DNA of 64,000 nt, from the NCBI GenBank assembly GCA_964349125.1, contig CAYGFH010000001.1, positions 5,408-69,407 on the forward strand. Reading direction: 5' to 3'. The position numbers were made by a program, and so were the translations under genes. Origin of the DNA: an uncultured Gammaproteobacteria bacterium (GTDB taxonomy: Bacteria; Patescibacteriota; Microgenomatia; UBA10105; UBA927). The notes under the pieces were generated by a model. The model was given only the letters and a program-made list of their open reading frames with translations, ran no database searches and was not told where the DNA came from. Positions 1 to 64,000 of the stretch are shown here, one piece after another (positions within the stretch are counted from its first letter, which is position 1; each line of letters opens with the position of its first letter).

Positions 1-713
1 TCAATCACGTTTTCCGCATCCACACCGCAAAACAGCGCAAACCGATCCCTGCGCCTCTCGTCCATCGGTTTTTCCGCGCGGGCCACGATAAAATCAGGCT
101 GAATTCCCATAGAGTTGAGCATTTTGACTGAAAGCTGCGTCGGTTTTGTTTTCGGTTCACCCAAATGGCTTGGGGTCGGCAGGTAGCTCACGTGTACATG
201 GACTACCGTGTTTTTCCTGTCCCTTGAAAGGATTCGTGATGCTTCGTAATAGAGCGCGTTCTGGTATTCTCCCGCTGTGCCTCCCAATTCTATAACCACG
301 ACATCGCCCTTTTCTTTCTCTCCCGCGGCTTTAATGCGGTCAAGTATTTCGTCGGTAACGTGTGGGATGGTTTCCACATCTTCGCCGTTGTATCCGAAAT
401 TCCGTTCACGGTGTATGACAGCCTGGTAGACTTGCCCCATGGTGATGAAGTTGTGACGGTACATGTTTTTCCCGAGGAACTTCTCATACGTGCCCATGTC
501 CATGTCCGCTTCTGTGCCGTCATCCATCAAAAACGCATCTCCGTGTTCAATAGGATTTATCAGTCCGGCGTCGATATTGAGATAGTTTTCACATTTTACG
601 GGGGTAACATTATAGCCTCTGTTTTGGAGAAGAAGTGCAATTGACGCTGTTGTGATGCCCTTACCGAGTCCGGATATGACACCACCTGATACAAAAATGT
701 ATTTAGTGGGCAT
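1..713 (-). CDS. pyrG: CTP synthase, N-terminal part (gene runs off the left edge)
   Basis: Reverse strand from ATG at 713-711 translates MPTKYIFVSGGVISGLGKGITTASIALLLQNRGYNVTPVKCENYLNIDAG, the conserved CTP synthase N-terminus. There is no stop within the window, so it is absent from the ORF track. Confidence 0.85.
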   Translation of the reverse strand, partial: MPTKYIFVSGGVISGLGKGITTASIALLLQNRGYNVTPVKCENYLNIDAGLINPIEHGDAFLMDDGTEADMDMGTYEKFLGKNMYRHNFITMGQVYQAVIHRERNFGYNGEDVETIPHVTDEILDRIKAAGEKEKGDVVVIELGGTAGEYQNALYYEASRILSRDRKNTVVHVHVSYLPTPSHLGEPKTKPTQLSVKMLNSMGIQPDFIVARAEKPMDERRRDRFALFCGVDAENVI

Positions 714-744
714 GGTCTAAGATACCAAAAAATATGACTCCCTG

Positions 745-1383
745 TCAAAGGGATAATTGCTGTGTCCCGAAATACCGGTCACCAAAATCCCCAAGACCCG
801 GAACAATGTACGATAATTCATTGAGTTTCTCATCCAGGGAGGCAGTCACGATCGGAACATCGGGATGATTTGTTGATACACGGGTGACGCCTGCGGGCGC
901 CGACACAATACTCACGGCCACCAGCCGTTTGGCTCCCCGTTCTTTCACAGCCCGGAGGGTGTCATCCATAGATCCACCTGTTGCAAGCATTGGGTCAACT
1001 ACGAACACGATGTTAGTCGACAGAATTTTTGGAATCTTTTTATAATACTCCCTGGCTATTGCGGTTTTTTCATCCCGTTCAAGACCGATAAATCCTACCG
1101 ATGCGTTTGGCAACATCTCGCGGGCGGCAAACAGCATCGCCAAACCGGCACGAAGTACAGGGACAATGATGACTTCATCTTTGAGCTCTTTGCCTACATA
1201 CGAGCACAGTGGCGTTTCGATAGGTTTGTCCTGCAGGGACATTTGCTTCGTCGCTTCCAGTATCAGAATTTTGGATACCACGTCCGAGTGTCTTCTGAAT
1301 TCTTCAGTCCTCACGGATTTATCCCTCAGCATAGTGAGTGAGTGTTCTATTAGTGGGTGGGAAACTATCGTAAGATTTTTCAT
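745..1383 (-). CDS. upp: uracil phosphoribosyltransferase
   Basis: 212 aa with PRTase motifs VVDPMLATGGS and PGLGDFGDRYFGT typical of Upp. Confidence 0.85.
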   Translation of the reverse strand: MKNLTIVSHPLIEHSLTMLRDKSVRTEEFRRHSDVVSKILILEATKQMSLQDKPIETPLCSYVGKELKDEVIIVPVLRAGLAMLFAAREMLPNASVGFIGLERDEKTAIAREYYKKIPKILSTNIVFVVDPMLATGGSMDDTLRAVKERGAKRLVAVSIVSAPAGVTRVSTNHPDVPIVTASLDEKLNELSYIVPGLGDFGDRYFGTQQLSL

Positions 1384-1392
1384 ATGTGTGTA

Positions 1393-2019
1393 TTATAATC
1401 CTTTCGCCGCTAAATACTTTTTTCCATGCCCCACCGTAGTATTTATGGGCGTACCGTTTTTGCACAGAGGACAGTCAGGCTCATCGAACGCTTCCGCCCT
1501 AAGTACCCCGAGTGCGCTAAACGGAGCACCCATCATACTCTCATTTACCATGTCAGGATTGCGGTTTACCATCACCGATACAGCGGTCACTGTACCACCC
1601 GCCAACCTCACGCTATTGACGACTTTGAGCACTGAGCCGCCGGTATTTGTCAGATCTTCTATAACCAACACGTTTTTTCCCTGTATAAACCGGTCATATC
1701 CACGGGTAAAGACCTGATTCTTCTCACTGTCTTTTTCGGTATATACGCCAAATATTTCTTTGCCTTTGAGTTTTGACAAATGGTACGCAGTCCACTGCGA
1801 GAGGATAATCCCCCCGAGTGCTGGGGCCACAACGGTATCAATTTCCAACTCTTTATTTTTCTGTGCAAACATCTCCCCGACTTCGCTTGAGAGAACCGTA
1901 TGGGGATAGAGCGCATCTTTATTTATATAGACGCTGCCATGTTTTCCGGAGGTATACACAATATGACTCCCTGTGATAATCGCTCCGACCTGTTTTAGCA
2001 TTTCCACGATATCCTGCAT
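1393..2019 (-). CDS. pyrE: orotate phosphoribosyltransferase
   Basis: 208 aa with PRPP-binding motif VLVIEDLTNTGGS; sits in the pyr operon. Confidence 0.8.
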   Translation of the reverse strand: MQDIVEMLKQVGAIITGSHIVYTSGKHGSVYINKDALYPHTVLSSEVGEMFAQKNKELEIDTVVAPALGGIILSQWTAYHLSKLKGKEIFGVYTEKDSEKNQVFTRGYDRFIQGKNVLVIEDLTNTGGSVLKVVNSVRLAGGTVTAVSVMVNRNPDMVNESMMGAPFSALGVLRAEAFDEPDCPLCKNGTPINTTVGHGKKYLAAKGL

Positions 2020-2042
2020 ATGGTTTTCCTTTCCAAATAAAT

Positions 2043-2861
2043 TTATCTGTAGCTATTGATTTGATCCCGTAGCGTTTGCGTCTCTCCTCTGGCTTTCACC
2101 GCATAATCCATGCCGCTGCCGGCAAAGAGTATGCTTCTGGAGGCATTGATCATCGCATTGGCGCCCTGTGCATCCACTCCCGCTTTAACCGTCTTCTCGA
2201 CATCTCCGCCCTGTGCACCAATCCCAGGAATGAGCAGCGGCATAGAGCCGACAATTTCTCTCACCTTAGCCAACTCCTCCGGCACTGTTGCTCCCACCAC
2301 CAGCCCACAATTAGTATTGTAATTCCATTCTTTGGATACTTTCGCGGCAATTGTTTTGTATAACGGTTCGCCACCTACGTCCAAATCCTGCAATTCCCCC
2401 GCACCGGGATTGGATGTCCGGCACAGTACGATAATCCCTTTATCTTTCCGTTCTAAAAAGGGTGCGACCGCTTCGCGACCAAGATACGGATGTATTGTGA
2501 TTGCATCAGCACTCAGGTAATCAAAGACAAATGCAGCGTATCCCTCATTGGTATTGCCGATGTCTCCACGTTTTGCATCGATAATAATCGGGATCTCCGG
2601 ATAATGCGCCCGCAAAAAATCGCAGGTATTCTTAAGATCCTCTATACCTTCCGCACCTCGAGATTCATAAAACGCTGTGTTTGGTTTGTATGCACACACC
2701 AGATCCTGGGTGGCATAAATAATTGCCTTGTTAAATGTTGCCTGTGGTTTGGGACCGGTTCTCACCCGTTCCGGGATTTTGGCCATATCACTATCCAATC
2801 CCACACAGACAAGTGAGTTATTTTTTTTCGTGATGGCGGCAAGCTTTTCCTGAAATGTCAT
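2043..2861 (-). CDS. pyrF: orotidine 5'-phosphate decarboxylase (long type-2 form)
   Basis: 272 aa with the IIDAKRGDIGNT motif; pyr operon context. Confidence 0.8.
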   Translation of the reverse strand: MTFQEKLAAITKKNNSLVCVGLDSDMAKIPERVRTGPKPQATFNKAIIYATQDLVCAYKPNTAFYESRGAEGIEDLKNTCDFLRAHYPEIPIIIDAKRGDIGNTNEGYAAFVFDYLSADAITIHPYLGREAVAPFLERKDKGIIVLCRTSNPGAGELQDLDVGGEPLYKTIAAKVSKEWNYNTNCGLVVGATVPEELAKVREIVGSMPLLIPGIGAQGGDVEKTVKAGVDAQGANAMINASRSILFAGSGMDYAVKARGETQTLRDQINSYR

Positions 2862-2865
2862 ACTG

Positions 2866-3786
2866 TTAGTGCGCAGCTCCTATAATATCTTTCAGATTTG
2901 TTATCCCGTTTTTCTCCATGTACTCTGAAAGCCCTGTTTTTATTTCTTCAAAGACCCCGATGCCTTTAAAGTAGGTCGCTGTACCCACACCGACGAGGGT
3001 CGCGCCCGCCATCATGGCTTCAATCGTATCCTGAGTCGATGAAATACCTCCCATGCCGATTATCGGAATTTTCACCGCTTCGTAGATATCATAGATACAT
3101 CGTATGGTCACTGTCTTTATACCCGGTCCGGACACTCCACCCCGCTTAGCACCAAGTACCGGCTTCTTGCGGACGATATCAATAACCATACCCGGGCCAA
3201 CTGTGTTTATTGCGACAATTCCGTCTGCCCCAGCCGCCTCACATGCTTTTGCCACTTCGGCAATATTGGGAACATTCGGCGAGAGTTTTGCAAGCACCGG
3301 CACATCACCCATAATTTTTTTAACAGCGGATACCGCCGCCGCGGATGAATCGGCTCCCATCCCCATTGGTTTGCCCATATCATCCTCAACATTGGGACAA
3401 CTCAGATTGAGTTCAAAAAGTGCATGTCCCATATGGGGCAAAAATTCAGTCGCAAACCGTTCAAAATCGACAACGCGTGTCGCAAATACGCTCACAAGGA
3501 CAGGGACGGGCGAAGTCTTTATAAAATCCGCCACCAGTGGAACGCCTTTTTCTATACCGGGACCCCTGAGTCCTACTGAATTCAAAAATACATTTTCCGT
3601 TTTTAACACCCGGGGAAGCGGATTACCTTCGCGGGGCTCTATCGTTAACGATTTTGTGGTGATAGATCCGACACCTGATGCGGCAAATCTGTCATGATCT
3701 CGTGGGATTTCCTGTGCGATTCCGGAGGGGAGTACAAGGGGATTTGGAAATGGTACGCCACAATACTCTACTGATAAATTTGCCAT
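2866..3786 (-). CDS. pyrD: dihydroorotate dehydrogenase, class 1 catalytic subunit (no pyrK partner nearby)
   Basis: 306 aa TIM-barrel DHODH with motifs NLSCPN and GGISS-like. Confidence 0.85.
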   Translation of the reverse strand: MANLSVEYCGVPFPNPLVLPSGIAQEIPRDHDRFAASGVGSITTKSLTIEPREGNPLPRVLKTENVFLNSVGLRGPGIEKGVPLVADFIKTSPVPVLVSVFATRVVDFERFATEFLPHMGHALFELNLSCPNVEDDMGKPMGMGADSSAAAVSAVKKIMGDVPVLAKLSPNVPNIAEVAKACEAAGADGIVAINTVGPGMVIDIVRKKPVLGAKRGGVSGPGIKTVTIRCIYDIYEAVKIPIIGMGGISSTQDTIEAMMAGATLVGVGTATYFKGIGVFEEIKTGLSEYMEKNGITNLKDIIGAAH

Positions 3787-3813
3787 ACGTATCCTCCCTC
3801 AATTTTTTTTATA

Positions 3814-4893
3814 CTATAGCACGACTCCTTTTTCCACAAGTGGTTTGCCGTACAATACTACCCGTTCCACTTTTCCGTATGCTTCCCATCCGTCAAACGG
3901 ACTCCATTGGGATTTCGATTGATACCCCTCTTCCCCTATCCGAAATGGTGCATCGGGATCAAACTCAATATAGGTTTCGGGCTGATCCGGAAGGGAGAAA
4001 ATCCGTTTTGGATTGTCATACAAAAGTCTGGCGACATCATCCAGTGAACACCTGCCCTGTTTCACAGCCAACAGCATAAGGGGAAGTGTTGTCTCAAGCC
4101 CTGGCACTCCGAAGTATGGAGTGCTACACTCCTTTTCTTCACGTGTATGCGGGGCATGATCACTTTCCACCAGGTCGATTGTTTTGTCCTTGATCCCATC
4201 CCATAAGGCCAGTTGCGTATCCTCATCAGCCAATGGAGGTTTTACCAAACCGTATCCACCTAATTTGGCGCCTTCGGATGCGGAGAGAAACAGATGGTGT
4301 GGCGTCACACCTGTGGAGATCGGCATTCTTTTCGCTTTGGCTGCTCTAATTTTTTCCAAATCATCCCGGTTTGCGATATGGCAGATATGCACCCTTCGTT
4401 TATAGGTAGATGCGATGGCAATGCCCATCTCCACCATATGCCCTTCGGCATGAAGCAATATCGGTTTATCACTGTTCCATGCCTGAAAGATCGCATCCAA
4501 CTTTTTTTCATCATCCAATAAAAGCTCTCCCGTGGTATGCCCGCAATATATCTTTAGTCCGTACACGTACGGTCTGTTATACACCTCGGGAAACATGTCC
4601 AGGTTTTCTCCTGTCGATCCGAAGTACAGCCCGATATCGCAGAGGGCTTTTTTCTTTGCGAGGTGATATTTTTCCTCCAACCGGTGAAGTGTGACGGTGG
4701 GATTGGTCGGATTATTTGGCATGTCACAAACAAACGTAAATCCACCTGCCAAGGCGGCACGGCTGCCTGTAACGAAATCTTCCTTATGCGTCGCTCCTGG
4801 ATCACGAAGATGGACATGGATGTCTATTAGTCCCGGGAATTTTTGTTGCGACATAGTTACTGGAGTATAGTCATAGCATTCCTGCAAAGTCAA
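3814..4893 (-). CDS. pyrC: dihydroorotase
   Basis: 359 aa with DIHVHLRDPG metal-binding motif of the amidohydrolase superfamily. Confidence 0.8.
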   Translation of the reverse strand: MTLQECYDYTPVTMSQQKFPGLIDIHVHLRDPGATHKEDFVTGSRAALAGGFTFVCDMPNNPTNPTVTLHRLEEKYHLAKKKALCDIGLYFGSTGENLDMFPEVYNRPYVYGLKIYCGHTTGELLLDDEKKLDAIFQAWNSDKPILLHAEGHMVEMGIAIASTYKRRVHICHIANRDDLEKIRAAKAKRMPISTGVTPHHLFLSASEGAKLGGYGLVKPPLADEDTQLALWDGIKDKTIDLVESDHAPHTREEKECSTPYFGVPGLETTLPLMLLAVKQGRCSLDDVARLLYDNPKRIFSLPDQPETYIEFDPDAPFRIGEEGYQSKSQWSPFDGWEAYGKVERVVLYGKPLVEKGVVL

Positions 4894-6569
4894 TTTGCCG
4901 ACAGTGTATAGAGCATGGCTGCCAGGGCTTTCGTCCCGGCCTCCAAATCCTCGGGTGTTGAGTATTCTTCCGGCACATGTGCAGCTCCGTCATTTCGACT
5001 CGGCATAAAGAGCATAACTCCGGGAATTCCGGCCCTCACAACATTTTGCATGTCATGTCCGGCCGGGCTGTACGTTTTCATATAGGGTCCGATATTATTG
5101 GACACAATGGAGTGCTCGGCAATGGCAACCAGATCCGGGTTCATCACCGTGGGCTCCCCACTTCCGGCAAGTTCTGTGATCTTCACGCTATGTTGATTGG
5201 TGGTAATGCTCTGCACAAACGAGATAACTTCCGATACCGCATTCTCACGGGACTCAAGATCAATTCCGCGCATATCCACTCCCAGTTTGATACAGCCGTT
5301 CTGTACATTGTATGTGCCCACTGTTCCCACAACATCATGTTCACGGTAGCGTACTGCGGACAAGTTTACTTTACGTATAATTTTTGCGCTCGTTTGAAAC
5401 AACGCATCCATGTGAGCGGCGTCATAAAATGTCCCGTCTGTATCCTGGCCTGACACCATGGAGATAGGAGATTGATCAAATTTGCGCTCAATGCCCGATA
5501 AATCAGCATTCTTCTTTTCTATAAATGAAAGGATGAGATCATGCGCGACTGATCGCGCTTCTGCGTCTCCGCAGATTTTGATCTGCATTGCGGTTTGTCC
5601 GGGTATCTTGTTCATCGCCTGACCATCCACAGTCACCCCGCCGATATGTACAGAGGAATTCACCCCCTGCTTTTTCAGATAGGCGTTAAGGAGTGTACAA
5701 AACCTAAGCATATCTCCGGCGGCCAGAAGCCCATCGGCGCGGTACTCACTCCCCATGGGTGTTGCTCCCGAATGTCCTGCTTTTCCGGCTATGTTTATCT
5801 GATATACGTCACCCGGAGCGCTGACTGGCTCGACCGGATTGTCGGGTGATATTGCAATTTCAAACCGGTGGGGTGCAGCGATGGCTTCAACTACTGCAAT
5901 GGCGTTCTGCCCGTCATTTAACCGCTCATCCTGAATCACGTGCAGCTCCACTGCCGCGGCTATATCCTCAGACGTAAACCGCGGAGCCAAAACAGACTGC
6001 CTGGTAAAACCCGCAGCCTCTATCGCATCACCGAGACTGATATCGTCAGGACGCTTCGCTTCGAGTTCTCTTTCAGTCAGTCCGTGAAATATGCCCCGGC
6101 TGCCGAAGAGTGCAAAATTAAATCGATAGGACTCCTCCCCTGTGAGTGCCATCACCTGTATATTGCGTCTCGGCCGGATACCCATGGTGTGTAGCGCTTT
6201 TACTGACTCTATTGCTCCAATCACGCCGACACACCCGTCATACATACCACCTTTTGGAACTGAATCAAAGTGGGATAAGGCCAAAACACTGGGGAGATCA
6301 GACTCTGTCCCTTCGTACGTACCGATCAGTCCCAGCGGATGATCCTCCACGGTCATTCCTGCTTCCTGCATTTTTATTTTCAGGTGTTCACGGGCAAGAA
6401 AATCGAGTTCACTGAGGGCGGGTCTTGTCACAGAGAAGAAACCTGAGGGCAATACTTCTCCACCAATGGATCCCAGAGCCAACAGCTCCCTCTCCAACGC
6501 GTCACCGTGTATCTGCTCGAGACACAGGGAAAACGGTTCCTGTGCGTCTAATTCCATTGCCACCACCAT
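4890..6569 (-). CDS. M20/M40-family Zn amidohydrolase, N-carbamoyl-amino-acid / allantoate amidohydrolase-like (AmaB family), unusually long at 559 aa
   Basis: Motifs SHFDSVPKGGMYDGCVGV, ALTGEESYRF and PSRNDGAAHVPEEYSTPEDL match the hydantoinase/carbamoylase M20 family. It overlaps the pyrC start by 4 nt. Confidence 0.6.
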   Translation of the reverse strand: MVVAMELDAQEPFSLCLEQIHGDALERELLALGSIGGEVLPSGFFSVTRPALSELDFLAREHLKIKMQEAGMTVEDHPLGLIGTYEGTESDLPSVLALSHFDSVPKGGMYDGCVGVIGAIESVKALHTMGIRPRRNIQVMALTGEESYRFNFALFGSRGIFHGLTERELEAKRPDDISLGDAIEAAGFTRQSVLAPRFTSEDIAAAVELHVIQDERLNDGQNAIAVVEAIAAPHRFEIAISPDNPVEPVSAPGDVYQINIAGKAGHSGATPMGSEYRADGLLAAGDMLRFCTLLNAYLKKQGVNSSVHIGGVTVDGQAMNKIPGQTAMQIKICGDAEARSVAHDLILSFIEKKNADLSGIERKFDQSPISMVSGQDTDGTFYDAAHMDALFQTSAKIIRKVNLSAVRYREHDVVGTVGTYNVQNGCIKLGVDMRGIDLESRENAVSEVISFVQSITTNQHSVKITELAGSGEPTVMNPDLVAIAEHSIVSNNIGPYMKTYSPAGHDMQNVVRAGIPGVMLFMPSRNDGAAHVPEEYSTPEDLEAGTKALAAMLYTLSAN

Positions 6570-6584
6570 ACTAGGTACCTCTTA

Positions 6585-7520
6585 TCACTTTGTTAGGACA
6601 AGCGCGAGCAGGGCCATCCGGACAAACATGCCATTTTGTATCTGCTCACGCAAATACACAGACCTCGGATCACTATCAACTTCGGGTAGTATCTCTCCAA
6701 CCCGTGGGAACGGATGCATGAGGATACCGGTTTTCTTAAGGCGTCTCATCGTGTCATTTGATATCACGTATCTGTGCTTCAGGCGCTCGTACACATCCAG
6801 ATCACGGAAGCGCTCTTTTTGGACGCGGGTGACGTAGAGGACGTCACAAATAGGCAGCACTTCATCGAGTGATTCAGATAACGTCACGCCGACACCGGCC
6901 TCTTTGAGCACCACAATGTACTCTTCGGGTAATTGCAGTTCTCCGGGGGCAATACAGTGAATCATTTTAGGCTTGTAGAGTGAGAGCAGCTGTATGAGTG
7001 AATGCACGGTCCTCCCGTTTAACAGGTCTCCCACGAGCGCAATGGTTGAGCCTGCAATTGATCCTATATGATTACTGATCGTATACATATCCAACAGCGC
7101 CTGTGTGGGATGTTCACCGTTTCCATCACCCGCATTGATAACAGGGATATCAAGCATTTCCGCCGCCACCGCAGCTCCGCCGATATGTGGGTAGCGGATG
7201 ACCAGCGCATCGCTGTACGCTGCAAATGTGCGCACGGTATCCTCCAGTGTTTCTCCCTTGGATACAGACGAATAGGTTACTCCCTGAAGCGGTATGAACC
7301 CTCCACCTAACCGTTGCATGGCGGCAACAAACGATCCGAATGTCCGGCTGGACGGTTCGTAAAACAACGCCGTCATAATTTTTCCGTGCAGTATGTCAGT
7401 TGCGCCTTGTGTCTCTACAATACGCTGCATTTCCCGTGCTTTGGAAAGAATCAGGTCCACCTGTTCCCTGGTAAACTGACCTGCTGAGAGTACATCCTGA
7501 CCAAACAATACGTTATCCAT
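6585..7520 (-). CDS. pyrB: aspartate carbamoyltransferase catalytic subunit
   Basis: 311 aa with FYEPSSRTFGSF (STRT motif) and HPTQ. Confidence 0.9.
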   Translation of the reverse strand: MDNVLFGQDVLSAGQFTREQVDLILSKAREMQRIVETQGATDILHGKIMTALFYEPSSRTFGSFVAAMQRLGGGFIPLQGVTYSSVSKGETLEDTVRTFAAYSDALVIRYPHIGGAAVAAEMLDIPVINAGDGNGEHPTQALLDMYTISNHIGSIAGSTIALVGDLLNGRTVHSLIQLLSLYKPKMIHCIAPGELQLPEEYIVVLKEAGVGVTLSESLDEVLPICDVLYVTRVQKERFRDLDVYERLKHRYVISNDTMRRLKKTGILMHPFPRVGEILPEVDSDPRSVYLREQIQNGMFVRMALLALVLTK

Positions 7521-7608
7521 ATGCCTCCTTTATAATACCCACCTTACTCAGATTTGCAACCCCGAAGGGGTAAAAAACTGATTAGGTGGGTCTATACCCA
7601 AAAACCCG

Positions 7609-10600
7609 CTATGATTCTACGTTTTTAGGGTGTATATACGAGCTCCACGGTAGTATACGCAATGTATCAAACGGATGGTGCGCCATGGATTCTATAAACA
7701 GTCCTGCAGTTTCACCGTTTGTAAAAATGGGGATACTGAGATCTATGGATAGCCGCCGCATGGTATACCCGTCACTCATACCCTTTTCCACTGTGGTTTT
7801 TTTGGTATCGGTGAACCGTTCGGGTATAACAACAGAGAAACTCAATTTATGCTCACGTAATAAATCCATATAATTCGGATGTTCCCCTGCATACAATTTT
7901 CCTACACGTACTGATGCGATACCCTCAGAGGATAAATAGTCATGTGTGCCTGCTGTTGCATAAATCGTAAAGCCCAGTGTGTGGAGTGTGCGCACTGAGG
8001 GCAAAAACTGTGATTTTCCCTTTTTCCCGCCGAGACTCAAAAACACTGACTTTTTTTCGGGATACTGCACACCCGTGGAACAAATTGCCTTCATATATGC
8101 CTCAAACCGGTCTCTGCCAAACGCAGCGACCTCTCCGGTTGAACTCATTTCCACTCGAAGTACAGGGTCGGCGCCGCGTAATTTCCTGAATGAAAACTGA
8201 GGAGCCTTAACACACACATGGGTAAGTGGGACTACGGCAACAGGCTGGTTTTCAAGTCCGAGGGCCACACGGGTAGCCAGCCGTATAAAGTTCACATGCA
8301 TGGCTTTACTGACAAACGGCACACTCCTTGATGCACGCAAATTGCACTCAATCACATACAATTCCTCTTCAAATACCAGAAACTGGATATTGAAAGGACC
8401 GTGTGTTTTGAGTGCTTTTACAATCTTTTTTGAAGTTTCCTCAATGCGCGACTTCATAGCATCCGTCAGGGAAAATGATGGCAGGACAAGAGTGGCGTCT
8501 CCCGAATGCACACCGCCATGCTCCACATGTTCAGAGAGCGCGCTTACAAGCACCTGTCCTTTTTGGGCAACACCGTCAAAATCACACTCGGTGGCGCCCT
8601 GCATAAATTTCGTCATGACCATTGAGTAGGTCGAGACCTGTGCTTTGTTCGTATCCAGATAGTCACGCAATTGTTCCTCTGTCTCAACGACCAGCATCGC
8701 TTTCCCAGAGAGCACAAACGATGGGCGGATCAAGACCGGAAATCCGAGTTCGTTTGCACTTTTAATTGACTCCTCTACTCCATGCACCTCGCGCCATGCG
8801 GGTTGTGACACGGACAGTGAATCAAGCAGCTTGCTGAATTCCTGCCTGTTTTCGGCTTTTTGGATAGACACTGCCTGTGTGCCCAAAATTTCCCGTTTCG
8901 ACTGCGCCAGTCGAGGAGCCAGATTATTAGGGATTTGCCCGCCGACAGATACGATGACGGGAGATTTTTCCACATCGAGAATATCACTCACACGTTCAAA
9001 ACTCAGTTCCTCGAAATAGAGATAATCCGTGGTGTCAAAGTCCGTGGATACAGTCTCAGGATTGCAGTTGATCATCACAGTTTTCTTTCCCTCTTCCCGG
9101 GCTGTCTGAACGGTGTTTACCGCACACCAGTCAAATTCAACTGATGTCCCGATTGCGTATGGTCCTCCACCCAGTACCACCACCTTACTTTCTGTAGGAT
9201 CAGGAGTATAGTCAGATTCAGTCGCCCCATAGGTCATATATAGATAGTTAGTCTTTGCGGGAAATTCCCCTGCCATGGTATCTATGCGCTTTATGACCGG
9301 GAGTATGTGCTCCTGAATTCGTCGTTTGCGTACATCCTTCTCCTCCACACCGAGGCGCCGGGCAATCTGTGTATCAGAAAACCCCTGCCGTTTCGCATCC
9401 GAAAGCAGTTCAGGTGTGAGCGTATTCGTTTGCGTCATATGTACGTATGTCTCTACAATGCGGCGCAGTGAATACAAAAACCAGGGATCAATGCCGGTAA
9501 TCATGGCGATTTCCTCAACAGACATGCCCTGGATAAACGCCGCAGTGATGACAAACACCCGTTTGGGATCTGGCTTTCGAAGGCGCTCTTTGAGGACATC
9601 CAACGGGGTGGTAACGAGGGCATCATCAATAACACCGTCAAATCCCAGATTTAGTTCCCGCACTGCCTTTTGGAGCGCTTCCTTAAATGTCCGCGCGATA
9701 CTCATGACTTCACCCACGCTTTTCATCTCACTTCCTATCGTCGGATCAACCATCTCGTACTTATCCAAATCCCACCGCGGAATTTTTACCACCACATAAT
9801 CGAGTGCCGGTTCAAAAAACGCCGAGGTGGTTTGTGTGATTGCATTTCGAAGCTCAGGAAGCGTCTTTCCCACAGCAAGCTTGGCAGCAACGTAGGCAAG
9901 CGGATATCCTGTTGCCTTGGAAGCCAGTGCACTGGAACGGGACAGTCTCGCGTTTACCTCAATAATTCTGTAATCGCCGTTTTTGGGATTGAGCGCATAC
10001 TGTATATTGCACTCGCCGACTATCCCAAGTTCACGTATGGTTCGAATGGCGATATCTCGCAGGCCATAATACTCCGCATCATTAAGCGTCTGTGACGGCG
10101 CAATTACGATTGATTCACCCGTATGGATGCCCACGGGGTCGAAATTTTCCATATTACAGACGGTAATGCAGTTATCCAACCGGTCTCTGACCACTTCGTA
10201 TTCAATTTCTTTCCATCCCCATAAACATTCCTCGAGGATGACCTGTGTAGATGTGGCAAATGCGTTGGTGACCAGAGCAGTCAGCGTCTCTTTGTCGCGG
10301 GCAACACCACTGCCTGCTCCACCGAGCGCAAATCCGGTCCGAAGCATGACGGGATATCCAAGTGTTTCAGCGTACGCTAACGCTTCACTCATGGAGTACA
10401 CGATCTTTCCATTGGCGGTCAGAAGTCCCTTTGTCGCGAGGCGCTTGGCAAACAATTCACGGTCTTCCGTGTCGATTACCGTCTGGATAGGTGTTCCCAG
10501 TACCTCCACTTTGTGAGACGCAAGAACACCCGACCTGTAGAGAGCTATACCGCAATTTAAAGCAGTCTGTCCGCCAAATGACAGGACAATACCGTCAGGT

Positions 10601-10836
10601 TTCTCTTTTGCGATCACTTTTTCCACAAACTCAGCTGTCACCGGCAAAAAATATACCTCATCGGCTAAACCCTCTGAGGTTTGGATGGTGGCGATATTCG
10701 GATTAATGAGAATGACACGGTGGCCTTCTTCCTTCAGTGCCTTTATGGCCTGGGTACCCGAGTAATCAAACTCACCGGCTTCGCCAATTTTGAGAGCTCC
10801 CGAACCCAAAACCACTATGTTTTTTTTGCGTTTCAT
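7609..10836 (-). CDS. carB: carbamoyl-phosphate synthase large subunit
   Basis: 1075 aa with duplicated ATP-grasp halves and a C-terminal MGS-like domain; N-terminus KNIVVLGSGALKIGEAGEFDYSGTQA. Confidence 0.95.
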   Translation of the reverse strand: MKRKKNIVVLGSGALKIGEAGEFDYSGTQAIKALKEEGHRVILINPNIATIQTSEGLADEVYFLPVTAEFVEKVIAKEKPDGIVLSFGGQTALNCGIALYRSGVLASHKVEVLGTPIQTVIDTEDRELFAKRLATKGLLTANGKIVYSMSEALAYAETLGYPVMLRTGFALGGAGSGVARDKETLTALVTNAFATSTQVILEECLWGWKEIEYEVVRDRLDNCITVCNMENFDPVGIHTGESIVIAPSQTLNDAEYYGLRDIAIRTIRELGIVGECNIQYALNPKNGDYRIIEVNARLSRSSALASKATGYPLAYVAAKLAVGKTLPELRNAITQTTSAFFEPALDYVVVKIPRWDLDKYEMVDPTIGSEMKSVGEVMSIARTFKEALQKAVRELNLGFDGVIDDALVTTPLDVLKERLRKPDPKRVFVITAAFIQGMSVEEIAMITGIDPWFLYSLRRIVETYVHMTQTNTLTPELLSDAKRQGFSDTQIARRLGVEEKDVRKRRIQEHILPVIKRIDTMAGEFPAKTNYLYMTYGATESDYTPDPTESKVVVLGGGPYAIGTSVEFDWCAVNTVQTAREEGKKTVMINCNPETVSTDFDTTDYLYFEELSFERVSDILDVEKSPVIVSVGGQIPNNLAPRLAQSKREILGTQAVSIQKAENRQEFSKLLDSLSVSQPAWREVHGVEESIKSANELGFPVLIRPSFVLSGKAMLVVETEEQLRDYLDTNKAQVSTYSMVMTKFMQGATECDFDGVAQKGQVLVSALSEHVEHGGVHSGDATLVLPSFSLTDAMKSRIEETSKKIVKALKTHGPFNIQFLVFEEELYVIECNLRASRSVPFVSKAMHVNFIRLATRVALGLENQPVAVVPLTHVCVKAPQFSFRKLRGADPVLRVEMSSTGEVAAFGRDRFEAYMKAICSTGVQYPEKKSVFLSLGGKKGKSQFLPSVRTLHTLGFTIYATAGTHDYLSSEGIASVRVGKLYAGEHPNYMDLLREHKLSFSVVIPERFTDTKKTTVEKGMSDGYTMRRLSIDLSIPIFTNGETAGLFIESMAHHPFDTLRILPWSSYIHPKNVES

Positions 10837-11900
10837 TTTTTAAATAAAGAAAAAATCCACGCCGTATCAAACGGACCGGGATTGCCTTCAGGATGGAACT
10901 GCGTGCTCCACACTGTATGGTCTTTGCTGTATAGTCCTTCATTTGTACCATCATTGAGATTCACAAACCACTCCGCATACCCTTTGGGAATCGTGCTTCT
11001 CTCCACCGCATACCCATGATTCTGACTGGTCACATAGGCTCTCTCTGTCAACACATCCATGCACGGCTGATTTAATCCTCGGTGTCCGTACGGAAGCTTG
11101 TATGTATCCGCTCCGGACGCCAGTGCCACCAGCTGATGACCCAGACAAACGCCGATAAACGGTATATGGGAATTGATGACTGTTTTTATATTGCTTATCG
11201 TCACACCGCAATCTTTTGGATCACCCGGTCCGTTGGAGCAAAATACACCGTCAACCATCTTGAGATACCCTTCCGGATTCATATTCCACGGAATCCGGAT
11301 CAGCTCGTACCCTTCCGTCAGCAGTGCGCGCATGATGCCATGCTTTACGCCACAATCGATGAGGAGAATTTTTTTCCCTATCGGATGCTCGGGAACATAG
11401 TGCAGTACATCAGGACAGCTCACAAGAGAAACTAAATGTTCACGTGTCTGTTCTTTAAATACATATGTTTTTTCGCGCGTAATCACGCCTCTCATACAGC
11501 CCTTTTCGCGGATTGTTTGCGTTAACGCTCTGGTATCCACGTGGGCAATCCCGGGCACTTTTTGTTCATACAGCCAACTGGAAAGCGATTCGTTCATCTG
11601 ATAGTGGGAAGGAGTGTCGAGTCGCGATGATACAACCACGCCGCGAGTCCATACACTTTCAGATTCGAGGTTAGAGACGAGGTGCGCGTCCTGATACACC
11701 ATTTTGGGGACTCCGAAATTTCCGATGAGAGGATAGGTAAATACGAGGATTTGTCCGGCAAACGATGGGTCGGTCAGACTCTGGGGATATCCGGTCATAC
11801 CGGTGGAAAATACAACTTCTCCTTCGCCGGATCCGTCAAATCCGAACCCAACTCCCTCGATCGTATCGCCGTTTTCAAGATGTAAATAGGTTTTGGGCAT
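10833..11900 (-). CDS. carA: carbamoyl-phosphate synthase small (glutaminase) subunit
   Basis: 355 aa with CPSase small N-domain plus class I GATase (GVCLGHQL); ATGA overlap with carB. Confidence 0.9.
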   Translation of the reverse strand: MPKTYLHLENGDTIEGVGFGFDGSGEGEVVFSTGMTGYPQSLTDPSFAGQILVFTYPLIGNFGVPKMVYQDAHLVSNLESESVWTRGVVVSSRLDTPSHYQMNESLSSWLYEQKVPGIAHVDTRALTQTIREKGCMRGVITREKTYVFKEQTREHLVSLVSCPDVLHYVPEHPIGKKILLIDCGVKHGIMRALLTEGYELIRIPWNMNPEGYLKMVDGVFCSNGPGDPKDCGVTISNIKTVINSHIPFIGVCLGHQLVALASGADTYKLPYGHRGLNQPCMDVLTERAYVTSQNHGYAVERSTIPKGYAEWFVNLNDGTNEGLYSKDHTVWSTQFHPEGNPGPFDTAWIFSLFKK

Positions 11901-11975
11901 CCTGAATGTTTATTCTATGGATCAGACAAATCCCTGTCAAGGTGAGGAATCGATATGTTGTCAGACGGTATGCAA

Positions 11976-12491
11976 TTATTTTTTCTTTTTCTTCTTTGCC
12001 GGCCTTTTTGCCGTGACAACCGTTTTTTGTGGCGGAGCCTTGCCGACTTCCCGTTTGACCAGTGCGTAAAAAATATCACCCTTTGTCACCATACCGATCA
12101 CACGATCATCTTCATCCAATACAGGAAGTTGGTTAATACTTCGTACGATCATACGGGAAAGTGCTCGCATAATCGGAGTGTCTGCGCGTGTGTAGACAAC
12201 TCGCTTGCACATGAGGTCTTTGGCTCGTGTGTTTCCCAGCGCATGCACTTTTTGCTCCATGGCTTCAAAGTCATCCACTGAACCCAGGTCAGCAAAGTAT
12301 TCCTGATAGTCGGGGTACAGCAATTTCAATAAATCCTCTTTTGTCACGATTCCGAGCAACCCATTCTTTTTATCTACGACGGGGATGGCGTTCACATGTC
12401 GGGAAAATAATTTCTTCCACAATTCCCGGACGGTTGCCTCCGGCTGAATCGTAAGTACGCTTGTTGACATGATCTCTTGTATTTTCATCAT
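11976..12491 (-). CDS. CBS-pair domain protein with poly-lysine C-terminal tail
   Basis: 171 aa with two CBS motifs and a KKKKKK C-terminus. Confidence 0.7.
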   Translation of the reverse strand: MMKIQEIMSTSVLTIQPEATVRELWKKLFSRHVNAIPVVDKKNGLLGIVTKEDLLKLLYPDYQEYFADLGSVDDFEAMEQKVHALGNTRAKDLMCKRVVYTRADTPIMRALSRMIVRSINQLPVLDEDDRVIGMVTKGDIFYALVKREVGKAPPQKTVVTAKRPAKKKKKK

Positions 12492-12536
12492 CGGTAAGTC
12501 TACAAAGCAAACTCCCGATTGTCAACACGAGAAAAT

Positions 12537-12965
12537 TTAGTTAGGCAAAGTGGAATGGCGCTTGGATCTGCGCTGGAAGACCTTGAGTTCCAAAATGCTT
12601 CTGCGGAGCATTGCCTGTGCGTTGGAAAGTTCCTCACCCTTACCCGCCTGCTCAATTGCTTTCTTTGCATCTTCCGTAGCCTTCTTAAGCTCAGCTTCAT
12701 TCAGTTCATCCGCATGCACGGCACGCGAAACGAGAATTGACACTTTGCCTTCTGAAATCTCCATAAATCCGCCACCGATTGCAAGAAAAAATTCCTTGGA
12801 GCCGGATGTGATCTTGATCTCGCCTTCCTCCAATGAACAAAACAGCGGTTCATGATGGGCGAGCACTCCCAGAGTTCCCGTCGAGGATGGGACGGAGACG
12901 GCATCTACAGTCTCTGAGAATGCGCGTCGTTGCGGCGTGATGATCTCAAGTAAAAATGTGTTCAT
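12537..12965 (-). CDS. atpC: F0F1 ATP synthase epsilon subunit
   Basis: 142 aa with beta-sandwich plus helical hairpin pattern; operon position after atpD. Confidence 0.85.
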   Translation of the reverse strand: MNTFLLEIITPQRRAFSETVDAVSVPSSTGTLGVLAHHEPLFCSLEEGEIKITSGSKEFFLAIGGGFMEISEGKVSILVSRAVHADELNEAELKKATEDAKKAIEQAGKGEELSNAQAMLRRSILELKVFQRRSKRHSTLPN

Positions 12966-12999
12966 ATCGCTATTCGCTAATCGCTAATCGCTAATCGCT
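12966..12999. repeat. tandem heptanucleotide microsatellite (TCGCTAA/AGCGATT, about 4.5 units) immediately upstream of the atpC start codon
   Basis: Direct reading of atcgctattcgctaatcgctaatcgctaatcgct. Confidence 0.8.
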
Positions 13000-13049
13000 T
13001 GAAATATTTGCATCTCGGTTAACGATTAACGGTTTACGGTTCACGAAAT

Positions 13050-15346
<2,297 letters not shown>

Positions 15347-15359
15347 AATTGCCTTTAGA

Positions 15360-16871
15360 TTATGCTGTGAATCCTTTTTTGAAGTCAGAAACTGCAGCTT
15401 TCAGTTGTGTTTCCACTTCCGGTGTGACTGCTTTTTCTTTTGCGATAAGCGGCAAGACTTTCTTATGTGTCCGCTCAAGGAAGGTCAAAAATTCCTTTTC
15501 AAACTTTGAGACTGAGGCCACAGGCACATCATCCATATAGCCGTTTGATGCCGCCCAGATGCTTGCAACCTGTTTCTCGACACTCATAGGCATGTAGCGA
15601 CCCTGTTTCAACAGTTCCATCATACGAGCACCACGGTCAATCTGTTTTTTGGTCACATCATCCACGTCTGTGGAAAACTGCGCAAATGCCGCGAGTGATC
15701 GGTACTGTGCCAAATCGAGCTTCAAACTTCCGGCGACTTTCTTCATAGCCTTGATTTGTGCTGCTCCTCCGACACGGGATACAGATACTCCGACGTTGAT
15801 AGCCGGCCTCTGGCCTGCGTTAAACAGATCTGATTCCAGAAACAACTGTCCATCCGTGATGGAAATGACGTTTGTCGGAATGTATGCTGAGATATCGTTC
15901 GCCTGTGTTTCGATGATTGGGAGGGCTGTAATAGACCCGCCACCGTGTTTGTCGTCCAGCCGGCACGCGCGTTCAAGAAGCCGGCTGTGCAGGTAGAAGA
16001 CATCTCCCGGATATGCCTCGCGGCCACTCGGGCGCTTGAGGACGAGGGATATCTGCCTATAACTCCATGCATGCTTGGTCAAATCATCGTAGACGATAAG
16101 TACATCTTTTCCTTTGTCCATAAAGTACTCGGCAAGTGCGGTACCTGCGTATGGAGCGATGTACTGGTACGCTGCGGAGTCACTGGCTGCGGCAGCAACG
16201 ATAATGGTGTGCGCGAGCGCTTTGTGCTCAGCAAGCTCTGCTGCCAGTTGTACGATACGGGACTTTTTCTGCCCGATGGCAACATAGATACAGATAACAT
16301 TTTCGTGCTTTTGGTTGATGATGGTATCAACGACAACGGAGGTCTTTCCTGTGTTTCGGTCTCCGATGATAAGTTCGCGTTGTCCGCGACCAACTGGGAT
16401 CATAGCGTCGATAGCTTTGATACCGGTCTGAAGCGGTACAGTGACTGGTTGTCTTGATACGACACCCGGAGCGATTTTTTCCACAGGATACTGTTTTTTC
16501 GATGGGATAGCACCTTTTCCGTCAATCGGCTCGCCGATCGGGTTTACCACACGTCCCAAGAACGCATCATCAACAGGCATAGACAGAAGCTCGCCTGTTC
16601 CTTTTACTTCGTCACCCTGCTTCAGTTTCAGATAGTCACCCAGTACGATCGCACCTATGGAGTCTTCTTCCAAATTGATGGCAAAGCCGTAAATACCGTG
16701 GGGGAATTCCAGACGTTCCAGATAGGCGACTTCAGGAAGTCCGCTCACTTTTGCGACACCGTCCTGTATGGAGGTGATAACACCGACACGCTTGGACTGC
16801 ATGTTCGGCTCAAAACTCTCAATCTTTTTTGCTAATTTTTTTGCGAGTAAACTGGTGACATCTGTTTTCAT
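15360..16871 (-). CDS. atpA: F0F1 ATP synthase alpha subunit
   Basis: 503 aa with Walker A GDRNTGKT. Confidence 0.95.
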
Positions 16872-16873
16872 AA

Positions 16874-17230
16874 TTATTGTTGTAATTGTGTTGCCATTTC
16901 TTCAAGTTGGCTCTTGAGGGATGTATCGACAATCCAATCCCCTACTTGTATTCGTAGCCCCGCGATGAGTGCACCGTTTACGGTGATCTCAAGTTCCACA
17001 TCATGTCCCATGATCTTTGATAAGACAGATGCGAGTGATTTTTTCTCTGTTTCCGAAAGTGCAACGGCTGTAGTCACACGTGCCATTTTCTCCTCACGTG
17101 TTTGTGCGGTAACTTTTCCCAAAAACGCGGCAACTTTTGGCACAGACGATTTGGATTTGCCGTCACGGCGCATATACTCTACGACGCCGTCTATCAGTCC
17201 TCGCGCATCTTTAGACAGTGATTGTTTCAT
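16874..17230 (-). CDS. atpH: F0F1 ATP synthase delta (OSCP) subunit, truncated form of 118 aa
   Basis: Operon position between atpF and atpA; OSCP C-terminal-like sequence; N-terminal domain apparently absent. Confidence 0.6.
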
Positions 17231-17231
17231 A

Positions 17232-17729
17232 TTATGCCTTCACTGACTCCAGTTCTTTTATATGCTTAGCAATGAGTTTGTGCTTGTCATCTGCAGACAA
17301 CACGCCGGTTAACAGGCGCTCTGAGATAGATACAGCCAAATCGATGGCACTTTTCTCTACACTCTTTTCCATTTCCACCCGTGCGGCTTCGGCATCTGCT
17401 CTTCCTTTGGCAATAATCACTTCAGCGTCTTTATGTGCCTGTGCGATTATTTCCTTTTCTTCTTCTTTTGCCTGTTTCCGGGCTTCCTCGATAATGTCAG
17501 ACGCTTCCTTTCGTGTGACTTCGAGCATTTTCTGCTTTTTTGCTGCGACTTTCTCTTCCTCGGACTTCATATCCTCGGTGAGTTTGAGTCCTGCGGCAAT
17601 TTCTTTTTTGCGCTTCTCGAGCATGTCGAGAATCGGTTTATACAAAAACTTGGACAGTACAAATACGATGATTGCAAAATTTACAATCTGGGCAAGTAAC
17701 AGTCTTGGTTCAATTCCTAATTTTTCCAT
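17232..17729 (-). CDS. atpF: F0F1 ATP synthase subunit b
   Basis: 165 aa with N-terminal TM helix followed by a long charged coiled coil. Confidence 0.75.
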   Translation of the reverse strand: MEKLGIEPRLLLAQIVNFAIIVFVLSKFLYKPILDMLEKRKKEIAAGLKLTEDMKSEEEKVAAKKQKMLEVTRKEASDIIEEARKQAKEEEKEIIAQAHKDAEVIIAKGRADAEAARVEMEKSVEKSAIDLAVSISERLLTGVLSADDKHKLIAKHIKELESVKA

Positions 17730-17832
17730 ACAATTTTCCTTTCATTAATGATCTGGCAGAACAATGCCATTCTGCTCCCCCGCCGTAGCGGTGGGGAAGG
17801 AGAATATCACTGGACTCTTCACAAACAGTTCG

Positions 17833-18114
<282 letters not shown>

Positions 18115-18149
18115 CTATACATTGTATGTTTCTGACACTCTTGTTCGGA

Positions 18150-19079
18150 TCATCCGTGCGCCTCTTCCCCATGTGACACCGCAACATTCAGAAATACTGC
18201 AGTGAGCATAGAGAACACAAGCGCCTGGATAAATCCGACAAACAATTCCATAAGCAAAAACGGCAACGGGATAACAAATGGCATCAAAAATGCCAAAACT
18301 GCCAGAAGTACCTCTCCGGCGAAGATGTTTCCAAACAAACGGAAGGCAAAAGAGATAATCTTTGAGATTTCACTCATAAGCTCAAGAATACCGAGTACGA
18401 ACATAATCGGGTCACTGAAGTTGAAAAACTTCGTGCTGTAGTGGAATCCCAATATAGAAAATCCGAAATACTGGATGGCAAAGACAGCAAATATAGCCAG
18501 TCCGACCGTCATATTTAAGTCAGCAGTTGCGGCGCGAAGGAGAGGAACAAATTTTGGTCCTGAGTGCTCTGCAGACTCTTCTCCTGCAGCCGCTGCATGC
18601 TCTTCTGCCACAGCAGGAGCTTCCGGTTCTTCGTGTGTAGATTCAACAACAGGATTACCATGAGAATCTACAACCGGTACGTCATGTCCATCCGCCGGTC
18701 GCGTGGCTACATCAGCGGCTTTTTGCTCCGTGACAACTTCAGTCGTGTGCTCGGCCTCTTCAGTAAAACCGATTGTTCCGACCCCAGGCAAAAGTCCGAT
18801 CCAGTTGGCCATAATGACAAATAGGAAGATACTGGCAACTACAGGGAAAAACTTTTTGATGTGGTGACCAGTGACGGAACCGAAAAAATCATATAAACCG
18901 CCCACGAGCAGTTCAGCTATGGACTGGATGTTGCTTGGAACCTTTTTCATATTGCGGGTTGCAAAAAATGTAAAGATAAACAGGACGGCCATGGTCAGCC
19001 ATGTAGCCAGAAGAGAATTTGTGATAGGAAACCCGAAAAAATGCCCAATTACTTCAGCGGCCAAGGATATATGTAACAT
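18150..19079 (-). CDS. atpB: F0F1 ATP synthase subunit a, with about 70-aa acidic/His-rich insertion
   Basis: True start [21 protein letters not shown] at 19079; the ORF-track upstream extension overlaps atpI and is discarded. Conserved C-terminal helices with the [10 protein letters not shown] arginine motif. Confidence 0.85.
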
Positions 19080-19090
19080 AAAAAAAATAA

Positions 19091-19423
19091 TTACTGTTTT
19101 CGTTTTATCAGATCTCTTACGATTCTGATAAATCCGACTATTGATACAAGTACTCCAAACAAAAGCAAAGAGAGGGTCAGTTTCGGATATGTGGAGAATC
19201 GTTGATCCAGCCACATTCCTGCGAAAGCCCCTCCTGCGATTGGTGCTGCTATCGTGAAACCAAAATCGCCGGCGAATCCTACGTAATACCAGATACTGGA
19301 TCCTGCTGGCTTTTTCTCTTCCCGTTTACGGATAACAGTCTCTCCACCTTCTTCAAAGTGGAGGGTAAATTGATCAAATTCGTCTCGTGTATGATACCGT
19401 TTCTGATATTTTACCTGTTTCAT
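19091..19423 (-). CDS. AtpZ/AtpI-like small membrane protein encoded upstream of the ATP synthase operon
   Basis: Two predicted TM helices (YYVGFAGDFGFTIAAPIAGGAFAGMWLD); position immediately 5' of atpB; start placed at internal MKQVKYQ. Confidence 0.5.
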   Translation of the reverse strand: MKQVKYQKRYHTRDEFDQFTLHFEEGGETVIRKREEKKPAGSSIWYYVGFAGDFGFTIAAPIAGGAFAGMWLDQRFSTYPKLTLSLLLFGVLVSIVGFIRIVRDLIKRKQ

Positions 19424-19482
19424 TGTAGGAAACTGACAACACTTCGTCAATATGTATCCATGATGTATCAGTTGGCTCACAA

Positions 19483-22400
19483 TCAGGCTGTGATCCGCCG
19501 TACATCATCAGCAAGCAGTGTCATCCGTTCGTCTTTCTCGTCTATCTTACCACTTACGGATACTACTGTATCCAGCACCCAGTATTCCACTGTCTTTGCG
19601 TACGTCTTTGGGAATACCACTATTTCCACGGTACCGGTAATATCTTCCAACTTCACAAATGCCATTTCCTGATTACTGGCCTTCGTGGTGATCTTCTTCA
19701 CCGCCGTAATTATACCACCTATTGTCACACGCTCTCCTACCCGAGTGGGAAGTACCTCAGAGATATTGGTAAATGACATAGTGGCAAGCTTCGCTCTGTA
19801 GGGTTCAAGAGGATGCATAGTGAGATAAAATCCAAGCAATTCCTTTTCAAACAGGAGAAGCTCTGATTGTTGAAATTCCTGCACATCCGGGAGTACATCA
19901 ACCGCTCCGACAGATTCCTCTGTTCCAAATAATCCGACCTGTCCAGATGCCATTTCTTTTTTCAGTTTATGTGCGGAATCAATGAGCGTAGGGAGTAGGG
20001 ACAGAAGCGCCGCTTTGGAACCGAATGCACTCATACTTCCTGTTTTGATGAGACTTTCCAGTACCTTTTTGTTTACTTTTGATCCGTCTATCCGGTGTAC
20101 CAAATCCGTGAGACTTACAAATCTGCCGTCATTACGCGCCCTGATAATGCTTTCTATCGCGGCCTCCCCTACATTTTTTACTGCGGACAGGCCAAAGCGG
20201 ATTTTCCCACCCTCGATGCTGAACTCCACTTCTGACGCATTTATGTCAGGAGGCAGGAGTTCAATATTCGTCCGTCTGCACTCGGCGACGATTGTCGACA
20301 TTTTTTCATCACGTGCAGGACCTGTATTTGCACGTGACTCTGCGGCAAGTACAGCACACATGTACTCGACAGGATAGTTAGCCTTGAGGTAGGCAGTCTG
20401 GTACGCGATCATAGCGTAGCAGGCGGCATGTGCCTTGTTAAATCCGTACCCTGCAAACGGTTCTATTAGAGTAAATATCTCTTCCGCTTTTGTCTTTGTC
20501 ATCCCGTTTTTGATACAGCCTTCTGTGAATTTTTCTTTTTGCTTTTTCATTTCCGAGGCGATTTTTTTACCAACGGCTTTTCGCAGCTTATCCGCATCGC
20601 CCCATGAATATCCGGCAAGAGTGATGGCAGTCAGAAGCACGTCGTCCTGATACGCGATAATGCCGTAGGATTGTTTGAGCACATCCTTAAGCCGCGGATC
20701 CGGGTAGGTAATAAGGGACGGATCTTTTTTGCGCGCGATAAACTCGGGGATGACGAGCATAGGTCCGGGACGGTAGAGGGCAACCATAGCCATAAGATCA
20801 AAAATATTGGTGGGTCCCAGTTCCTTGATATACCGTCTCATGCCGGCTGACTCAAGCTGAAACACACCCGTGGTCTCGCCGATTGAGAGCATATCGTAGG
20901 TCTTTTTATCTTCGAGGGAAATGGTCGCGAGGTCAACGACCTCTCCTGTCACCTGTTTAATAAATTTGAGTGCCTGCGTCATGATCGTTAAGTTCCGCAG
21001 TCCCAAAAAGTCCATTTTCAAAAGCCCCACACCATCCTCACCGACCGTGTACATATCGTATTGGGTGACAATGCGGTCGCCTTTGCTTTCCCTCTGAAGC
21101 GGGGTGTACTCCACAATCGGTTTGTCAGCTATAACCACCCCCGCTGCATGTACAGAAGAGTGTCTGGCAACCCCTTCCAATTTTGTGGCCACATCCAGTA
21201 ACCGTTTCGTATCGGGTTCACTCTTGTAGGCAAGTGCGAGCTCTGATGATTGTTGCAGAGCCTTTTCTATCGTCATGGATGCACCCTGAAACCCAAGTGG
21301 AATCATTTTGGAAATACGGTCAGGCTGTGCGTATGGCATACCGAGCGCTCGCCCCGCGTCACGCACCGCACCCTTTGCCTCCATGGTGCCAAATGTGATG
21401 ATTTGTGCCACTTTATCTTCCCCATACTTCTGGGTCACATAGGCAATGACATCCTCACGCCTGTCATCGGCAAAATCCAGATCGATATCAGGAGGGGACG
21501 GACGGAACGGATTCAAAAACCGCTCAAACGGCAACCGAAAATATAGCGGGTCAATGCCCGTGATATTGAGTATGAATCCGATGATAGATCCGGCAGCACT
21601 GCCGCGGCCGGGGCCTACACCGATCCCGTTTTGCTTGGCCCAGTTAACGAAATCCTGCACGATTAGGAAGTACGTGGAGTAGCCTTTGGTATTTATGATA
21701 TCCAGTTCGTAGTCGATGCGCTCTTTCACTTCATCGGTAATTTCCTTGTATTTACCGGGAGCCCGTTCCATCACCATTTTGCGTAAATATGAAGCTGGTG
21801 TCTCCCCTTCCTCAAGCGGGTAGTTCGGGAGAATCCATTTACCCACGGACAGCGTGATGTCACACATGGAGGCTATTTTCACCGTGTTTTCAATTGCCTC
21901 GGGGTACTGGATAAAGAGATCCTTCATTTCGTCCGGAGAACGCATGTAGAAATCGGGTGACTCTAGCATAGAGAGCTTTCTATCTTTCTGGAGTATGGTG
22001 GTCTGGGTCTGGACACAGAGCAAAATCTCCTGTGCCTCGGCATCCCCTGCATCGACATAGTGGATGTCGTTGGTAGCCACCAAGGGTAATCCCAAACGGC
22101 GGGACAGCGCGACCAGTTTTTCGTTAACCTCTTCTATAATAGGTATACTTGCGTGTTTTTGGATTTCTATATAGTAGTGGTCAGGACCAAACAGTTCGCT
22201 ATATTCACGGGCTACTCGTTCTGCCTCCTTGTCTTCGCCTTTCCGGAGGAGACTCGCAACCTGTCCCTGTATACAGGCACTGGTACAGATAATCCCTTCG
22301 TGATATTTCTTGAGTAGCTCAAAATCGATACGGGGCTTATAATAGAATCCCTCCAAATGCGCGATAGTGACGAGCTTCATCAGATTTTTATAGCCGGTTT

Positions 22401-22689
22401 CGTTTTTCGCCAGAAGAACGAGGTGGTACGGATCGGTATCGAGCTTCTGTTCCTTGTCCAGGTGGGTACGGCGGGCTACATATGTTTCCACACCGAGGAT
22501 CGGTTTAATTCCTGCAGCTTTGGCTTTCAGGTAAAACTTAAAACTCCCATACATGGTGCCATGATCCGTGAGGGCAAGCGCATCCATACCGAAGGATTTC
22601 GCGCGTTCAATCAGGAGATCCAATTTCCCAAGTCCGTCCAGGAGTGAAAATTCGCTATGGGTATGAAGGTGTACAAAATCTGCAGCCAT
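19483..22689 (-). CDS. dnaE: DNA polymerase III alpha subunit
   Basis: 1068 aa with PHP domain N-terminus MAADFVHLHTHSEFSLLDG, polymerase core and OB fold. Confidence 0.95.
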   Translation of the reverse strand: MAADFVHLHTHSEFSLLDGLGKLDLLIERAKSFGMDALALTDHGTMYGSFKFYLKAKAAGIKPILGVETYVARRTHLDKEQKLDTDPYHLVLLAKNETGYKNLMKLVTIAHLEGFYYKPRIDFELLKKYHEGIICTSACIQGQVASLLRKGEDKEAERVAREYSELFGPDHYYIEIQKHASIPIIEEVNEKLVALSRRLGLPLVATNDIHYVDAGDAEAQEILLCVQTQTTILQKDRKLSMLESPDFYMRSPDEMKDLFIQYPEAIENTVKIASMCDITLSVGKWILPNYPLEEGETPASYLRKMVMERAPGKYKEITDEVKERIDYELDIINTKGYSTYFLIVQDFVNWAKQNGIGVGPGRGSAAGSIIGFILNITGIDPLYFRLPFERFLNPFRPSPPDIDLDFADDRREDVIAYVTQKYGEDKVAQIITFGTMEAKGAVRDAGRALGMPYAQPDRISKMIPLGFQGASMTIEKALQQSSELALAYKSEPDTKRLLDVATKLEGVARHSSVHAAGVVIADKPIVEYTPLQRESKGDRIVTQYDMYTVGEDGVGLLKMDFLGLRNLTIMTQALKFIKQVTGEVVDLATISLEDKKTYDMLSIGETTGVFQLESAGMRRYIKELGPTNIFDLMAMVALYRPGPMLVIPEFIARKKDPSLITYPDPRLKDVLKQSYGIIAYQDDVLLTAITLAGYSWGDADKLRKAVGKKIASEMKKQKEKFTEGCIKNGMTKTKAEEIFTLIEPFAGYGFNKAHAACYAMIAYQTAYLKANYPVEYMCAVLAAESRANTGPARDEKMSTIVAECRRTNIELLPPDINASEVEFSIEGGKIRFGLSAVKNVGEAAIESIIRARNDGRFVSLTDLVHRIDGSKVNKKVLESLIKTGSMSAFGSKAALLSLLPTLIDSAHKLKKEMASGQVGLFGTEESVGAVDVLPDVQEFQQSELLLFEKELLGFYLTMHPLEPYRAKLATMSFTNISEVLPTRVGERVTIGGIITAVKKITTKASNQEMAFVKLEDITGTVEIVVFPKTYAKTVEYWVLDTVVSVSGKIDEKDERMTLLADDVRRITA

Positions 22690-22777
22690 TTTAGGTCTTC
22701 CAGTTCATCGGACAAGCCGGTGATGGATGTACGTAGAGTAGCGAAAAGCTATTGAAGATGCAAGTGAATAATTAGGA

Positions 22778-24124
22778 TTATGATACCAGTTGCTTCTGAA
22801 GCACTTCCATCACCTTCCCCTTATCCCCTTTACCTTTAAGTTCCTTGAGCACCATGCCAAAGAGGAACATTTTCACCTGCTCTTTGCCGGATTTGAAATC
22901 CGTAACGGCTTTGGGATTGGCTGTGAGCACCGTGTGTACTGCCGATTCGATATCCTTTTCCGGCACATCCTCTACGGTTGTGACCTTCACAATCTGCTCC
23001 ACCAGTTTTTTGGGCGGGAGTGAGCCGTCGGTTTTTTTGTTGATTATCCAGTTTGCGATGGTTTTTGCAGGAACGGTTTTCCCGGCCTCTTTCACACAGT
23101 TTTCAAAGTAAGATGCCACCGCAACCTCATCGGTCAGTTGTCCGGCATCATAATCAGTCAACACGAAGTCTTTGACAAACCGTTTTTTTTTCGCATCCGG
23201 CAACTCCGGCAATTGCGCGGCTAGAGAATCGATATATGACTGCTCCCATACGATGGGTGGGATATCAGGATCTGGGAAATAGCGATAATCAGCAGCTTCT
23301 TCTTTACTGCGCTGGGCAAATGTTATTGCTTTGTCTTCATTCCATCCGCGCGTTTCCTGTGGTGGCTTTTCTCCATTTTCCAAAAACGGGATATGGCGCG
23401 AAGTTTCAAACTCAATTGCTTTTTTTACAAACGCAAATGAATTTATATTTTTGACTTCTACTTTATAGGCGGGCAAATGCGTCTCTCCTACTTTTCGCAC
23501 GGAAATATTCGGTTCCAAGCGCATTGAGCCCTTTTCCATATCCGCATCCGAAATATCCAAATAACGGATAATTTGATGGAGCTTTTTCAAAAATATGCGC
23601 GCATGTTCACCTGAATGGATATCCGCTTCTGTAACTATTTCCATCAGAGGCACTCCGCCACGGTTAAAATCAACAAGTGTCACTTTTTTCCCATCCACAG
23701 TTTTATGCTGATTCCTCCCGGTATCCTCTTCAAGATGGACTCTATGGATGCGTACATCACCCATCGATGTAAGCACTCGTCCATTCAGACACAATGGTTG
23801 GTCATATTGGGAAATTTGATACCCTTTCGGTAAATCTGGATAAAAGTAGTGCTTGCGATCAAATTTTGAAAACAGCGGGATGTCACAGCCAAGTGCAAGA
23901 CCAAACTTTATCGTGAATTCTATGGCTTTTTTATTTGGGACCGGAAGCCCCCCCGGCATGGCAAGGCATGTGGGACAGGTATAGATATTCGGTTTCGGCG
24001 CGTGAAATGGATCGTTTTTGCACCCGCAAAACATCTTCGATGCGGTTTTAAGCTCGACATGTATTTCCATCCCTACTACCGGTTCGTATGCTGTATTCAT
24101 ACTTATTGTGTCCACTGATTCCAC
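22778..24124 (-). CDS. gatB: Asp-tRNA(Asn)/Glu-tRNA(Gln) amidotransferase subunit B
   Basis: 448 aa; GatB N-terminus with Cys cluster CGCKNDPF...CPTC. Confidence 0.9.
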
Positions 24125-25518
24125 TGTGTTTCCTGCTCATACGCGTGAGCGGCTTGTATCATCACATCTTCTTTCCAGTAATTGCTCATAATGCTTAGTC
24201 CCATGAACAGATTGGTGTTGGGATCACGATAACACGGTACATTAATGCCGGGGAGTCCTGAAATTGCGCAAGGCTCCAAAAGCATATCTTCAAGTTCTCC
24301 ATACATTGGATTTCCTGTTGATGCACCGATTTTTTGTGCATAGCTAGGGCTGGTTGGCGAGATGAGTATATCGTAGGACTCAAACAGATCTTTATAATTT
24401 TGTATATAGAGACTGCGGACTTTTTGTGCAGTTATATAATATCTGTCCGCATGTCCTTTTGACAAGGTAAACGTGCCGAGCATAATGCGCCGTTTGGCTT
24501 CTGCACCAAAGGCACCGCGTCCCGCATCGTAGCGCACCCCATTATACCCCGCTAAATTACTACTCACTTCACTTCGTTGGACGACTGTATAAATCGCGAT
24601 TGCATATTCAGGATTAAAGATATGTCCTTTTTTGAGCGAGTCGCTAATGCCAACCATATCGACCGTCGCACCCATTTTTTCAAACACCTTTCCCGCTTTT
24701 TCCACTGAAGTGGCCGCGTCTGTCCCTTTGAGATGAGGATGATCTGTGTAGCACATGCCGATACGCATACCTTTGACACCCTTCTTCAAGAGCGCGGTAA
24801 AATCGTTGACGGGTTCTGGAGAAGTGGTAGCATCGTATTGATCTTTTCCCGCAATGTAGTTTAAAAGAATGGCACAATCTTCAACTGTTTTGCCCATTGG
24901 ACCGGGTGAATCGGTCGATGATGCCATTGGAACAATGCCTGCTCGGCTAACTCTCCCGTATGTCGGTTTCAGTCCCACTACGCCGCACCAGGCAGCAGGT
25001 TGGCGTATTGAACCTGCAGTTTCAGTTCCCATTGCCGCAATGCACATATCAGCAGCTACGGCAGCGGCAGATCCGCCGGAAGAGCCGCCGGGAAGGCATT
25101 CCGGGTTGCGTGGATTTTTTGTAGGCCCGAAATCAGATGTTTCTGTGCTACTGCCATGAGCCCACGCGTCCATATTTGTCTTACCGTATACCACTCCACC
25201 CGCTTGGGTTAATTTGGTAAGTACTGTAGCATCAAAAGATGGAGTAAATGAGCGAAGCACATTAGATGATGCCGTCGTTGTGATTCCGGACGATAAAATA
25301 TTATCTTTTATCGCGAGCGGTACGCCGGCAAGAGGTGTCGAGAGCAACCGCTGTGCTTTTGTCACTGCTGATGGATCTTTTGCCAGGTAAATATTGAGCG
25401 ATAGGTTTTTTTCTGCAACTGCAGCATCCACGTCACCGTACAACTCTGCATGTGAGATTTCTTTCTGTTTCAGCTTTGTGATCGCTGTTTTTAACGTAAG
25501 TGTGTTTAACCCGTTCAT
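24103..25518 (-). CDS. gatA: Asp-tRNA(Asn)/Glu-tRNA(Gln) amidotransferase subunit A (amidase)
   Basis: 471 aa with amidase signature [13 protein letters not shown]. Confidence 0.9.
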
Positions 25519-25544
25519 ATAATATACTCCTAACGATTTACGAT

Positions 25545-25856
25545 TTACGACTCTCCCTGATCTATAACTTGATCCACCATGAAAAATCCATCATGTTTCT
25601 TGGGTGCATTTGCGAGTGCCTGCTCCTGTGTAAACATTCTTTTTTCATCTATAACGTCATCACGAAATACATTTACAAGGCCGGTTACCTGATGGGTAGG
25701 CTCAACAACGGAGACATCTACGGTGCTGAGTGTTTCAAGAACCTTCATAACCGTGTTAAATCCTTTGCCAAGCTCAGCAACTTCACTGTCAGAAACAGGG
25801 ATTTGTGCAAGCGTCGCGATATGTTGGACGTCGGAAGCGGTAAAAGCCTTCGCCAT
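25545..25856 (-). CDS. gatC: Asp-tRNA(Asn)/Glu-tRNA(Gln) amidotransferase subunit C
   Basis: About 103 aa starting MAKAFTASDVQHIATLAQIPVSD (internal Met of the 156-aa track ORF); gatCAB order. Confidence 0.8.
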   Translation of the reverse strand: MAKAFTASDVQHIATLAQIPVSDSEVAELGKGFNTVMKVLETLSTVDVSVVEPTHQVTGLVNVFRDDVIDEKRMFTQEQALANAPKKHDGFFMVDQVIDQGES

Positions 25857-25937
25857 AGTGATTTCGATTATAACCAAAATTGCTCTCATATGCGAGTGAC
25901 TCTTGCCAAAAAAGTGATTTTTCGATACCCTACCTTC

Positions 25938-26231
25938 ATGACGCAATACCAGAAGTTTTTCGCTATGATGATGGAAGAAAATAAAGAACTGTTCGATAAC
26001 TTTCAGGGTATCCATGATGCCTATGTGTTAAATCCCGAACTTAATCAGGCAAAGTTTAATTCAATAGGCAGCGAGGTGCTGGACGTCATCCGTGAATATG
26101 AGCGGAAGCTCTGCGGCAATATGAATGCAGGGAAGTACGGCGCATTTTCTTCTAACTTATCCCAAAAATTCTGGGATCACATACGGAAAGTCTACAGAAA
26201 AATCGACTTCATCGGCGCAAAGGTTGGCTAA
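25938..26231 (+). CDS. hypothetical small protein of 97 aa, the only plus-strand gene inside the minus-strand supercluster
   Basis: Clean ORF MTQYQKFFAMMMEENKELF... filling a gap of about 370 bp between the gatC start and the methyltransferase stop; no recognisable motif; no clear SD. Confidence 0.35.
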   Translation: MTQYQKFFAMMMEENKELFDNFQGIHDAYVLNPELNQAKFNSIGSEVLDVIREYERKLCGNMNAGKYGAFSSNLSQKFWDHIRKVYRKIDFIGAKVG

Positions 26232-26860
26232 GATTTCCTCGCATGAACATACAGTAATCCGTCAGACATGGAGTACGGATCATCACATGGCACTTCTTCA
26301 ACAGTAATATCAGTAAAGCCGGCTATTTCCAAATAATTTCGTATCCGAAGCGACGTGAAAAAATTGAAAAATACTTTCTTCCCTGGCGCAAATGGTTCAT
26401 CTACGATGTGATCTGACTCTCCCCGCTGGGCCAACACACAGAGCTCTCCATGTTGCCTGAGTACTCTGTTAAATCCTTTCAGAGTTGAGACTACCGCTTT
26501 TTCAGGGATATGAATAAGTGAATATGGAGCGATAATGCCATCGAACTGACCATCATAGAACGAGAGATTGCGCATATCCATGCTGCGAAAGTCTCCACCA
26601 GGAACTTTTTTTCTGGCTAACGCCAGCATCGACTCTGATAAATCCACTCCTATTACAGTAAATCCTTTGGTCATGAGGTATTTGGAAAACTGCCCGGCAC
26701 CACAACCCACTTCCAGAATAGTACCCTCGGGAGCAACTGACGATATAAATCGGTCAATATGAGCAAAATCACTCGTATCATCAAAATATTTTTCGGTATA
26801 TGCAGCTGCGATTGTATTGTATGTATCAATGGTGCCGGCAATAGGATCAGTACTGTTCAT
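26228..26860 (-). CDS. class I SAM-dependent methyltransferase (Methyltransf_11-like)
   Basis: Motif ILEVGCGAGQFS (motif I); start placed at internal MNSTDPIAG to avoid overlap with gatD. Confidence 0.7.
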   Translation of the reverse strand: MNSTDPIAGTIDTYNTIAAAYTEKYFDDTSDFAHIDRFISSVAPEGTILEVGCGAGQFSKYLMTKGFTVIGVDLSESMLALARKKVPGGDFRSMDMRNLSFYDGQFDGIIAPYSLIHIPEKAVVSTLKGFNRVLRQHGELCVLAQRGESDHIVDEPFAPGKKVFFNFFTSLRIRNYLEIAGFTDITVEEVPCDDPYSMSDGLLYVHARKS

Positions 26861-26864
26861 AGAA

Positions 26865-27617
26865 TTAAATTCTCTCCTCCATGGCGATCCTTGCATTTAT
26901 AGCAAAATCATCGCTGAGTTTTGATAACCGTGGAGTTACGCCGTATTTCACTTTTATTGCCCGTGCTATCAGCCAATCAGCAATCTCGGGATTTTTTGGC
27001 AGTAACGGACCGTGAAAGTACGACCCTATGGAATTTTTGTATACCGCACCCTCATACCCGTCTTCGCTGTTATTCCCGTTTCCTGTTATCACTTTGGCAA
27101 GGGGTTTCATTTTTTCTCCCAACACGGTGCGTCCGCCATGGTTTTCAAATCCCACGATTCGCAGACCATTCAGACTTTGTATGTTTACAATCTCCGCAAT
27201 GACATTACCTATGCACCGCTTTGCCTGGTCGCCTGGATGTATTGTGGCGAGGTCAAAAATACCTGCGCCTGGAATATCCTCTCCTTGATATGGTCGGTAG
27301 TAATTTCCTACGAACTGATACCCCGCACAGACAAACAACGCCGGGATATTTTTTTCCACCATGGTTTTTATAACCGGCCCTTTATTTCCTAAAAAGTCCT
27401 GCCCCGCCAGCTTTTGCTGCCGGTCCTGAGCTCCTCCCATAAACACAAGATCACATTCTTTCAGTTTCGTGAGAGGCGTTTCCAGGGTAATATGAGTGAT
27501 TGTGGCATCAATGCCTCGCCACATAGCCCGCCTCTCAAGCACAATCACATTCCCTCTATCCCCATAGGTACTCATCAGATCAGGGTAAAGCCAGGCAATA
27601 TTAAGTTTATGTTTCAT
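26865..27617 (-). CDS. gatD: lipid II isoglutaminyl synthase glutaminase subunit (CobQ-type GATase)
   Basis: Strong similarity to S. aureus GatD (LNIAWLYPDLMSTYGDRGN..., GFENHGGRT, YFHGPLLPKNPEIADWL); downstream of murT. Confidence 0.8.
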   Translation of the reverse strand: MKHKLNIAWLYPDLMSTYGDRGNVIVLERRAMWRGIDATITHITLETPLTKLKECDLVFMGGAQDRQQKLAGQDFLGNKGPVIKTMVEKNIPALFVCAGYQFVGNYYRPYQGEDIPGAGIFDLATIHPGDQAKRCIGNVIAEIVNIQSLNGLRIVGFENHGGRTVLGEKMKPLAKVITGNGNNSEDGYEGAVYKNSIGSYFHGPLLPKNPEIADWLIARAIKVKYGVTPRLSKLSDDFAINARIAMEERI

Positions 27618-27733
27618 ATATTCAATTTTGTCATTGCGAGGAGTCCCAACGTCACATCGGGACGACATGGCAATCTATTTATGTTAAACAGATTGCTTCG
27701 CCGTGTGAACGGACTCGCAATGACATTACAGCG

Positions 27734-29044
27734 TTACAATATCTTCCTCCCCGTCAAAATCTTCCGTATATCAAGCATTGCCGAATACGTGGCAAGGACA
27801 TACAGTGTCTCACCCGGTTTTATATGCAGCAATCCCACAGCCAGCGCATTTTTCATATCTGATTCCACTAGAAGCATCGGAGTACACGATTTGGTATCAC
27901 GATTCTTCTGGGTATGTTTCGCATACTCTATACGAACCGCCATATCATACACACGATCACCGCTCACCACCACTCTGGTTTTTACTGGAATCATTTCAAA
28001 ATCCACATCCCATATCCAGCTTATATCCCTCCCGTCAGGGATCCGGTCATTGAGCGCTACGAGTATTGTTCTGGGTTTCATATCTAGAACCGCACGCAGC
28101 GATGCCGTAAATCCTGCCGGATTTTTGGATAAGAATAGTTTGATCTTTTTCTCCCCAACGGTAAACTCCTCCTGTCTGCCAAATGCGGGTTGAAATCCGA
28201 CGAGAGATGATTCTATGTCGCTGTCTGCGATAAACAGCTCGCGCGCTACTAATACGGCAGCCAGTGTATTGTATGTGTTATAGAGTCCAGGAAGTGGCGA
28301 ATTCCATTCGGATACTGCCACCTGCGGCCGAGCATCTCCACACACGGTGCAGTACCAGTCTCCGAGGTGGGAAAAATAGTAGCTGTTATATGCTAATCGC
28401 CCTCCACAATATTGGCAAAATATGGAATCAGTTGCGTGATCCACCACTCTATCCTGCCGGAATTTCTCAGACAAGCCAAAGTATACAACCCGTGTATCCA
28501 GTTTTTTCCCAAACGATGCCACCAGCGGATCATCGGCATTAAGGATCACTGTCGATGTCTCAGAAAGTGGTCGCAGCGCCTTGTTCCATTTTTCCGCTAT
28601 CACATCCACTTCACCGTACCGGTCCAACTGGTCACGGAATAGGTTTAGGACCACCACAATCTTCGGAGTTACGTAGGAAAGCACCTGGGGCAGTGCATTT
28701 TCATCCACCTCAAATATACCGTACTCATAGGTTTTCCCGTGGTGGAGGACACTTGCTGATACCACCCCGTTTAGGAGGTTTGCCCCGCTGGTGTTGTGTA
28801 CCAGTGTATGTCCCTGTTTGGAAAGAATGGTGGCTATCATGGACGATGTTGTTGTTTTCCCGTTTGTGCCCACGACCAGGATAATCCCTTTGGAAAACAG
28901 AGAAGACAAAGAGCGAAGAATCGAAGGGGAGATACGCAATGCCACTTCCCCCGGCCACGTGGCACCCGCGCCCATTCTCAGGGTTGTACTGACTCGGGAT
29001 ATTGTTTTTCCGGCTGCTATAGCAATCAGATCACGCAGGCTCAT
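27734..29044 (-). CDS. murT: lipid II isoglutaminyl synthase, Mur-ligase-like subunit
   Basis: 436 aa with Mur ligase P-loop GTNGKTTT and MurT-specific Cys4 ribbon CQYCGGRLAY...CTVCG; DUF1727-like C-terminus. Confidence 0.85.
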   Translation of the reverse strand: MSLRDLIAIAAGKTISRVSTTLRMGAGATWPGEVALRISPSILRSLSSLFSKGIILVVGTNGKTTTSSMIATILSKQGHTLVHNTSGANLLNGVVSASVLHHGKTYEYGIFEVDENALPQVLSYVTPKIVVVLNLFRDQLDRYGEVDVIAEKWNKALRPLSETSTVILNADDPLVASFGKKLDTRVVYFGLSEKFRQDRVVDHATDSIFCQYCGGRLAYNSYYFSHLGDWYCTVCGDARPQVAVSEWNSPLPGLYNTYNTLAAVLVARELFIADSDIESSLVGFQPAFGRQEEFTVGEKKIKLFLSKNPAGFTASLRAVLDMKPRTILVALNDRIPDGRDISWIWDVDFEMIPVKTRVVVSGDRVYDMAVRIEYAKHTQKNRDTKSCTPMLLVESDMKNALAVGLLHIKPGETLYVLATYSAMLDIRKILTGRKIL

Positions 29045-29113
29045 ACCCTATTATCGCACACTGTTGTTAGAGTCGCGATACAAAAATAAAAACAAGGTGT
29101 ATACTGGGCACAT

Positions 29114-29506
29114 ATGCTCATGGTTCCCACGTATATCAAACAAAGCAGTATCCAGGGTATGGGACTGTTTGCCGCTTCTCCGATCAAAAAGGGTGAGATT
29201 ATCTGGAAATACGTGCCATCACTTGATTTTGGCCTGACACAAGAACAGGTAGATGCGTTGCCCGAGTACGCCAAAAAGACGTTTTTAAATTACTGTTATG
29301 TGGATGCAGAGATAGGACTTCATATCCTCTGCTTTGATGATGCACGGTTTATGAATCACAGCGATCAGCCAAACACTACCCAATTGCCAAACGATGTGGA
29401 TTCCCAAGGGTATACAGTGGCCACGCGTGATATAGACAAGGATGAAGAACTCACATGCGACTACACCATGACAGACGACGCGATAGATGAAAAACTGGGC
29501 AGGTAA
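29114..29506 (+). CDS. minimal SET-domain protein (putative protein-lysine methyltransferase), 130 aa
   Basis: Motifs GMGLFAASPIKKGEII, ARFMNHSDQPN and IDKDEELTCDY correspond to the SET motifs GxG, NHS and ELxxDY. Confidence 0.7.
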   Translation: MLMVPTYIKQSSIQGMGLFAASPIKKGEIIWKYVPSLDFGLTQEQVDALPEYAKKTFLNYCYVDAEIGLHILCFDDARFMNHSDQPNTTQLPNDVDSQGYTVATRDIDKDEELTCDYTMTDDAIDEKLGR

Positions 29507-29515
29507 GACCTGCCG

Positions 29516-31654
29516 TTAATTAGGGAGCGTGAACGCCACCTTTTTGTCTATATAATCCGCTTTTATCGTCACTCCCGGCAGTATCTTTTTTTCCAGTAGC
29601 TGTAAAGAGAGTTCATCCACTATCACATCCTGTATCGCACGCTTGAGCGGGCGCACGCCGTAGGTGGGATCATACCCGATATCACCGATATACGACTTGA
29701 GTGCGTCCGAATAGGAAATTGTTATGTGCTGCTCAGCAAGCCGTTTGCTGACGAGTGACAACTGCATATCCACGATCCGTTCAATGAGATCTTTGGAAAG
29801 GGCGTGAAAGATCACCATTTGGTCAAGGCGGTTTAGAAATTCGGGACGGAAACTTTTTATCAGTATTTCCATCACGCTCTTTTCCATCTTCTCCTGTTGT
29901 TTCCCGCCATAGCTTTGGATCACATCACTGCCCAGATTTGAGGTCATGATGATTATGGTATTTCTGAAATTCACCATGCGACCCCTGCCATCTGTAAGCC
30001 GTCCTTCATCAAGCACCTGCAAAAAGACATTAAATATAGAGGGGTGCGCTTTTTCGATTTCATCAAACAGCACGACGCTGTACGGATGCCGACGGACTGC
30101 TTCCGTCAGTTGCCCACCTTCTTCATATCCTACATATCCAGGAGGCGCTCCCACCAACCGGGCGACGCTGTGGGATTCCTGATATTCACTCATATCAATT
30201 CGTATGATCGCTTTTTCATCGTTAAACAATTGGTCAGCGAGCGCCTTGGCTGTCTCCGTTTTGCCGACACCCGTGGGTCCCAAAAACAGAAATGTCCCGA
30301 TAGGCTTACCCGCTTCAGAGAGTCCCGCACGGTTCCTGCGGATTGCTTTGGACATGGCACTGAGTGCTTCGTCCTGTCCGACTACACGCTCTTTTAGCGC
30401 CATCTCCAGATGCGCCAGTTTATTGGATTCCGAAGAGAGCAATTTCGTAACCGGTATCCCAGTGGATCTAGCAACTATGCGGGCTATGTCGTCTGACGTC
30501 ACCTCCTCCCGCAGGAGCTTTTCCTCCTCGGGAATTTGTTTCCATTTTTCTTCGAGTTGTTTGATCGTTTTTTCCGCTTCGGGGATTTTTCCGTATTTTA
30601 TCTCTGCGGCTTTCTCAAGCAGTGCGTCCCGTTCTGATTTCTCCAGTTGCACACGCAGCTGATCCAACGAGACACGTTGCGTCTGGAGTTTTCCGATTAT
30701 CTCCTTTTGCGTTTCCCACCTGGCATTGAGCTCTTTATTTTTTTCTTTGAGTGTCGAAAGCTCGCTCTCCACTTCCTTCATCCGCTGGGTATTTTTTTCG
30801 CGCTTGAGTGCAGCTTTTTCTATTTCCAGCTGTGTCACTTTTCTATTTACCTCATCCAGTTCGATCGGCATACTCTCCGTATTAATCTTCAGCGCCGAGG
30901 CTGCTTCATCCACCAGATCGATTGCCTTGTCAGGCAAAAACCTGTCGGCTATGTAGCGGGTGGAGAGCGTCACCGCAGTGACCAGTGCATCATCGGTAAT
31001 ACGGATACCATGGTGGATCTCGTACTTCTCCTTAATGCCCCGCAGTATTGCCAGCGCATCTTCGTTTGTGGGTTCCTGCAGGTATACGGGCTGGAACCGG
31101 CGCTCCAGCGCGGCATCCTTCTCTATATACTGTCTGTACTCCCGTACCGTTGTTGCCCCAATTGCATGTAGCTCTCCACGGGCTAGCGCGGGCTTGAGGA
31201 TATTTGCGGCGTCCATACTGCCTCCCACGGCTCCCGCTCCCACGAGCGTATGGAGCTCATCCATAAACAGTATGTACTTCCCTCCGGCCTCATTTACGGC
31301 CTTGAGAAGCTTTTTCAGCCTATCTTCAAACTCGCCCCGGAATGCGCTGCCCGCTACAAGTGAGGCAACGTCCAGGGAGAGCAGTTCTTTGTCCCTCAAG
31401 GTAGAGGGAACATCCCCTATCACGATGCGGATAGCCAGTCCTTCAACTATTGCTGTTTTGCCTACACCCGGGTCCCCAAGGAGGACGGGATTGTTTTTGC
31501 TTCGCCGGGCTAATATTTGCATGACACGACGGATTTCGTCGTTACGGCCTATGACAGGATCAAGCTTTCCACTGCGTGCTTTTTCCGTCAGATTTACACA
31601 ATATTTTTCGAGTGGATTACCCTGATCTTCCGGTGGTTGGTATTGTATATCCAT
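29516..31654 (-). CDS. clpB: ClpB-type AAA+ disaggregase lacking the N-terminal domain
   Basis: 712 aa with two AAA+ modules ([16 protein letters not shown]) and M-domain coiled coil; it starts at the region that follows the N-domain in full-length ClpB. Confidence 0.9.
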
Positions 31655-31668
31655 ATATAAAAGTTGTC

Positions 31669-31688
31669 ATTCCCGCGCAGGCGGGAAT
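31669..31688 (-). promoter_or_regulatory. perfect 8-bp stem / 4-nt loop hairpin (attcccgc gcag gcgggaat) in the clpB 5' leader
   Basis: Direct reading; lies between the predicted promoter and the clpB ATG. Confidence 0.5.
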
Positions 31689-31711
31689 CCAATTATTTTT
31701 TACTATGAATA

Positions 31712-31749
31712 TAATATAGTCTCTGGCACTCTATTGTCAAGAGTGCTAA
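31712..31749 (-). promoter_or_regulatory. CIRCE-like HrcA operator overlapping a sigma-70-type promoter upstream of clpB
   Basis: Minus strand reads TTAGCACTC-ttgacaata-GAGTGCCAG. Left half is 9/9 and right half 7/9 to the CIRCE consensus. TTGACA sits in the spacer, followed 16-17 nt later by TATATT. Confidence 0.5.
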
Positions 31750-31763
31750 TTTCTGTGAACCTG

Positions 31764-32243
31764 TCATTTCAACTCTAACTCAAGACCTACGTCGATTTGC
31801 TTAAATTCAGCTTTATTATAGAGCGCTAGAGCCACAGAATTTTTAGCGTAGGATGAGACATATAGGATAGTAAAATTACTACGTTTCGCCCAACGCTTGG
31901 TTTCTAAAAGAAGCGCCGATCCGATTCCTTTGGATCTGTATGAAGGAATTACTGCCAAATTATCAATCTCTGCTATACGCGCATCCCGATAATCCACAAC
32001 TTTCGGCACTACGGATACGAACCCAACTGGAACTCCGTCTGAAATCGCCACAAATACCGCTCGGCTACTATCCTGGATTGCACGGGAAAAATAGTGAATA
32101 GCTTTTTCTCCATAAATCCAATTTGGATCGATGTGAGGGTCAAATGTTCTATTTTCCACAAACGAGAGTAAATCAATCTCTCTCAGAGCGTCTACATCAC
32201 GAATTTCTGCTGTACGAATCTGCAATTCCATAGTGTTAAACAT
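31764..32243 (-). CDS. GNAT family N-acetyltransferase
   Basis: 159 aa with acetyl-CoA binding motif RSKGIGSALL. Confidence 0.7.
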   Translation of the reverse strand: MFNTMELQIRTAEIRDVDALREIDLLSFVENRTFDPHIDPNWIYGEKAIHYFSRAIQDSSRAVFVAISDGVPVGFVSVVPKVVDYRDARIAEIDNLAVIPSYRSKGIGSALLLETKRWAKRSNFTILYVSSYAKNSVALALYNKAEFKQIDVGLELELK

Positions 32244-32700
32244 CCATTTCTAATGACAAATCGATGGGTTGTAATCCACATTTTTTGTAGAACTTAATTC
32301 CGCGCTCATTTGCGAAGTAGACGTTTACGTATACCTTTCCATACCCATGTTCTCTTGCCCACGCACTAAACGCACTAACCAACTGTTCGCCTATCCCCTG
32401 AGATTGATGAGAAGGTCGTACAGTCATGCTGTAAATCTCAGCCATTTTTGTTTTTCTATAATTTATATCTTTATGTCCCCCGGCTAGGTATCCAACAACG
32501 TCGCCATCAATTTCAGCCAAATACAGTAATGATGAGGACTCTTCTATAACCTCGGTAAAGTACTTGAGTCCTCGATCATCTAGCGGCCAATTCAAATCAA
32601 GGAGCGTATCGTAGGCGAAATTATCCTTGTGTAAGTCTGCATGGAGAGACCGAAGCACGGGGATATCATCTAACACTGCTGTCCGTATAGTTATATTCAT
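32236..32700 (-). CDS. GNAT family N-acetyltransferase (second, tandem)
   Basis: Motif HQSQGIGEQLV; start placed at internal MNITIRTAVLDD to remove the overlap with the upstream GT2. Confidence 0.65.
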   Translation of the reverse strand: MNITIRTAVLDDIPVLRSLHADLHKDNFAYDTLLDLNWPLDDRGLKYFTEVIEESSSLLYLAEIDGDVVGYLAGGHKDINYRKTKMAEIYSMTVRPSHQSQGIGEQLVSAFSAWAREHGYGKVYVNVYFANERGIKFYKKCGLQPIDLSLEMDV

Positions 32701-32704
32701 ATAT

Positions 32705-33412
32705 CTAAGTATATGTCCCAAATTCGTACGGCACAATTTTTTCGGAAAATTTGCCATACCTCATATAGTAATAGGCAGTGTAGTGCCATTTATACACAGT
32801 AGTCCAGAAGCCTTCTTTGTGGAACCGCCGCAAGGAAAAAAACATGCCGGGTATATGTAACAATCCATACTTCCCGCCAGCGTCCAGTATGCTTTTGGCG
32901 AACAAATGATCTTCGCCGACGTACTGTTGCTCATCAAATCCGCCGACTTTCTCAAACCAGTTTTTTCGTACGAGTATTGCAGCCCCAAGCGCCACAGGAT
33001 GAAAAAATCGCAGGAGATATGTGAGGATCGTACCATAAAAAAATAACAGTCTATATCGAATGCTCCTCGAATCAAAACGAAAATAAAAACTGGCAACATC
33101 TAATTTTTTCTCGATAAATGCCTGAGTAGATTTGCGTATCATTGAATCGGTGAACCTGGTATCTGCATCCAGAAAGAATAGAATGTCAGCATTTGCTTTA
33201 CGGGCACCGGCGTTGCGTTGTTTTGCCGGCCCTCTGTTTTTCGTGATAACGACATCACACCCAAAGGTCTTTGCTATTGCTACAGTATTGTCTGTAGATT
33301 CTCCATCGGAAACAATGATCTGCGTCCCTTTGGGAACCTGCTCCCGTAGAAGTTTCAATAGATCCGGCAAATACTTTTCCTCGTTGAGTGTGGGTATTAC
33401 AACTGAGAGCAT
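32705..33412 (-). CDS. family 2 glycosyltransferase
   Basis: Begins LSVVIPTLNEE...DGESTDNT...FLDADT (GT-A fold, DXD). Confidence 0.75.
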   Translation of the reverse strand: MLSVVIPTLNEEKYLPDLLKLLREQVPKGTQIIVSDGESTDNTVAIAKTFGCDVVITKNRGPAKQRNAGARKANADILFFLDADTRFTDSMIRKSTQAFIEKKLDVASFYFRFDSRSIRYRLLFFYGTILTYLLRFFHPVALGAAILVRKNWFEKVGGFDEQQYVGEDHLFAKSILDAGGKYGLLHIPGMFFSLRRFHKEGFWTTVYKWHYTAYYYMRYGKFSEKIVPYEFGTYT

Positions 33413-33415
33413 ACA

Positions 33416-34324
33416 TTACATTGACCGTAGTGCTTTTATGCGATCTGCAATCGGAGGATGGGTATCAAACAGTCCGGAAAACCAGGCTCCGAATTCTTTT
33501 CCCTTAAACGGATTGGCGATAAATAAATGGGCAGTGGCGTTTGTGGCTGCCTCAAGTACTTCATGATCCTTGGAGAGTTTTTCAAGCGCCCTGGCAAGTC
33601 CTTCAGGATACCGTGTAAGCAAAGCAGCAGAGGCATCCGCCAGGAACTCCCGCTTACGCGACACAGCAAGCTGGATAAGCGTGGCAATAATTGGAGAAAC
33701 GATAGCAAGCACAATGCCGACAATCATCAAGATCCCCTGCAACTGACTATTGTCATCATCGCGGCTTCGTCTGTGACCGCCCCACCAGAGGCTTCGCATA
33801 AACATATCCGCCAAAAATGCGATGGTACCGGCCAAGACCGCCACTATGGCCATCAGGCGGATATCATAGTTTTTTATATGAGACAATTCATGCGCAATCA
33901 CTCCCTCTAATTCCCGCCTATCCAATCGATGTATCAACCCGCTGGTCGCGCAGACGATAGAGTGTTCCGGATCTCTCCCAGAAGCAAACGCATTCATCGC
34001 CGTATCTTCAATCACATAGAGTTTTGGCTTCGGAATTCCAGCCGCAATACAGAGATTTTCAGTCACCGTATAGAGGTCAAAATCCCGTTTGCGGTCTGCG
34101 GGTCTCGCACCTGACATAGATAACACGATTTGATCGCCCCAATAGTAACTGACAAAGCTGGAGACTACAGAAAATACGACTGCAATCCCCATCCATGAAT
34201 TGCCGTACCCGAGGGCGTTGCCCATCACGTATCCTGCAAGTACCACAAACACGACAAACCCCGCCATAAAGGCGTATGATTTTGCGATATTTGAACGAAT
34301 CTGAGAATGAATTGACAGTGCCAT
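33416..34324 (-). CDS. htpX: M48 zinc metalloprotease HtpX-like
   Basis: 302 aa with TM helices and HELSHIKNYD (HEXXH). Confidence 0.8.
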   Translation of the reverse strand: MALSIHSQIRSNIAKSYAFMAGFVVFVVLAGYVMGNALGYGNSWMGIAVVFSVVSSFVSYYWGDQIVLSMSGARPADRKRDFDLYTVTENLCIAAGIPKPKLYVIEDTAMNAFASGRDPEHSIVCATSGLIHRLDRRELEGVIAHELSHIKNYDIRLMAIVAVLAGTIAFLADMFMRSLWWGGHRRSRDDDNSQLQGILMIVGIVLAIVSPIIATLIQLAVSRKREFLADASAALLTRYPEGLARALEKLSKDHEVLEAATNATAHLFIANPFKGKEFGAWFSGLFDTHPPIADRIKALRSM

Positions 34325-34416
34325 AGTTACCTACCTTTGGGCCTGCGGCCACATCTGAAGCGAAGACAGGTTCCCTTTCCAGATTCGGACACAGGACTGT
34401 TGGGATACACCTTTTT

Positions 34417-34971
34417 TTAGAAGCTCACTTTTACGTTCTTTCTTTCCGCTTCCTCTGTTTTGAAAAATTCTTTTTCTGTAAATCCGAACATGCCCACAAG
34501 CATATTGTTCGGGAATACCTTTACCTTTAGGTTGTATTCCATAAGCTGTGTGTTATAAAACTGTCTGGCGTAGGCCACTTTGTCCTCTGTGTCAGACAAT
34601 TCTTTTTGCAGTTGGATAAACCCATCATTTGCTTTGAGCTGCGGATAGCTTTCCGCCACCGCAAACAAACTTTTGAGTGCACCTGTAAGCATATCATCAG
34701 CTTTTGCCGAAGCTGCAGGCGTATCAGCATTCATTACGGCAGTACGCGCCTTCGTGACATCGGTAAATACGCTCTTTTCATGCTTTGCGTATCCTTTTAC
34801 CGTTTCTACAAGATTTGGGATTAGGTCTGTGCGACGCTTAAGTTGGATATCTATCTGCCCCCACGCTTCGTCGATCTGGGTAGACTCGGTCACAAGACTG
34901 TTATACAGTGACCAAACATACGCGGCGATTAGTGCGACTATGCCGACTACTATCCACATTGGAGTTAACAT
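34417..34971 (-). CDS. lemA: LemA family protein
   Basis: 184 aa with N-terminal TM helix and LemA-like sequence; classic lemA-htpX pairing. Confidence 0.8.
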   Translation of the reverse strand: MLTPMWIVVGIVALIAAYVWSLYNSLVTESTQIDEAWGQIDIQLKRRTDLIPNLVETVKGYAKHEKSVFTDVTKARTAVMNADTPAASAKADDMLTGALKSLFAVAESYPQLKANDGFIQLQKELSDTEDKVAYARQFYNTQLMEYNLKVKVFPNNMLVGMFGFTEKEFFKTEEAERKNVKVSF

Positions 34972-35053
34972 ACGAACCTCACTTTCCGTTATATTGCTGA
35001 ATTGTTACATTGTGTATTACTGCAATACAACAATAAATCAATAAAACTAGAGA

Positions 35054-36922
35054 CTATGTTCGTTTCAACCACTTAGAAAATCCAGTATACCCTATTGTGT
35101 TCAAAATGTCACGAGGCGTTGCCCAACCGCGTCTTGCGACATCTACCCCATAAGGCATTAATAGTAACTGGTCGATTGCATGGGCATCGGTGTCTATACA
35201 AAAACGGATTCCCTGCAGCCTCGCTTCATATACCACCGCGTCAGATACATCCAAGCGAGAAGGATTTGCATTTATCTCAAGCGCTATGTCGCGTTCTTTG
35301 CAGACTGCATAAATTTCACTCCATTTAAACGCTACACTGTCGCGTTTCCCGAGCAGCCGTCCTGTCGGGTGACCGAATATCCGTACTTTCGGATGCGTCT
35401 GTAGCGCGCGTACGACTCTGGCGGTCATCTGTTCGCTTGATTGGGCGAAACTGGAATGGATAGAAACGACGACTGCATCTACGAATTCAAATGCTTCCGG
35501 AGGAAGAGCGAGTTCACCATCCGGCGATATATCTACTTCACACATGACAAACAGTTCAGGCACAGTGGTTTTCGGATGTGCCTTTTGTACCAGCTTTTTC
35601 CATGCATCATGTCTCCTGGTGTACTCTGCCATGCGTTTTTCCATAATATGGGCAATCTGTGCAGCACTATGGTTTCCGACACTCGGGTTATGATCACTAA
35701 ATCCCATATACTCGTATCCGAGTGAGAGAGCGCTGTCCAAATTTTCCTCAATGCTGTTGGCCCCTATGTCGTGGGAAGATGAAAGATCGTACGATGAATG
35801 CAAGTGCACATCACCGCGGATATCGGAAGGTTGTACAAGCGTGGGTAATTCGCTTTTGGTGCCAAGAGCCGCATCCACTTCTCCACGATCCTCACGAATC
35901 TCAGGCGGTACCCACTCAAGCCCAAGGAAGTTATATAACCCTTCTTCAGTTTGAAATGTATACAGTTGTTTTTCAGAATCAAATGCGATGCCTTTTTTCG
36001 TATGTTCACCATCATGAGCTGCTTTTTTCTTATGCTCACCCACCACTTTCAGCCCGTATTCATTGAGAGAATAACCCAGGGACAGTGCATGTTCCCGGAG
36101 CCGTATATTATGCGCCTTACTCCCTGTAAAGTACTGCAACATGGCTCCGTATAGCTCGGGTAACTGTACCCGCAAATCCACCTGTCGACCGTTGTGTAAA
36201 AGGAGCGATGCTCCCGTTGGACCCTGTTCTATGAGTTTCTGATGCGGATACTGCAAAAAACGGTCTATCACGGATTGCGGATCACGGGTAGCCACCGCGA
36301 TATCTATATCGCCAATCGTAGAGACTCGTCGCCTCAGGCTTCCCAATGTAGTGGATAGTGTAAACTTTGTCTCTTTGCGCAGAAAATCCATGACTTCCGA
36401 TGCGATGCGGTCAGCTTCTGAGATGAGGATTCTATGTTCTTTTATCTGCCCCCGTTTGTAGGCCTCGATATTTACCACAATATCCGCCTCTGATTTTTCA
36501 CCAAATCCTTCCAGCTCTGCTATTTTGTGGGCATTGGCAGCCTTTTCCAGATCCTCAACCACATTTTTTTCATCATCCAGATGTAGTTCCGTCACTAGCC
36601 TATACGCTTTCTTTGGGCCGATCCCGGGGACGAGCAGGAGCGGAAAGATTGATGCAGGGACTCCGGAAAGTATTTGCTCAAACTGCGGGACTTTCCCGGT
36701 GGTAAATAGATCATTCAAATGGCTTGCTATGGTTTTGCCCACGCCGCCAATATCATCAAGTTTCCCATCTTTCCAGATATCCTCCACCTGTTCTGTCAGC
36801 TGTTCTATGTTATCCGCAGCTTTTTCGTACGCAATTATTTTGAAGCGGTTTTGGTTTTGAATCAGATACGCGGCTGCAATTTTTCGAAGCAGTGCGGCAA
36901 TTTCCAGATTAGTCATATGCAT
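35054..36922 (-). CDS. polX: DNA polymerase X family protein with C-terminal PHP phosphoesterase domain
   Basis: 622 aa with HhH motifs (GIGPKKA), Pol-beta palm ([16 protein letters not shown]) and a PHP His cluster (DVHLHSSYD). Confidence 0.8.
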
Positions 36923-37112
36923 ATACTACTAAACAGTTGTATGTGTTGTCTTCCCCTATTTTCTGTGTATGATACACCACGAGCCCTCATGCTCCGCCTT
37001 GTGATAGGCTCAATTTTCTATTATAATAAGCAGTAATTCCAATATTTATTTCCAATCAGAAATGTTTGGAAATTGAAAATTGTTATTTGAAAATTAAATT
37101 TTTCAGTATATT

Positions 37113-37187
37113 GGGGTTGTAGCTCAGCCTGGTTAGAGCGTCCGCCTGTCACGCGGAAGGTCGCGGGTTCGAACCCCGTCAGCCCCG
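37113..37187 (+). tRNA. tRNA-Asp (anticodon GTC)
   Basis: Manual cloverleaf: acceptor ggggttg/cagcccc, anticodon loop ctGTCac, T-loop ttcgaac; 75 nt with no encoded CCA. Confidence 0.85.
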
Positions 37188-37189
37188 CA

Positions 37190-37228
37190 TTAGAAATTTC
37201 TTAGAGAGCAAAGCGAACTTAGAAATTT
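37190..37228 (+). repeat. 11-bp direct repeat TTAGAAATTTC x2 (17-bp spacer) immediately 3' of tRNA-Asp
   Basis: Direct reading; a related TTAGAAATT motif recurs at 38523. Confidence 0.6.
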
Positions 37229-37342
37229 CAATGCTCACCATTCATCGCTCTGTGAGCCGTTAGGCGAACAGTAAGATGTGGCGGGCAGCGGGGTTTATTG
37301 TTCACCTTGCATCCGAAGATTTTCTAATCTACTTGCCCCGGA

Positions 37343-37377
37343 AAAATCACTTTATATCGTGATCACAAAGTGATTTT
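37343..37377 (+). promoter_or_regulatory. 35-bp nested palindrome aaaatcacttt-atatc-GTGATCAC-aaagtgatttt upstream of the LysM gene
   Basis: 11-bp perfect inverted repeat enclosing the palindromic octamer GTGATCAC; about 30 bp before the GGAGGA SD and ATG at 37410. Confidence 0.5.
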
Positions 37378-37409
37378 ACGTTCTGCCTAGAACTGGAGGA
37401 ACCTCATAT

Positions 37410-37958
37410 ATGTGGAAATCAATAAAAAATAGTTTCGAAACCCCTGATTCCTATGTCTCACTCGCTCTTGGACTCGCTGTCGTACTGGTTGTCGGGATGA
37501 TTACTATGAATTATTTCAAAACAACCAAGCTGCAGTCAGAAAAAGAGGCACAGAAACAAGCGGAAATCACTGCGCAGGCTGCTGCACTCCCGATGAAATA
37601 TACGGTAGTCGAAGGCGACACGCTGTGGTCAATTTCAGAAAAGCTATACAAAAGTGGATATAACTGGGTAGATATTGCACGGGAAAACAAACTCACTGAT
37701 GCCTCGCATATCGAGAAAGATCAGGTGTTGTTAATCCCTGATGCCAAACCAATCGCCGTAGCGATGGGTGAAGTATCAGCAGCATCCACGGAATTGAAGC
37801 AGGAGAAAAGACAGTACAAAGTAGTCCAGGGAGACAGTCTCTGGTCTATCGCGGTCAAGCAGTATAACGATGGGTACAAATGGGTATCTATCGCTACTGC
37901 AAACAATCTTTCAAATCCGGATGTTATATTCGCCGGAACTGATTTGATGTTGCCATAG
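37410..37958 (+). CDS. membrane-anchored protein with two LysM peptidoglycan-binding domains
   Basis: 182 aa; TM helix, then two repeats of YTVVEGDTLWSISEKLY / YKVVQGDSLWSIAVKQY (LysM). Confidence 0.75.
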   Translation: MWKSIKNSFETPDSYVSLALGLAVVLVVGMITMNYFKTTKLQSEKEAQKQAEITAQAAALPMKYTVVEGDTLWSISEKLYKSGYNWVDIARENKLTDASHIEKDQVLLIPDAKPIAVAMGEVSAASTELKQEKRQYKVVQGDSLWSIAVKQYNDGYKWVSIATANNLSNPDVIFAGTDLMLP

Positions 37959-37988
37959 CAATTTGATATAAAAATTCTCAATCTTGTA

Positions 37989-38017
37989 TTGAGAGGTATA
38001 AAAATAACCTTTATAAT
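37989..38017 (+). promoter_or_regulatory. near-consensus sigma-70 promoter (TTGAGA-17 nt-TATAAT) driving the composite tRNA/GIY-YIG transcript
   Basis: Direct reading of ttgagaggtataaaaataaccttTATAAT. Confidence 0.45.
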
Positions 38018-38063
38018 AGCGATATAGTGGAAAAGCGTCCACGTATCGCTATTTGTGAGGTTC

Positions 38064-38116
38064 GCGGGATTAGTACACCGGTAGTAGCCCCGCCAACGGC
38101 GGGGAGAAGCGAGTTC
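38064..38116 (+). other. 5' portion (acceptor, D arm, anticodon arm, half of T arm) of a Gly-like tRNA paralogue, truncated in the T-loop by the GIY-YIG insertion
   Basis: gcgggattagtacaccggtagtag-ccccgccaacggcgggg-agaa-gcgag-ttcg, then the ORF ATG. The missing 3' part is found at 38436-38484. Confidence 0.55.
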
Positions 38117-38119
38117 GGT

Positions 38120-38374
38120 ATGTACTTTATGTATATATTGTCAAATGACCTATCTGGTAAGCACTATATAGGTTCGACAAATAACTTGGAACGCAGATTA
38201 GACGAACATAATCGAGGACAAACAAAATCAACAAAAAAAACTGGAAAATGGAGTATTATCTATACCGAACAATTTATGTCCGGTATAGATGCAAAGAGAA
38301 GAGAACAGCAGGTAAAATCATATAAAGGCGGTAATGCATTTAAGAAATTAATTGCGGGTATAGTACACTGGTAG
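38120..38374 (+). CDS. small standalone GIY-YIG (URI-domain) nuclease, 84 aa
   Basis: MYFMYILSNDLSGKHYIGSTNNLERRLDEHNRGQ...KREQQVKSYKGG matches the GIY-YIG catalytic core (YILxxxxGxxYIG, R, E). The last 21 nt overlap the 5' end of tRNA-Gly. Confidence 0.75.
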   Translation: MYFMYILSNDLSGKHYIGSTNNLERRLDEHNRGQTKSTKKTGKWSIIYTEQFMSGIDAKRREQQVKSYKGGNAFKKLIAGIVHW

Positions 38375-38424
38375 TATGCGACCTTCCCAAGGTTGAGAAG
38401 AGGGTTCGATTCCCTTTACCCGCT
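38354..38424 (+). tRNA. tRNA-Gly (anticodon CCC)
   Basis: Manual cloverleaf: acceptor gcgggta/tacccgc, anticodon loop ttCCCaa, T-loop ttcgatt, discriminator U; 71 nt. Confidence 0.8.
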
Positions 38425-38435
38425 CACGTAGTATG

Positions 38436-38484
38436 TCCCGCCAACGGCGGGAAGAAGCGAGTTCGATTCTCGTATCCCGCTCCA
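38436..38484 (+). other. 3' portion (anticodon arm to CCA) of the Gly-like tRNA paralogue; completes the fragment at 38064-38116
   Basis: tcccgccaacggcggga-agaa-gcgag-ttcgatt-ctcgt-atcccgc-t-CCA. The acceptor 3' strand pairs with gcgggat at 38064. There is a 30-bp direct repeat with 38088-38117. Confidence 0.55.
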
Positions 38485-38488
38485 AAAA

Positions 38489-38515
38489 AGAGGCCCTTTG
38501 GGGTCTTTTTTTTTG
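38489..38515 (+). terminator. rho-independent terminator
   Basis: gaggccc-tttg-gggtctt stem-loop followed by a T9 run. Confidence 0.6.
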
Positions 38516-38652
38516 GAGTTGAGTTAGAAATTGAAGCGGAACGCTTCGATATCCAGCGAATAGTGGACACGAACGAAGCGAGGCTCACTATCGCGCCAGA
38601 TATATGAGGAAGCGCAGTTTTTTCAGAAACGTAATGAAATTACTCTGAAAAA

Positions 38653-38684
38653 GCGAGCAAGCTCATATTCTCGTATCCCGCTCA
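38653..38684 (+). other. relic third copy of the tRNA 3' end (gcgag...attctcgtatcccgctca) with a disrupted T-loop
   Basis: Shares aagcgag and attctcgtatcccgctc with 38457-38483, but ttcg is replaced by caagctcat. Confidence 0.4.
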
Positions 38685-38687
38685 AAC

Positions 38688-38718
38688 AGAAAAAAACGGC
38701 CGTAAGGTCGTTTTTTTG
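38688..38718 (+). terminator. rho-independent terminator
   Basis: acggcc-gtaa-ggtcgt stem-loop followed by a T7 run. Confidence 0.55.
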
Positions 38719-38806
38719 TTTGTATGGATATGCAGATGATGCACTCGTTGAGTTCGACAGTGACCTGCGAAGCTCGAAAGAGCGAAGTGGGATTTCTCTA
38801 TCCGCA

Positions 38807-39085
38807 TCACATCCGTTGTGACTTGGGCAGCACGCTTTCCAGTTGGGTCTGGTTTATTAATTCTTTCAGCAATGGGACCGTTTTGAGGTTAGCGATCATA
38901 TATGTGAGCACTGCCAATACTATAGATACGCCAATTGTCGTTCCGAGTCCAAATGAAATTCCCTGTAGGAAACTTTTCCCAATCAATTCACGGGGTGTGG
39001 GATATACACGGTCAACAGCGCGGATAAATTTATCCAGTTGCGACCACTTTTCTGGTTTTCGAGCTTTCATATTGTTAGTATACAA
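38807..39085 (-). CDS. hypothetical small membrane protein, 92 aa
   Basis: Single hydrophobic stretch FLQGISFGLGTTIGVSIVLAVLTYMI; AT-rich island. Confidence 0.4.
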   Translation of the reverse strand: MYTNNMKARKPEKWSQLDKFIRAVDRVYPTPRELIGKSFLQGISFGLGTTIGVSIVLAVLTYMIANLKTVPLLKELINQTQLESVLPKSQRM

Positions 39086-39109
39086 GATTTTTTCAACTAT
39101 TCCGATCTA

Positions 39110-39829
39110 CTATTTTAGAGACCCTCGCCTACCACCGTCATAGGCTGCCATATCTTCGGGTTTTGTAGATGTCGATTCTATAATCGAACGTTGTTCTGTG
39201 AAATACGCTTTGTTGTCATGATAAAACTGTTCATCACTCACATAGGGCACAGCCCCATCTTCATACCTGGCAAAGTGCTTTTGAAATAAACTGATAATCA
39301 GTTCCTCTCTCTGCGGAAGTATTTTTCCATTTGCTGGATTACTTAACGGATTGGGTTCATATGAATATCCTGGTCCAAAGAATTTACGAAGTATTACCTC
39401 GATACGAGGATAGTGTTGTGTATCAGAATTGTAAGTAAATCGCCTCCACTCCGGATGTTGCTCTCGTATGTAGTGGAGCATGGCACCTGCTTCGGATGCA
39501 GTATCGAAGCCTGCTTTCATAGGAACAACATTCTTAAAATCATCATGCCCTTCGCTCAGTAATATTGCATGAGTTTCTGACATAGATTCATCAGGATATA
39601 CAAGTCCTGTATGATAATTAACTTGTGCTCCACCTACTAATATCGGAGTATCGCTGTCTATCAATCCAGCGTCTCGCAAACTATAAATTTGCAAAATCCT
39701 TCCGATGCTTAGTGTGTTTGGTCTGTAATGCGTTTCCAGGGAATTGAGTGTTACCCCTCCCATAAAACATAATATCGCGTCAGAATCGAGTCTATCCATG
39801 CCTGTAATTATACTATTTTTGGGCGCCAT
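39110..39829 (-). CDS. DUF218 (YdcF/SanA/ElyC-like) domain protein
   Basis: AILCFMGGV, PILVGGAQ and DTASEAGAM resemble the DUF218 Rossmann-like motifs. Confidence 0.45.
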   Translation of the reverse strand: MAPKNSIITGMDRLDSDAILCFMGGVTLNSLETHYRPNTLSIGRILQIYSLRDAGLIDSDTPILVGGAQVNYHTGLVYPDESMSETHAILLSEGHDDFKNVVPMKAGFDTASEAGAMLHYIREQHPEWRRFTYNSDTQHYPRIEVILRKFFGPGYSYEPNPLSNPANGKILPQREELIISLFQKHFARYEDGAVPYVSDEQFYHDNKAYFTEQRSIIESTSTKPEDMAAYDGGRRGSLK

Positions 39830-39960
39830 CCCATAAATATTTTAAATTATGCATAAGGAGGTGGCGTTCGAAACTTACTATGTAGACCATCATAAATAGA
39901 TACTATTCATTTTTGTTATTAGGAAGCTTACTAGTATGGGGAGAATCTGACTAATAAAAA

Positions 39961-41643
39961 CTATTGATCTCTTGCTTCGAAAAGAAGGCCAACAGGTGAT
40001 CTCGAGAGCTTATTCTTCTCATCTAATAATTCTTTGCCTTTTTTCCACAAATCTTTACCAGATGTAACACCTATAATACCAGCAAGAGCAGAAGTAATAG
40101 ATATAGGCACGTTGCCAGTTGATGCTGCGGCGATCGATATTCCGCCAGCAACAAGCCACGGAGCTATATCGAATCCAAAATATTTTTTAACTCCGTTTGA
40201 ATGCTCCTTTAGTATTTTCATATGGTCAAAAAAAGCGTTATTAATGTTTCCAATAACCTCCCCTACTGTTTCTTGGTAAGTTTTTTCGTTGGCATCTTGA
40301 ATATTTACTATCCCTTTGCTGAATAGTTCCCTTAACTCGTTTAATGCACCTTCTTGTCTAAGTTTAATAAGTGCATCGTGCGGTACGTTCCCCAACCACT
40401 CCAATCTGTTACTTTGTAAAGCGTTTACGAGCATTATGTTTTTTAATTCAGGATTGACTTCCTCAGATTTTTCTCTATCGTACTCGTACTTCCATAGAAA
40501 ATATTTCCATGACGTAGGAGCATCAATAAAGGGTACACCATGTAATGAGTTTGCTTTGTAAAGCATTTCACCAATTTGCATCATTCGCCCTATCATTGAG
40601 AATTTTACTATTTCACCAACTGTGTAACCTTTTGGATAAGAAATACCCATTGATCCATCTTGTGATTTTTCCCATTGCTCAAGGAAAGGCAGTTTATCCC
40701 AATCCGTATCAAAAAGTATTCTTCCTGGTGCTTTGAGCTTTTTTTCAAGTTCTTCAGCAGTTTTTATACCCGAAACATATTTATTTAAATCATTAGTATT
40801 TTTAAAACTCATTCCGAATGCGTATTCCAAATGAGTTAATACATCTTGTTCGCCAACTGATGCGATAAATTTTGTAACACGTTCATCTAGGATAAATGGA
40901 TCAGGAGCAATAATTGCCAAAGGTGGATTTACATCAGCAAGCACCAAGTCTTTAAGACTTAAAGCAGATATTGCATGTTTTGCCAAGTAGTATGCTGCTT
41001 TTTCTGGCGTTACATACTTCATAAACGATGCCACTCGGAGCATCGGATCTGGCAATATTGTTGTATCAACATATAATCCTGCACTCGAAAGAGTGTTTTT
41101 TCTATAGCTCGGAAATATATCACCGCCATAAATTGTCTTTAATCCTTTTAGATCTTGGATATGAACACGTACAGCATCTCCAAATGTTTGCCAGAATTCG
41201 AGTATTCCATTTTTAAAATTTTCTGCATCCAAAGACAACGCTTTTACCAAAGATGGTTTTTCAGACATCTCCATTGCGATAACATGAGGGCTTACATTAT
41301 GCTTTAACATCTCTTGGTATGGATGTTCAAAGTACAATTCGAGGATATGGAAATACTCTTCTTGTATTTGCTTTAAGGGAATTTTTCTCAGATCCTCTTC
41401 GTATTTCATCCAAGAAACAGTTTTAGCAAGAGATCTGACCAAGGTATCTACAGTATTTGGATTCACCTTTCCATCTGATGAGTATCTAACTTTTTTTAGA
41501 GATTCAATAACTTCTTTGTCTTTTATAAACTGTAATTTACCTGTTTCTAGGTAGTCTTTTAGGAGCATCATCCGGGCATTCAATTCTTCTCTATCGTTTG
41601 TGCTTGCCATATATTCGATCGTCAAACGATCGTATACTGTCAT
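39961..41643 (-). CDS. hypothetical protein of about 560 aa with C-terminal double-TM hairpin; no recognisable domain (ORFan-like)
   Basis: Long AT-rich ORF; start placed at MTVYDRLTIEYMAS to avoid overlap with the divergent HXXEE gene; C-terminus GFDIAPWLVAGGISIAAASTGNVPISITSALAGIIGVTSG. Confidence 0.55.
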   Translation of the reverse strand: MTVYDRLTIEYMASTNDREELNARMMLLKDYLETGKLQFIKDKEVIESLKKVRYSSDGKVNPNTVDTLVRSLAKTVSWMKYEEDLRKIPLKQIQEEYFHILELYFEHPYQEMLKHNVSPHVIAMEMSEKPSLVKALSLDAENFKNGILEFWQTFGDAVRVHIQDLKGLKTIYGGDIFPSYRKNTLSSAGLYVDTTILPDPMLRVASFMKYVTPEKAAYYLAKHAISALSLKDLVLADVNPPLAIIAPDPFILDERVTKFIASVGEQDVLTHLEYAFGMSFKNTNDLNKYVSGIKTAEELEKKLKAPGRILFDTDWDKLPFLEQWEKSQDGSMGISYPKGYTVGEIVKFSMIGRMMQIGEMLYKANSLHGVPFIDAPTSWKYFLWKYEYDREKSEEVNPELKNIMLVNALQSNRLEWLGNVPHDALIKLRQEGALNELRELFSKGIVNIQDANEKTYQETVGEVIGNINNAFFDHMKILKEHSNGVKKYFGFDIAPWLVAGGISIAAASTGNVPISITSALAGIIGVTSGKDLWKKGKELLDEKNKLSRSPVGLLFEARDQ

Positions 41644-41727
41644 TTCAATCGGCTTGGTTATTATCTGGCTACTGGATATAACAATCTTTGTCCTCCCCAT
41701 TCTACACTTTTTTGCTATAGTTACAAT

Positions 41728-42075
41728 ATGACCCCACTTGAATCGTTTTTTGCCCTTAGCTTGCTGGTACAGATTAGCCATGCAATCGAAGAATTAAGTA
41801 CAGGCTTTCATAAGAAATGGTACTTGGTTACCATGCCGTTTTGGGTGTTTCTGGTATTTGAACTGCTGTTTGAAGGATTTTGGATCTGGGTGTATCTGTT
41901 TCAGGATTTTCCAAATCGTGCGGCTTTTCAATCATTCTTTCTGGCGCTGATGTTCGCAAACGGGGTACAACATCTCGTCTGGGCAGGGTCAGTGAAAAAG
42001 TATGTCCCGGGATTACTGACTGCTCCACTCCATATCATCGTATTTTTAGTATTTTATTTTACGGTACTTCTCTAA
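41728..42075 (+). CDS. HXXEE domain membrane protein
   Basis: SHAIEE motif (HXXEE) at the N-terminus and three hydrophobic helices. Confidence 0.6.
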   Translation: MTPLESFFALSLLVQISHAIEELSTGFHKKWYLVTMPFWVFLVFELLFEGFWIWVYLFQDFPNRAAFQSFFLALMFANGVQHLVWAGSVKKYVPGLLTAPLHIIVFLVFYFTVLL

Positions 42076-42135
42076 ACCAGTACCCCCCTCTTACGAACTG
42101 TACGAATGCGTACATAAAATTGGTATACTACTAGG

Positions 42136-43428
42136 ATGAAATCGTTCTACCATTTGCTGGGCAATACTGTGATATCTTCTATCACCAACTTTACCGTATT
42201 GTTTTCCATTATTTTTTATACATTTTTGCAAACCCGTTCGGTGTTCGCAACGGGCATGATATCGGGTATCAATCTCGTCCTGACTGCGCTGTCGGGTATC
42301 TGGTTTGGGAGTCTGGTCGATAACTACAAAAAGAAAACGGTCATGATGTATTCACATCTCGCTTCACTTGTACTGTATATCATCGCATTTGCCATGTATT
42401 TGACCATACCTATTTCCGTATTCTCCAATCCTCTAAGCCCTATGCTTTGGGCGTTTGTGATTATACTCATGGTCGCTATTATCATTGGTAATATCCGATC
42501 TATTGCCCTCCCCACCCTCGTCACGGTGCTAGTACCTGAGAATATTCGGGATAAGGCAAACGGACTCATCGGATCCACCATGGGTGTGTCGTTTATGATC
42601 ACATCAGTTATTAGCGGACTGTTGGTGGGACACTCTGGTATGTACTGGGTGCTCATCCTTGCGATTGGTGTTTCAATCGCTGCCAGCATCCACCTGTTTG
42701 GCACCACAATTATAGAAGAAAAGATTGTCCACCTGGCTGATGCACCCAAAAAAGTGGATCTGAAAGGGACGTATGTCGTGGTATCCAAAGTTCCGGGATT
42801 ATTGGCACTTATCCTTTTTACCACCATCAATAATTTCTTGGGCGGTGTATTTATGGCGCTCATGGATGCGTACGGATTGTCCCTCGTATCGGTGCAATTC
42901 TGGGGAACACTATGGGGATTTCTCAGTATTGCATTTATCATCGGTGGGCTCATTATCGCCAAATGGGGACTGGGGAAAAACCCACTTCGATCACTCTTTA
43001 TCGCAAACATTGTTATCTGGACCATCTCGGCCACATTCACAATCTATCCGTCTATCATTATTTTAGGTATAGGTATGTTTATATATCTGTGCGTCGTGCC
43101 GTTTATTGAAGCCTCGGAGCATACGATTATCCAAAAAGTAGTTCCACACAACCGCCAAGGGCGGGTATTTGGTTTCGCGCAGAGCGTGGAGCAGGCCGCG
43201 TCACCTATCACGGCATTTCTGATCGGACCGCTCACCCAATTTTTCTTTATCCCGTTTATGACAACGGGTAAGGGCGTTGACCTTATCGGGTCATGGTTTG
43301 GCACTGGTGCGGACCGTGGGATCGCTCTGGTGTTTACCCTCACTGGCATCATAGGCCTCATTATCACTGGTTTAGCCATGCGATCCCAAAGCTATAAAAA
43401 TCTCTCCACCTATTACCGAGAGGCATAA
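42136..43428 (+). CDS. MFS transporter (EntS/macrolide-efflux-like)
   Basis: 430 aa with 12 predicted TM helices and an MFS_1-like pattern. Confidence 0.8.
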   Translation: MKSFYHLLGNTVISSITNFTVLFSIIFYTFLQTRSVFATGMISGINLVLTALSGIWFGSLVDNYKKKTVMMYSHLASLVLYIIAFAMYLTIPISVFSNPLSPMLWAFVIILMVAIIIGNIRSIALPTLVTVLVPENIRDKANGLIGSTMGVSFMITSVISGLLVGHSGMYWVLILAIGVSIAASIHLFGTTIIEEKIVHLADAPKKVDLKGTYVVVSKVPGLLALILFTTINNFLGGVFMALMDAYGLSLVSVQFWGTLWGFLSIAFIIGGLIIAKWGLGKNPLRSLFIANIVIWTISATFTIYPSIIILGIGMFIYLCVVPFIEASEHTIIQKVVPHNRQGRVFGFAQSVEQAASPITAFLIGPLTQFFFIPFMTTGKGVDLIGSWFGTGADRGIALVFTLTGIIGLIITGLAMRSQSYKNLSTYYREA

Positions 43429-43537
43429 CGTCTCTTAACTTCATCATCCCCTCACACTGTCTATATGTCGCAGAGATACGCATGCATAGGCTTACGCGTA
43501 CCAGTATTTTCGTAGTTTAATTTGAGGATACTTTTCT

Positions 43538-45046
43538 TTATCCCAAACTCTTTCGCAGATGCGCCTGCGTTGTTAACTGGTCTTTACATGAGGCCATATC
43601 ATGGAGGTGACTCGCGATGTACTGCGATAGCTGCGCGTGTTCGAGCTGCTCCGGGGTCGTTGGACCTGCCTGTACGCCGAGGTATTCTTCTACACCCCGC
43701 ACGTCATCCAATACATCTTTCCAGGCCGCCGATTCGTTGGCAAGAAGCTCAAGAGCGTTCACGTTTACAAATCCCAATGCCGCTTTGAGATTGTCTTTGA
43801 TATTGAGATAGTACTGTTCAATATATGCAAGTGTTCCTTTTGTTTTGGCATCTTTCAATGCCCTGCCAGTTCCAATAATTTCGGGTGGTGCGCCCACACT
43901 GTAGAGTGATCCGGTAAATGTAATTGCCCGCGGTAGTCTCACCCCGCCGATTCCGCGAGAGTATCCGAACAGTCCGATATGCTGTACACGTTCCCGCCGT
44001 CTCGGTAAATGCGATGCCACTGTGTTTATAAGAGGAGCAATGCGCTCAATCGTCTGCTTATATGGAACTTCAATTACGTGGGCGATATCTGAGAGCATGG
44101 CAGCATCATCGGCTGATACGTGCTGAGCAACTCCGTACGGAAGCTCACTATCGAGTACTCTCAGTCCCGCAATGACGTCTTTGATGGGATAATCATAGCG
44201 AAATGCGCTCTGAATAAGTGCTGTCCGTATACCTGTATATTCTTTCGTAAATGCCATGGCATTCGTCGGCGTTAATCCCCCACGGAATGGCAACGCTGCT
44301 GTCCCGATTATCGGGTGAAGCGATATACCATGTCTTTTTTCAAATTGCTCATAACGGGAAAGTGCAATCTTTGTGGCAAGGACAGTGGGTATCAGACCGG
44401 AATTAAGCGCCGGATCACTGCGGGCTATGTAGGGACGTAGATACGTAGGCGTCGTGCCAAATGTTTTTTTATGCATCTCTATATATGTTTCCAATATTGA
44501 GTCGGAATTCAATATAGTATCGATATCCTCAAATAACGGAATAAGCTCTATGTGCTTGAGATTTTCCGGAATTTTATTAAACAGCGCATGTTTCAGGTTT
44601 GCCAATTCGCTGTACGCTTCCTGTATATCCATCATTTCCTGAGCGCTCGTGGTCATGGGGAGTATCACTTCAAACAGGGGCTGTTCATACAGTTCCAGCT
44701 GTTTGGCCAGACCCGATGCGCCAAAAATTCCCATAAATGCCCGTCCCAGGCGGAATTCCGTCTCCACTTTCGGATTAGGCAAACGGAATGTCAGAAATTT
44801 TTCTTTCCCGAGCGGGTGCGCCTTAAAATACTCAAAATGTTCACTGTATAATTTTTCTACAATAGATTCGTCGACGTATTTCCCCTCCCAGTCCCATTTA
44901 TATTCGGAAATACCCAGCTCATTAAACGCGATGAAACATTCTTTCACTTCATGCCGTGTGCTTATAAACTCGGTATCATGCCAAAAAGGAATAGAGGCGT
45001 GATCGGGGTGCTGTGACGCCATCGTGGTTGGTATAATGCGGTTCAT
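43538..45046 (-). CDS. ppcA: archaeal-type phosphoenolpyruvate carboxylase
   Basis: About 500 aa with N-terminal PTTMASQHPD motif and overall length typical of PpcA rather than the 900-aa bacterial Ppc. Confidence 0.55.
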   Translation of the reverse strand: MNRIIPTTMASQHPDHASIPFWHDTEFISTRHEVKECFIAFNELGISEYKWDWEGKYVDESIVEKLYSEHFEYFKAHPLGKEKFLTFRLPNPKVETEFRLGRAFMGIFGASGLAKQLELYEQPLFEVILPMTTSAQEMMDIQEAYSELANLKHALFNKIPENLKHIELIPLFEDIDTILNSDSILETYIEMHKKTFGTTPTYLRPYIARSDPALNSGLIPTVLATKIALSRYEQFEKRHGISLHPIIGTAALPFRGGLTPTNAMAFTKEYTGIRTALIQSAFRYDYPIKDVIAGLRVLDSELPYGVAQHVSADDAAMLSDIAHVIEVPYKQTIERIAPLINTVASHLPRRRERVQHIGLFGYSRGIGGVRLPRAITFTGSLYSVGAPPEIIGTGRALKDAKTKGTLAYIEQYYLNIKDNLKAALGFVNVNALELLANESAAWKDVLDDVRGVEEYLGVQAGPTTPEQLEHAQLSQYIASHLHDMASCKDQLTTQAHLRKSLG

Positions 45047-45185
45047 AGGGAAAGTATACTATAAAAAATGACAGTATATCGCCCGTGATTTCATCCCACG
45101 ACCGCATGCAAAATATAAAAGTGGGACATCAGAGTCAGGACTGACGATTCCGCTTATGTCCTATATTTGATAAAATAGGATATGC

Positions 45186-45256
45186 GCCTCCTTAGCTTAG
45201 TGGCAAAGCAGCGGTATCGTAAACCGTAGACGTCAGTCCGATTCTGACAGGAGGCT
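45186..45256 (+). tRNA. tRNA-Thr (anticodon CGT)
   Basis: Manual cloverleaf: acceptor gcctcct/aggaggc, D stem gctt/aagc, anticodon loop atCGTaa, T arm gtcag-tccgatt-ctgac. Confidence 0.8.
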
Positions 45257-45288
45257 CAGACTACACAGATATTTGGTATACTTCTAGT

Positions 45289-46005
45289 ATGATCACTACG
45301 CGAAGAGGGAGACTCGACGAACAAAAACAGCAAAAAAAACTGGTTCTCGCCATAGGTGGCATGATCGCCATCATCGTGTTTTTTGCCCTTTTTGGTGTAA
45401 AAATCCTCATCGGTTTCAGTGTGCTGGTTGATAATATAAGAGGCTCATCTCCTACACCGGTCGCACAATCAAACAAACAGGTACTGTTTCCTCCCTCACT
45501 TGATCCGCTTCCTGTAGCCACCCATAGCAGCATACTGCGCATCAGCGGATCAGGCACTGCCGGACTGACGGCAACTGTGTACGACAATAACAAAGAAGTG
45601 CGAAAAACTACCGTCGCGGGAAACGGCGTGTTTACCGCTCAGCTTCCGTCGCTCAAAGATGGTACACATGACCTGACGGTAAAACTGTCTGACACAAAAG
45701 GAAATATAAGCGAGCCGTCCAATCCTCTTACTATCATCATAAAGACAACGCTTCCGGAGCTCACAATAGATTCACCTGAAAATAACGCCACCATAAACAG
45801 TGAGAGCAATATGGTTTCCATATCAGGAACGACGGAGAGTGACACGACCGTATCGTTAAACGGCAGAATTGCGGTAATTAAACCGGATAATTCATTTACG
45901 TATTCATACCCGTTATCGGACGGGGAGAACATCATCCGCATTGTCGCGACAGACATGGCGGGAAATACCACCACAGAGGAATTGAAGCTTACCTATCAAA
46001 AGTAA
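45289..46005 (+). CDS. membrane-anchored protein with bacterial Ig-like repeats
   Basis: N-terminal TM helix, then beta-rich Thr/Ser-rich repeats (TATVYDNNKEVRKTTVAGNG..., TTVSLNGRIAVIKPDNSFTYSY). Confidence 0.5.
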   Translation: MITTRRGRLDEQKQQKKLVLAIGGMIAIIVFFALFGVKILIGFSVLVDNIRGSSPTPVAQSNKQVLFPPSLDPLPVATHSSILRISGSGTAGLTATVYDNNKEVRKTTVAGNGVFTAQLPSLKDGTHDLTVKLSDTKGNISEPSNPLTIIIKTTLPELTIDSPENNATINSESNMVSISGTTESDTTVSLNGRIAVIKPDNSFTYSYPLSDGENIIRIVATDMAGNTTTEELKLTYQK

Positions 46006-47161
46006 GCTCGACTGCCGATACGATCACCCACATCCATACCATTACCCATGGATAGAACAGACTGTTTACAAAAAATGAGTGCATAAACACTGCGCTTATG
46101 CTGACAATGTAGAGCTGTTTTACCGATACCTGTTCTTTTTTTGCAGGATCACCAAACCGTCCCGCACTGTAGAGTAAATAGACATACGCTACCAGCCCCA
46201 ATACACCGGAGGTCACCAGTAAAAATAATATGCTGCTGTCTACCCCCCCTGCCGCATGGGATGTGTAAACCACGCCGCCGGTATACACGGGAGTCTGGAT
46301 CAGGCGGAGTGTATTAAACCCGTGTCCGACAACCGGCGATTTCAGAAAGAGTTCTGATGATTCCTTCCAGTTTGAGAATCTCGAGTACGTAGAGTCCTCC
46401 CGCCATAATCTGAGCGTGTCTCCCCCCGGCCGCGGCACATATATAATGATCGCGGCAAGTGCGAACAATAATCCAAGAACCGCAAACTGCTTTTTCAACA
46501 TGCCGTATATGATCATGCCAAACCCAAGCGCCAGATAACTGCTTCTTGAGTATGTGAGATACACACAGACGACGAGCAGTACAACTGCCGCCAATATCCA
46601 CGGCTTCTTTTGCGTCACGTACAGGTGATACCCCAGAAAGGTGGACAAGACAAGAATAATACCTGCGAAATTCGGATCAAGCAGCGTAGAAAATAAACGG
46701 TAATAATGCGGGTCCCATCCCATGTACATAAGGAAACGCAGATTTGGGTAGAGGAAAAATTGCGCGATGCCGACTACACCAAAGACCAGGCCAAATGTAA
46801 ACAGATGTCCCAACAGCGTCGAAACAGGGATAGCCGATCTGACGAACAATACGTACAAACATGCGTACGCCGCCCATCGCCACAGGTAGAGGGAGGAGGT
46901 GAAAAGATCCGCTACCCCAAAGCTACCCACATTTGCCACGAGCGATATGACACCGGCAGACAGAAACAGCACCATCGGCCGCATGAGTGGTGGAGCTTTG
47001 GTACTTTTTTTACGTTGGCGCCACTGGCGTATGCCCAAAAAAATTATACCCGATACCAGTACGAAATCATGTGCATAGGCTACGACTCCCGGCTTTATCG
47101 ATATACCCGTGAGTGTTCCAAACAGAAGACTTCCCAACAGTAAAATATAGAACGTCAACAT
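45989..47161 (-). CDS. O-antigen ligase / Wzy_C family polymerase-ligase
   Basis: Polytopic membrane protein with LTYSRSSYLALGFG (Wzy_C signature region). Confidence 0.7.
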   Translation of the reverse strand: MLTFYILLLGSLLFGTLTGISIKPGVVAYAHDFVLVSGIIFLGIRQWRQRKKSTKAPPLMRPMVLFLSAGVISLVANVGSFGVADLFTSSLYLWRWAAYACLYVLFVRSAIPVSTLLGHLFTFGLVFGVVGIAQFFLYPNLRFLMYMGWDPHYYRLFSTLLDPNFAGIILVLSTFLGYHLYVTQKKPWILAAVVLLVVCVYLTYSRSSYLALGFGMIIYGMLKKQFAVLGLLFALAAIIIYVPRPGGDTLRLWREDSTYSRFSNWKESSELFLKSPVVGHGFNTLRLIQTPVYTGGVVYTSHAAGGVDSSILFLLVTSGVLGLVAYVYLLYSAGRFGDPAKKEQVSVKQLYIVSISAVFMHSFFVNSLFYPWVMVWMWVIVSAVELTFDR

Positions 47162-47163
47162 AT

Positions 47164-47922
47164 CTAGGGTAACGGCACCCGTTTTTTATGATACCGCATG
47201 TACAACTTCCCCCGGGTCAAAAATGAATGCAGGCTCATAAACACGGCGATACACAGTCCGGGCACACCGTCGAGAAATCCCAGATGCACGATATAATTCC
47301 GTATAAATTTGAGTGCCGGATACGCCACCACATGCCATCCGGGAGCAGCCACTTTTGATGCATACAGCATATCGGCATTTATAGTTGAGTACCAATTCAC
47401 ATCGGCAATAAACTGCCTGACAGTCGGATGGGGAAAATGCAATAGGGGAGACACAAGGGTTTCCGTCGTGCCATGGATATTCCATACTTCATGCACTGCC
47501 CGCTCCCATACACCACTCCCCTTTTTTGCCAGTCGCAAAAGTCTGACTCCCGACGTCTCTCCGTAGCGCAATTGCCTACCCCACAGTGTGTCTGTCCGTT
47601 TGAGAAAATATCCATTTACGGTCTTGTTCTCGGATGTCACCCGCTCTATTTCCTGTTTCAGAGAATCTGTAACAACTTCATCGCTGTCCAAAAACAGCAC
47701 CCACTCCCCTTTCGCTTTGGCAAGACCTGCATTCCGCTGAGCGGCAAAATTATCTCCCAGCGCTCTATGGAGTACTGTGGAAGTATATCTTTTTGCCCGG
47801 GCAACAGTTGCGTCAGAAGACTCATCATCGACTACTATAATTTCGCCACACCACGAAACACTTTCGATGGCGCGGGCGATTATATCCTGATCGTTATGGG
47901 CAAGAATAACAGCCGATATCAT
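47164..47922 (-). CDS. family 2 glycosyltransferase
   Basis: ISAVILAHNDQD...VVDDESSD...FLDSDE (GT-A, DXD). Confidence 0.75.
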   Translation of the reverse strand: MISAVILAHNDQDIIARAIESVSWCGEIIVVDDESSDATVARAKRYTSTVLHRALGDNFAAQRNAGLAKAKGEWVLFLDSDEVVTDSLKQEIERVTSENKTVNGYFLKRTDTLWGRQLRYGETSGVRLLRLAKKGSGVWERAVHEVWNIHGTTETLVSPLLHFPHPTVRQFIADVNWYSTINADMLYASKVAAPGWHVVAYPALKFIRNYIVHLGFLDGVPGLCIAVFMSLHSFLTRGKLYMRYHKKRVPLP

Positions 47923-47958
47923 GCGATTATTGTATCACGCTTGAGTTTTGACTCATAA

Positions 47959-49104
47959 GTGGAGTACACTCTCCCTGACATGATTCGGATACGAACGTTG
48001 TTTGCACTGCTCCTGTGCATTTACCTCATCGGGTTTGGGGCACATGCTGCAATGTTGGGGAAAACCGTCTATGGAGATGGTATTTTTTACTACAGCTGGG
48101 TCAGATCCACAGTCGTTGACAATGATATTGATTTTACGAACGATTATACAGAGTTTGGCGTCACGCAACCGATTACCCCAAGCGGTCTCCCGGGGAATAA
48201 ATACAGCATTGGTGCCTCAATACTGTGGTACCCCTGGTTTGCATGGACTCACACACTTGTTCGCGGATCAGGGTATGAACCTATCTACCAATATGTCACA
48301 GGGCTTTCCAGCGTGCTCTATGCTTTGGTAGGACTCATACTGCTCTACAGAACACTCAGGAGGCAATTTTCAGAACCGATTGCCATCATCACTATACTTG
48401 CCACAGCCCTCTGTACGCATTTACTATTTTACGGATCGATTGATGCGGTTAACTCCCACGCGGCTTCATTCTTTGCTACATCGCTCTTTGTTACGTTACT
48501 TATGCAAAGGGAAAGGCGATGGTTCCAAATCGGATGTGCCATTGGTTTGGTAGCACTCGTTCGCACACAGGATATCGTGGTAGGCCTCGCCATATTGCCA
48601 TTTATAAAACCGAAGCATATCGCGGCAGTTGTCGCGGGAGGCCTCTATGTGTTTATGCCGCAGCTTTTGGTGTGGCAGATACTGAATAATGCGTTTTGGA
48701 AGAGTCCGTATATCAGTTCCATCGAAGGATTTAATTTTCTGTCACCACATATAGCGGGTGTACTGTTTTCTACCGGCAACGGACTGTTTCTCTGGACTCC
48801 GGTATTACTATTGGGAATTGCGGGACTGTGGATGTATCGGCAGACAAAACCGAATATCTATTTTTTACTCGCTATAGCTATTCAGATTTTTGTGGTCTCT
48901 TCATGGAGTATCTGGTGGCAGGGTGCATCGTACAGCGGACGCATGTTTGTGGGAACCATCCCGCTGTTCGCATTTGGCATGGCGGGTATGTTTAAACTTC
49001 TGGCTATAAAACACATCGAGTATAAAGACCAGCTGTTGTCAGTTATTATTCCTCTGGCGTTCATCAACATGCTGCTTATTCTCTATTTTTTGATTTCCCA
49101 CTAA
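47959..49104 (+). CDS. polytopic membrane protein, putative glycosyltransferase-associated (family unassigned)
   Basis: 381 aa with about 9 TM helices; located in the glycosylation cluster. Confidence 0.4.
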   Translation: MEYTLPDMIRIRTLFALLLCIYLIGFGAHAAMLGKTVYGDGIFYYSWVRSTVVDNDIDFTNDYTEFGVTQPITPSGLPGNKYSIGASILWYPWFAWTHTLVRGSGYEPIYQYVTGLSSVLYALVGLILLYRTLRRQFSEPIAIITILATALCTHLLFYGSIDAVNSHAASFFATSLFVTLLMQRERRWFQIGCAIGLVALVRTQDIVVGLAILPFIKPKHIAAVVAGGLYVFMPQLLVWQILNNAFWKSPYISSIEGFNFLSPHIAGVLFSTGNGLFLWTPVLLLGIAGLWMYRQTKPNIYFLLAIAIQIFVVSSWSIWWQGASYSGRMFVGTIPLFAFGMAGMFKLLAIKHIEYKDQLLSVIIPLAFINMLLILYFLISH

Positions 49105-50723
49105 TCAAACACCAGAAATTGAGAACCAATCACGCGGATTATTAGATTCTCCCGATATCGCGGCCGTGTAAAATATCCACACTCATGCCAATTGGAGACG
49201 CTTATGACTGTGATATGGTTGCCGGTGTTTGTGGGGTAGGCAATATCATGAAATGCGCAGATCTCAGGCGCTTTATAACTGCCGAATGCAGTCATACTGG
49301 GAAATCCGTATTGGGAGGCATCATCCCTGCCAAAGTATGACAGACGAACGACCGATGGTTTTTCTTCTTTGATAAACGATGACAAAGTAATTAGTCCCTG
49401 CCCCCAATCAATATTGCTGTCCGTGAATCGCTGGTATCGCAAACTCCTGTTCCCTGCAAATTCATTTGCGAACGAGAGAAAATGAGGGAACTGCGAGAGT
49501 GTCCCAACAGCTAACCAGAGAACCAGACCGGAGAGCACTAGATTTGTAGTCATACTCCGCTTCTGTACGAGTAAACTTGAGGCAAGGATGGTAAGAAACG
49601 GATATATCGGCAACACATACCGCACAAAAGGTTGCATGGGAGATATCGCAGATGCAGCGAGTATTGCCACCACTGGCGCCGCAAGTACTATGAGTATAGT
49701 TCTGTGTTTACGTGACCGGTACAATGTGTACGCACCTGCCGCTGAAAGTACCAACAGAGGGATAGGCGTCTTGAGGATAACTGTCACCAGCATAAAGTAC
49801 CATTCCGGCCTCGGATACCACGTACCTAAGAAAAATGTTTTTGCAGGAATCGTTGACCTCACTGCAGTGTTTTTGATCACTGCAATATAGTCACCAAGAG
49901 GCAGTGGTACCTGTTCCAAAATGTTGAGCCCTGCAAGCAGTATTTTGTTATTATGAACTGACGCATAATTTCTGATTTTTTCGGACACACGGCCGGAGGT
50001 GCTGCTCGGGAGTATGACAACACTCATACGGAAAAAATACGTACTCCATATAACGAGTAGACATACCAGCACAGAAAAGCCTATACGGATTTTCTGTGTA
50101 TGCCACCACACGAATCCTTTTTTGTGCAGCATGTACGGCACAATCACCAGCGAACTTAGCGCGTAGTATGCAAGCAGAGTGATTTTGGCAGACGCCAAAA
50201 GTCCCATGCATACACCATGATAGGCAAATGTTTTCCAAGATGGTGATCGAATCATGTAGATGAGAGACATATACCCGAGAAAGAAAAAGAGCGCGGCACC
50301 TAGATCCTGTGTCACCAGATGATTGAGTCCGAGCATCGTGGGCTCAAACGCATAGATCGTTATGGCCAGGGTGGCCGCACTCATCCCAAAGAAATTTTTC
50401 GTCACAACGAAAATACTGCTTCCCAACACAACGGCCAATAGTACTATCACCAAACGGGCTGGAAGGGCATCCATATGTGGGGGTGAATTGCTTTGAGATG
50501 TATTCCCCATAATCAGAAGCGGGAGTACAGCAAGCTCTCGGATGAGAGGCGGATTATTGGTATCTATAAGAAATTCCCGCTTGAGCCACGCATTTTTGCC
50601 TTCCTCAATGTGCACTATTTCATCATAGGTGAGGGATTCGCGAAGGGCACTGGAAACGGAGAGCCATACAAATATACATCCTAGGATGCCTATCAGTACC
50701 GCGGGATTGATAAAACGTTTCAT
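49101..50723 (-). CDS. GT39/GT83-type (PMT / ArnT-like) membrane glycosyltransferase
   Basis: 540 aa, polytopic, with first-loop TYDEIVH (DE motif) typical of PMT/ArnT C-type glycosyltransferases. Confidence 0.6.
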   Translation of the reverse strand: MKRFINPAVLIGILGCIFVWLSVSSALRESLTYDEIVHIEEGKNAWLKREFLIDTNNPPLIRELAVLPLLIMGNTSQSNSPPHMDALPARLVIVLLAVVLGSSIFVVTKNFFGMSAATLAITIYAFEPTMLGLNHLVTQDLGAALFFFLGYMSLIYMIRSPSWKTFAYHGVCMGLLASAKITLLAYYALSSLVIVPYMLHKKGFVWWHTQKIRIGFSVLVCLLVIWSTYFFRMSVVILPSSTSGRVSEKIRNYASVHNNKILLAGLNILEQVPLPLGDYIAVIKNTAVRSTIPAKTFFLGTWYPRPEWYFMLVTVILKTPIPLLVLSAAGAYTLYRSRKHRTILIVLAAPVVAILAASAISPMQPFVRYVLPIYPFLTILASSLLVQKRSMTTNLVLSGLVLWLAVGTLSQFPHFLSFANEFAGNRSLRYQRFTDSNIDWGQGLITLSSFIKEEKPSVVRLSYFGRDDASQYGFPSMTAFGSYKAPEICAFHDIAYPTNTGNHITVISVSNWHECGYFTRPRYRENLIIRVIGSQFLVFD

Positions 50724-51868
50724 GATGAGAGAAGTTTTATATACAGATCAGATATTTTTCTGGCGCCTATTGCTATGTCATGCACACGCTCCGCTCTCCT
50801 TCTGGCAAGCATGCCAAATTCACGGCGGGCATCAGCATGAAGCATGTAATTCTTGAGAGAGTATGCAATCGATTGCGGATCTGAGGGTGCCACGAGAGTG
50901 GCTGCCGATGCGACGTTTTCGGGTATTCCTCCCGTTTTTGTGGTGATAATCGGCAAACCCGCAGCCTGTGCTTCAAGGAGGGCAGTACAGTACTGCTCCT
51001 CAAATGTAGCAGTAGGCACACTCGGCGCTATGAATATATCTGCCTTGGCATACACATCCGGCATACGGTCATATGGGACATGTGAATGGGAAATCAAACC
51101 GGATAATCCAACCAGTTGTTCCACTTCTTTCATATGATGAAGCTGTGATCCGTCTCCCACAAATTTCATCCACCATGTATACCCTTTCAATACCGGATCA
51201 TTAAGGAGAATCCGTAAGGCATCCAATATATCATATACACCTTTGTACGTTTCCAGCCGTCCTGTATATAGGAGTACAAAATCGCGTTTCTTGGGAAAGA
51301 ACCGGCGGGAAATGACCTCTTTCGTCGGCGCAAACATTTTTGTATCGATAAAATGACTGATCACAGTGATTTTGTCAGGATCTGCGCCTTCGGTAATAAG
51401 GGTGTCTTTTGTTTTTTGTGTAAGAGCGATCATATGATCCAACTCAGTTCTCGCCCGGGATTTAAACGCCTTCCGCCCCCATATCCCTTCATTGTTAAAC
51501 GGAATATTCTCAAGAACTGTCGCTATCACTTTTTTCACTTTCCCCTGTTTTTTCGCATTCAGACATTGTTGGGTATAGTGGAAATACGTCTCCGCAGTAT
51601 GCACCAGGTCAAACCCTTCGATGGCACGCTCCAATCCCAAAAGATAATGTGAATCGACGAATAACCGGTTGAGTATGGGCAACTTGCACGGGAAGTCCGG
51701 CAAATCGAGAGGACACCATAATTTCTTCACCGGAAATGCAAATGAATCATGGTACGAACTGTGTGACCCAAACCCCGTAAGTGCATACGACCCGACAAGC
51801 GGATTATAAAACTGCATTTCGTATGCGTTTAAAAATTTTCCTCTGACTATCGCGACTTTCGGTTTCAT
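50720..51868 (-). CDS. family 4 (GT-B) glycosyltransferase
   Basis: C-terminal EAQAAGLPIITTKTGGIPE (GT4 EX7E region). Confidence 0.75.
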   Translation of the reverse strand: MKPKVAIVRGKFLNAYEMQFYNPLVGSYALTGFGSHSSYHDSFAFPVKKLWCPLDLPDFPCKLPILNRLFVDSHYLLGLERAIEGFDLVHTAETYFHYTQQCLNAKKQGKVKKVIATVLENIPFNNEGIWGRKAFKSRARTELDHMIALTQKTKDTLITEGADPDKITVISHFIDTKMFAPTKEVISRRFFPKKRDFVLLYTGRLETYKGVYDILDALRILLNDPVLKGYTWWMKFVGDGSQLHHMKEVEQLVGLSGLISHSHVPYDRMPDVYAKADIFIAPSVPTATFEEQYCTALLEAQAAGLPIITTKTGGIPENVASAATLVAPSDPQSIAYSLKNYMLHADARREFGMLARRRAERVHDIAIGARKISDLYIKLLSS

Positions 51869-53469
51869 ATGGATGGAAAAATCGTGGGACTGTCGGTTTT
51901 CCAAACGCGAATAGTCCCGCGAACCAAAAACACACTATACCCGTATGCTGACATATCTGTTGCCGATGGGGCAATTATATAAGTTGGCCGCATATAGGTG
52001 AATACAGAAAAGTCGTACGCATCCCCGGCCGTATTTTTATATGTCGGCACACCGACAGGAGACCAGCCATAATAATAATTCAACACCGGTATAGATGCTT
52101 TCAACAAATAGGGTTGCATGCAGCAAGACAAATTCACTACATAAAATTTGCCGCTGTCAGCTGCACGAAGATCAGTGGCCACTGATTCTTCTATTGACCT
52201 GTTTGGGGCAAATGCGGTTTTCATGGTCAAAAACGACATCCCATATGTCCACACACAGCTAGCGGCACAAATGCCGATAAGTATCCGCGTACGCCAGGCG
52301 GGAAACCGGCGTATCATATACTCCAAACACAAAGCAATCAAAAGCATAAGCGGCACAAGAAGAGGCACAACAATCCGTTGCGGAACACGGAACGTCCGTG
52401 CAAATGACACCGACTGAAATATCCAGTGAAACGGTGAATAGGGATACGCAAGTGCAAGGTACAGAGCGCCTAATGCGATGGATATCAGACAATAGATCAC
52501 AACTCGGTTTTTTAACACCGGGCGCCAGAAGTACAGCGGGATCAGAGCCATGGGTGTGATAAATGCATAATACTCATACCAGTTATACTGGAATCCCACT
52601 ATGCGTTGCAGCGTGGGACGGTCATAGAACATCACCTGCCATGGGATGATGTAGGATAGCGGTAAAAATATGGCATGCAGTGATCCTTCAAACGGGTTAA
52701 TGTAAGAGAGCCTATTAAAGTGAGGTAACACATCACGGACAAACGGTATCAGTTTTGGCATGGCAAATACCAGAAACATTCCATATATAGAGACTGCCTC
52801 TTTACCCAGTTCCCCCATTCCCCGTTTTTTTGTAAAAAGATCATACAGACGAAACGCGAGCCAGAACAGACTGAAGAACCAGACCCCGTAAAAATCCACG
52901 GAAAAAAACAGTGTGGCAAAGATAAGTCCCAATAGTGCACTGTTTGCGAATGAACTGCCCGGCCCAAGCAGTATCATAAAAACAATCGGGGCAAGTACAT
53001 AGGTCGGCAATTTTTCTATATGTCCCGATGCAACCATTGCCGCTATTGCTCCCGATGTCCCATACAGGACACCTCCCCACTGGGATATGTGTGTGGACAG
53101 GGAAAAAAATCGAAGAAGCATCCACATGCTTACACCGGAACAGATGACGGACAATGAGATGATCACCCGAAGCCCGTTCTCGGGGCCAAAAAGCAAGAAC
53201 CACGGCATAAACCAGGGGCTGAATACGAGCGATGAAGGATCGCCCAGTACGGGCATACCCAATCCTACATACGGATTCCATACTAAAAATTGCGCCGGGT
53301 CACGTAGAGCCCGTATCGCAAATTCCGCCATGGGTATTGCTACGTTATAATCAGTATCCAGTCTGAAGTATAGTGAATACGTGCTGATCCAAATAAGGAG
53401 TACCAGCGATCCGAGAACAGTCAAAACTGAGAACAGATCAGAGAGTGGTTGAAAGCGATTCAATTTCAT
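51865..53469 (-). CDS. YfhO-like polytopic membrane protein (putative lipid-linked glycan transferase)
   Basis: 534 aa with more than 10 TM helices; WNPYVGLGMP motif resembles YfhO family. Confidence 0.45.
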   Translation of the reverse strand: MKLNRFQPLSDLFSVLTVLGSLVLLIWISTYSLYFRLDTDYNVAIPMAEFAIRALRDPAQFLVWNPYVGLGMPVLGDPSSLVFSPWFMPWFLLFGPENGLRVIISLSVICSGVSMWMLLRFFSLSTHISQWGGVLYGTSGAIAAMVASGHIEKLPTYVLAPIVFMILLGPGSSFANSALLGLIFATLFFSVDFYGVWFFSLFWLAFRLYDLFTKKRGMGELGKEAVSIYGMFLVFAMPKLIPFVRDVLPHFNRLSYINPFEGSLHAIFLPLSYIIPWQVMFYDRPTLQRIVGFQYNWYEYYAFITPMALIPLYFWRPVLKNRVVIYCLISIALGALYLALAYPYSPFHWIFQSVSFARTFRVPQRIVVPLLVPLMLLIALCLEYMIRRFPAWRTRILIGICAASCVWTYGMSFLTMKTAFAPNRSIEESVATDLRAADSGKFYVVNLSCCMQPYLLKASIPVLNYYYGWSPVGVPTYKNTAGDAYDFSVFTYMRPTYIIAPSATDMSAYGYSVFLVRGTIRVWKTDSPTIFPSI

Positions 53470-54562
53470 GAAGCAATAATTGCGCAGTACGGTTCCATTG
53501 GTATTCGTTTGCCTGCCTGATACCTTTTACGGACATGTCCGCACGCTTCTTTGCATTATACGCTAACACACGCATTCCCTGCGCGATCTGTTCATGATCA
53601 GCAGGATCCACAAATATCCCTGTGTTTCCCAACACCTCGCGCATGACCTTTGTGTCAGAAGTGATTACAGGGCACCCGCATGCGATTGCCTCTGCTGCCG
53701 GCATACAGAAGCCTTCATGAAACGACGGGACGATGAGTCCTGCGGCGCCACGGTAATATGATGCCAATTCACCATCAGCGACAAATCCCAATTTTTTCAC
53801 TCTGTCTTTTATACGGAGGATTTTTATGGTTTCTTCAATTTCAGGATCTTCCCAGTAATTGCCCCCTATTAACACAAGTGAAAATCTGGTGTGGGATTCT
53901 GCCAAAAAATTTGCAAATCCGCTGAGTATTCCCGGTACATTTTTACCGGGTTTTAATGCGCCGACAAACAAAAAATATCTGGATGAACTTTTTTGTGTAA
54001 ATCCTTTTTTACTGAAACGGTCATCTATCCCAGGATACCCCACGGTAATTTGTTTGGCAGGAATATCATATTTGGAGACTATGTCAGACTTTACCGCTTT
54101 TGATATGGTAAAGATTTTTTTTGAAGTACGGCAAAGTTCACCTGTTTGCTTTTTTAATTTTTCATATGATCCGGGGTACGATGCGGGGCGCGTGATAAAC
54201 CCAAGATCATATACAAATCCAATGGAAGCTCCGCTGTGTTTCGGAACCATCTGCGACATACCCAAAAACACATCGACAGGATGCAGGGATAGCTCAAGTG
54301 GCAGACGGATTGTTGACCAGCCTTTAACCGGCCACAAGACTCTGTTTTCGAAGTTTTTCCCGAGCCGTCGAAGGACTGAATCGTCAATGGGATCAAAACT
54401 ATACAGGCGATAGAGACTTGTGCTGTCTATTTTTGCCAGCTCCTCCAGCGTATGGAGCACATAGCGGTACACACCGACTTTCAGACGATCGTCTGAAACA
54501 GACAATACTGCAGCATCAACGCCGATTATCATACCCCTTATTATAATACTTCTGTAAACCAC
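53438..54562 (-). CDS. family 4 glycosyltransferase
   Basis: SFHEGFCMPAAEAIACGCPVITSD (GT4 EX7E region). Confidence 0.75.
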   Translation of the reverse strand: MVYRSIIIRGMIIGVDAAVLSVSDDRLKVGVYRYVLHTLEELAKIDSTSLYRLYSFDPIDDSVLRRLGKNFENRVLWPVKGWSTIRLPLELSLHPVDVFLGMSQMVPKHSGASIGFVYDLGFITRPASYPGSYEKLKKQTGELCRTSKKIFTISKAVKSDIVSKYDIPAKQITVGYPGIDDRFSKKGFTQKSSSRYFLFVGALKPGKNVPGILSGFANFLAESHTRFSLVLIGGNYWEDPEIEETIKILRIKDRVKKLGFVADGELASYYRGAAGLIVPSFHEGFCMPAAEAIACGCPVITSDTKVMREVLGNTGIFVDPADHEQIAQGMRVLAYNAKKRADMSVKGIRQANEYQWNRTAQLLLHEIESLSTTL

Positions 54563-55412
54563 TGATGATTCCTGATATCGGGGTAGCCAGTGATCTCATG
54601 CTCACTTCCCTGCCAAATCCAAATATGCACCTGATTGCCCACTGCCATTTGGTGAGTAGAAATAAAGGAAGAAGCAATGGTGAAAAATGCTTGAGAAAGA
54701 AATATGTTTCATTACTAAAAAAATGGAAATACCACTGTATTCTTCCTTCGGTTTTTCTGGCTCCTCCATTGGGATCCCGCATGTGTTGAATTTCGGCAGT
54801 TGGATCAAACACAATTTTGTAGCCATTCTTTTTCGCGCGAAGTGACAAGTCAGAATCAAGTCGTAGTGCATTACCGGTAAACTTTTCATCCATACCATTC
54901 AATTCCATATACACACTACGCCTCCAGCACATGTTGCAGCCGATGACCGTATCTACTTCCTGTCGGATAGTAGAGGAAAATCCGTCACTCACGGTGCCAA
55001 ACCAATTAATTCTTCCCGTTCTGGTAAAGTCCGGCTGCAGTGTTTGTCCCTCAGTCACACATCGACCGACTGTGGCAGCTATTCCTGGATCAGAAAAGTT
55101 GTCAGCATGATGTTGCACAAATCCGGTGCTGCCCAATACATCATCATCAAGTATGAGGACAAGATCAGTTTTCGCCTGCTGCACACCGACATTTGTAGAA
55201 TGAGCCATGGATGCTTGTTCCAAATAGATATAGGTAAGTCGCAGTCCTAATTTCTTTGCGACTGATCGAATCTCTGCTTCATTGTTGTCACACTGCTCCA
55301 CCACAACTACATCCCCTGCAAATTTTACCGTCTTGGCAAGATTCTTCAAAAGAGCCATTAAACTCTTTTTCCTATGATACGTGGGAATAACTATCGAAAT
55401 GCTATATTGCAT
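54516..55412 (-). CDS. family 2 glycosyltransferase
   Basis: ISIVIPTYHR...ILDDDV (GT-A, DXD). Confidence 0.75.
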   Translation of the reverse strand: MQYSISIVIPTYHRKKSLMALLKNLAKTVKFAGDVVVVEQCDNNEAEIRSVAKKLGLRLTYIYLEQASMAHSTNVGVQQAKTDLVLILDDDVLGSTGFVQHHADNFSDPGIAATVGRCVTEGQTLQPDFTRTGRINWFGTVSDGFSSTIRQEVDTVIGCNMCWRRSVYMELNGMDEKFTGNALRLDSDLSLRAKKNGYKIVFDPTAEIQHMRDPNGGARKTEGRIQWYFHFFSNETYFFLKHFSPLLLPLFLLTKWQWAIRCIFGFGREVSMRSLATPISGIISGLQKYYNKGYDNRR

Positions 55413-55416
55413 AAAA

Positions 55417-56685
55417 TCATAACAAATAGACCTTTTGTGCTTTAAACCTCGAAAACAATATATACATATATACGCTTGAAGTAATTAATTCGGTGAGGAT
55501 AGTAACATAACTTGCGCCTATGTATCCATATAAAGGGATAATAAATGCGTTTAACAATATTGTAAGCACTAGTGAAGATAATAATGGAATAATAAGATAA
55601 TTTGTCTTACCGAACGAAAGTATTATGTTGAAGAAAATATTGTTAATAAATAAAAATGGAACTGCATATAATAATATTTTAAAAGGTTCTATACTCGAAT
55701 AAAATTTGCTTCCACCGAGTATTCGCATTATTAATGGTGCGCTAGTGTTGCCTATCAGTATCATAAAACAAGATAATCCGATTGCTATTAATAAGGCATT
55801 TTTAACCAATCGTCGATACGAATTGTGGTCGGCATTACCGTGATATTTAGACAGAAGCGGAAAAATACTAGCCATAATAAGCCCCCATAGCATAATTATG
55901 TTATCTAATACTTTATAAGCTAGTGCGTAAATACCTACTTCCACTGGTGAACGGATCATAGATAACATCAAAGTATCAATCTTAAAATACAACATCGTTA
56001 ATATGGCAGTTAATCCTACAGGAAGACTTATCTTTAATATGTTGCTGGCTATTTTCTTATCGAAATGCAAGCTTAATACAATCCAATCTTGTACGAAGAA
56101 ATACTCAACGATCATCCCAGCTACATTACCTATCAAAACTGCATAAATTATTGAGTAGAAACCTAGATCATAGCGTATGAAGAAATATATGCAAACAACT
56201 GTTACGCTTTTTGTAAACAAATCCAGAAGTGATACAAGATCTAATCTGAGTCTTGATTGTAATATTGACGTTCCATATGAAGATAAATTGCTAATTGTTA
56301 ATGCGGCTATTCCGATAATTATTGCTATTTTCAGATCAGATTCGTATGGAGTGAATCCTAAGCCGATGAAAGCAGCAATAATAGAGATCACAATAAGTAG
56401 TATCTTTATATTAAAAAATGTAGCGTACGCATCGCGCGAGCGTTTTATATCCAATGACAACTCGCGAACTATAGTTTGGTTATAACCAACATCGGCTAGC
56501 GTCGTGAAAAATGAAACATATGTAAAAACTAGAGTAAACCAACCATATTTTTCAGCTCCTAAATATCGAGCCAGCAATGCTACGCTTATAATAGAAAGGC
56601 CAACGGCAAACACTTTTGATAAGATTTGCGTTATCGTATTTATTAATATTCGGCCGCTTACGGATGTTTTTGACATGTTTTCCAC
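55417..56685 (-). CDS. wzx: Wzx-type polysaccharide flippase (MOP/PST family)
   Basis: 422 aa with 12-14 TM helices and PST-family N-terminus; very AT-rich. Confidence 0.75.
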   Translation of the reverse strand: MENMSKTSVSGRILINTITQILSKVFAVGLSIISVALLARYLGAEKYGWFTLVFTYVSFFTTLADVGYNQTIVRELSLDIKRSRDAYATFFNIKILLIVISIIAAFIGLGFTPYESDLKIAIIIGIAALTISNLSSYGTSILQSRLRLDLVSLLDLFTKSVTVVCIYFFIRYDLGFYSIIYAVLIGNVAGMIVEYFFVQDWIVLSLHFDKKIASNILKISLPVGLTAILTMLYFKIDTLMLSMIRSPVEVGIYALAYKVLDNIIMLWGLIMASIFPLLSKYHGNADHNSYRRLVKNALLIAIGLSCFMILIGNTSAPLIMRILGGSKFYSSIEPFKILLYAVPFLFINNIFFNIILSFGKTNYLIIPLLSSLVLTILLNAFIIPLYGYIGASYVTILTELITSSVYMYILFSRFKAQKVYLL

Positions 56686-56735
56686 AGAATATCATGCGCG
56701 TATATATTTCACAATCAAAATGATATATTTCTATC

Positions 56736-57860
56736 ATGAAAATATTGGTCGTCAGAAACTCATATATTATAGCGGGCGCAGAGATATATTATTTGAAACT
56801 TCAACATTCCCTTCGGAAATTGAATATTGACTGTCAAATAATACTCCTAACTAATAACAATGACCTCGCTAAGATTGCTACATCTCACAATATCGAGTCC
56901 TATGTGTTGAACACGTTCAGCGAAGAAGTCGGCACAAAAAAAGGACTTTTACGACTTTTTTTTAATTTGCCGGATTACATATATAAATACATCTCTATTA
57001 TTCATAAATTGAAGAGATTGCACAAAATTGACTTAGTTCTATTGTCAGGTAAGACTGAAAAATATATCTTGACCCTATTAAAAGCTGTTATAGATTTACC
57101 GATATTTTGGATTGAGCATGGACAAGTATTTACACCAACCATGTCGAAAATCGCGCTTTTTCTATATAAATTTTCTAGCAATTATTGTACTTATATTCTT
57201 TCAGAATCTAATGACACAATGAACGATTTAATCGATAATGGAATTAATCCAAAGATAATAAAATATATAGGCTCAGGTATTGATCATGATTATTTCGTAA
57301 AGACTAAACATAATTTCTCAAAAAGATTAATTGTTGGTTTCATGGCAACGATATGTTGGGAAAAGGGCGTGGAAGAGCTTACTGATACTCTCAAACGAGT
57401 GATTCAGGTTGATAGCACAATTAAATTTCTCATATTAGGTGACGGACCACAATTGAGTTTTCTAAAAGAGTTTATTATTAAGAATAGATTATCCAGCCGT
57501 GTAATTGCATATGGAAGAACGGAAAATGTTAAAGCACAACTTAATCGAATGGATATCTTATTATCACCCATACATCACCCTGGAGGGTTATCGCTTTCAG
57601 TACAGGAAGCTATGGCAATGGGCTGTATCCCAATTGTTACCGATGTAGGCGGAAATCGTGAATTGGTTAATAGTAGTCATGGGTACATACATAAATCTGA
57701 TTTTTCGATTAACGCGTGCCTCAATATTATTGAATTGAAGGAGAACATTAACCTTCGAAAAAGACTCTCTCAAAATGCGAGAAAGTATGTTATTAAAAAC
57801 TATTCTGCAATACAATTTACAAAAAAATTATACAGTTTTCTTCGGAAACATATAGACTGA
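56736..57860 (+). CDS. family 4 glycosyltransferase
   Basis: EAMAMGCIPIVTDVGGNRELV (GT4). Confidence 0.75.
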   Translation: MKILVVRNSYIIAGAEIYYLKLQHSLRKLNIDCQIILLTNNNDLAKIATSHNIESYVLNTFSEEVGTKKGLLRLFFNLPDYIYKYISIIHKLKRLHKIDLVLLSGKTEKYILTLLKAVIDLPIFWIEHGQVFTPTMSKIALFLYKFSSNYCTYILSESNDTMNDLIDNGINPKIIKYIGSGIDHDYFVKTKHNFSKRLIVGFMATICWEKGVEELTDTLKRVIQVDSTIKFLILGDGPQLSFLKEFIIKNRLSSRVIAYGRTENVKAQLNRMDILLSPIHHPGGLSLSVQEAMAMGCIPIVTDVGGNRELVNSSHGYIHKSDFSINACLNIIELKENINLRKRLSQNARKYVIKNYSAIQFTKKLYSFLRKHID

Positions 57861-57912
57861 TACACATAACGATATCTTGACAAGTTTTTTCTCCTAAACA
57901 ATACTAAGCGCG

Positions 57913-60267
57913 ATGTTTATGAGAAACTTAGTTTCTTTATATAAATTTCTGCTTGTATTTCTTTTTATTCTTTCTCTTCCTGAATCGAAAATATTGGCGC
58001 AAAATACCTTTGCTAAATATCCTACTAATCCGGTTTTCACTAAATCAACTAGCTCTTGGGATACATCCGCAGCGCACTCACCAACAGTCGTATACGTTAA
58101 TGGATTGTATAAAATGTGGTACGAAGGTAACGGTGGAAGTGGATGGAGAATTGGATATGCATACTCCCATGATGGGATTACAAATTGGGTGCGACATCCA
58201 CAACCTGTCCTTCAGGTTGGATCATCTGATGGGTATGAATTAGATACCTTAAATCCTTATGTCTTATATAATTCCGATTTAAATCTATACCAAATGTGGT
58301 ACTCATCATATTCGATAAACTGGCCATCTGGTCCTGATCGATTCAGATTAAGATATGCAACATCAACCGATGGTATCAACTGGAATAGACATGACAGTTT
58401 TGTTTTAGCAGGATCACCGAATCCTAATGATTGGGATAGTGGCGGAATCGCGAGAGGCATTTCAGTAATTTACTCTAACAATCTCTATAGAATGTGGTAC
58501 ACCGGGACCGATTGGGGAACGAATTGGAAAATAGGATATGCTACATCACCTGATGGTATTAACTGGACGAAACAAAATAATGGTAGTCCTGTACTCACTC
58601 CTACATACCCTTATGAGCTAATTAAAGCTAACTTTCCCAATGTTGAATTTGATAATGGAATTTATAAAATGATATACGGTGCATCTCCCGGTGACCTTCC
58701 CACTCGATTTGTTTACGCAACTTCTGTTGACGGTATTTCGTGGACGAAATTGCCAAATGAAAACCCTATTTTATCTATCGGCAATATAGGGTCATTCGAT
58801 TCTATAGTAATTTCAGGCTCCAGCCTAGCACATATCAATAATAGTACTTCGTATTTATGGTATGGGGGCAACGCGGAATCGATTGGTTTAGCAATCAGGA
58901 CAGATATTTCTATCCCCACCCCAACTGCAACTCGATCCGCTACACCTACACACTCACCTTCCCCAACAATGACATCTACACCAACTCCAACACCTCCTAG
59001 TACTAAAAAAATCGTTATTATTCCTGGCATGGGAGGAAGTTGGAACCGCAACGCACTCCTTAATTGCTCGACGACATCAGTTGATTCAGAATGGTCGCAC
59101 GCAATAGACTATTATTCAAACTTACATGACAGGCTTGACGCGGATGGACTTGAAACTTTTTTCTTCGCATACGATTGGCGAAAACCAATACAGGAGAATG
59201 GATTAAAGTTGAAACAGTTTATTGATGCCCATACGGCGACCGGTGAAAAAGTTTTTGTAGTTGGCCATAGCATGGGTGGACTTGTCGCCCGATCATATTT
59301 GGTGCATGAGGAAAATCAAAATAAGATAGAGAAACTTCTCACTGTTGGCTCCCCACATAGTGGGGTGAATGTTGCGTATCCTGCTCTGGCAGGAGGAGAA
59401 CTCTGGACAGATGATCTGCTATCAAAGATTGCTTTCACACTTGTTCAATATACCTGTGTGGTCAATAAACGAATTATCAAGGTACAATCAGTCAGAACAA
59501 TGATTCCTTCGTTTTATGACTTGTTGCCCATATATGATTACTTAATTGATATACGAAATGGAGATCCAATACCGTATGCTACACAATTTTTCAAAAATAT
59601 ATGGATTCCACAGGCGCAATTTGAATTCCCTTTCTTTGGTGTTCATGTAGGTGCGTTATCCGGAATGGGCTCACAAACACATAAATCATATCTTACGATT
59701 CCGCCTTCCGGTATTAATCGCATACTAAATATTTGGACAGACGGATATCCTGTGAAAATTAATAAGGATATCTCTGGAGATGGAAAAGTATTGTTAACCA
59801 GCGCCTACCTTCCTGGTGCAGAGAACTGGTCAATAGAAGCTGATCACGGCGAGTTGGTTACAGAATCAATGGGCATTCAGAATATATCCGAATTTTTCAC
59901 ACAACAGCGATTTTCCGCACTGGGGCAAGTAGCGAAATCTTCACAGGATAAAAAGGAACCGCAACTCACACAGAAAACTGCCCTTGCTGTTATGAGTGAT
60001 TCAGGTTCATTCACGGTCAAAACTCCAAGCCACAACAGCTTGTCAGATGTAGATGGTTTCGTGTTGCTGGAAAACCCTGCTGATGGTAAATATGAGATAC
60101 AGGTAGTTCCTGTGAACGAAAAAACCACTATCTACGTAGGACAGATTGTCGAAGGGGGTAAAACAATATGGAAAGATTATGAGCTAAAGAAAAAGAATCG
60201 GATCACCTTGCCAGTCCATTTTGATCATGCACATCCACACGATGATCCATTTAAAGACAGAGACTAG
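57913..60267 (+). CDS. secreted multidomain protein: signal peptide, GH32/43/130-like beta-propeller repeats, Pro/Thr linker, LCAT/PGAP1-like alpha/beta-hydrolase (GHSMGG, YDWR) and C-terminal beta domain
   Basis: Five blade-like repeats ending in MWYxG...IGYATSxDGIxW; PT-rich stretch PTPTATRSATPTHSPSPTMTSTPTPTPPS; lipase pentapeptide VVGHSMGGLV and FFFAYDWRKP. Confidence 0.7.
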   Translation: MFMRNLVSLYKFLLVFLFILSLPESKILAQNTFAKYPTNPVFTKSTSSWDTSAAHSPTVVYVNGLYKMWYEGNGGSGWRIGYAYSHDGITNWVRHPQPVLQVGSSDGYELDTLNPYVLYNSDLNLYQMWYSSYSINWPSGPDRFRLRYATSTDGINWNRHDSFVLAGSPNPNDWDSGGIARGISVIYSNNLYRMWYTGTDWGTNWKIGYATSPDGINWTKQNNGSPVLTPTYPYELIKANFPNVEFDNGIYKMIYGASPGDLPTRFVYATSVDGISWTKLPNENPILSIGNIGSFDSIVISGSSLAHINNSTSYLWYGGNAESIGLAIRTDISIPTPTATRSATPTHSPSPTMTSTPTPTPPSTKKIVIIPGMGGSWNRNALLNCSTTSVDSEWSHAIDYYSNLHDRLDADGLETFFFAYDWRKPIQENGLKLKQFIDAHTATGEKVFVVGHSMGGLVARSYLVHEENQNKIEKLLTVGSPHSGVNVAYPALAGGELWTDDLLSKIAFTLVQYTCVVNKRIIKVQSVRTMIPSFYDLLPIYDYLIDIRNGDPIPYATQFFKNIWIPQAQFEFPFFGVHVGALSGMGSQTHKSYLTIPPSGINRILNIWTDGYPVKINKDISGDGKVLLTSAYLPGAENWSIEADHGELVTESMGIQNISEFFTQQRFSALGQVAKSSQDKKEPQLTQKTALAVMSDSGSFTVKTPSHNSLSDVDGFVLLENPADGKYEIQVVPVNEKTTIYVGQIVEGGKTIWKDYELKKKNRITLPVHFDHAHPHDDPFKDRD

Positions 60268-60270
60268 TTG

Positions 60271-60343
60271 TGGGCGGTATAGGACTTGAACCTATGACCT
60301 TTTCAATGTCAATGAAACGCTCTACCAGCTGAGCTAACCGCCC
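60271..60343 (-). tRNA. tRNA-Val (anticodon GAC)
   Basis: Reverse complement gives acceptor gggcggt/accgccc, anticodon loop ttGACat, T-loop ttcaagt; 73 nt. Confidence 0.85.
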
Positions 60344-60365
60344 GTATTTATGTATTTTATCGTGC

Positions 60366-60394
60366 TTGACGACCTTTATTATATCACCTACACT
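60366..60394 (+). promoter_or_regulatory. candidate sigma-70 promoter for lepB (TTGACG-17-TACACT)
   Basis: Direct reading; the first ATG of the ORF-track prediction lies inside this -35 element. Confidence 0.35.
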
Positions 60395-60416
60395 GGTTTA
60401 TAGGGAATCACGAAGT

Positions 60417-60983
60417 ATGGAAGGAATCAAGCGTTTTGTCGCAGCAGTATTCGATTTTTTACAGGGAATTGTTGTCGTACTTGCCGTGCTCGTCATGGTC
60501 TATTTGTTCCTCGTTTCTCCGCAGGAAATCAGCGGGGCCTCCATGGAGCCCAATTTCCATAATGGCGAATACATTCTCACGAACAAAGTTCTCACAAAAT
60601 TTCGTGATCCCGAGCGCGGAGACGTCGTAGTATTTAAATCGCCAAGGAACAAAGAAGTAGACTATATCAAGCGTATCATCGGGCTTCCGGGAGATACAGT
60701 AAAACTGGAAAATAATACGTTCTTTGTAAATGGCCAGAAAATGGATGAGCCGTATTTAGCACCTGAAGTTGTTGTCTTCGGGGGCTCATTCCTGCAGGAA
60801 GGCAGCGAGATCATAGTACCGCCCGGTCAATATTTTGTCGTCGGGGACAACAGGCCGCACAGTTCAGATTCCCGAGAATTCGGGCCTATCCCTATGGAAG
60901 ATTTCATAGGCACAGTATTTTTCCGATACTGGCCATTCGAACAAATGGGAGGCATCCCCCATCCCACATATAACATCCAGTAA
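60417..60983 (+). CDS. lepB: signal peptidase I
   Basis: S26 motifs GASMEPN (Ser nucleophile), KRIIGLPGD (Lys) and VVGDNRPHSSDSR. Confidence 0.8.
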   Translation: MEGIKRFVAAVFDFLQGIVVVLAVLVMVYLFLVSPQEISGASMEPNFHNGEYILTNKVLTKFRDPERGDVVVFKSPRNKEVDYIKRIIGLPGDTVKLENNTFFVNGQKMDEPYLAPEVVVFGGSFLQEGSEIIVPPGQYFVVGDNRPHSSDSREFGPIPMEDFIGTVFFRYWPFEQMGGIPHPTYNIQ

Positions 60984-61047
60984 TAGACCCACACAGCATG
61001 CTTATTCGTTTGTAGGAAACTAGTGTACGAAGGAGAAATGCTGCCTG

Positions 61048-61857
61048 TTAATGGCCTAATTTTTCGTGGATTTCCTTGAGTATTTTACTTGTGGCTTCCA
61101 GATTTCCCCGGACTACAAATACGAGTCTGGCTTCCACTTTTGACTGTGTGATTTTCACCAGTCCGCTTACTGACTGCGCCAGATCCTTGGCCATCTTATC
61201 GAGTTCTTCGCTATGGATTCGCTCGACGCGGTGTGTCGGTTTTTTATCATACTGTGCTTTGAGTCTGCGTGCCAAATCTTCGGCGCGCCGCACAGAAGCA
61301 TTCTCAGACAATATCGTCTTGTACGCATCTACCATCAATTTCACATCGCCAAGTCCTGCAATTGCCCGTGCATGACCCTCACTGATTGCTCCGGAGATCA
61401 GTCCATCCTTGATAGCATCCGGAAGCGCCAGGAGACGCATGGTGTTTGATACATAGGATTCGCTTTTTCCAACCCGTTTTGCAATTTCGTGTACCTGCAA
61501 ACCAAACTCTTCAATTAATCTTTGGAACGCCAGTGCCCGTTCAACAGGATTCAAGTCCTCCCGTTGCACGTTTTCAACGATGGCCATTTCCAACATACCT
61601 TTGGCCGTTGTTTCTTTCACGATGACCGGCACTGTGGTAAGACCGGCTAACTTTGACGCTCTCCATCGTCTCTCACCGGCAATTAACTGATATCCGGCCG
61701 GAGTACGCGCTACGACAAGTGGTTCGATAATGCCATGTTCTTTAATAGAGTTGACCAAATCATTGAGGGAGTCTGGGGCAATGAGTCCCCGTGGCTGCAA
61801 CGGATTTGCCTGAATAACTTCAATATCTAGATGCAACACCTGTTGTGTTTCTGACAT
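61048..61857 (-). CDS. parB: ParB/Spo0J-family partition protein (no adjacent parA)
   Basis: LIAGERRWRAS ParB box and HTH region. Confidence 0.85.
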   Translation of the reverse strand: MSETQQVLHLDIEVIQANPLQPRGLIAPDSLNDLVNSIKEHGIIEPLVVARTPAGYQLIAGERRWRASKLAGLTTVPVIVKETTAKGMLEMAIVENVQREDLNPVERALAFQRLIEEFGLQVHEIAKRVGKSESYVSNTMRLLALPDAIKDGLISGAISEGHARAIAGLGDVKLMVDAYKTILSENASVRRAEDLARRLKAQYDKKPTHRVERIHSEELDKMAKDLAQSVSGLVKITQSKVEARLVFVVRGNLEATSKILKEIHEKLGH

Positions 61858-61860
61858 GTA

Positions 61861-62115
61861 TTAAATTGTGGGCAAGACGGATATAATTTGTTTTCCCCGA
61901 ACAGTGGAAAACGTAACTTTACCTTGAACCAGTGCAAAAATTGTGTAATCAGATCCCATATCCACACCTTCTCCGGGATGGTACTTGGTTCCTTTTTGTC
62001 TCACGATAATATTGCCTGGCTTTGCTACCTGACCGCCATAAATCTTAACGCCAAGTCGCTTTGAAACTGAATCTTTATTACCTGCTGCTGTACCACCTGC
62101 TTTTACGTGTGCCAT
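61861..62115 (-). CDS. rpmA: 50S ribosomal protein L27 (no N-terminal pro-peptide)
   Basis: [24 protein letters not shown]... Confidence 0.9.
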
Positions 62116-62116
62116 A

Positions 62117-63277
62117 TTATATTTTTTTAAAAATGAAAAAATTTCTATGTACTACTGCGTTTGGACGGCTGTATTCAATCGGACCGTCCACGATAGTATA
62201 TCCGAGGCTTTCACACATGTCAACAACTTTTTTCACGAAATACACTCTATGGGATATCGTGTACGATGGCAACGCGATCACTATCATGCCTCCCGGGGAC
62301 AGTAAACTGTGCCAATCTTTGAGACAACCGATATAGAGTTTTTCCAGTCCTTTTATAATATTTTTTACTTTCACAGGGCTCGTATGCATATCGTTTACGA
62401 TCGATGTAGAGCCCATAAATGGCTCCGTTACTATGGCATGGACACTTCTGGGAGCTACCACACTTGAGGCATGCACGGCGTCACAGTGGAATATTTTTGC
62501 CACATCTCCCCTGCTGCCGGGATATTTTGCCTCAATCCATTCCAGATTCTTTTTGCATTTGGCAACCACCTCGGAAACGACATCTGATCCAAGCACTCGG
62601 GCGCCCATGACAAATGCTTCACTTATCACAGATCCCATTCCGCAAAACGGATCATACACTGTTTTCTGATGAGCATCTGCCGCGGCATCTGATTGTCCGA
62701 TAGCAATATTTACTATCATCCGAGAAACTTTTATAGGCAACATGCCGCTTTTTGCATCCGCATATGGCCGTCCCCAATCACGATTATTCCACGACTCATA
62801 TTCCTGCACAGCGATGGTGTGTGACAATTGGTAGACATCACCGTCCTGTATCACATCGATTTCATATACCTGTTTTTTATCCAAAACGACAGAAGTGAGC
62901 TGCTGGCCATCATGTGGAGTGACATATCTGACAGGTTGCCCATCGGTCTCAAGTATCGCTTTCATATCTGCCAACAGATTTTTCGGTAATACTACAGATC
63001 CGTACACGCTGACGCCAAATGTCCGATGATCTGATTCTTTGTCTATAACAGACGTAAGAGTAAGCGCATCGAGTGTAGTGGAGTTTCTATGGAACAGCGC
63101 AATTTTTATGGTCCCGCCCAGTTTCCCTATCCATTTTTTTGCATCAAGCGGCGTTGAGGTTTGGATCATGCCAATTTCAGGGTTGACCTGGGTAGCCTCA
63201 GGGAAAAAAGCACAAAGCTCAAGAAAGGCCAATTTGGGAGTTCTCCCGAAGATAAAAAAATATGTGTATGAAGCCAT
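62117..63277 (-). CDS. THUMP-type SAM-dependent RNA methyltransferase (RlmL/Trm14-like, DPFCG motif)
   Basis: 386 aa with motif IV-like DPFCGMGS and SAM fold; N-terminal region consistent with a THUMP/ferredoxin-like RNA-binding module. Confidence 0.55.
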
Positions 63278-63280
63278 GAA

Positions 63281-63589
63281 TTAGCCTACAGAAACGATTT
63301 CCAGCTTCGTCTGAAGGGCTCTGAATCCGACATGGCGTCGATGTCTGACTTTTTGCTTGTAGCGTACTACGTCAATCTTTTCACCCTTTTCCTGGGCGAT
63401 AATCTTTGCTTCAACAACGGCTCCCTTAACCATAGGGGTACCGACGACTGTCTTTGCGCCTTCACTTGTGAGAAGAACGTGATCAAATTTGACCACTGAA
63501 TCGACATCACCTGCGAGTTTATCGACAACGATGACATCGCCTTTTTTTACGTTATATTGTTTACCGGAAATTGTTACAATCGCAAACAT
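63281..63589 (-). CDS. rplU: 50S ribosomal protein L21
   Basis: MFAIVTISGKQYNVKKGDVIVVDKL... Confidence 0.9.
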   Translation of the reverse strand: MFAIVTISGKQYNVKKGDVIVVDKLAGDVDSVVKFDHVLLTSEGAKTVVGTPMVKGAVVEAKIIAQEKGEKIDVVRYKQKVRHRRHVGFRALQTKLEIVSVG

Positions 63590-63610
63590 AGGCTCATTGT
63601 ATCAATAAAA

Positions 63611-64000
63611 TCAGCCTATTGCAATGGTTTGATCGGCCCTATTTCGGTTTTGGAGTGCCCACAGTATTCCGAAAGAGATAGATAATGATAGGATTGAGCT
63701 TCCTCCGTAAGACACAAATGGCAACGTAATTCCCGTTATCGGTATGATCCCCATGTTCATGCCCGTATTAATAAAAATCTGAGCAAAAAGCATAAAGAAC
63801 AGTCCAAATGAATAGATAAATACCCTTGAGTCCGTTATCTTTCCCAGAATGAATGGCATAATAATCCGCAGTAGTAGCATGATATACAGGAGAAACATAA
63901 CGATTCCACCGATAAATCCGAGTTCTTCCACTAATGTGGCAAAAATAAAATCTGTATGGTGCTCAGGAAGAAATCGTAACTGGCTCTGGGTACCTCTCCC
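63611..64000 (-). CDS. SEDS-family peptidoglycan glycosyltransferase FtsW/RodA, C-terminal part (gene runs off the right edge)
   Basis: C-terminal signature GIIPITGITLPFVSYGGSS. Confidence 0.75.
   Translation of the reverse strand, partial: GRGTQSQLRFLPEHHTDFIFATLVEELGFIGGIVMFLLYIMLLLRIIMPFILGKITDSRVFIYSFGLFFMLFAQIFINTGMNMGIIPITGITLPFVSYGGSSILSLSISFGILWALQNRNRADQTIAIG

Follow-up and report, generated by a model that had tools for sequence, protein, structure and literature searches.

A glycine tRNA gene of a CPR bacterium, probably broken and replaced by a free-standing homing-type GIY-YIG nuclease cassette with a spare tRNA

In phage T4, SegB is encoded between tRNA-Arg and tRNA-Ile, and through it the surrounding tRNA region is preferentially inherited; Seg proteins are about 200 aa or more in length and contain DNA-binding domains. 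Several homing endonucleases of T4 are kept at low expression by transcript processing and by RNA hairpins, which lie at the ribosome-binding site or directly precede it (PMC2988022). A free-standing homing endonuclease gene between the halves of a broken host gene is the arrangement described for 'fractured genes' (Dassa et al. 2009, PMC2677866), and archaeal and algal tRNA genes may themselves be split or permuted, the pieces abutting and being joined as RNA through complementary leaders and a splicing endonuclease (PMC10714607, PMC3218864). GIY-YIG cassettes in tRNA genes of Patescibacteria (CPR) were not found described in the searchable literature. The locus analyzed here lies in a 64,000-nucleotide stretch of contig CAYGFH010000001.1 (hereafter the window, numbered from its first letter), and the parts of the locus described below are on its plus strand. 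We consider it likely that a resident ('type A') tRNA-Gly(CCC) gene has been broken at this site and replaced by a free-standing homing-type GIY-YIG cassette, which brings along a spare ('type B') tRNA.

A preliminary description of this region had reconstructed a diverged tRNA-Gly paralogue with the anticodon loop CCAACGG. This cloverleaf is the fold of two joined fragments, 38064–38117 and 38429–38484, which are separated by a gap of 311 nt, and no contiguous gene is present. The 5' fragment (38064–38117, assigned by sequence comparison) comprises tRNA positions 1–57 of the type A gene, defined by the acceptor stem GCGGGAT/ATCCCGC and the T stem GCGAG/CTCGT; it reads GCGGGAT TA GTAC ACCGGTA GTA-G CCCCG CCAACGG CGGGG AGAA GCGAG TTCG and retains the acceptor 5' strand, a D arm whose stem is short by one nucleotide, a hairpin for the anticodon arm, and after this the variable loop, the 5' strand of the T stem, and the T-loop letters TTCG. 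The 3' fragment (38429–38484) comprises about positions 20–76 of the same gene plus CCA; it reads TAGTATG TCCCG CCAACGG CGGGA AGAA GCGAG TTCGATT CTCGT ATCCCGC T CCA and retains the D-stem 3' strand, a second copy of the hairpin, the variable loop, the full T arm, the 3' strand of the acceptor stem, U73, and CCA. The preliminary description was right to treat the two pieces as belonging together and as derived from tRNA-Gly: they overlap by about 37 nt through the direct repeat D3 (29–37 nt, 97% identity), have a tRNA-Gly(CCC) backbone, and jointly give a cloverleaf, although the paired acceptor, D, anticodon, and T stems occur in the artificially joined sequence only. The joined sequence is called tRNA-Val(AAC) by ARAGORN at default settings. 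Of the separate halves, ARAGORN called neither (the neighbouring gene only), Rfam matched neither at gathering score or E ≤ 10, and a covariance model built from 32 CPR tRNA-Gly(CCC) genes (R1) gave 11.6 bits for the 5' fragment, against 93.6 bits for the intact neighbour, and 32.4 bits for the 3' fragment, solely as an acceptor/T minihelix. Neither piece is the one contiguous gene of about 70–90 nt, at family score, that RF00005 describes. Exact matches to the split gene in T arm and acceptor occur at more than 119 CPR genome loci, nearly all of them normal tRNA-Gly(CCC) genes, and three loci (L012, L072, and L077) are identical to it except for the anticodon arm and the one D-stem base absent from the 5' copy. 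The claim of a diverged functional paralogue does not survive this comparison: apart from that base, the backbone is the one that Patescibacteria normally have in tRNA-Gly(CCC), and only the 17-nt anticodon arm has been swapped. Equivalent 3' fragments are found at L012, L124, L129, L131, L136, L140, and L145. What had looked like the gene of an unusual tRNA is an ordinary glycine tRNA gene in two halves that overlap.

The hairpin coincides with the 17-nt anticodon arm in copy 1 (CCCCGCC-AAC-GGCGGGG, 38088–38104), which ends 15 nt ahead of the nuclease ORF start, and recurs within the 3' fragment as copy 2 (TCCCGCC-AAC-GGCGGGA, 38436–38452). The two copies differ, as had been noticed earlier, by a covarying pair at the base of the arm, C-G in the 5' piece and T-A in the 3' piece. 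Across loci, the consensus is YCCCGCC-N2-3-GGCGGGR, with the same stem in all eight loci that were found via the protein alone; six of the seven stem pairs are invariant, and the outer one is C-G in 12 cases, U-A in 6, and U-G in 4, and is never unpaired. The 'anticodon' differs among loci, also in length (AAC, GAC, AAA, AT, TT, GT, and others; 14 loop sequences), position 33 is C, and a 7-nt loop with U33 is absent from most members, 2–3 variable bases lying between the invariant stems. Because the loop varies so freely, CCAACGG is a hairpin tip and no anticodon loop, in agreement with the earlier view that it does not decode. Among 29 distinct occurrences of the hairpin, none is in an uninterrupted gene; all are in broken fragments beside GIY-YIG cassettes. 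The hairpin stands 11–16 nt upstream of the start codon in 13/17 loci, and it is also present in 3' fragments that no ORF follows, so that a purely translational role is insufficient. Two other interpretations were rejected. The variable loop and T-stem strand do not make a general ribosome-binding site, a purine-rich motif 2–7 nt before the ATG being found in only 8/17 loci and not in the window; and we do not build on a derivation of the hairpin from the acceptor stem in swapped order (CCCGC...GCGGG), for it is unchanged where the local acceptor differs (GCGGTGG at L149, GCGGCAG at L128). The hairpin does resemble the acceptor stem, and the covariance model pairs its 3' arm with the acceptor 3' strand. 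Metagenome and viral scans with the exact hairpin and T arm of the window gave no match, and a looser hairpin pattern was required for the metagenome scan.

Between the halves lie an ORF and an intact tRNA gene; the preliminary description had overlooked the former and the fact that the latter is part of the same unit. The ORF (38120–38374) encodes an 84-aa GIY-YIG nuclease consisting of the catalytic domain only (Pfam PF01541, E = 1.7e-14, 54.3 bits against a cut-off of 22.6). Its start codon lies within the former T loop, and its last seven codons and TAG stop lie inside the next tRNA gene, the tRNA-Gly(CCC) at 38354; at least 77 of 120 homologues likewise end with a translated tRNA-Gly 5' end. 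Residues Y5, Y16-I-G18, R26, H30/N31, E62, and N72 of the window protein are 95–100% conserved among the 120 homologues, and dN/dS is 0.08–0.25, with synonymous sites mostly saturated; the ORF is intact and under purifying selection. Its GC content is 32%, versus 45.5% for the window. Pfam shows a GIY-YIG core over residues 1–67 and no further domain, in particular no DNA-binding module, about 78 residues being conserved. The nearest solved structures are stand-alone GIY-YIG proteins of the UPF0213 type (1zg2, BH0048, E = 2.8e-4; 1ywl, EF2693, E = 1.2e-3), and the only match with NCBIfam, to the group I intron endonuclease family TIGR01453, stays below threshold (34 bits versus a cut-off of 56). 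No relatives of the nuclease were found in the scan of viral contigs. A look-up of the exact 84-aa protein gave no record; the public protein collection has a 115-aa call that begins at GTG 38027, and the cassette explains it, the first 31 residues being translated leader and tRNA fragment.

The intact tRNA-Gly(CCC) at 38354–38425 (end at 38424/5; called by ARAGORN), termed type B, is the working copy, scoring 60.1 bits with Rfam and 93.6 bits with the R1 model, and is 100% identical to the sole tRNA-Gly at the same locus in the relative L154. Its differences from the split gene at acceptor pairs 6–7 and in the T stem are indeed compensatory, as reported before. They had been read as a sign of selection on structure, a reading that is not supported: types A and B are merely two ordinary tRNA-Gly(CCC) alleles, and since each exists as an intact gene elsewhere, the compensatory changes are not evidence of selection on the split copy. 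The inner tRNA often has the very sequence of a naive tRNA-Gly gene (e.g., at L130 and L152), so immunity cannot rest on the tRNA sequence alone, and immunity through anticodon-stem differences between the inner and the resident tRNA was rejected for this reason.

Upstream of the 5' fragment lies a promoter-like site of the resident tRNA gene (TTGAGA-17-TATAAT, 37989–38017; 11/12 consensus matches), from which the entire unit is presumably transcribed. Two relatives, L154 and L155, have the same sequence ahead of tRNA-Gly. The 3' fragment is followed by a terminator-like hairpin (38480–38518; inverted repeat I3, not called by the consensus scan), and a second one, called by that scan, lies at 38690–38717. 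Between these is a third partial type A copy (38653–38682, repeat D5; 8.7 bits with the R1 model), consisting of the T stem GCGAG/CTCGT, an altered loop, and the acceptor 3' strand; its identity begins at T-loop position A58 (38667), and the same A58 breakpoint with a repeated tRNA 3' end is seen in L041 and L091. A decayed tRNA 3'-end remnant, GGATTTCTCTATCCGCATCAC, at 38790–38810, was recognized from the alignment of L154 916–1010 to window 38796–38890; it lies at the site where, in L154, the 3' end of the tRNA and the stop codon of DUF5665, a convergent gene, overlap. An older decayed nuclease remnant at 38724–38790 was considered and dismissed, as 78 of 2000 shuffles were as good and the family HMM found nothing.

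The layout of 5' fragment, hairpin, GIY-YIG ORF, and intact tRNA-Gly, often with a hairpin-bearing 3' fragment, recurs in about 25 CPR loci. All of it up to the intact tRNA-Gly is present in 8/8 protein-ascertained loci, and the same layout was seen in 19/20 matches of the pattern-based metagenome scan; many loci carry only one of the two arms. Cassettes are tandem or nested at L130 and L137, the inner and outer tRNA types swap among loci, and at L151 a CCC-type arm lies at a tRNA-Gly(GCC) locus, over an older truncated arm. More distant GIY-YIG ORFs (30% and 39% identical, at L029 and L004) lie in a tRNA-Gln that is split in a like manner. The nuclease ORF is polymorphic in presence and absence at the same site in close relatives: L154, with a flank 94% identical, has the type B tRNA only, without nuclease and without fragments, and L155, with a flank 84% identical, has type A with the same promoter. 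There, 25 nt shared with the 5' fragment of the window lead into a normal anticodon stem (CATCC); the contig ends at tRNA position 30, so that the gene is covered only as far as that position. The tRNA allele is A in L155, nested A::B in the window, and B in L154, a series that is consistent with co-conversion and for which we infer the direction of change.

The anatomy of the window, its recurrence in CPR, the selected ORF, the nested and tandem layers, and the differing states of the locus in relatives are direct observations; the mechanism predicted from them for a homing-type cassette is as follows. The unit would be transcribed from the resident tRNA promoter, and the nuclease may be made only from transcripts that RNase P has left uncut, because its stop codon lies inside the tRNA and a cut at the tRNA 5' end would yield an mRNA without a stop. 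Naive tRNA-Gly genes would be cut by the nuclease, and repair of the break from an allele that carries the cassette would use the tRNA-derived arms as portable homology. The cassette would spread in this manner by intronless homing, and finally its own tRNA allele can stand in for the resident one. In the window, the type B tRNA would keep GGG decoding alive, and the broken halves of the resident gene persist as flanking arms, with the anticodon arm swapped for a GC palindrome in both. The hairpin probably serves the element in at least one of three ways. Removal of the anticodon-arm sequence from the arms may protect them from re-cleavage; the palindrome may break up a homology between arm and inner tRNA through which the ORF would otherwise be lost; or a stable RNA hairpin may act just upstream of the start codon. 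The protein has no DNA-binding domain through which it would recognize a long homing site, and this counts against homing. Long vertical persistence could explain part of the distribution, given the saturated synonymous sites and the occurrence of the cassette at the same LysM–tRNA-Gly locus in many Microgenomates. The 37-nt overlap of the arms is not expected de novo from simple double-strand-break repair and must be donor-inherited or stem from another process.

Since the 84-aa protein lacks a DNA-binding domain, tRNA-shaped RNA or DNA with the invariant palindrome might supply its specificity or control, and we allow some small probability that the hairpin-bearing arms are working partners of a minimal nuclease, not passive scars. 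They might then act as a decoy or inhibitor, as a binding or cleavage site, or as a guide to tRNA-Gly genes, and the arms and spare tRNA together would form a self-contained 'tRNA replacement and addiction' module.

Other explanations of the locus have to be set against the homing-type cassette. A functional noncanonical tRNA-like RNA (regulator, primer, or suppressor), present now or formerly and with its structure kept by selection, would account for the cloverleaf of the joined sequence, the covarying and never unpaired base pair of the hairpin, the agreement of the outer acceptor strands with each other in 5/5 fully nested loci, and the predicted fold of the whole 421-nt unit, which is closed by the outer acceptor stem. 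We judge it highly improbable. The outer strands match because both derive from one ordinary gene, the swapped arm is never contiguous with the rest (0/29), its loop is conserved neither in sequence nor in length, U33 and the 7-nt loop are absent in most members, there is no Rfam match, and the fragments overlap instead of abutting, no complementary leaders for RNA joining by trans-splicing being seen in their sequence. The regulatory, primer, and suppressor roles proposed in the preliminary description are discounted by the confinement of the arm to broken fragments; of the options offered there, the 'pseudogene kept as an integration target' comes nearest to the present result.

Campbell-type integration, in which a circular element bearing the D-stem 3' strand, hairpin, variable loop, and T-stem 5' strand recombined with a chromosomal copy, the palindrome being the crossover core and the GIY-YIG protein or a host recombinase the catalyst, would yield the 37-nt direct repeat. 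In its favour, direct repeats of 29–37 nt, each containing the palindrome, flank the ORF and tRNA in the window, L124, L131, and L136, and the hairpin is a perfect inverted repeat about 2–3 variable central bases. We nevertheless hold it to be unlikely: the neighbouring ORFs encode LysM, DUF5665, and two proteins without a Pfam domain, with no tyrosine or serine recombinase gene among them; rejoining of DNA is not known for GIY-YIG enzymes; the empty site, which should be a tRNA-like gene with the hairpin and without interruption, was seen in 0/29; the left ends of the 3' fragments range from the D loop to the D stem among loci; and many loci have a single arm. An old domesticated operon, in which a small host-beneficial nuclease, expressed from a tRNA-derived leader ahead of tRNA-Gly, is inherited vertically in Microgenomates, no longer mobile and flanked by the leftovers of ancient duplications, has an equally slim chance. 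It would agree with the conserved synteny of PolX, tRNA-Asp, LysM, GIY-YIG, and tRNA-Gly, with the strong purifying selection and the saturated synonymous sites, with the position of the hairpin before the start codon, and with the housekeeping-like UPF0213 proteins being the nearest solved structures; it is at odds with presence/absence and allele replacement among relatives whose flanks are 84–94% identical, the nested and tandem layers, the same cassette with a foreign arm at a different, tRNA-Gly(GCC), locus, an ORF GC content 13 points under that of the host, and 3'-side arms that have no expression role.

If the homing-type reading is true, the cassette provides a concrete route for tRNA allele swaps between CPR lineages. 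It explains an annotation artefact, namely tRNA gene fragments beside intact tRNA-Gly genes, and in tRNA surveys apparent noncanonical CPR tRNAs need to be checked for a cassette before they are interpreted.

The organization of this locus is worth comparing with those of the known systems. UPF0213/YhbQ-type proteins (1zg2 BH0048 and 1ywl EF2693) are of similar size and give the best structure matches, but the similarity is weak, and a link of these proteins with tRNA gene fragments or mobility is not known. As in the archaeal and algal split tRNAs, a tRNA gene is present in separate pieces, whereas the CPR pieces overlap by 37 nt and have neither an anticodon nor complementary leaders. As in the 'fractured genes' (PMC2677866), a nuclease gene lies between two halves of a broken gene; there, split inteins join the protein halves, whereas in the CPR cassette the halves are dead and a spare copy of the gene comes to the rescue. 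Islands and prophages with tyrosine integrases also target tRNA genes, are flanked by partial tRNA direct repeats (here D3 and D5), have breakpoints in the T loop and anticodon region, and restore a working tRNA; in contrast, the CPR cassette has no integrase, its repeat is internal (positions about 22–57), the restored tRNA is a separate complete gene and not a rebuilt 3' end, and the anticodon arm has become a palindrome. The intronless homing of the T4 seg genes resembles the CPR cassette in having a free-standing GIY-YIG gene among tRNA genes and in that flanking markers travel with the nuclease, the marker here being the tRNA allele. Unlike the Seg proteins, however, the cassette protein has 84 aa and the catalytic core only, and unlike the T4 seg genes the cassette is found in bacterial chromosomes, with no relative in the viral-contig scan; it lies inside a split tRNA gene together with a complete spare tRNA, its arms carry a conserved palindrome for the anticodon arm, and its ORF ends inside the tRNA. 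If the homing-type reading is true, the cassette would be a chromosomal equivalent, in bacteria, of the seg endonucleases of phages and would have traits that are not described for these: a GIY-YIG enzyme reduced to its catalytic core, an invariant palindrome replacing the anticodon arm, and a tRNA gene that serves as target, homology arms, and cargo together.

The tRNA-like sequence of the window is divided into a 5′ piece at 38064–38117 (GCGGGAT TA GTAC ACCGGTA GTA-G CCCCG CCAACGG CGGGG AGAA GCGAG TTCG), directly followed by GT and then ATG, and a 3′ piece at 38429–38484 (TAGTATG TCCCG CCAACGG CGGGA AGAA GCGAG TTCGATT CTCGT ATCCCGC T CCA), with an intact tRNA-Gly(CCC) at 38354–38425 (called by ARAGORN; Rfam, 60.1 bits) and the four nucleotides CACG before the latter. 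The 5′ piece is preceded, at a distance of 46 nt, by a promoter-like site, TTGAGA-17-TATAAT (11/12 consensus matches). The preliminary description had taken the pieces for one diverged tRNA-Gly paralogue with the loop CCAACGG. The features on which it drew are present, in that both pieces carry the direct repeat D3 (97% identity in the window repeat search) and, when joined, form a cloverleaf that ARAGORN calls tRNA-Val(AAC); a single tRNA gene is not, there being no contiguous gene and neither piece being detected by ARAGORN or Rfam. Under a covariance model built from 32 CPR (Patescibacteria) tRNA-Gly(CCC) genes, scores fall from 93.6 bits for the intact neighbor to 32.4 bits for the 3′ piece, which is matched only as an acceptor/T minihelix, and 11.6 bits for the 5′ piece.

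The T arm plus acceptor, GCGAGTTCGATTCTCGTATCCCGC, scanned against one genome per species, matches at least 119 loci, and among the matches listed almost all are from Patescibacteria and nearly all fall on the 3′ portion of normal tRNA-Gly(CCC) genes, with a few GCC. Three homologous loci (L012, L072, and L077) equal the split gene throughout, except for the 17-nt anticodon arm, CATCC TTCCCAA GGATG in these loci, and one D-stem base absent from the 5′ copy of the window. Because they are otherwise identical, the split gene is, as judged from sequence, the ordinary tRNA-Gly(CCC) of the group (“type A”), in which (T/C)CCCGCC-AAC-GGCGGG(A/G) has replaced the anticodon arm. The intact neighbor (“type B”; acceptor GCGGGTA/TACCCGC, T stem GAGGG/CCCTT), which is the sole gene in L131, L140, and L154, is another ordinary tRNA-Gly(CCC) allele. 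The compensatory stem changes previously thought to keep a diverged paralogue paired thus do exist, but as differences between two working alleles, A and B.

Between the 5′ piece and the intact tRNA extends an 84-residue GIY-YIG nuclease ORF (38120–38374; Pfam E = 1.7e-14), the start codon of which lies inside what used to be the T loop of the 5′ piece, and the final seven codons and TAG stop of which lie inside the intact tRNA. Its best relatives with a solved structure are the stand-alone UPF0213 proteins, and matches to homing endonuclease families (NCBIfam, PHROGs) are weak and N-terminal only. Among 120 nuclease homologues, the catalytic residues are 95–100% conserved and the C-terminus is the translated 5′ end of tRNA-Gly in at least 77; the ORF is under selection (dN/dS of 0.08–0.25 for unsaturated pairs), and its GC content is 32% versus 45.5% for the window. 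A public record (P0001) presents window 38027–38374 as a 115-residue protein starting at GTG 38027, the first 31 residues being translated leader, tRNA fragment, and hairpin; the conserved part begins at ATG 38120, not at GTG 38027.

The same order, that is, a 5′ fragment, a GC hairpin, the variable loop and T-stem strand, the ORF, and an intact tRNA-Gly, recurs in all eight loci ascertained by nuclease protein (the window and L123, L124, L128, L149, L151, L152, and L153, found by nuclease protein search alone). In each of them the 5′ fragment resembles tRNA-Gly and includes acceptor strand plus D arm, the anticodon-arm position is taken exactly by the hairpin CCCGCC-N2-3-GGCGGG, and the intact tRNA is CCC (GCC in L149 and L151). 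The layout is also found in 19 of 20 matches when metagenomes are scanned for the hairpin within a D-arm and variable-loop context. Behind the intact tRNA, 3′ fragments with the hairpin are present in the window, L012 (= L133), L124, L129, L131, L136, L140, and L145. The 29 distinct hairpin occurrences comprise 16–18 in 5′ fragments, seven in 3′ fragments, and four in other fragments, and none (0/29) is in an uninterrupted tRNA gene; two occurrences flagged as possibly intact proved to be 5′ fragments followed by an ORF. Six stem pairs are invariant and the outer pair is C–G (12), U–A (6), or U–G (4) and never unpaired, an invariance that counts for the eight protein-ascertained loci only, because possession of the stem was the selection criterion for the pattern-based ones. 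In the eight loci, the adjoining ORF is saturated at synonymous sites, and the hairpin is under constraint. In 13 of 17 loci the hairpin lies 11–16 nt upstream of the start codon, and it occurs also in 3′ arms without a downstream ORF. It takes the anticodon region out of both arms and breaks the homology between arm and inner tRNA.

The locus is polymorphic among close relatives. L155, 84% identical to the window over tRNA-Asp, LysM, and the promoter, has behind the same promoter GCGGGATTAGTACACCGGTAGTATGCATCC, which is type A with a normal anticodon stem, and its contig ends there. L154, 94% identical to the window, has behind this promoter type B only, 100% identical to the intact gene of the window and abutting the DUF5665 gene. 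In the window, type A is split around the nuclease, and type B is present as well. The simplest series, with its direction inferred, would run from naive A, through A broken by a cassette bringing B, to B by itself once the arms and ORF were lost. A decayed tRNA 3′ end at 38790–38810 corresponds in position to the tRNA 3′ boundary in L154. In L154 (926–928), the convergent DUF5665 gene overlaps the tRNA-Gly 3′ end with its stop codon; in the window (38807–38810), it is the decayed remnant that this stop codon overlaps. A 726-nt contig from another sample (L122, positions 601–726) is 100% identical to the window across the 5′ fragment, ORF, and intact tRNA and then runs on into sequence absent from the window, the explanation being a strain variant that lacks the 3′ fragment or else a join made at the repeat during assembly.

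Further signs of mobility are found elsewhere. In L130 and L137, tandem or nested units occur, in which one nuclease ORF passes at its end into a 5′ fragment with the hairpin, after which the next ORF follows. L151, at an aminotransferase/tRNA-Gly(GCC) locus, has a truncated older arm equal to that of L149 and, behind it, a foreign 5′ arm that is identical to the L124 inner tRNA-Gly(CCC). Inner and outer types are exchanged between loci (intact A with a B fragment in L012, the reverse in the window), and loci with one arm only are the expected product of recombination between direct repeats. Such signs also include tRNA-Gln genes split in the same manner, with more distant GIY-YIG ORFs (39% identity in L004, 30% in L029), where a 5′ fragment of tRNA-Gln, with its break in the anticodon loop, precedes GC hairpins (CGCCAAAGGCG and CTCGCCTCTGGCGAG in L029), a small GIY-YIG ORF, and an intact tRNA-Gln, with an additional 3′ fragment in L029.

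Other arrangements were observed at related loci. Behind an intact tRNA-Gly in L137 (1541–1900), a second, different GIY-YIG ORF (35% identical) is followed by a 3′ fragment with the anticodon stem kept and the loop shortened to ATAAA, a further case of anticodon removal from a fragment. In three CPR genomes (L050, ~880–1100 of the extract; L070; L090), an ORF-less insert of ~120 nt in the anticodon loop of an ordinary tRNA-Gly(CCC) is a complete tRNA-Gly(CCC) within the inverted repeat GCCCC(C/T)CACC...GGTGTGGGGGC, doubly nested in L090; these are tRNAs within tRNAs, the long stem joining the outer halves. Short ORF-less inserts (~100–180 nt) after the tRNA-Gly 3′ end in the window (38485–38686), L041 (6547–6745), and L091 (reverse strand) are followed by a repeat of ATTCTCGTATCCCGCTC starting at T-loop A58 in all three, and look like a second, separate insertion type. 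In Peribacteria (L065, L068, and L097), an intact tRNA-Gly(CCC) precedes a more distantly related GIY-YIG ORF; in L068 and L097, a short stretch of the tRNA 3′ end, ATCCCGCTC, is repeated after this ORF. This order of nuclease and tRNA differs from the cassette layout. A GC-rich contig (L119, ~810–925 of the extract) contains a tRNA-like sequence that is uninterrupted and shares the T arm, acceptor, and CCA; this sequence has a long variable arm and, at the anticodon-loop position, an 18-nt perfect palindrome, CACTTTCATATGAAAGTG, and is not called by ARAGORN.

The reading as a functional tRNA-like RNA conflicts with the lack of any contiguous copy and with the variability of the hairpin loop (AAC, GAC, GAA, AAA, ATA, CAT, CTA, AA, AT, TT, GT, AC, TA, and CT). 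Campbell-type recombination at the palindrome would account for the 37-nt repeat, but no recombinase lies beside the locus, and the empty site that it predicts was not seen among the 29 hairpin occurrences. Vertical inheritance as a domesticated operon fits in part, accounting for the conserved synteny and purifying selection, but not for the polymorphism, nesting, second locus, and low GC content of the ORF.

We file the unit as a variant of the free-standing GIY-YIG homing cassettes rather than a new kind of tRNA; no description of GIY-YIG cassettes in CPR tRNA genes was found in the searched literature. The data show the anatomy, the nuclease family, the selection on the ORF, and the polymorphism; the steps that follow are a proposed mechanism. 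Transcription may start from the resident tRNA promoter, and the nuclease would be translated only from transcripts that RNase P has yet to cut, because the nuclease stop codon is inside the tRNA. Homing still faces two difficulties: in many cases the inner tRNA does not differ from naive genes and hence has no built-in immunity, and the nuclease has no DNA-binding domain. The cassette would spread through double-strand-break repair with the tRNA-derived arms as homology, resembling the “intronless homing” of the T4 seg genes (PMC2988022), and the placement of the hairpin before the start codon resembles that of the hairpins restraining translation of T4 homing endonucleases.

Follow-up and report, generated by a model that had tools for sequence, protein, structure and literature searches.

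The question raised by this locus is whether an AT-rich interval between tRNA genes is a foreign multi-gene island, and what its largest open reading frame, encoding a 560 amino acid protein, may do. The window (the whole stretch of DNA analysed, 64,000 nt) comes from a CPR (Microgenomates-group) bacterium. A first-pass annotation made from the letters alone took positions 38724–45185 to be one accessory island, centred on an ORFan that may act together with a DUF218-like gene.

The 560-aa open reading frame is real. Its frame is open upstream to position 41781 in the ORF list; the start at 41643 is favoured by a 560-aa homologue of 98% identity and by the point where the family alignments begin. 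All residues that are invariant across the family are present in the protein (family alignment). The HXXEE gene, which starts at 41728 and is divergently oriented, shares the upstream region, and positions 41662–41721 are 100% identical in the sister strain. The promoter-like site in this region is weak, since the consensus scan gives no more sites than are found in shuffled sequence. The missing Shine-Dalgarno (SD) sequences, previously read as a mark of the island, are not distinctive: an SD-like tetramer is present in just 14 of the 58 genes of the window, and many starts lie directly 3′ of a TATACT/TATAAT box.

The low GC content ascribed to the interval is borne out at 39–42 kb, where successive 1-kb segments have values of 0.394, 0.364 and 0.380, against about 0.45–0.50 elsewhere. 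Only 6.4% of 2.9-kb segments are as AT-rich as 38801–41700; per-kb and per-gene profiles show one other comparable stretch, a polysaccharide cluster at 55.4–60.3 kb. The 560-aa gene has a GC of 0.364 and a GC3 of 0.292, ~2.2 SD under the gene mean of the window (GC 0.452, SD 0.040; GC3 0.453, SD 0.068), the z-score being calculated on a 606-aa version of the open reading frame. Low GC had been claimed for all genes at 38807–41643. This holds for the 560-aa gene and the 239-aa gene beside it (GC3 0.329), but not for the DUF5665 gene, which encodes the 92-aa membrane protein (GC3 0.443). As the DUF5665, HXXEE, MFS and PEP-carboxylase genes are all of normal composition, the anomaly spans ~2–2.6 kb and not 38724–45185.

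Comparison with the sister strain L095 delimits the exchanged tract. Sliding identity is 93–100% inside it, with one 60-column block at 0.90, and 77–90% outside; the ~2-kb tract is 97% identical between the strains over a background of 81–87%. It coincides with the trough of the fine GC profile and holds the 560-aa gene, 78 nt of upstream region, a spacer of 131 nt on the downstream side and the initial ~80 nt of the 239-aa gene. dS is 0.098 for the 560-aa gene and 0.6–1.6 for the flanking genes. A dN/dS of 0.10 indicates that the 560-aa gene is under purifying selection. A relative, L001, lacks the 560-aa gene at the same tRNA-framed locus. The horizontal mobility proposed for the large gene is thus supported by its deviant composition (GC3 z −2.2), its absence in L001 and its discordant dS. 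What is foreign here is one gene in a cassette of ~2 kb, not the whole 6.5-kb interval (Table 1). The cassette borders fit homologous recombination better than site-specific integration.

Table 1. Coordinates of the cassette, the 560-aa gene with its segments, and the framing tRNA genes
Feature	Position	Strand	Basis
tRNA-Gly(ccc), one edge of variable interval	38354..38425	+	ARAGORN, Rfam; same tRNA frame in L001, L088
~2-kb recently exchanged single-gene cassette	39750..41721	.	Sliding identity to L095, dS, fine GC profile
560-aa protein gene, candidate stand-alone defence protein	39961..41643	-	ORF list and homologues
Conserved C-terminal hydrophobic hairpin (residues ~490–528)	40060..40176	-	Hydropathy, family alignment
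Central alpha/beta core (residues 196–410), remote similarity to DitB	40414..41058	-	PADLOC, family alignment, model
N-terminal helical segment (residues 9–80), remote similarity to Avs1c	41404..41619	-	PADLOC, NCBIfam
Upstream region, promoter-like site TTGTAA-16-TAGAAT (41726–41699)	41644..41726	-	Consensus scan, weak
tRNA-Thr(cgt), other edge of variable interval	45186..45257	+	ARAGORN, Rfam; kept in relative L001

The tRNA setting is reminiscent of tRNA-associated genomic islands: the interval is framed by tRNA-Thr, tRNA-Gly and tRNA-Asp, its content varies among relatives, and the cassette has a deviant composition. The tRNA-Thr gene, the variable interval and the tRNA-derived repeats (38089–38117, 38437–38485 and 38667–38686) described previously are real, but the repeats do not bound an island. 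No copy of the tRNA-fragment repeat was found beyond 38686, on the far side of the genes, and no integrase or recombinase is present among the island genes; hence there is no att-bounded island. An integrase-mediated tRNA genomic island was rejected for lack of both integrase and bracketing direct repeats, the unit here being a 2-kb single gene.

The ORFan label does not hold. A word search yields 120 homologues and a profile search 1,171 clusters, the upper figure of a family size put at 447–1,171 clusters. The family is rare and phylogenetically scattered: a scan of 185,579 species genomes gives at least 114 relatives, spread over 12 phyla or more, a lower bound given that the scan was pattern-limited. 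This amounts to ~0.06% of species genomes, in unrelated phyla, and on plasmids and prophages. No conserved neighbour is present in 80 loci, where 150 immediate neighbours represent 133 different Pfam families, and in 90% of 72 loci the family gene is AT-richer than its flanks or host, with a mean difference of −7.4 points (p = 6e-12). The gene travels alone and moves between lineages. Integrases, resolvases and transposases are also found near some members. Neighbours in other loci include DUF4238 (a validated defence family), PDC-S06, PDC-S15, AriA, mREase IV, RmrA, a CBASS cyclase, a zeta toxin and a PDC-S07-like NUDIX protein. In other genomes, housekeeping genes make up many of the neighbours.

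As first noted, the 560-aa protein has no recognisable motif. It gives no Pfam match, and its profile finds nothing below E = 0.7 among PDB sequences. The AlphaFold2 model, a confident one (pLDDT 81.7, pTM 0.79), finds nothing below E = 0.3 with Foldseek against PDB and BFVD. The N-terminal helical segment is missing from family variants of ~480 aa. Most of the invariant polar residues fall in the central alpha/beta core. D193, T194, D199, H271, D312, R353, T377, S378 and E387 lie in the region of four modelled beta-strands (169–173, 194–198, 243–246 and 370–373). A Lys-rich helix and a conserved RSPVGxLF tail come after the C-terminal hydrophobic hairpin. This hairpin was seen in the first reading, and it is kept across the family; its interpretation as two transmembrane helices is plausible but, on this one sequence, not secure. 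The Kyte-Doolittle 19-residue maximum is 1.48 (1.2–2.05 in the family) against a usual threshold of ~1.6, the segment is rich in Gly/Ala/Ser/Thr with marginal hydrophobicity, and it is the only low-confidence part of the model (pLDDT below 50).

By profile search, the family shares a remote, domain-level similarity with two components of defence systems, DitB and Avs1c. DitB is reportedly part of the Aditi anti-phage system described by Millman and colleagues in 2022. The match of the 560-aa protein to DitB (PADLOC PDLC03827) is weak and partial (E = 4.1e-11, 40 bits, profile positions 91–298, which cover 208 of 361), lies over the conserved alpha/beta core, and is found at the domain level in 26 of 49 family members. 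Both proteins are without a known domain. The score is however far under that expected of a true member, and the 560-aa protein exceeds DitB by ~200 aa and carries an Avs1c-like N-terminus and the C-terminal hairpin. It also lacks a DitA partner, both at this locus and throughout the 80 loci; PADLOC gives no DitA match for any island protein or within the family proteins.

The Avs1c match (PADLOC PDLC02160) is also weak (E = 2.6e-5, 22 bits), and is found in 29 of 49 family members with a best E-value of 3.6e-9. The N-terminal ~70 residues span the Avs1c profiles nearly whole (positions 1–60 of 63 and 3–73 of 86). Avs1c, the small component of AVAST type 1, is a free protein of ~63–86 aa, whereas here the segment is fused to a large protein, and some family variants are without it. 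Membership in AVAST type 1 was rejected: the NCBIfam model NF041811 gives 29.9 bits, not reaching its cut-off of 70, and no STAND NTPase (Avs1a/b) was detected in the flanking genes by Pfam, PADLOC or NCBIfam searches. PADLOC shows no other recognisable defence gene adjoining the cassette in the window. As both reference proteins are without an established mechanism, homology to them yields no biochemistry.

A homologue in E. coli aligns end to end with the 560-aa protein (BLASTP, residues 19–555, 32% identity, E = 3e-92) and keeps the N-terminal segment, the core motifs, the hydrophobic hairpin and an RSxxGILF tail. It is present in 17 of 5,426 E. coli genomes, has a GC of 0.353 against 0.526 for the host, and also matches DitB (E = 5.3e-10). 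In the three E. coli records inspected, gpA/DinI-like genes lie on one side of it and the portal gene of a P2-like prophage on the other; the portal-adjacent position recurs in three divergent P2-like IMG/VR contigs and a partial fourth. In E. coli P2 the gpA–gpQ interval is the cos-proximal old/tin defence hotspot (PMC9122126). Homologues repeatedly occupy this hotspot in P2-like prophages.

The E. coli relative is already catalogued, as single-gene entry 79 in Table S5 of Rousset et al. (2022), with 49 occurrences, no domain and the remark “2 TM”, the Phobius prediction. WP_148119620 and WP_032248695 of E. coli are among its members (sequence located in Table S5). The tables of tested systems in the same work do not contain the homologue's sequence, and no mention of the homologue accessions was found in the literature searched. 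Entry 79 and the 560-aa protein belong to the same family; their domains follow one order, and they share the C-terminal region with its two predicted TM helices. Each gene stands alone within a hypervariable mobile hotspot and is richer in AT than its host. They differ in host, the present one being a CPR bacterium, and in carrier, which is a chromosomal tRNA-framed variable interval here and a P2 prophage for entry 79.

The remote similarity to DitB and Avs1c and the homologues in the P2 hotspot make the defence or conflict role proposed in the first-pass annotation plausible. The reading of the 560-aa gene as a self-contained mobile single-gene cassette, coding for a stand-alone anti-phage defence protein, is the favoured one and has about an even chance of being correct. 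The protein is probably membrane-associated and anchored by the hairpin, which would hold it at the inner membrane; both ends would be cytoplasmic, judging by eye from the Lys-rich flanks. Family members differ in the N-terminal helical module of the large cytoplasmic part, which makes this module a candidate for sensing or regulation. The conserved core may form a ligand-binding or catalytic site, since its invariant polar residues sit close to where the modelled beta-strands end. When infection is sensed, the hairpin might be driven to compromise the membrane (abortive infection), or the protein might work at the membrane as an enzyme. That it is the hairpin which permeabilises the membrane is a candidate mechanism, and a rather doubtful one.

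Abortive-infection effectors trigger cell suicide (PMC9122126). The family resembles the transmembrane effectors of this type in its short conserved pair of hydrophobic helices and its hotspot location. Those effectors, however, normally depend for activation on a separate partner that produces a signal, and the 560-aa protein is solitary. It has short hydrophobic segments rich in Gly/Ala/Ser, and there is no relationship in sequence or fold.

It is tentatively possible that the protein is a new stand-alone immune protein of unseen alpha/beta fold, a single polypeptide in which a variable N-terminal module for sensing is joined to a DitB-like core and a hairpin that inserts into the membrane. 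If so, it would be active in both E. coli P2 prophages and ultra-small CPR bacteria, in which few defence systems are known, and would offer a starting point for working out how the Aditi and Avs1c components act.

Several observations were weighed on the defence reading. The low dN/dS and the intact family-invariant residues were counted for it. Counted against it were the low bit scores of the DitB and Avs1c matches (40 and 22), the marginal hydrophobicity of the hairpin and the low AlphaFold confidence there, the many housekeeping neighbours elsewhere, and the fact that P2-hotspot cargo is not always defensive. No phage of the present CPR host is known, and no other recognisable defence gene adjoins the cassette; both points were counted against as well.

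Solitary, AT-rich, patchy and hotspot-located genes would also suit a non-defensive cargo of mobile elements, e.g. an addiction or toxin-like gene, a factor in anti-defence or inter-element competition, or a “moron” that adds to host fitness. A zeta toxin in L088 and YoeB in two loci lie near family members, and of eight additional P2-hotspot systems tested by Rousset et al., three showed activity and five gave no defence (PMC9122126). Such a cargo is nevertheless unlikely. No small cognate partner ORF is present in the cassette or conserved beside the gene (80 loci), thus it is not part of a classical toxin-antitoxin pair; the resemblance to two bona fide defence-system components extends across the family; and the gene is kept under purifying selection in a reduced CPR genome of ~0.8 Mb.

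A defence protein could also work through its alpha/beta core as effector or sensor, with the hairpin as a mere anchor and no cell killing; it might act on a nucleotide or other small ligand, or block phage DNA entry at the membrane (superinfection exclusion). Exclusion is a frequent mode of action of prophage-encoded membrane proteins. The clustering of the invariant polar residues with the four modelled strands, as expected of an active or binding site, and the marginal hairpin are consistent with this, but no enzyme fold or motif was matched by Foldseek (PDB and BFVD) or by profile among PDB sequences. The hairpin and tail are moreover conserved as strongly as the core, beyond the needs of simple anchoring. 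An effector core of this kind is quite unlikely.

Joint acquisition at a tRNA hotspot of one system made up of the 92-aa membrane protein, the “DUF218” protein and the 560-aa protein is very improbable. The three genes are adjacent and co-oriented, all are present in L095, and the 239-aa gene shares the low GC3. Neither neighbour, however, is found beside family members in 80+ other loci, and in L001 the 239-aa gene is retained although the 560-aa gene is missing. Between the sister strains the dS is 0.62 for the 239-aa gene, 6-fold that of the 560-aa gene, and 1.0 for the DUF5665 gene, showing differing evolutionary histories. The DUF218-like identity is rejected at the sequence level: the 239-aa protein matches no Pfam family, DUF218 (PF02698) included, even at E ≤ 1, and has no match in NCBIfam, PADLOC or PHROGs, and none relevant among PDB sequences; its AlphaFold2 model (pLDDT 38) is unusable for judging the fold. 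With the normal composition of the DUF5665 gene and the lack of att repeats and integrase, the multi-gene reading is largely refuted. The 239-aa gene is a conserved resident of the locus and not a partner of the 560-aa gene.

A housekeeping or lineage-core membrane-associated protein of Microgenomates with incidentally low GC, to which homologues of 76–79% identity in other CPR-like contigs (two near a tRNA-Gly gene) might point, is refuted by the family distribution, and the absence from L001 at the syntenic site, the unlike outer flanks of the homologue's locus in L085 and L088 and the signature of recent inter-strain transfer likewise speak against it.

It should be noted that position 38724 is the start coordinate of a 139-aa plus-strand ORF that is antisense to the DUF5665 gene; with a codon fit of z = −2.3, this ORF is probably spurious.

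The window derives from a CPR bacterium of the Microgenomates group; by ClpB, its nearest named relatives are Candidatus Gottesmanbacteria (70%) and Candidatus Roizmanbacteria (66%), and its contig measures about 0.81–0.84 Mb. The 560-aa gene lies in an interval at 38.3–45.3 kb of the window, and a comparison of this interval with that of L095, a sister strain with matching gene order, is decisive for the extent of the mobile unit. The flanking genes show dS values of 0.62–1.6 relative to L095, as opposed to 0.098 for the 560-aa gene. Sliding identity delimits a near-identical tract at approximately positions 39750–41721, which coincides with the GC trough and contains the 560-aa gene, 78 nt upstream of it to the HXXEE start, the downstream spacer and about 80 nt of the start of the 239-aa gene. 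Thus a single-gene cassette of ~2 kb was swapped between the lineages long after they diverged. The mobile unit is this one gene and its tract, and not an accessory island spanning 38724–45185 as the first-pass annotation proposed. The 560-aa gene is under purifying selection. The spacer at its 3′ side shows no credible small or partner open reading frame, and no structure beyond that of shuffled sequences.

Features of the tRNA-framed interval, with dS relative to sister strain L095, and segments of the 560-aa protein in the AlphaFold2 model
Feature	Position	Strand	dS vs. L095	Remarks
tRNA-Gly(ccc)	38354–38425			edge of interval
tRNA-derived fragments	between tRNA-Gly(ccc) and DUF5665 gene
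DUF5665 protein, 92/87 aa	38807–39085	-	1.0
239-aa protein	39110–39829	-	0.62
560-aa protein	39961–41643	-	0.098	nt identity 97.3%, dN/dS 0.10
HXXEE membrane protein, 115 aa	41728–42075	+	0.73	divergent
MFS transporter	between HXXEE gene and PEP carboxylase		0.79
archaeal-type PEP carboxylase	43538–45046	-	1.6	TIGR02751, E 3e-144
tRNA-Thr(cgt)	45186–45257			other edge of interval
560-aa protein: helical N-terminal region	residues 1–164
560-aa protein: alpha/beta core, four beta-strands	residues 169–173, 194–198, 243–246, 370–373
560-aa protein: 40-residue helix	after alpha/beta core
560-aa protein: hydrophobic hairpin	residues 490–528			low confidence
560-aa protein: Lys-rich amphipathic C-terminus	after hairpin

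The GC content at 39–42 kb is 0.36–0.39 versus ~0.47 in the rest of the window. This dip is concentrated in the 560-aa gene (GC 0.364, GC3 0.292, ~2.2 SD under the window gene mean) and is weaker in the 239-aa gene (GC3 0.329); the DUF5665, HXXEE, MFS and PEP-carboxylase genes do not deviate in GC. The low-GC accessory genes noted from the sequence alone are therefore real for the first two, but the DUF5665 gene is of normal composition. The missing SD sequences, taken as another mark of an island, are a trait of the whole window, where an SD-like tetramer precedes only 14 of 58 genes. The tRNA-derived repeats thought to frame the cargo are present but do not flank the genes on both sides, no integrase is encoded, and an att-site hypothesis was rejected on these grounds. 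Horizontal acquisition of the 560-aa gene itself is upheld: it is AT-rich, was recently exchanged with the L095 lineage and is missing from the corresponding locus of L001, a relative that carries the 239-aa gene.

L001 shares with the window the frame of tRNA-Thr(cgt), a 239-aa homologue (75% identical), tRNA-Gly(ccc), tRNA-Asp(gtc) and LemA. At this syntenic locus it has no 560-aa, HXXEE, MFS or PEP carboxylase gene, and the window's genes are replaced by an aldo-keto reductase and a serine-recombinase element. Because the tRNA frame is shared and the content differs, the interval is a variable hotspot and the 239-aa gene a conserved resident of it. The PEP carboxylase, missing from the L001 locus and strongly diverged in L095, has a native composition. 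The L001 element (~8.5 kb, L001 positions 11700–20320), located between tRNA-Gly and tRNA-Asp, may be integrative and have defence-like cargo of its own. Its products include an HTH regulator, a large serine recombinase, a 717-aa protein with Sigma70_r4 and a 550-aa protein with HATPase_c.

The 560-aa protein, previously regarded as an ORFan, has 120 homologues of ~550 aa by word-indexed search, all of them unnamed and without Pfam domains. A profile search of 1.84 billion cluster representatives yielded 447 clusters at E ≤ 1e-30 and 1,171 at E ≤ 1e-3. The family is nevertheless rare: a pattern-limited scan of 185,579 species genomes found at least 114 relatives in at least 12 phyla, and members are present on 6 of 72,556 plasmids and on nine IMG/VR viral contigs. 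The N-terminus is modular, with ~480-aa forms that lack the first ~70 residues and ~740-aa forms that have ~200 additional residues; no Pfam domain was found in the longer variants. An apparent AIRS fusion, in a family locus with a longer open reading frame (L022), is an artefact of read-through.

The family gene is autonomous. No conserved neighbour was found across 80 genomic loci, where 150 immediate neighbours represent 133 different Pfam families. When all open reading frames within 5 kb at these loci were clustered in search of a partner, only antisense shadow open reading frames, generic paralogues (ABC ATPases, SDRs) and mobility genes were recovered, the sole large non-family clusters being shadow frames inside the family gene. 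It is also mobile: integrases, resolvases and an IS3 transposase are recurrent neighbours within 5 kb (~14 loci), and in 90% of 72 loci the GC content of the gene is below that of its flanks (mean −7.4 points, p 6e-12). The HXXEE gene was considered as a partner, but it adjoins the family gene only in the window lineage and in the CPR-like contigs L085–L087 (71% identity); at the 80 genome loci it is never adjacent. By its dS it also falls outside the exchanged tract, and it was therefore rejected as part of the unit. In L085–L087 (positions 7521–9653) it is likewise divergent beside the family gene while the outer flanks differ from those of the window; we read this as a lineage-specific adjacency.

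The AlphaFold2 model of the 560-aa protein, from a 49-sequence alignment, is confident (pLDDT 81.7, pTM 0.79). A search of the model with Foldseek gave no match below E 0.3 in PDB or BFVD, the family profile has no match among PDB sequences, and nothing is above threshold in Pfam, NCBIfam or PHROGs, in agreement with the first impression that the protein has no recognisable motif. Invariant or near-invariant residues of the family (G173-G174, F177-P178, D193-T194, D199-P200, P241, H271, D312, R353, P371, T377-S378-W379 and E387, among others) fall in or beside the four modelled strands and may form a putative binding or catalytic site. The C-terminal transmembrane hairpin proposed earlier is present as a hydrophobic hairpin conserved in the family, but its hydrophobicity is only marginal. 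The protein is probably membrane-associated, and the Lys-rich stretches to either side of the hairpin, as judged by eye, suggest an N-in/C-in topology.

A remote kinship with defence components is seen in PADLOC models. The core matches DitB, a component of Aditi (E 4e-11; 26 of 49 family members), and the N-terminus matches Avs1c, a component of AVAST type 1 (29 of 49 members; 29.9 bits in NCBIfam against a cut-off of 70). These are the only sequence links found, and their scores are below the threshold for membership. The family core resembles DitB but the gene has no DitA beside it, and the N-terminus resembles Avs1c but there is no STAND partner; PADLOC thus reveals similarity in the island while the protein qualifies for neither family. 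A Sutcliffiella plasmid homologue was rejected as a link to genuine DitB; the DitB model does not match it, and it lies beside a SEC-C protein. Neither of the two Aditi proteins had a recognisable domain when the system was described, and a 2024 survey left it unclassified; our literature search found no mechanistic work on Aditi or Avs1c. The similarity thus ties the family to defence and gives no mechanism.

The alignment of the 560-aa protein with an E. coli homologue runs from end to end, hairpin and tail included (32% identity, E 3e-92). This homologue is also matched by DitB and is found in 17 of 5,426 complete E. coli genomes. In the three records inspected it resides in a P2-like prophage, between the gpA (replication endonuclease)/DinI-like genes and the portal gene gpQ. 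This cos-proximal interval, which holds old and tin in P2, is a hypervariable reservoir of anti-phage systems (Rousset et al. 2022; PMC9122126). The homologue is entry 79 of their Table S5, a single protein with no domain, 49 occurrences and the label "2 TM"; the sequence is missing from their tables of tested systems, and a literature search found no papers citing its accessions. Three divergent P2-like IMG/VR contigs have family members 66–125 nt from a portal gene whose product is 50–56% identical to that of the E. coli prophage; a fourth contig is a partial match. In some E. coli P2 hotspots, e.g. that of strain 1283 (L093, positions 5523–6683), a 386-aa hypothetical protein (WP_032248694) accompanies the family gene. 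It has no PADLOC match and also occurs in hotspot arrangements without the family gene (Rousset et al., Table S5).

Individual loci elsewhere also point to defence. On a Photobacterium plasmid the family gene adjoins an IS256 transposase and is ~3 kb from the gene for a DUF4238 protein, whose family has a validated role in defence. A zeta toxin or a PDC-S07-like NUDIX protein is encoded nearby in CPR-like relatives, and several immediate neighbours match PADLOC models for PDC-S06, PDC-S15, AriA, mREase IV, RmrA and a CBASS cyclase.

The best-supported reading, to which we give an even chance, is that the 560-aa protein is a candidate stand-alone anti-phage protein on a self-sufficient 2-kb cassette. 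The hairpin might damage the membrane, as proposed in general for transmembrane effectors (PMC9122126), or the core might act at the membrane by an enzymatic or exclusion activity. The E. coli homologue in the P2 prophage hotspot has an upstream region of its own (e.g. strain E371, NZ_CP095806, 1244920–1246948), so plaque assays in E. coli could test the prediction directly, without culturing the CPR host. In E. coli P2 prophages the family had been catalogued before, without a name; new are the architecture combining Avs1c-like and DitB-like segments with a hairpin, the wide but sparse distribution, and the recent strain-to-strain exchange in a CPR bacterium. If confirmed, anti-phage activity would add a widespread yet rare single-gene defence family, join two orphan defence components in one architecture and so open a route to their mechanisms, and document that strains of a CPR bacterium with a reduced genome actively swap a defence gene.

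Mobile-element cargo with no defensive role is an unlikely competitor. A three-gene system, as first suggested, is very improbable: the 239-aa gene is kept in L001 without the 560-aa gene, and dS is 0.62 for the 239-aa gene and 1.0 for the DUF5665 gene versus 0.098. A housekeeping role is slightly less probable still.

The 239-aa protein had been called DUF218-like, but Pfam gives no DUF218 signal at any threshold, and NCBIfam, PADLOC, PHROGs and PDB sequences give no match. Among 5.8 billion proteins this near-orphan has only two homologues, one identical copy and one 75% relative. The gene keeps its position between tRNA-Thr and tRNA-Gly in the window genome and L001 and is under purifying selection (dN/dS 0.08). 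Its AlphaFold2 model, from a two-sequence alignment, is unusable (pLDDT 38).

A 139-aa plus-strand open reading frame (38724–39143), which set the start of the island as first drawn, is antisense to the DUF5665 gene. Its codon fit is the second-worst in the window (z −2.3), and it is probably not a real gene.

The tRNA-Val(AAC) gene near the edge of the interval is interrupted in its T-loop; positions 38064–38117 joined to 38466–38485 give a complete tRNA (ARAGORN). The 348-bp insert carries a GIY-YIG homing-endonuclease-like open reading frame (38120–38374, GC 0.337), the intact tRNA-Gly(ccc) and a 29-nt target duplication. No group I intron was detected in this region (38064–38485). A third copy of the tRNA-Val 3′ end is found 200 bp further on (38667–38686), and a terminator-like hairpin follows each 3′ copy. 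L001 and L088, a CPR-like contig with a family gene, share the tRNA-Gly but lack both the tRNA-Val and the GIY-YIG gene.

Many genes of the window start 5–10 nt after a TGnTATACT/TATAAT-like box and have no SD motif, which suggests that leaderless or very short-leader mRNAs are widespread in this CPR genome. A 28-nt repeat, TTGGTATACTnCTAGnATGA, is present at 42112–42139 and 45265–45292, 5′ of two genes. A second AT-rich patch (55417–60267, GC 0.33–0.40) adjoins tRNA-Val(gac) and is probably a surface-polysaccharide cluster that varies horizontally; its genes specify a Wzx-like polysaccharide flippase, a 784-aa GH130/alpha-beta-hydrolase protein and a GT1 glycosyltransferase.

Follow-up and report, generated by a model that had tools for sequence, protein, structure and literature searches.

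A variable locus for a putative surface glycopolymer in an uncultured Gottesmanbacterium

We find that an uncultured, tiny-genome bacterium of the Patescibacteria (a Gottesmanbacterium) carries a conserved locus that probably builds a cell-surface sugar polymer. The locus lies within a 64,000-nucleotide stretch of DNA (the window), and we favor, with modest confidence, its interpretation as a variable surface-glycopolymer locus on the chromosome of a bacterium of the Gottesmanbacteria type (Microgenomates, Patescibacteria), where GT-C glycosyltransferases add sugars outside the membrane. The original prediction had called the region an envelope glycosylation cluster, which is right, and all of the genes and open reading frames that it listed exist (ORF check and Pfam). 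It had further proposed that a GT39 or YfhO-like enzyme puts a Wzx-flipped glycan on a Pro/Thr-rich (PT) linker in a neighboring exported protein. This proposal gained no support and was in places weakened. Because the sequence gives no sign that the locus glycosylates the neighboring Pro/Thr-linker protein, we regard it as fairly ordinary, though uncharacterized.

Organization and conservation of the locus

Between two tRNA genes lie genes for an anchored Ig-like protein, a Wzy_C protein, two GT2s, three GT-Cs, three GT4s, a Wzx flippase, and an exported propeller/PT-linker/lipase protein (Table 1). The cluster genes are densely packed, with stops overlapping starts, and the ORF coordinates place each GT-C directly downstream of a GT4 gene that it overlaps. 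Beyond tRNA-Val(GAC) come signal peptidase I and then ParB, orthologues of which share 60–91% identity in related loci. About 15 related Gottesmanbacteria/Microgenomates genomes have the locus at the same chromosomal position (tRNA-Val / signal peptidase / ParB ... tRNA-Thr); among these orthologous loci (designated by L numbers), tRNA-Thr(CGT) also lies beside the Ig-like gene in L006, L007, and L084–L089, and tRNA-Val(GAC) is also found in L006, L085, L086, and L087.

Table 1. Features of the locus, with positions in the window
Feature	Position	Strand	Basis and remarks
tRNA-Thr(CGT)	45186..45257	+	ARAGORN on window; conserved locus boundary
Membrane-anchored two-Ig-domain protein	45289..46005	+	Pfam Glucodextran_B E 4.1e-16, Big_13 E 5.5e-14
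Wzy_C-domain membrane protein	45989..47161	-	Pfam PF04932 E 2.6e-14; O-antigen polymerase/ligase/O-oligosaccharyltransferase superfamily
GT2 glycosyltransferase, 252 aa	47164..47922	-	Pfam PF00535 E 1.8e-19; core gene adjoining Wzy_C
GT-C glycosyltransferase, PMT_2 type, 381 aa	47959..49104	+	Pfam PF13231 33.6 bits
GT-C glycosyltransferase, 540 aa	49101..50723	-	GT-C_A fold; PMT_2 below threshold; Foldseek; profile vs PDB
GT4 glycosyltransferase, 394 aa	50720..51904	-	Pfam Glycos_transf_1 E 1.7e-23
Short divergent YfhO-like GT-C, 534 aa	51865..53469	-	Profile comparison and fold
GT4 glycosyltransferase, 374 aa, core gene	53438..54562	-	Pfam Glycos_transf_1 E 1.4e-28
GT2 glycosyltransferase, 298 aa, HpsN/EpsD-like	54516..55412	-	Pfam Glyco_tranf_2_3 E 2.1e-14; variable part
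Wzx/MOP-family flippase	55417..56685	-	Pfam Polysacc_synt E 3.5e-26; low-GC variable cassette
GT4 glycosyltransferase, 374 aa	56736..57860	+	Pfam Glycos_transf_1 E 2.4e-23; low-GC variable cassette
Exported protein, 784 aa	57913..60267	+	Pfam LCAT E 1e-12, PGAP1 E 4.4e-11, Glyco_hydro_130 E 8.5e-11
PT linker PTPTATRSATPTHSPSPTMTSTPTPTPPS	58915..59001	+	24/29 residues P, T or S
tRNA-Val(GAC)	60270..60343	-	ARAGORN; conserved locus boundary

Wherever the sequence extends to it, the Ig-like / Wzy_C / GT2 / GT4 part of the locus is constant. Wzy_C orthologues occur in 16 loci, including L092, which is free of GT-Cs; the core 374-aa GT4 likewise has orthologues in 16 loci, L092 among them. Orthologues of the 252-aa GT2 share 41–59% identity, and those of the 394-aa GT4, present in nearly all loci, share 52–72%. 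The stop of the latter gene and the start of the gene for the 540-aa GT-C overlap, and an overlap with the downstream GT-C recurs in L084–L088. The middle of the locus is variable, with zero to five GT-Cs plus methyltransferases, Wzx, and sugar-modifying genes. It also includes the 298-aa GT2, which matched NCBIfam HpsN (E 4.9e-37, under the HpsN cutoff) and, in the PDB, generic GT2 enzymes only. The GC content of the Wzx gene is 0.330, against 0.455 for the window, and that of the adjacent GT4, a gene carried by few orthologous loci, is 0.329. O-antigen-like variable glycan loci have the same pattern of a constant core and a variable middle, here with a low-GC (0.33) Wzx and adjacent GT4.

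Neither Ara4N nor lipid A genes are present within the window, so the alternative that the original prediction had set against its own – a GT83 lipid A or arabinose transferase with its accompanying genes – was not borne out. In Pfam, NCBIfam, and profile searches, no locus yielded an initiating phosphoglycosyl transferase, a chain-length regulator, an LCP-type ligase, a GtrB/CsbB/Dpm1-like polyprenyl-P-sugar synthase, or a GtrA flippase. The full pathway cannot be closed from the genes of the window, and the lack of all these functions in every locus speaks against a glycopolymer. So does the absence of Wzx from six orthologous loci with covered flanks (L085, L086, L087, L090, L091, and L092).

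The three GT-C glycosyltransferases

The 381-aa protein, originally described as a polytopic membrane protein, is indeed polytopic (about 10 hydrophobic segments), and its identity can be refined, since its match to PMT_2 passes the gathering score of 26.1. It is therefore the third GT-C of the island. Orthologues are found in 10 further loci (L006, L007, L010, L011, L084, L086, L087, L088, L090, and L091).

The 540-aa and 534-aa proteins have high-confidence predicted GT-C folds (AF2 models with pLDDT of 93.5 and 92.8, respectively). PMT_2 is the sole Pfam match of the 540-aa protein, at 24.2 bits, and the Pfam search returned no match to PF02366 or PF16192. The first-loop DE motif noted in the original prediction is real: an Asp-Glu pair (D34-E35) directly follows TM1 in the first outer loop and is invariant among 66 homologues. 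The C-terminal outer domain carries an invariant DSNxDWGQ motif. The best Foldseek match of the model was the protein O-mannosyltransferase Pmt4 (E 3.7e-7; TM 0.53/0.57), nearly equaled by ArnT (E 2.7e-6), both at 13–15% identity, and followed by STT3, AglB, ALG9, and PglB; when the family profile was compared with the PDB, ArnT was the only real sequence match (E 0.042). Because the PMT_2 match falls below threshold and the resemblance to Pmt4 and ArnT is about equal, the protein is a generic PMT_2-type GT-C and is not demonstrably GT39, the family to which it had been assigned.

This family occurs in more than 577 species across many phyla, DPANN archaea included. The invariance of DSNxDWGQ across phyla with unrelated envelopes is unexpected if the enzyme is dedicated to a lineage-specific polysaccharide, and in this respect counts against a glycopolymer. 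Nor does a resemblance to ArnT or PMT reveal the acceptor – it is ArnT that TMTC protein mannosyltransferases most resemble (PMC7801869) – which is a further point on that side.

The 534-aa protein had no Pfam, NCBIfam, or PDB match at the sequence level. Among its 76 homologues, those with names are all from Patescibacteria. Consistent with its original designation as YfhO-like, an hhalign alignment with a PF09586 YfhO protein from L085 reached a probability of 97.1% (E 4.8e-11, 336 columns), and this profile comparison, together with the predicted fold, supports a relationship to YfhO. An invariant Asp (D40, within RLDTDYD) follows TM1. Foldseek matched the model to AftD, AftA, ArnT, and STT3, with the mycobacterial arabinofuranosyltransferases AftD and AftA best.

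The matches to AftD and AftA would suit a membrane-anchored lipoglycan or glycolipid pathway like LM/LAM or GPI synthesis, in which cytoplasmic-face GT4s would glycosylate a membrane lipid, the glycolipid would be flipped, and successive GT-Cs would extend it outside. The lack of a phosphoglycosyl transferase in all loci, the position of every GT-C directly downstream of an overlapping GT4 gene, and weak GT4 similarity to GlcNAc-phosphatidylglycerol synthase (39–43 bits) and monoglucosyl-DAG synthase (27.6–27.8 bits) point the same way. We nonetheless consider such a pathway unlikely: these GT4 matches are generic and far under cutoffs, Wzx and Wzy_C indicate an undecaprenyl-PP repeat-unit route, and a polyprenyl-P-sugar synthase was not found in any locus.

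The PT linker and other candidate protein acceptors

The exported 784-aa protein comprises a signal peptide, a GH130/GH43-like beta-propeller, the PT linker, and an LCAT/PGAP1-type lipase-like alpha/beta hydrolase, followed by a C-terminal region that matched no family; the protein also matched NCBIfam beta-1,2-mannobiose phosphorylase (E 3e-14, under cutoff). Its 1316 homologues are for the most part from Microgenomates. The PT linker is genuine and is conserved within this family: by composition, no other segment in the 169 window ORFs of at least 80 aa is PT-rich, and 83 of the 120 best homologues have a PT-rich segment at the same position. Thr/Ser/Pro-rich segments had been ascribed to both flanking exported proteins. 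This holds for the 784-aa protein but not for the Ig-like protein, in which the segment after the TM helix is not PT-rich by the same measure and no PT repeat is conserved among 12 orthologues.

A rare, conserved linker is consistent with the 540-aa PMT-like GT-C or the YfhO-like enzyme O-glycosylating Ser/Thr of exported proteins such as this one, as are the presence of the linker protein beside the cluster in nine loci, the top Foldseek rank of Pmt4, the invariant loop-1 Asp-Glu pair, and a family distribution across phyla whose sole common acceptor class is protein. We find this explanation quite improbable, however. In L006 and L087 the 540-aa enzyme occurs with no PT-linker protein in the covered flank, and L090, L091, and L092 keep the linker protein and its linker with no member of the 540-aa or 534-aa family (in L092 the three window-type GT-Cs are all missing, as is any PMT_2 or YfhO gene). 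The linker thus varies independently of the enzyme, contrary to the expectation that orthologous clusters always have a PT-linker protein nearby. ArnT and STT3 nearly equal Pmt4 in Foldseek, the characteristic Pfam matches are missing or under threshold, and no polyprenyl-P-mannose synthase was recognized in any locus. PMT and YfhO enzymes take polyprenyl-monophosphate monosaccharides as donors, and none is known to use a Wzx-flipped oligosaccharide. Characterized YfhO enzymes glycosylate teichoic acids (PMC5836110), and the PMT_2-type GT-Cs so far characterized from polysaccharide/teichoic-acid pathways (GacL, GtsC, and CsdD/CsdF) decorate cell-wall polymers, not proteins (PMC8035078).

If protein O-glycosylation occurs, the Wzy_C protein is the likelier transferase. 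En-bloc transfer to Ser/Thr is the work of Wzy_C-family enzymes (PglL, PilO), and a transferase of this type would move a flipped undecaprenyl-PP-oligosaccharide, built by the GT4s and GT2s, to low-complexity segments of surface proteins – possibly the adjacent anchored Ig-like protein or PT linkers. Every locus covering this part, GT-C-free L092 included, has Wzy_C, the Ig-like protein, and the 252-aa GT2. The Ig-like gene adjoins Wzy_C wherever the sequence extends far enough, and in the orthologous loci compared it always converges on the Wzy_C gene, with an overlap at the 3' end of the latter. Similarly, the genes of pilin-specific transferases (TfpO/PilO, for example) adjoin that of their substrate, and Patescibacteria are not known to have LPS, to which WaaL usually transfers. 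The best PDB match of the core GT2, GmaR (E 2.1e-16), is a protein glycosyltransferase; similarity to GtrB, ArnC, and DPMS in the same comparison was not convincing. We still judge en-bloc protein glycosylation doubtful. The transferase has just the generic Wzy_C domain, under which ordinary polymerases also fall, with no Pfam match to PglL_A or Wzy_C_2 and no PDB relative by sequence. GmaR is cytoplasmic, and the similarity to it is limited to the generic GT2 fold. The Ig-like protein consists of a basic N-terminal tail, one TM helix, a linker, and Big_13 and Glucodextran_B-type domains, and its linker is short, with a composition that is not conserved.

A proposed route to a surface glycopolymer

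Several different GT-Cs interleaved with GT4s fit stepwise glycan extension or decoration better than a single protein mannosyltransferase. With the gene families, folds, catalytic acidic motifs, and conservation and variability of the locus established, we infer in what order the steps run, which donors are used, and that the main acceptor is a glycopolymer and not protein. Cytoplasmic GT4 and GT2 enzymes would build a lipid-linked oligosaccharide, which would be flipped, here by the Wzx of the exchangeable low-GC cassette; GacK is a Wzx-type flippase able to serve polymer-decorating GT-C systems (PMC8035078). Outside the membrane, the Wzy_C protein would polymerize or ligate the oligosaccharide. 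The three GT-Cs (two of PMT_2 type, with 540 and 381 aa, and the YfhO-like one of 534 aa) would add outer-face sugars from polyprenyl-phosphate-sugar donors, much as multi-component transmembrane glycosylation systems work.

The anchored Ig-like protein would be a constant partner of Wzy_C and may serve to bind the acceptor or to regulate the polymer. The propeller/lipase protein would be a separate exported enzyme, its propeller perhaps trimming the glycan and its PT stretch serving as an ordinary flexible interdomain linker. On this reading, the locus is comparable to the secondary cell-wall polysaccharide or lipoglycan loci of monoderm bacteria, and the differences between relatives in GT-C number and type, methyltransferases, and flippase would give rise to strain-specific glycan structures.

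Organization and conservation of the glycan locus

We ordered the genes of the block bounded by tRNA-Thr(CGT) and tRNA-Val(GAC) from their Pfam and NCBIfam matches. Every open reading frame (ORF) named in the original prediction was recovered with matching coordinates, and the annotation of the block as an envelope glycosylation cluster holds at the level of these gene families. The prediction had counted two GT-C enzymes (polytopic glycosyltransferases), the 540-aa enzyme and a YfhO-like protein; both were confirmed, but three are present, the 381-aa protein being a PMT_2 (PF13231) enzyme. The large exported protein beside the cluster is now recognized as a propeller-lipase fusion.

Features of the glycan locus and its boundaries, in window coordinates
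Feature	Coordinates	Strand	Remark
tRNA-Thr(CGT)	45186-45257		block boundary
Ig-like membrane-anchored protein	45289-46005	+	
Wzy_C protein	45989-47161	-	Pfam; PF04932 the only domain reported
GT2, 252 aa	47164-47922	-	
PMT_2 GT-C, 381 aa	47959-49104	+	33.6 bits, above threshold
GT-C, 540 aa	49101-50723	-	PMT_2 24.2 bits, below the gathering score of 26.1
GT4, 394 aa	50720-51904	-	
Polytopic protein, 534 aa	51865-53469	-	no family match
GT4, 374 aa	53438-54562	-	
GT2, 298 aa	54516-55412	-	
Wzx	55417-56685	-	Polysacc_synt E 3.5e-26
GT4	56736-57860	+	
Exported protein, 784 aa	57913-60267	+	
tRNA-Val(GAC)	60270-60343		block boundary

We compared approximately 15 orthologous loci using BLASTP, HMM searches, and a scan for tRNAs (handles beginning with L denote such loci in related Gottesmanbacteria/Microgenomates genomes). 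Among named genomes, those most closely related are labelled Candidatus Gottesmanbacteria and ‘Patescibacteria group’, and the window’s ParB is 77-91% identical to theirs. The position of the locus is constant – between tRNA-Val, signal peptidase I, and ParB on one side and tRNA-Thr on the other – and it is a fixed chromosomal locus. A mobile genomic island, as tRNA flanks might imply, was rejected because flanks and position are the same in all relatives and only the Wzx/GT4 segment looks exchanged. That segment (55417-57860) has a GC content of 0.33 (Wzx 0.330, adjacent GT4 0.329) against a window mean of 0.455, which suggests an exchanged cassette within the fixed locus. Many orthologous loci lack its two genes or have others in their place, and Wzx is absent from six.

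Around this segment we distinguish a constant core from a variable complement. Wherever the sequence reaches, the Ig-like protein, Wzy_C, the 252-aa GT2, and the 374-aa GT4 are present, and in every locus reached the Ig-like gene is convergent with the Wzy_C gene and overlaps it. The 394-aa GT4, whose stop codon overlaps the start of a GT-C gene, and the 381-aa GT-C, with orthologues in 10 further loci, are usual without being constant. The number of GT-Cs ranges from none in L092 to as many as five in L086 and L089, and methyltransferases and an epimerase also vary.

The remaining genes of the window are housekeeping: pyrimidine synthesis, ATP synthase, DnaE, GatAB, MurT/GatD, ClpB, and an archaeal-type PEP carboxylase. 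Two stretches, 745-11900 and 26865-29044, hold a de novo pyrimidine set (carAB, an aspartate carbamoyltransferase, an amidohydrolase, pyrD, pyrF, and phosphoribosyltransferases) and the MurT/GatD peptidoglycan-amidation pair; together these exceed the biosynthetic capacity often assumed for a ~0.8 Mb genome of the group. The PEP carboxylase (43538-45046; PF14010, E 3.7e-132) adjoins the glycan locus here and occupies the same place in L007 and L084. Also beside the orthologous locus in L084, among tRNA-Gly, tRNA-Asp, and tRNA-Thr, ARAGORN called a tRNA with anticodon TTA (‘tRNA-Stop’, 17984-18058), which could represent a suppressor tRNA or be spurious. A low-GC stretch of the window (38000-42000; 0.37-0.42) holds two minus-strand ORFs without a family match (39110-39829 and 39961-41781), of which the 606-aa one weakly resembles Avs1c at its N-terminus (E 4.8e-7, below the cutoff); this stretch may be a small defence islet.

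The three GT-C enzymes

The original prediction placed the 540-aa enzyme in GT39, a label that our analyses do not bear out. No match to the PMT model (PF02366) was found in it at E ≤ 0.01, only the sub-threshold PMT_2 match at 24.2 bits, and the C-terminal four-TM module PMT_4TMC (PF16192) did not match. Its AlphaFold (AF2) model (pLDDT 93.5) has a GT-C_A fold for which Foldseek ranked C. thermophilum Pmt4 first (E 3.7e-7, TM 0.53/0.57, 13% identity), with ArnT scoring much alike (E 2.7e-6, TM 0.50/0.51) and STT3, AglB, and ALG9 (E 2e-5 to 6e-5) as well as PglB following, all at 11-17% identity. Some members of the 540-aa family carry precomputed matches to PF02366, whose scope takes in ArnT as well. 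Like the GT39 enzymes (yeast Pmt1/2/4 and actinobacterial Pmt such as Mycobacterium tuberculosis Rv1002c), the 540-aa protein combines a GT-C_A fold with a first-loop Asp-Glu and a candidate PT-rich acceptor nearby; unlike them, it has a different C-terminal domain, its gene lies inside a multi-glycosyltransferase cluster rather than standing alone, and no Ppm1-type synthase was recognized. The window encodes three GT2s, none with a convincing likeness to DPMS, GtrB, or ArnC of the kind expected for a Ppm1/Dpm1-type polyprenyl-phosphate-mannose synthase. The third of them (235 aa, 32705-33412), 12 kb from the locus, resembles DPMS, ArnC, and ceramide glucosyltransferase weakly (best DPMS match 21.5 bits; TIGR04283 137.8 bits, sub-threshold), and judged by sequence it is the window’s only, weak, candidate for a lipid-phosphate-sugar synthase.

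A GT83 assignment was also considered. When the 540-aa family profile was searched against the PDB, ArnT (5ezm) was the sole sequence-level match (E 0.042, 15.7 bits), in an alignment spanning the regions of the ArnT ‘TLD’ Asp and ‘YIVP’ Tyr; single-sequence PDB searches with the 540-, 534-, and 381-aa and Wzy_C proteins gave no relevant match. The NCBIfam ArnT model did not match the enzyme, and we rejected ArnT-type lipid A modification because the genes for undecaprenyl-P-Ara4N synthesis (arnA-F) are absent from the window and from every orthologous locus. To our knowledge, the organism’s group lacks lipid A. The choice between GT39 and GT83 would not in any case predict the acceptor, since the human TMTC enzymes, which are protein O-mannosyltransferases, resemble ArnT most (PMC7801869).

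The features that do define the 540-aa family lie in its first loop and its C-terminus. GT-C_A enzymes generally have an acidic residue in the first loop, and the predicted DE motif was borne out here: D34-E35, after TM1, is invariant across 66 sequences. Residues ~420-540 form a soluble alpha/beta domain in the AF2 model, for which there is no Pfam model and in which DSNxDWGQ, Y463, and Y472 are invariant. The motif pair (Asp-Glu plus DSNxDWGQ) retrieves relatives in more than 577 species, including Acidobacteriota, Verrucomicrobiota, Planctomycetota, Elusimicrobiota, Chloroflexota, Patescibacteria, and Woesearchaeota. One by-product that may be useful is a widespread PMT_2 subfamily with an unannotated, DSNxDWGQ-bearing outer domain. 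At 72 loci of distant members (Acidobacteriota and other phyla) we found no conserved neighbour; the commonest is an ABC ATPase (11 of 72), and a ~312-aa GT2 lies downstream in eight, so the context is uninformative about donor or acceptor.

The description of the 534-aa protein as YfhO-like is supported by a profile match, its fold, and the content of orthologous clusters. Aligned with hhalign, its family matched the PF09586 YfhO protein of L085 with a probability of 97.1% (E 4.8e-11, 336 columns); the AF2 model (pLDDT 92.8) has a GT-C fold matching AftD, AftA, ArnT, and STT3 in Foldseek; and PF09586 genes lie within the orthologous clusters of L085 and L089. The protein itself had no Pfam match at E ≤ 0.01, PF09586 included, and its family profile retrieved nothing from the PDB. 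Compared with Pfam-recognized YfhO proteins it is ~200 residues shorter. The 76 family matches are all from Patescibacteria where a name is given, and none has a Pfam domain – a second by-product being this short YfhO-like family, invisible to Pfam and restricted to Patescibacteria. Neither a CsbB-type GT2 nor a GtcA/GtrA flippase was found in the window. The 540- and 534-aa families were rejected as paralogues, their profiles being unrelated (hhalign probability 14%).

Long ORFs of 468-622 aa are present in the orthologous clusters of L086 (11743-13611), L088 (12801-14303), L089 (2159-3679), and L090 (7741-9147). They lack Pfam matches, three as scanned directly and the fourth by precomputed annotation, and may be additional, unrecognized GT-C families.

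The PT linker and its relation to the cluster

According to the original prediction, a GT39-type or YfhO-like enzyme O-glycosylates Pro/Thr-rich (PT) linkers of the neighbouring exported proteins. One such linker is real: PTPTATRSATPTHSPSPTMTSTPTPTPPS, at 58915-59001 in the 784-aa protein, was the sole PT-rich segment that a simple composition test detected among the 169 ORFs of at least 80 aa in the window. The Ig-like protein fails this test, and the segment after its transmembrane helix is not kept as a PT repeat in 12 orthologues; it was accordingly rejected as a PT-rich substrate.

In the 784-aa protein, the PT linker joins a GH130/GH43-like beta-propeller to an LCAT/PGAP1-type alpha/beta hydrolase, an architecture with 1316 family matches, mostly in Microgenomates. 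Among the 120 best homologues (P0197-P0316), 83 show a PT-rich stretch at the corresponding point between the domains; because position is kept while length and sequence vary, the stretch behaves, as far as sequences can tell, as a flexible linker selected for composition. In some genomes (L084, L086) propeller, linker, and lipase are split into two or three ORFs. The exported lipase-like enzyme may be relevant to lipid-scavenging organisms.

Orthologous clusters do not always carry the linker protein. It adjoins the cluster in the window and in L004, L007, L084, L085, L086, L090, L091, and L092. L006 and L087, where the flank is covered, have the 540-aa enzyme and lack the linker protein; conversely, L090, L091, and L092 have the protein with its linker and no member of the 540- or 534-aa families. 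L092 has none of the three GT-Cs of the window and no PMT_2 or YfhO gene at the locus. Enzyme and linker protein therefore vary independently within a conserved neighbourhood, although these three genomes may encode a GT-C elsewhere, and inherited gene order explains their adjacency. The proposed link from cluster to protein glycosylation does not hold, and we regard O-glycosylation of proteins by the GT-Cs, for which the adjacency had spoken, as quite improbable.

Proposed surface glycopolymer synthesis and its alternatives

The best-supported reading, which we hold to be somewhat more probable than its negation, is that the locus makes a surface glycopolymer. It is built of known families and operates in the manner of established Wzx/Wzy plus GT-C systems for cell-wall polysaccharides. 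Its closest known counterparts are multi-component transmembrane glycosylation systems and the Wzx/Wzy-type secondary cell-wall polysaccharide (SCWP) loci of monoderms, among them Streptococcus pyogenes GacI/J/K/L, Bacillus anthracis GtsABC with its Wzx/Wzy-made SCWP, Lactococcus lactis CsdAB/CD/EF, and Bacillus subtilis CsbB/GtcA/YfhO. In the multi-component transmembrane glycosylation systems of monoderms, PMT_2-type enzymes (GacL, GtsC, CsdD/F) and YfhO add sugars to polysaccharides and teichoic acids, and such systems can make use of a Wzx-type flippase (PMC8035078, PMC5836110). As in these monoderm systems and loci, PMT_2/YfhO-type GT-Cs whose first loop has an acidic motif are embedded in a polysaccharide cluster, alongside a Wzy_C protein, a flippase of the Wzx type, and GT4 and GT2 enzymes of the cytoplasm. 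Unlike its counterparts, this locus pairs its GT-C genes with GT4 (GT-B fold) rather than GT2 genes, has three GT-Cs (up to five in relatives), and places an anchored Ig-like protein beside Wzy_C wherever the sequence reaches. It also differs in lacking a membrane-linked GT-A polyprenyl-P-sugar synthase, GtrA, an initiating transferase, and an LCP ligase: no locus contains an LCP ligase, a GtrA flippase, or a recognizable polyprenyl-P-sugar synthase, and neither the window nor the orthologous loci matched Bac_transf, Glycos_transf_4, or Wzz. Genes for an initiating phosphoglycosyl transferase and a chain-length regulator may lie in another part of the genome.

From the families, folds, motifs, and conservation pattern observed, we infer donors, an order of steps, and an acceptor as follows. 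Inside the cell, GT4 and GT2 enzymes would build a glycan on a lipid carrier; this would be flipped across the membrane and then polymerized or ligated by Wzy_C; and the GT-Cs would attach further sugars outside the cell from polyprenyl-phosphate donors. With a constant core and a variable GT-C set, the locus is consistent with decoration that is specific to strains. Were the acceptor instead a membrane lipid, the product would be an LM/LAM-like lipoglycan, which we consider unlikely.

Proteins are the other potential acceptors. The Wzy_C domain does not separate polymerases, ligases, and O-oligosaccharyltransferases. The ever-present Wzy_C protein might act like PglL, transferring the glycan en bloc to protein, perhaps to the adjacent Ig-like protein. 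The arrangement recalls PglL/PilO/TfpO systems and Gram-positive S-layer glycosylation (WsaB), in which a Wzy_C protein likewise occurs with GT4, GT2, a flippase, and an adjoining candidate substrate gene. It departs from PglL/PilO/TfpO systems in that the PglL-specific domains (PglL_A and Wzy_C_2) are absent from the Wzy_C protein; the Ig-like protein and the PT linker are putative substrates, and Wzy_C is equally a polymerase candidate. En-bloc transfer of this kind is about as improbable, in our estimate, as a lipoglycan product. An STT3/PglB-type N-oligosaccharyltransferase was rejected, as a regular-expression scan found WWDYG in no island protein. For the 252-aa GT2, the closest relative of solved structure is GmaR (E 2.1e-16), the Listeria flagellin O-GlcNAc transferase, with SunS-type peptide glycosyltransferases lower in the list.

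More broadly, Patescibacteria could have a general protein O-glycosylation pathway in which a GT4/GT2-made glycan is passed by Wzy_C or a DSNxDWGQ-type GT-C to Ser/Thr-rich low-complexity segments. Its targets would include the anchored Ig-like protein next to Wzy_C as well as PT linkers in exported enzymes. We think such a pathway doubtful, if less so than either specific version of protein transfer. A literature search on O-glycosylation, PMT, or glycosyltransferases in Patescibacteria/CPR found nothing relevant. If true, this reading would give the Candidate Phyla Radiation its first described glycoprotein pathway, would supply a function for a GT-C subfamily that spans bacteria and DPANN archaea (more than 577 species), and would extend PT-linker O-glycosylation well beyond Actinobacteria.

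Patescibacteria live attached to other cells, and their surface is central to their biology, yet we know of no experimental work on their surface glycans. Conserved, clearly bounded, and internally variable, the locus is a candidate for the main surface glycan of Patescibacteria, with possible uses in serotype-like typing of metagenome genomes and in heterologous expression.
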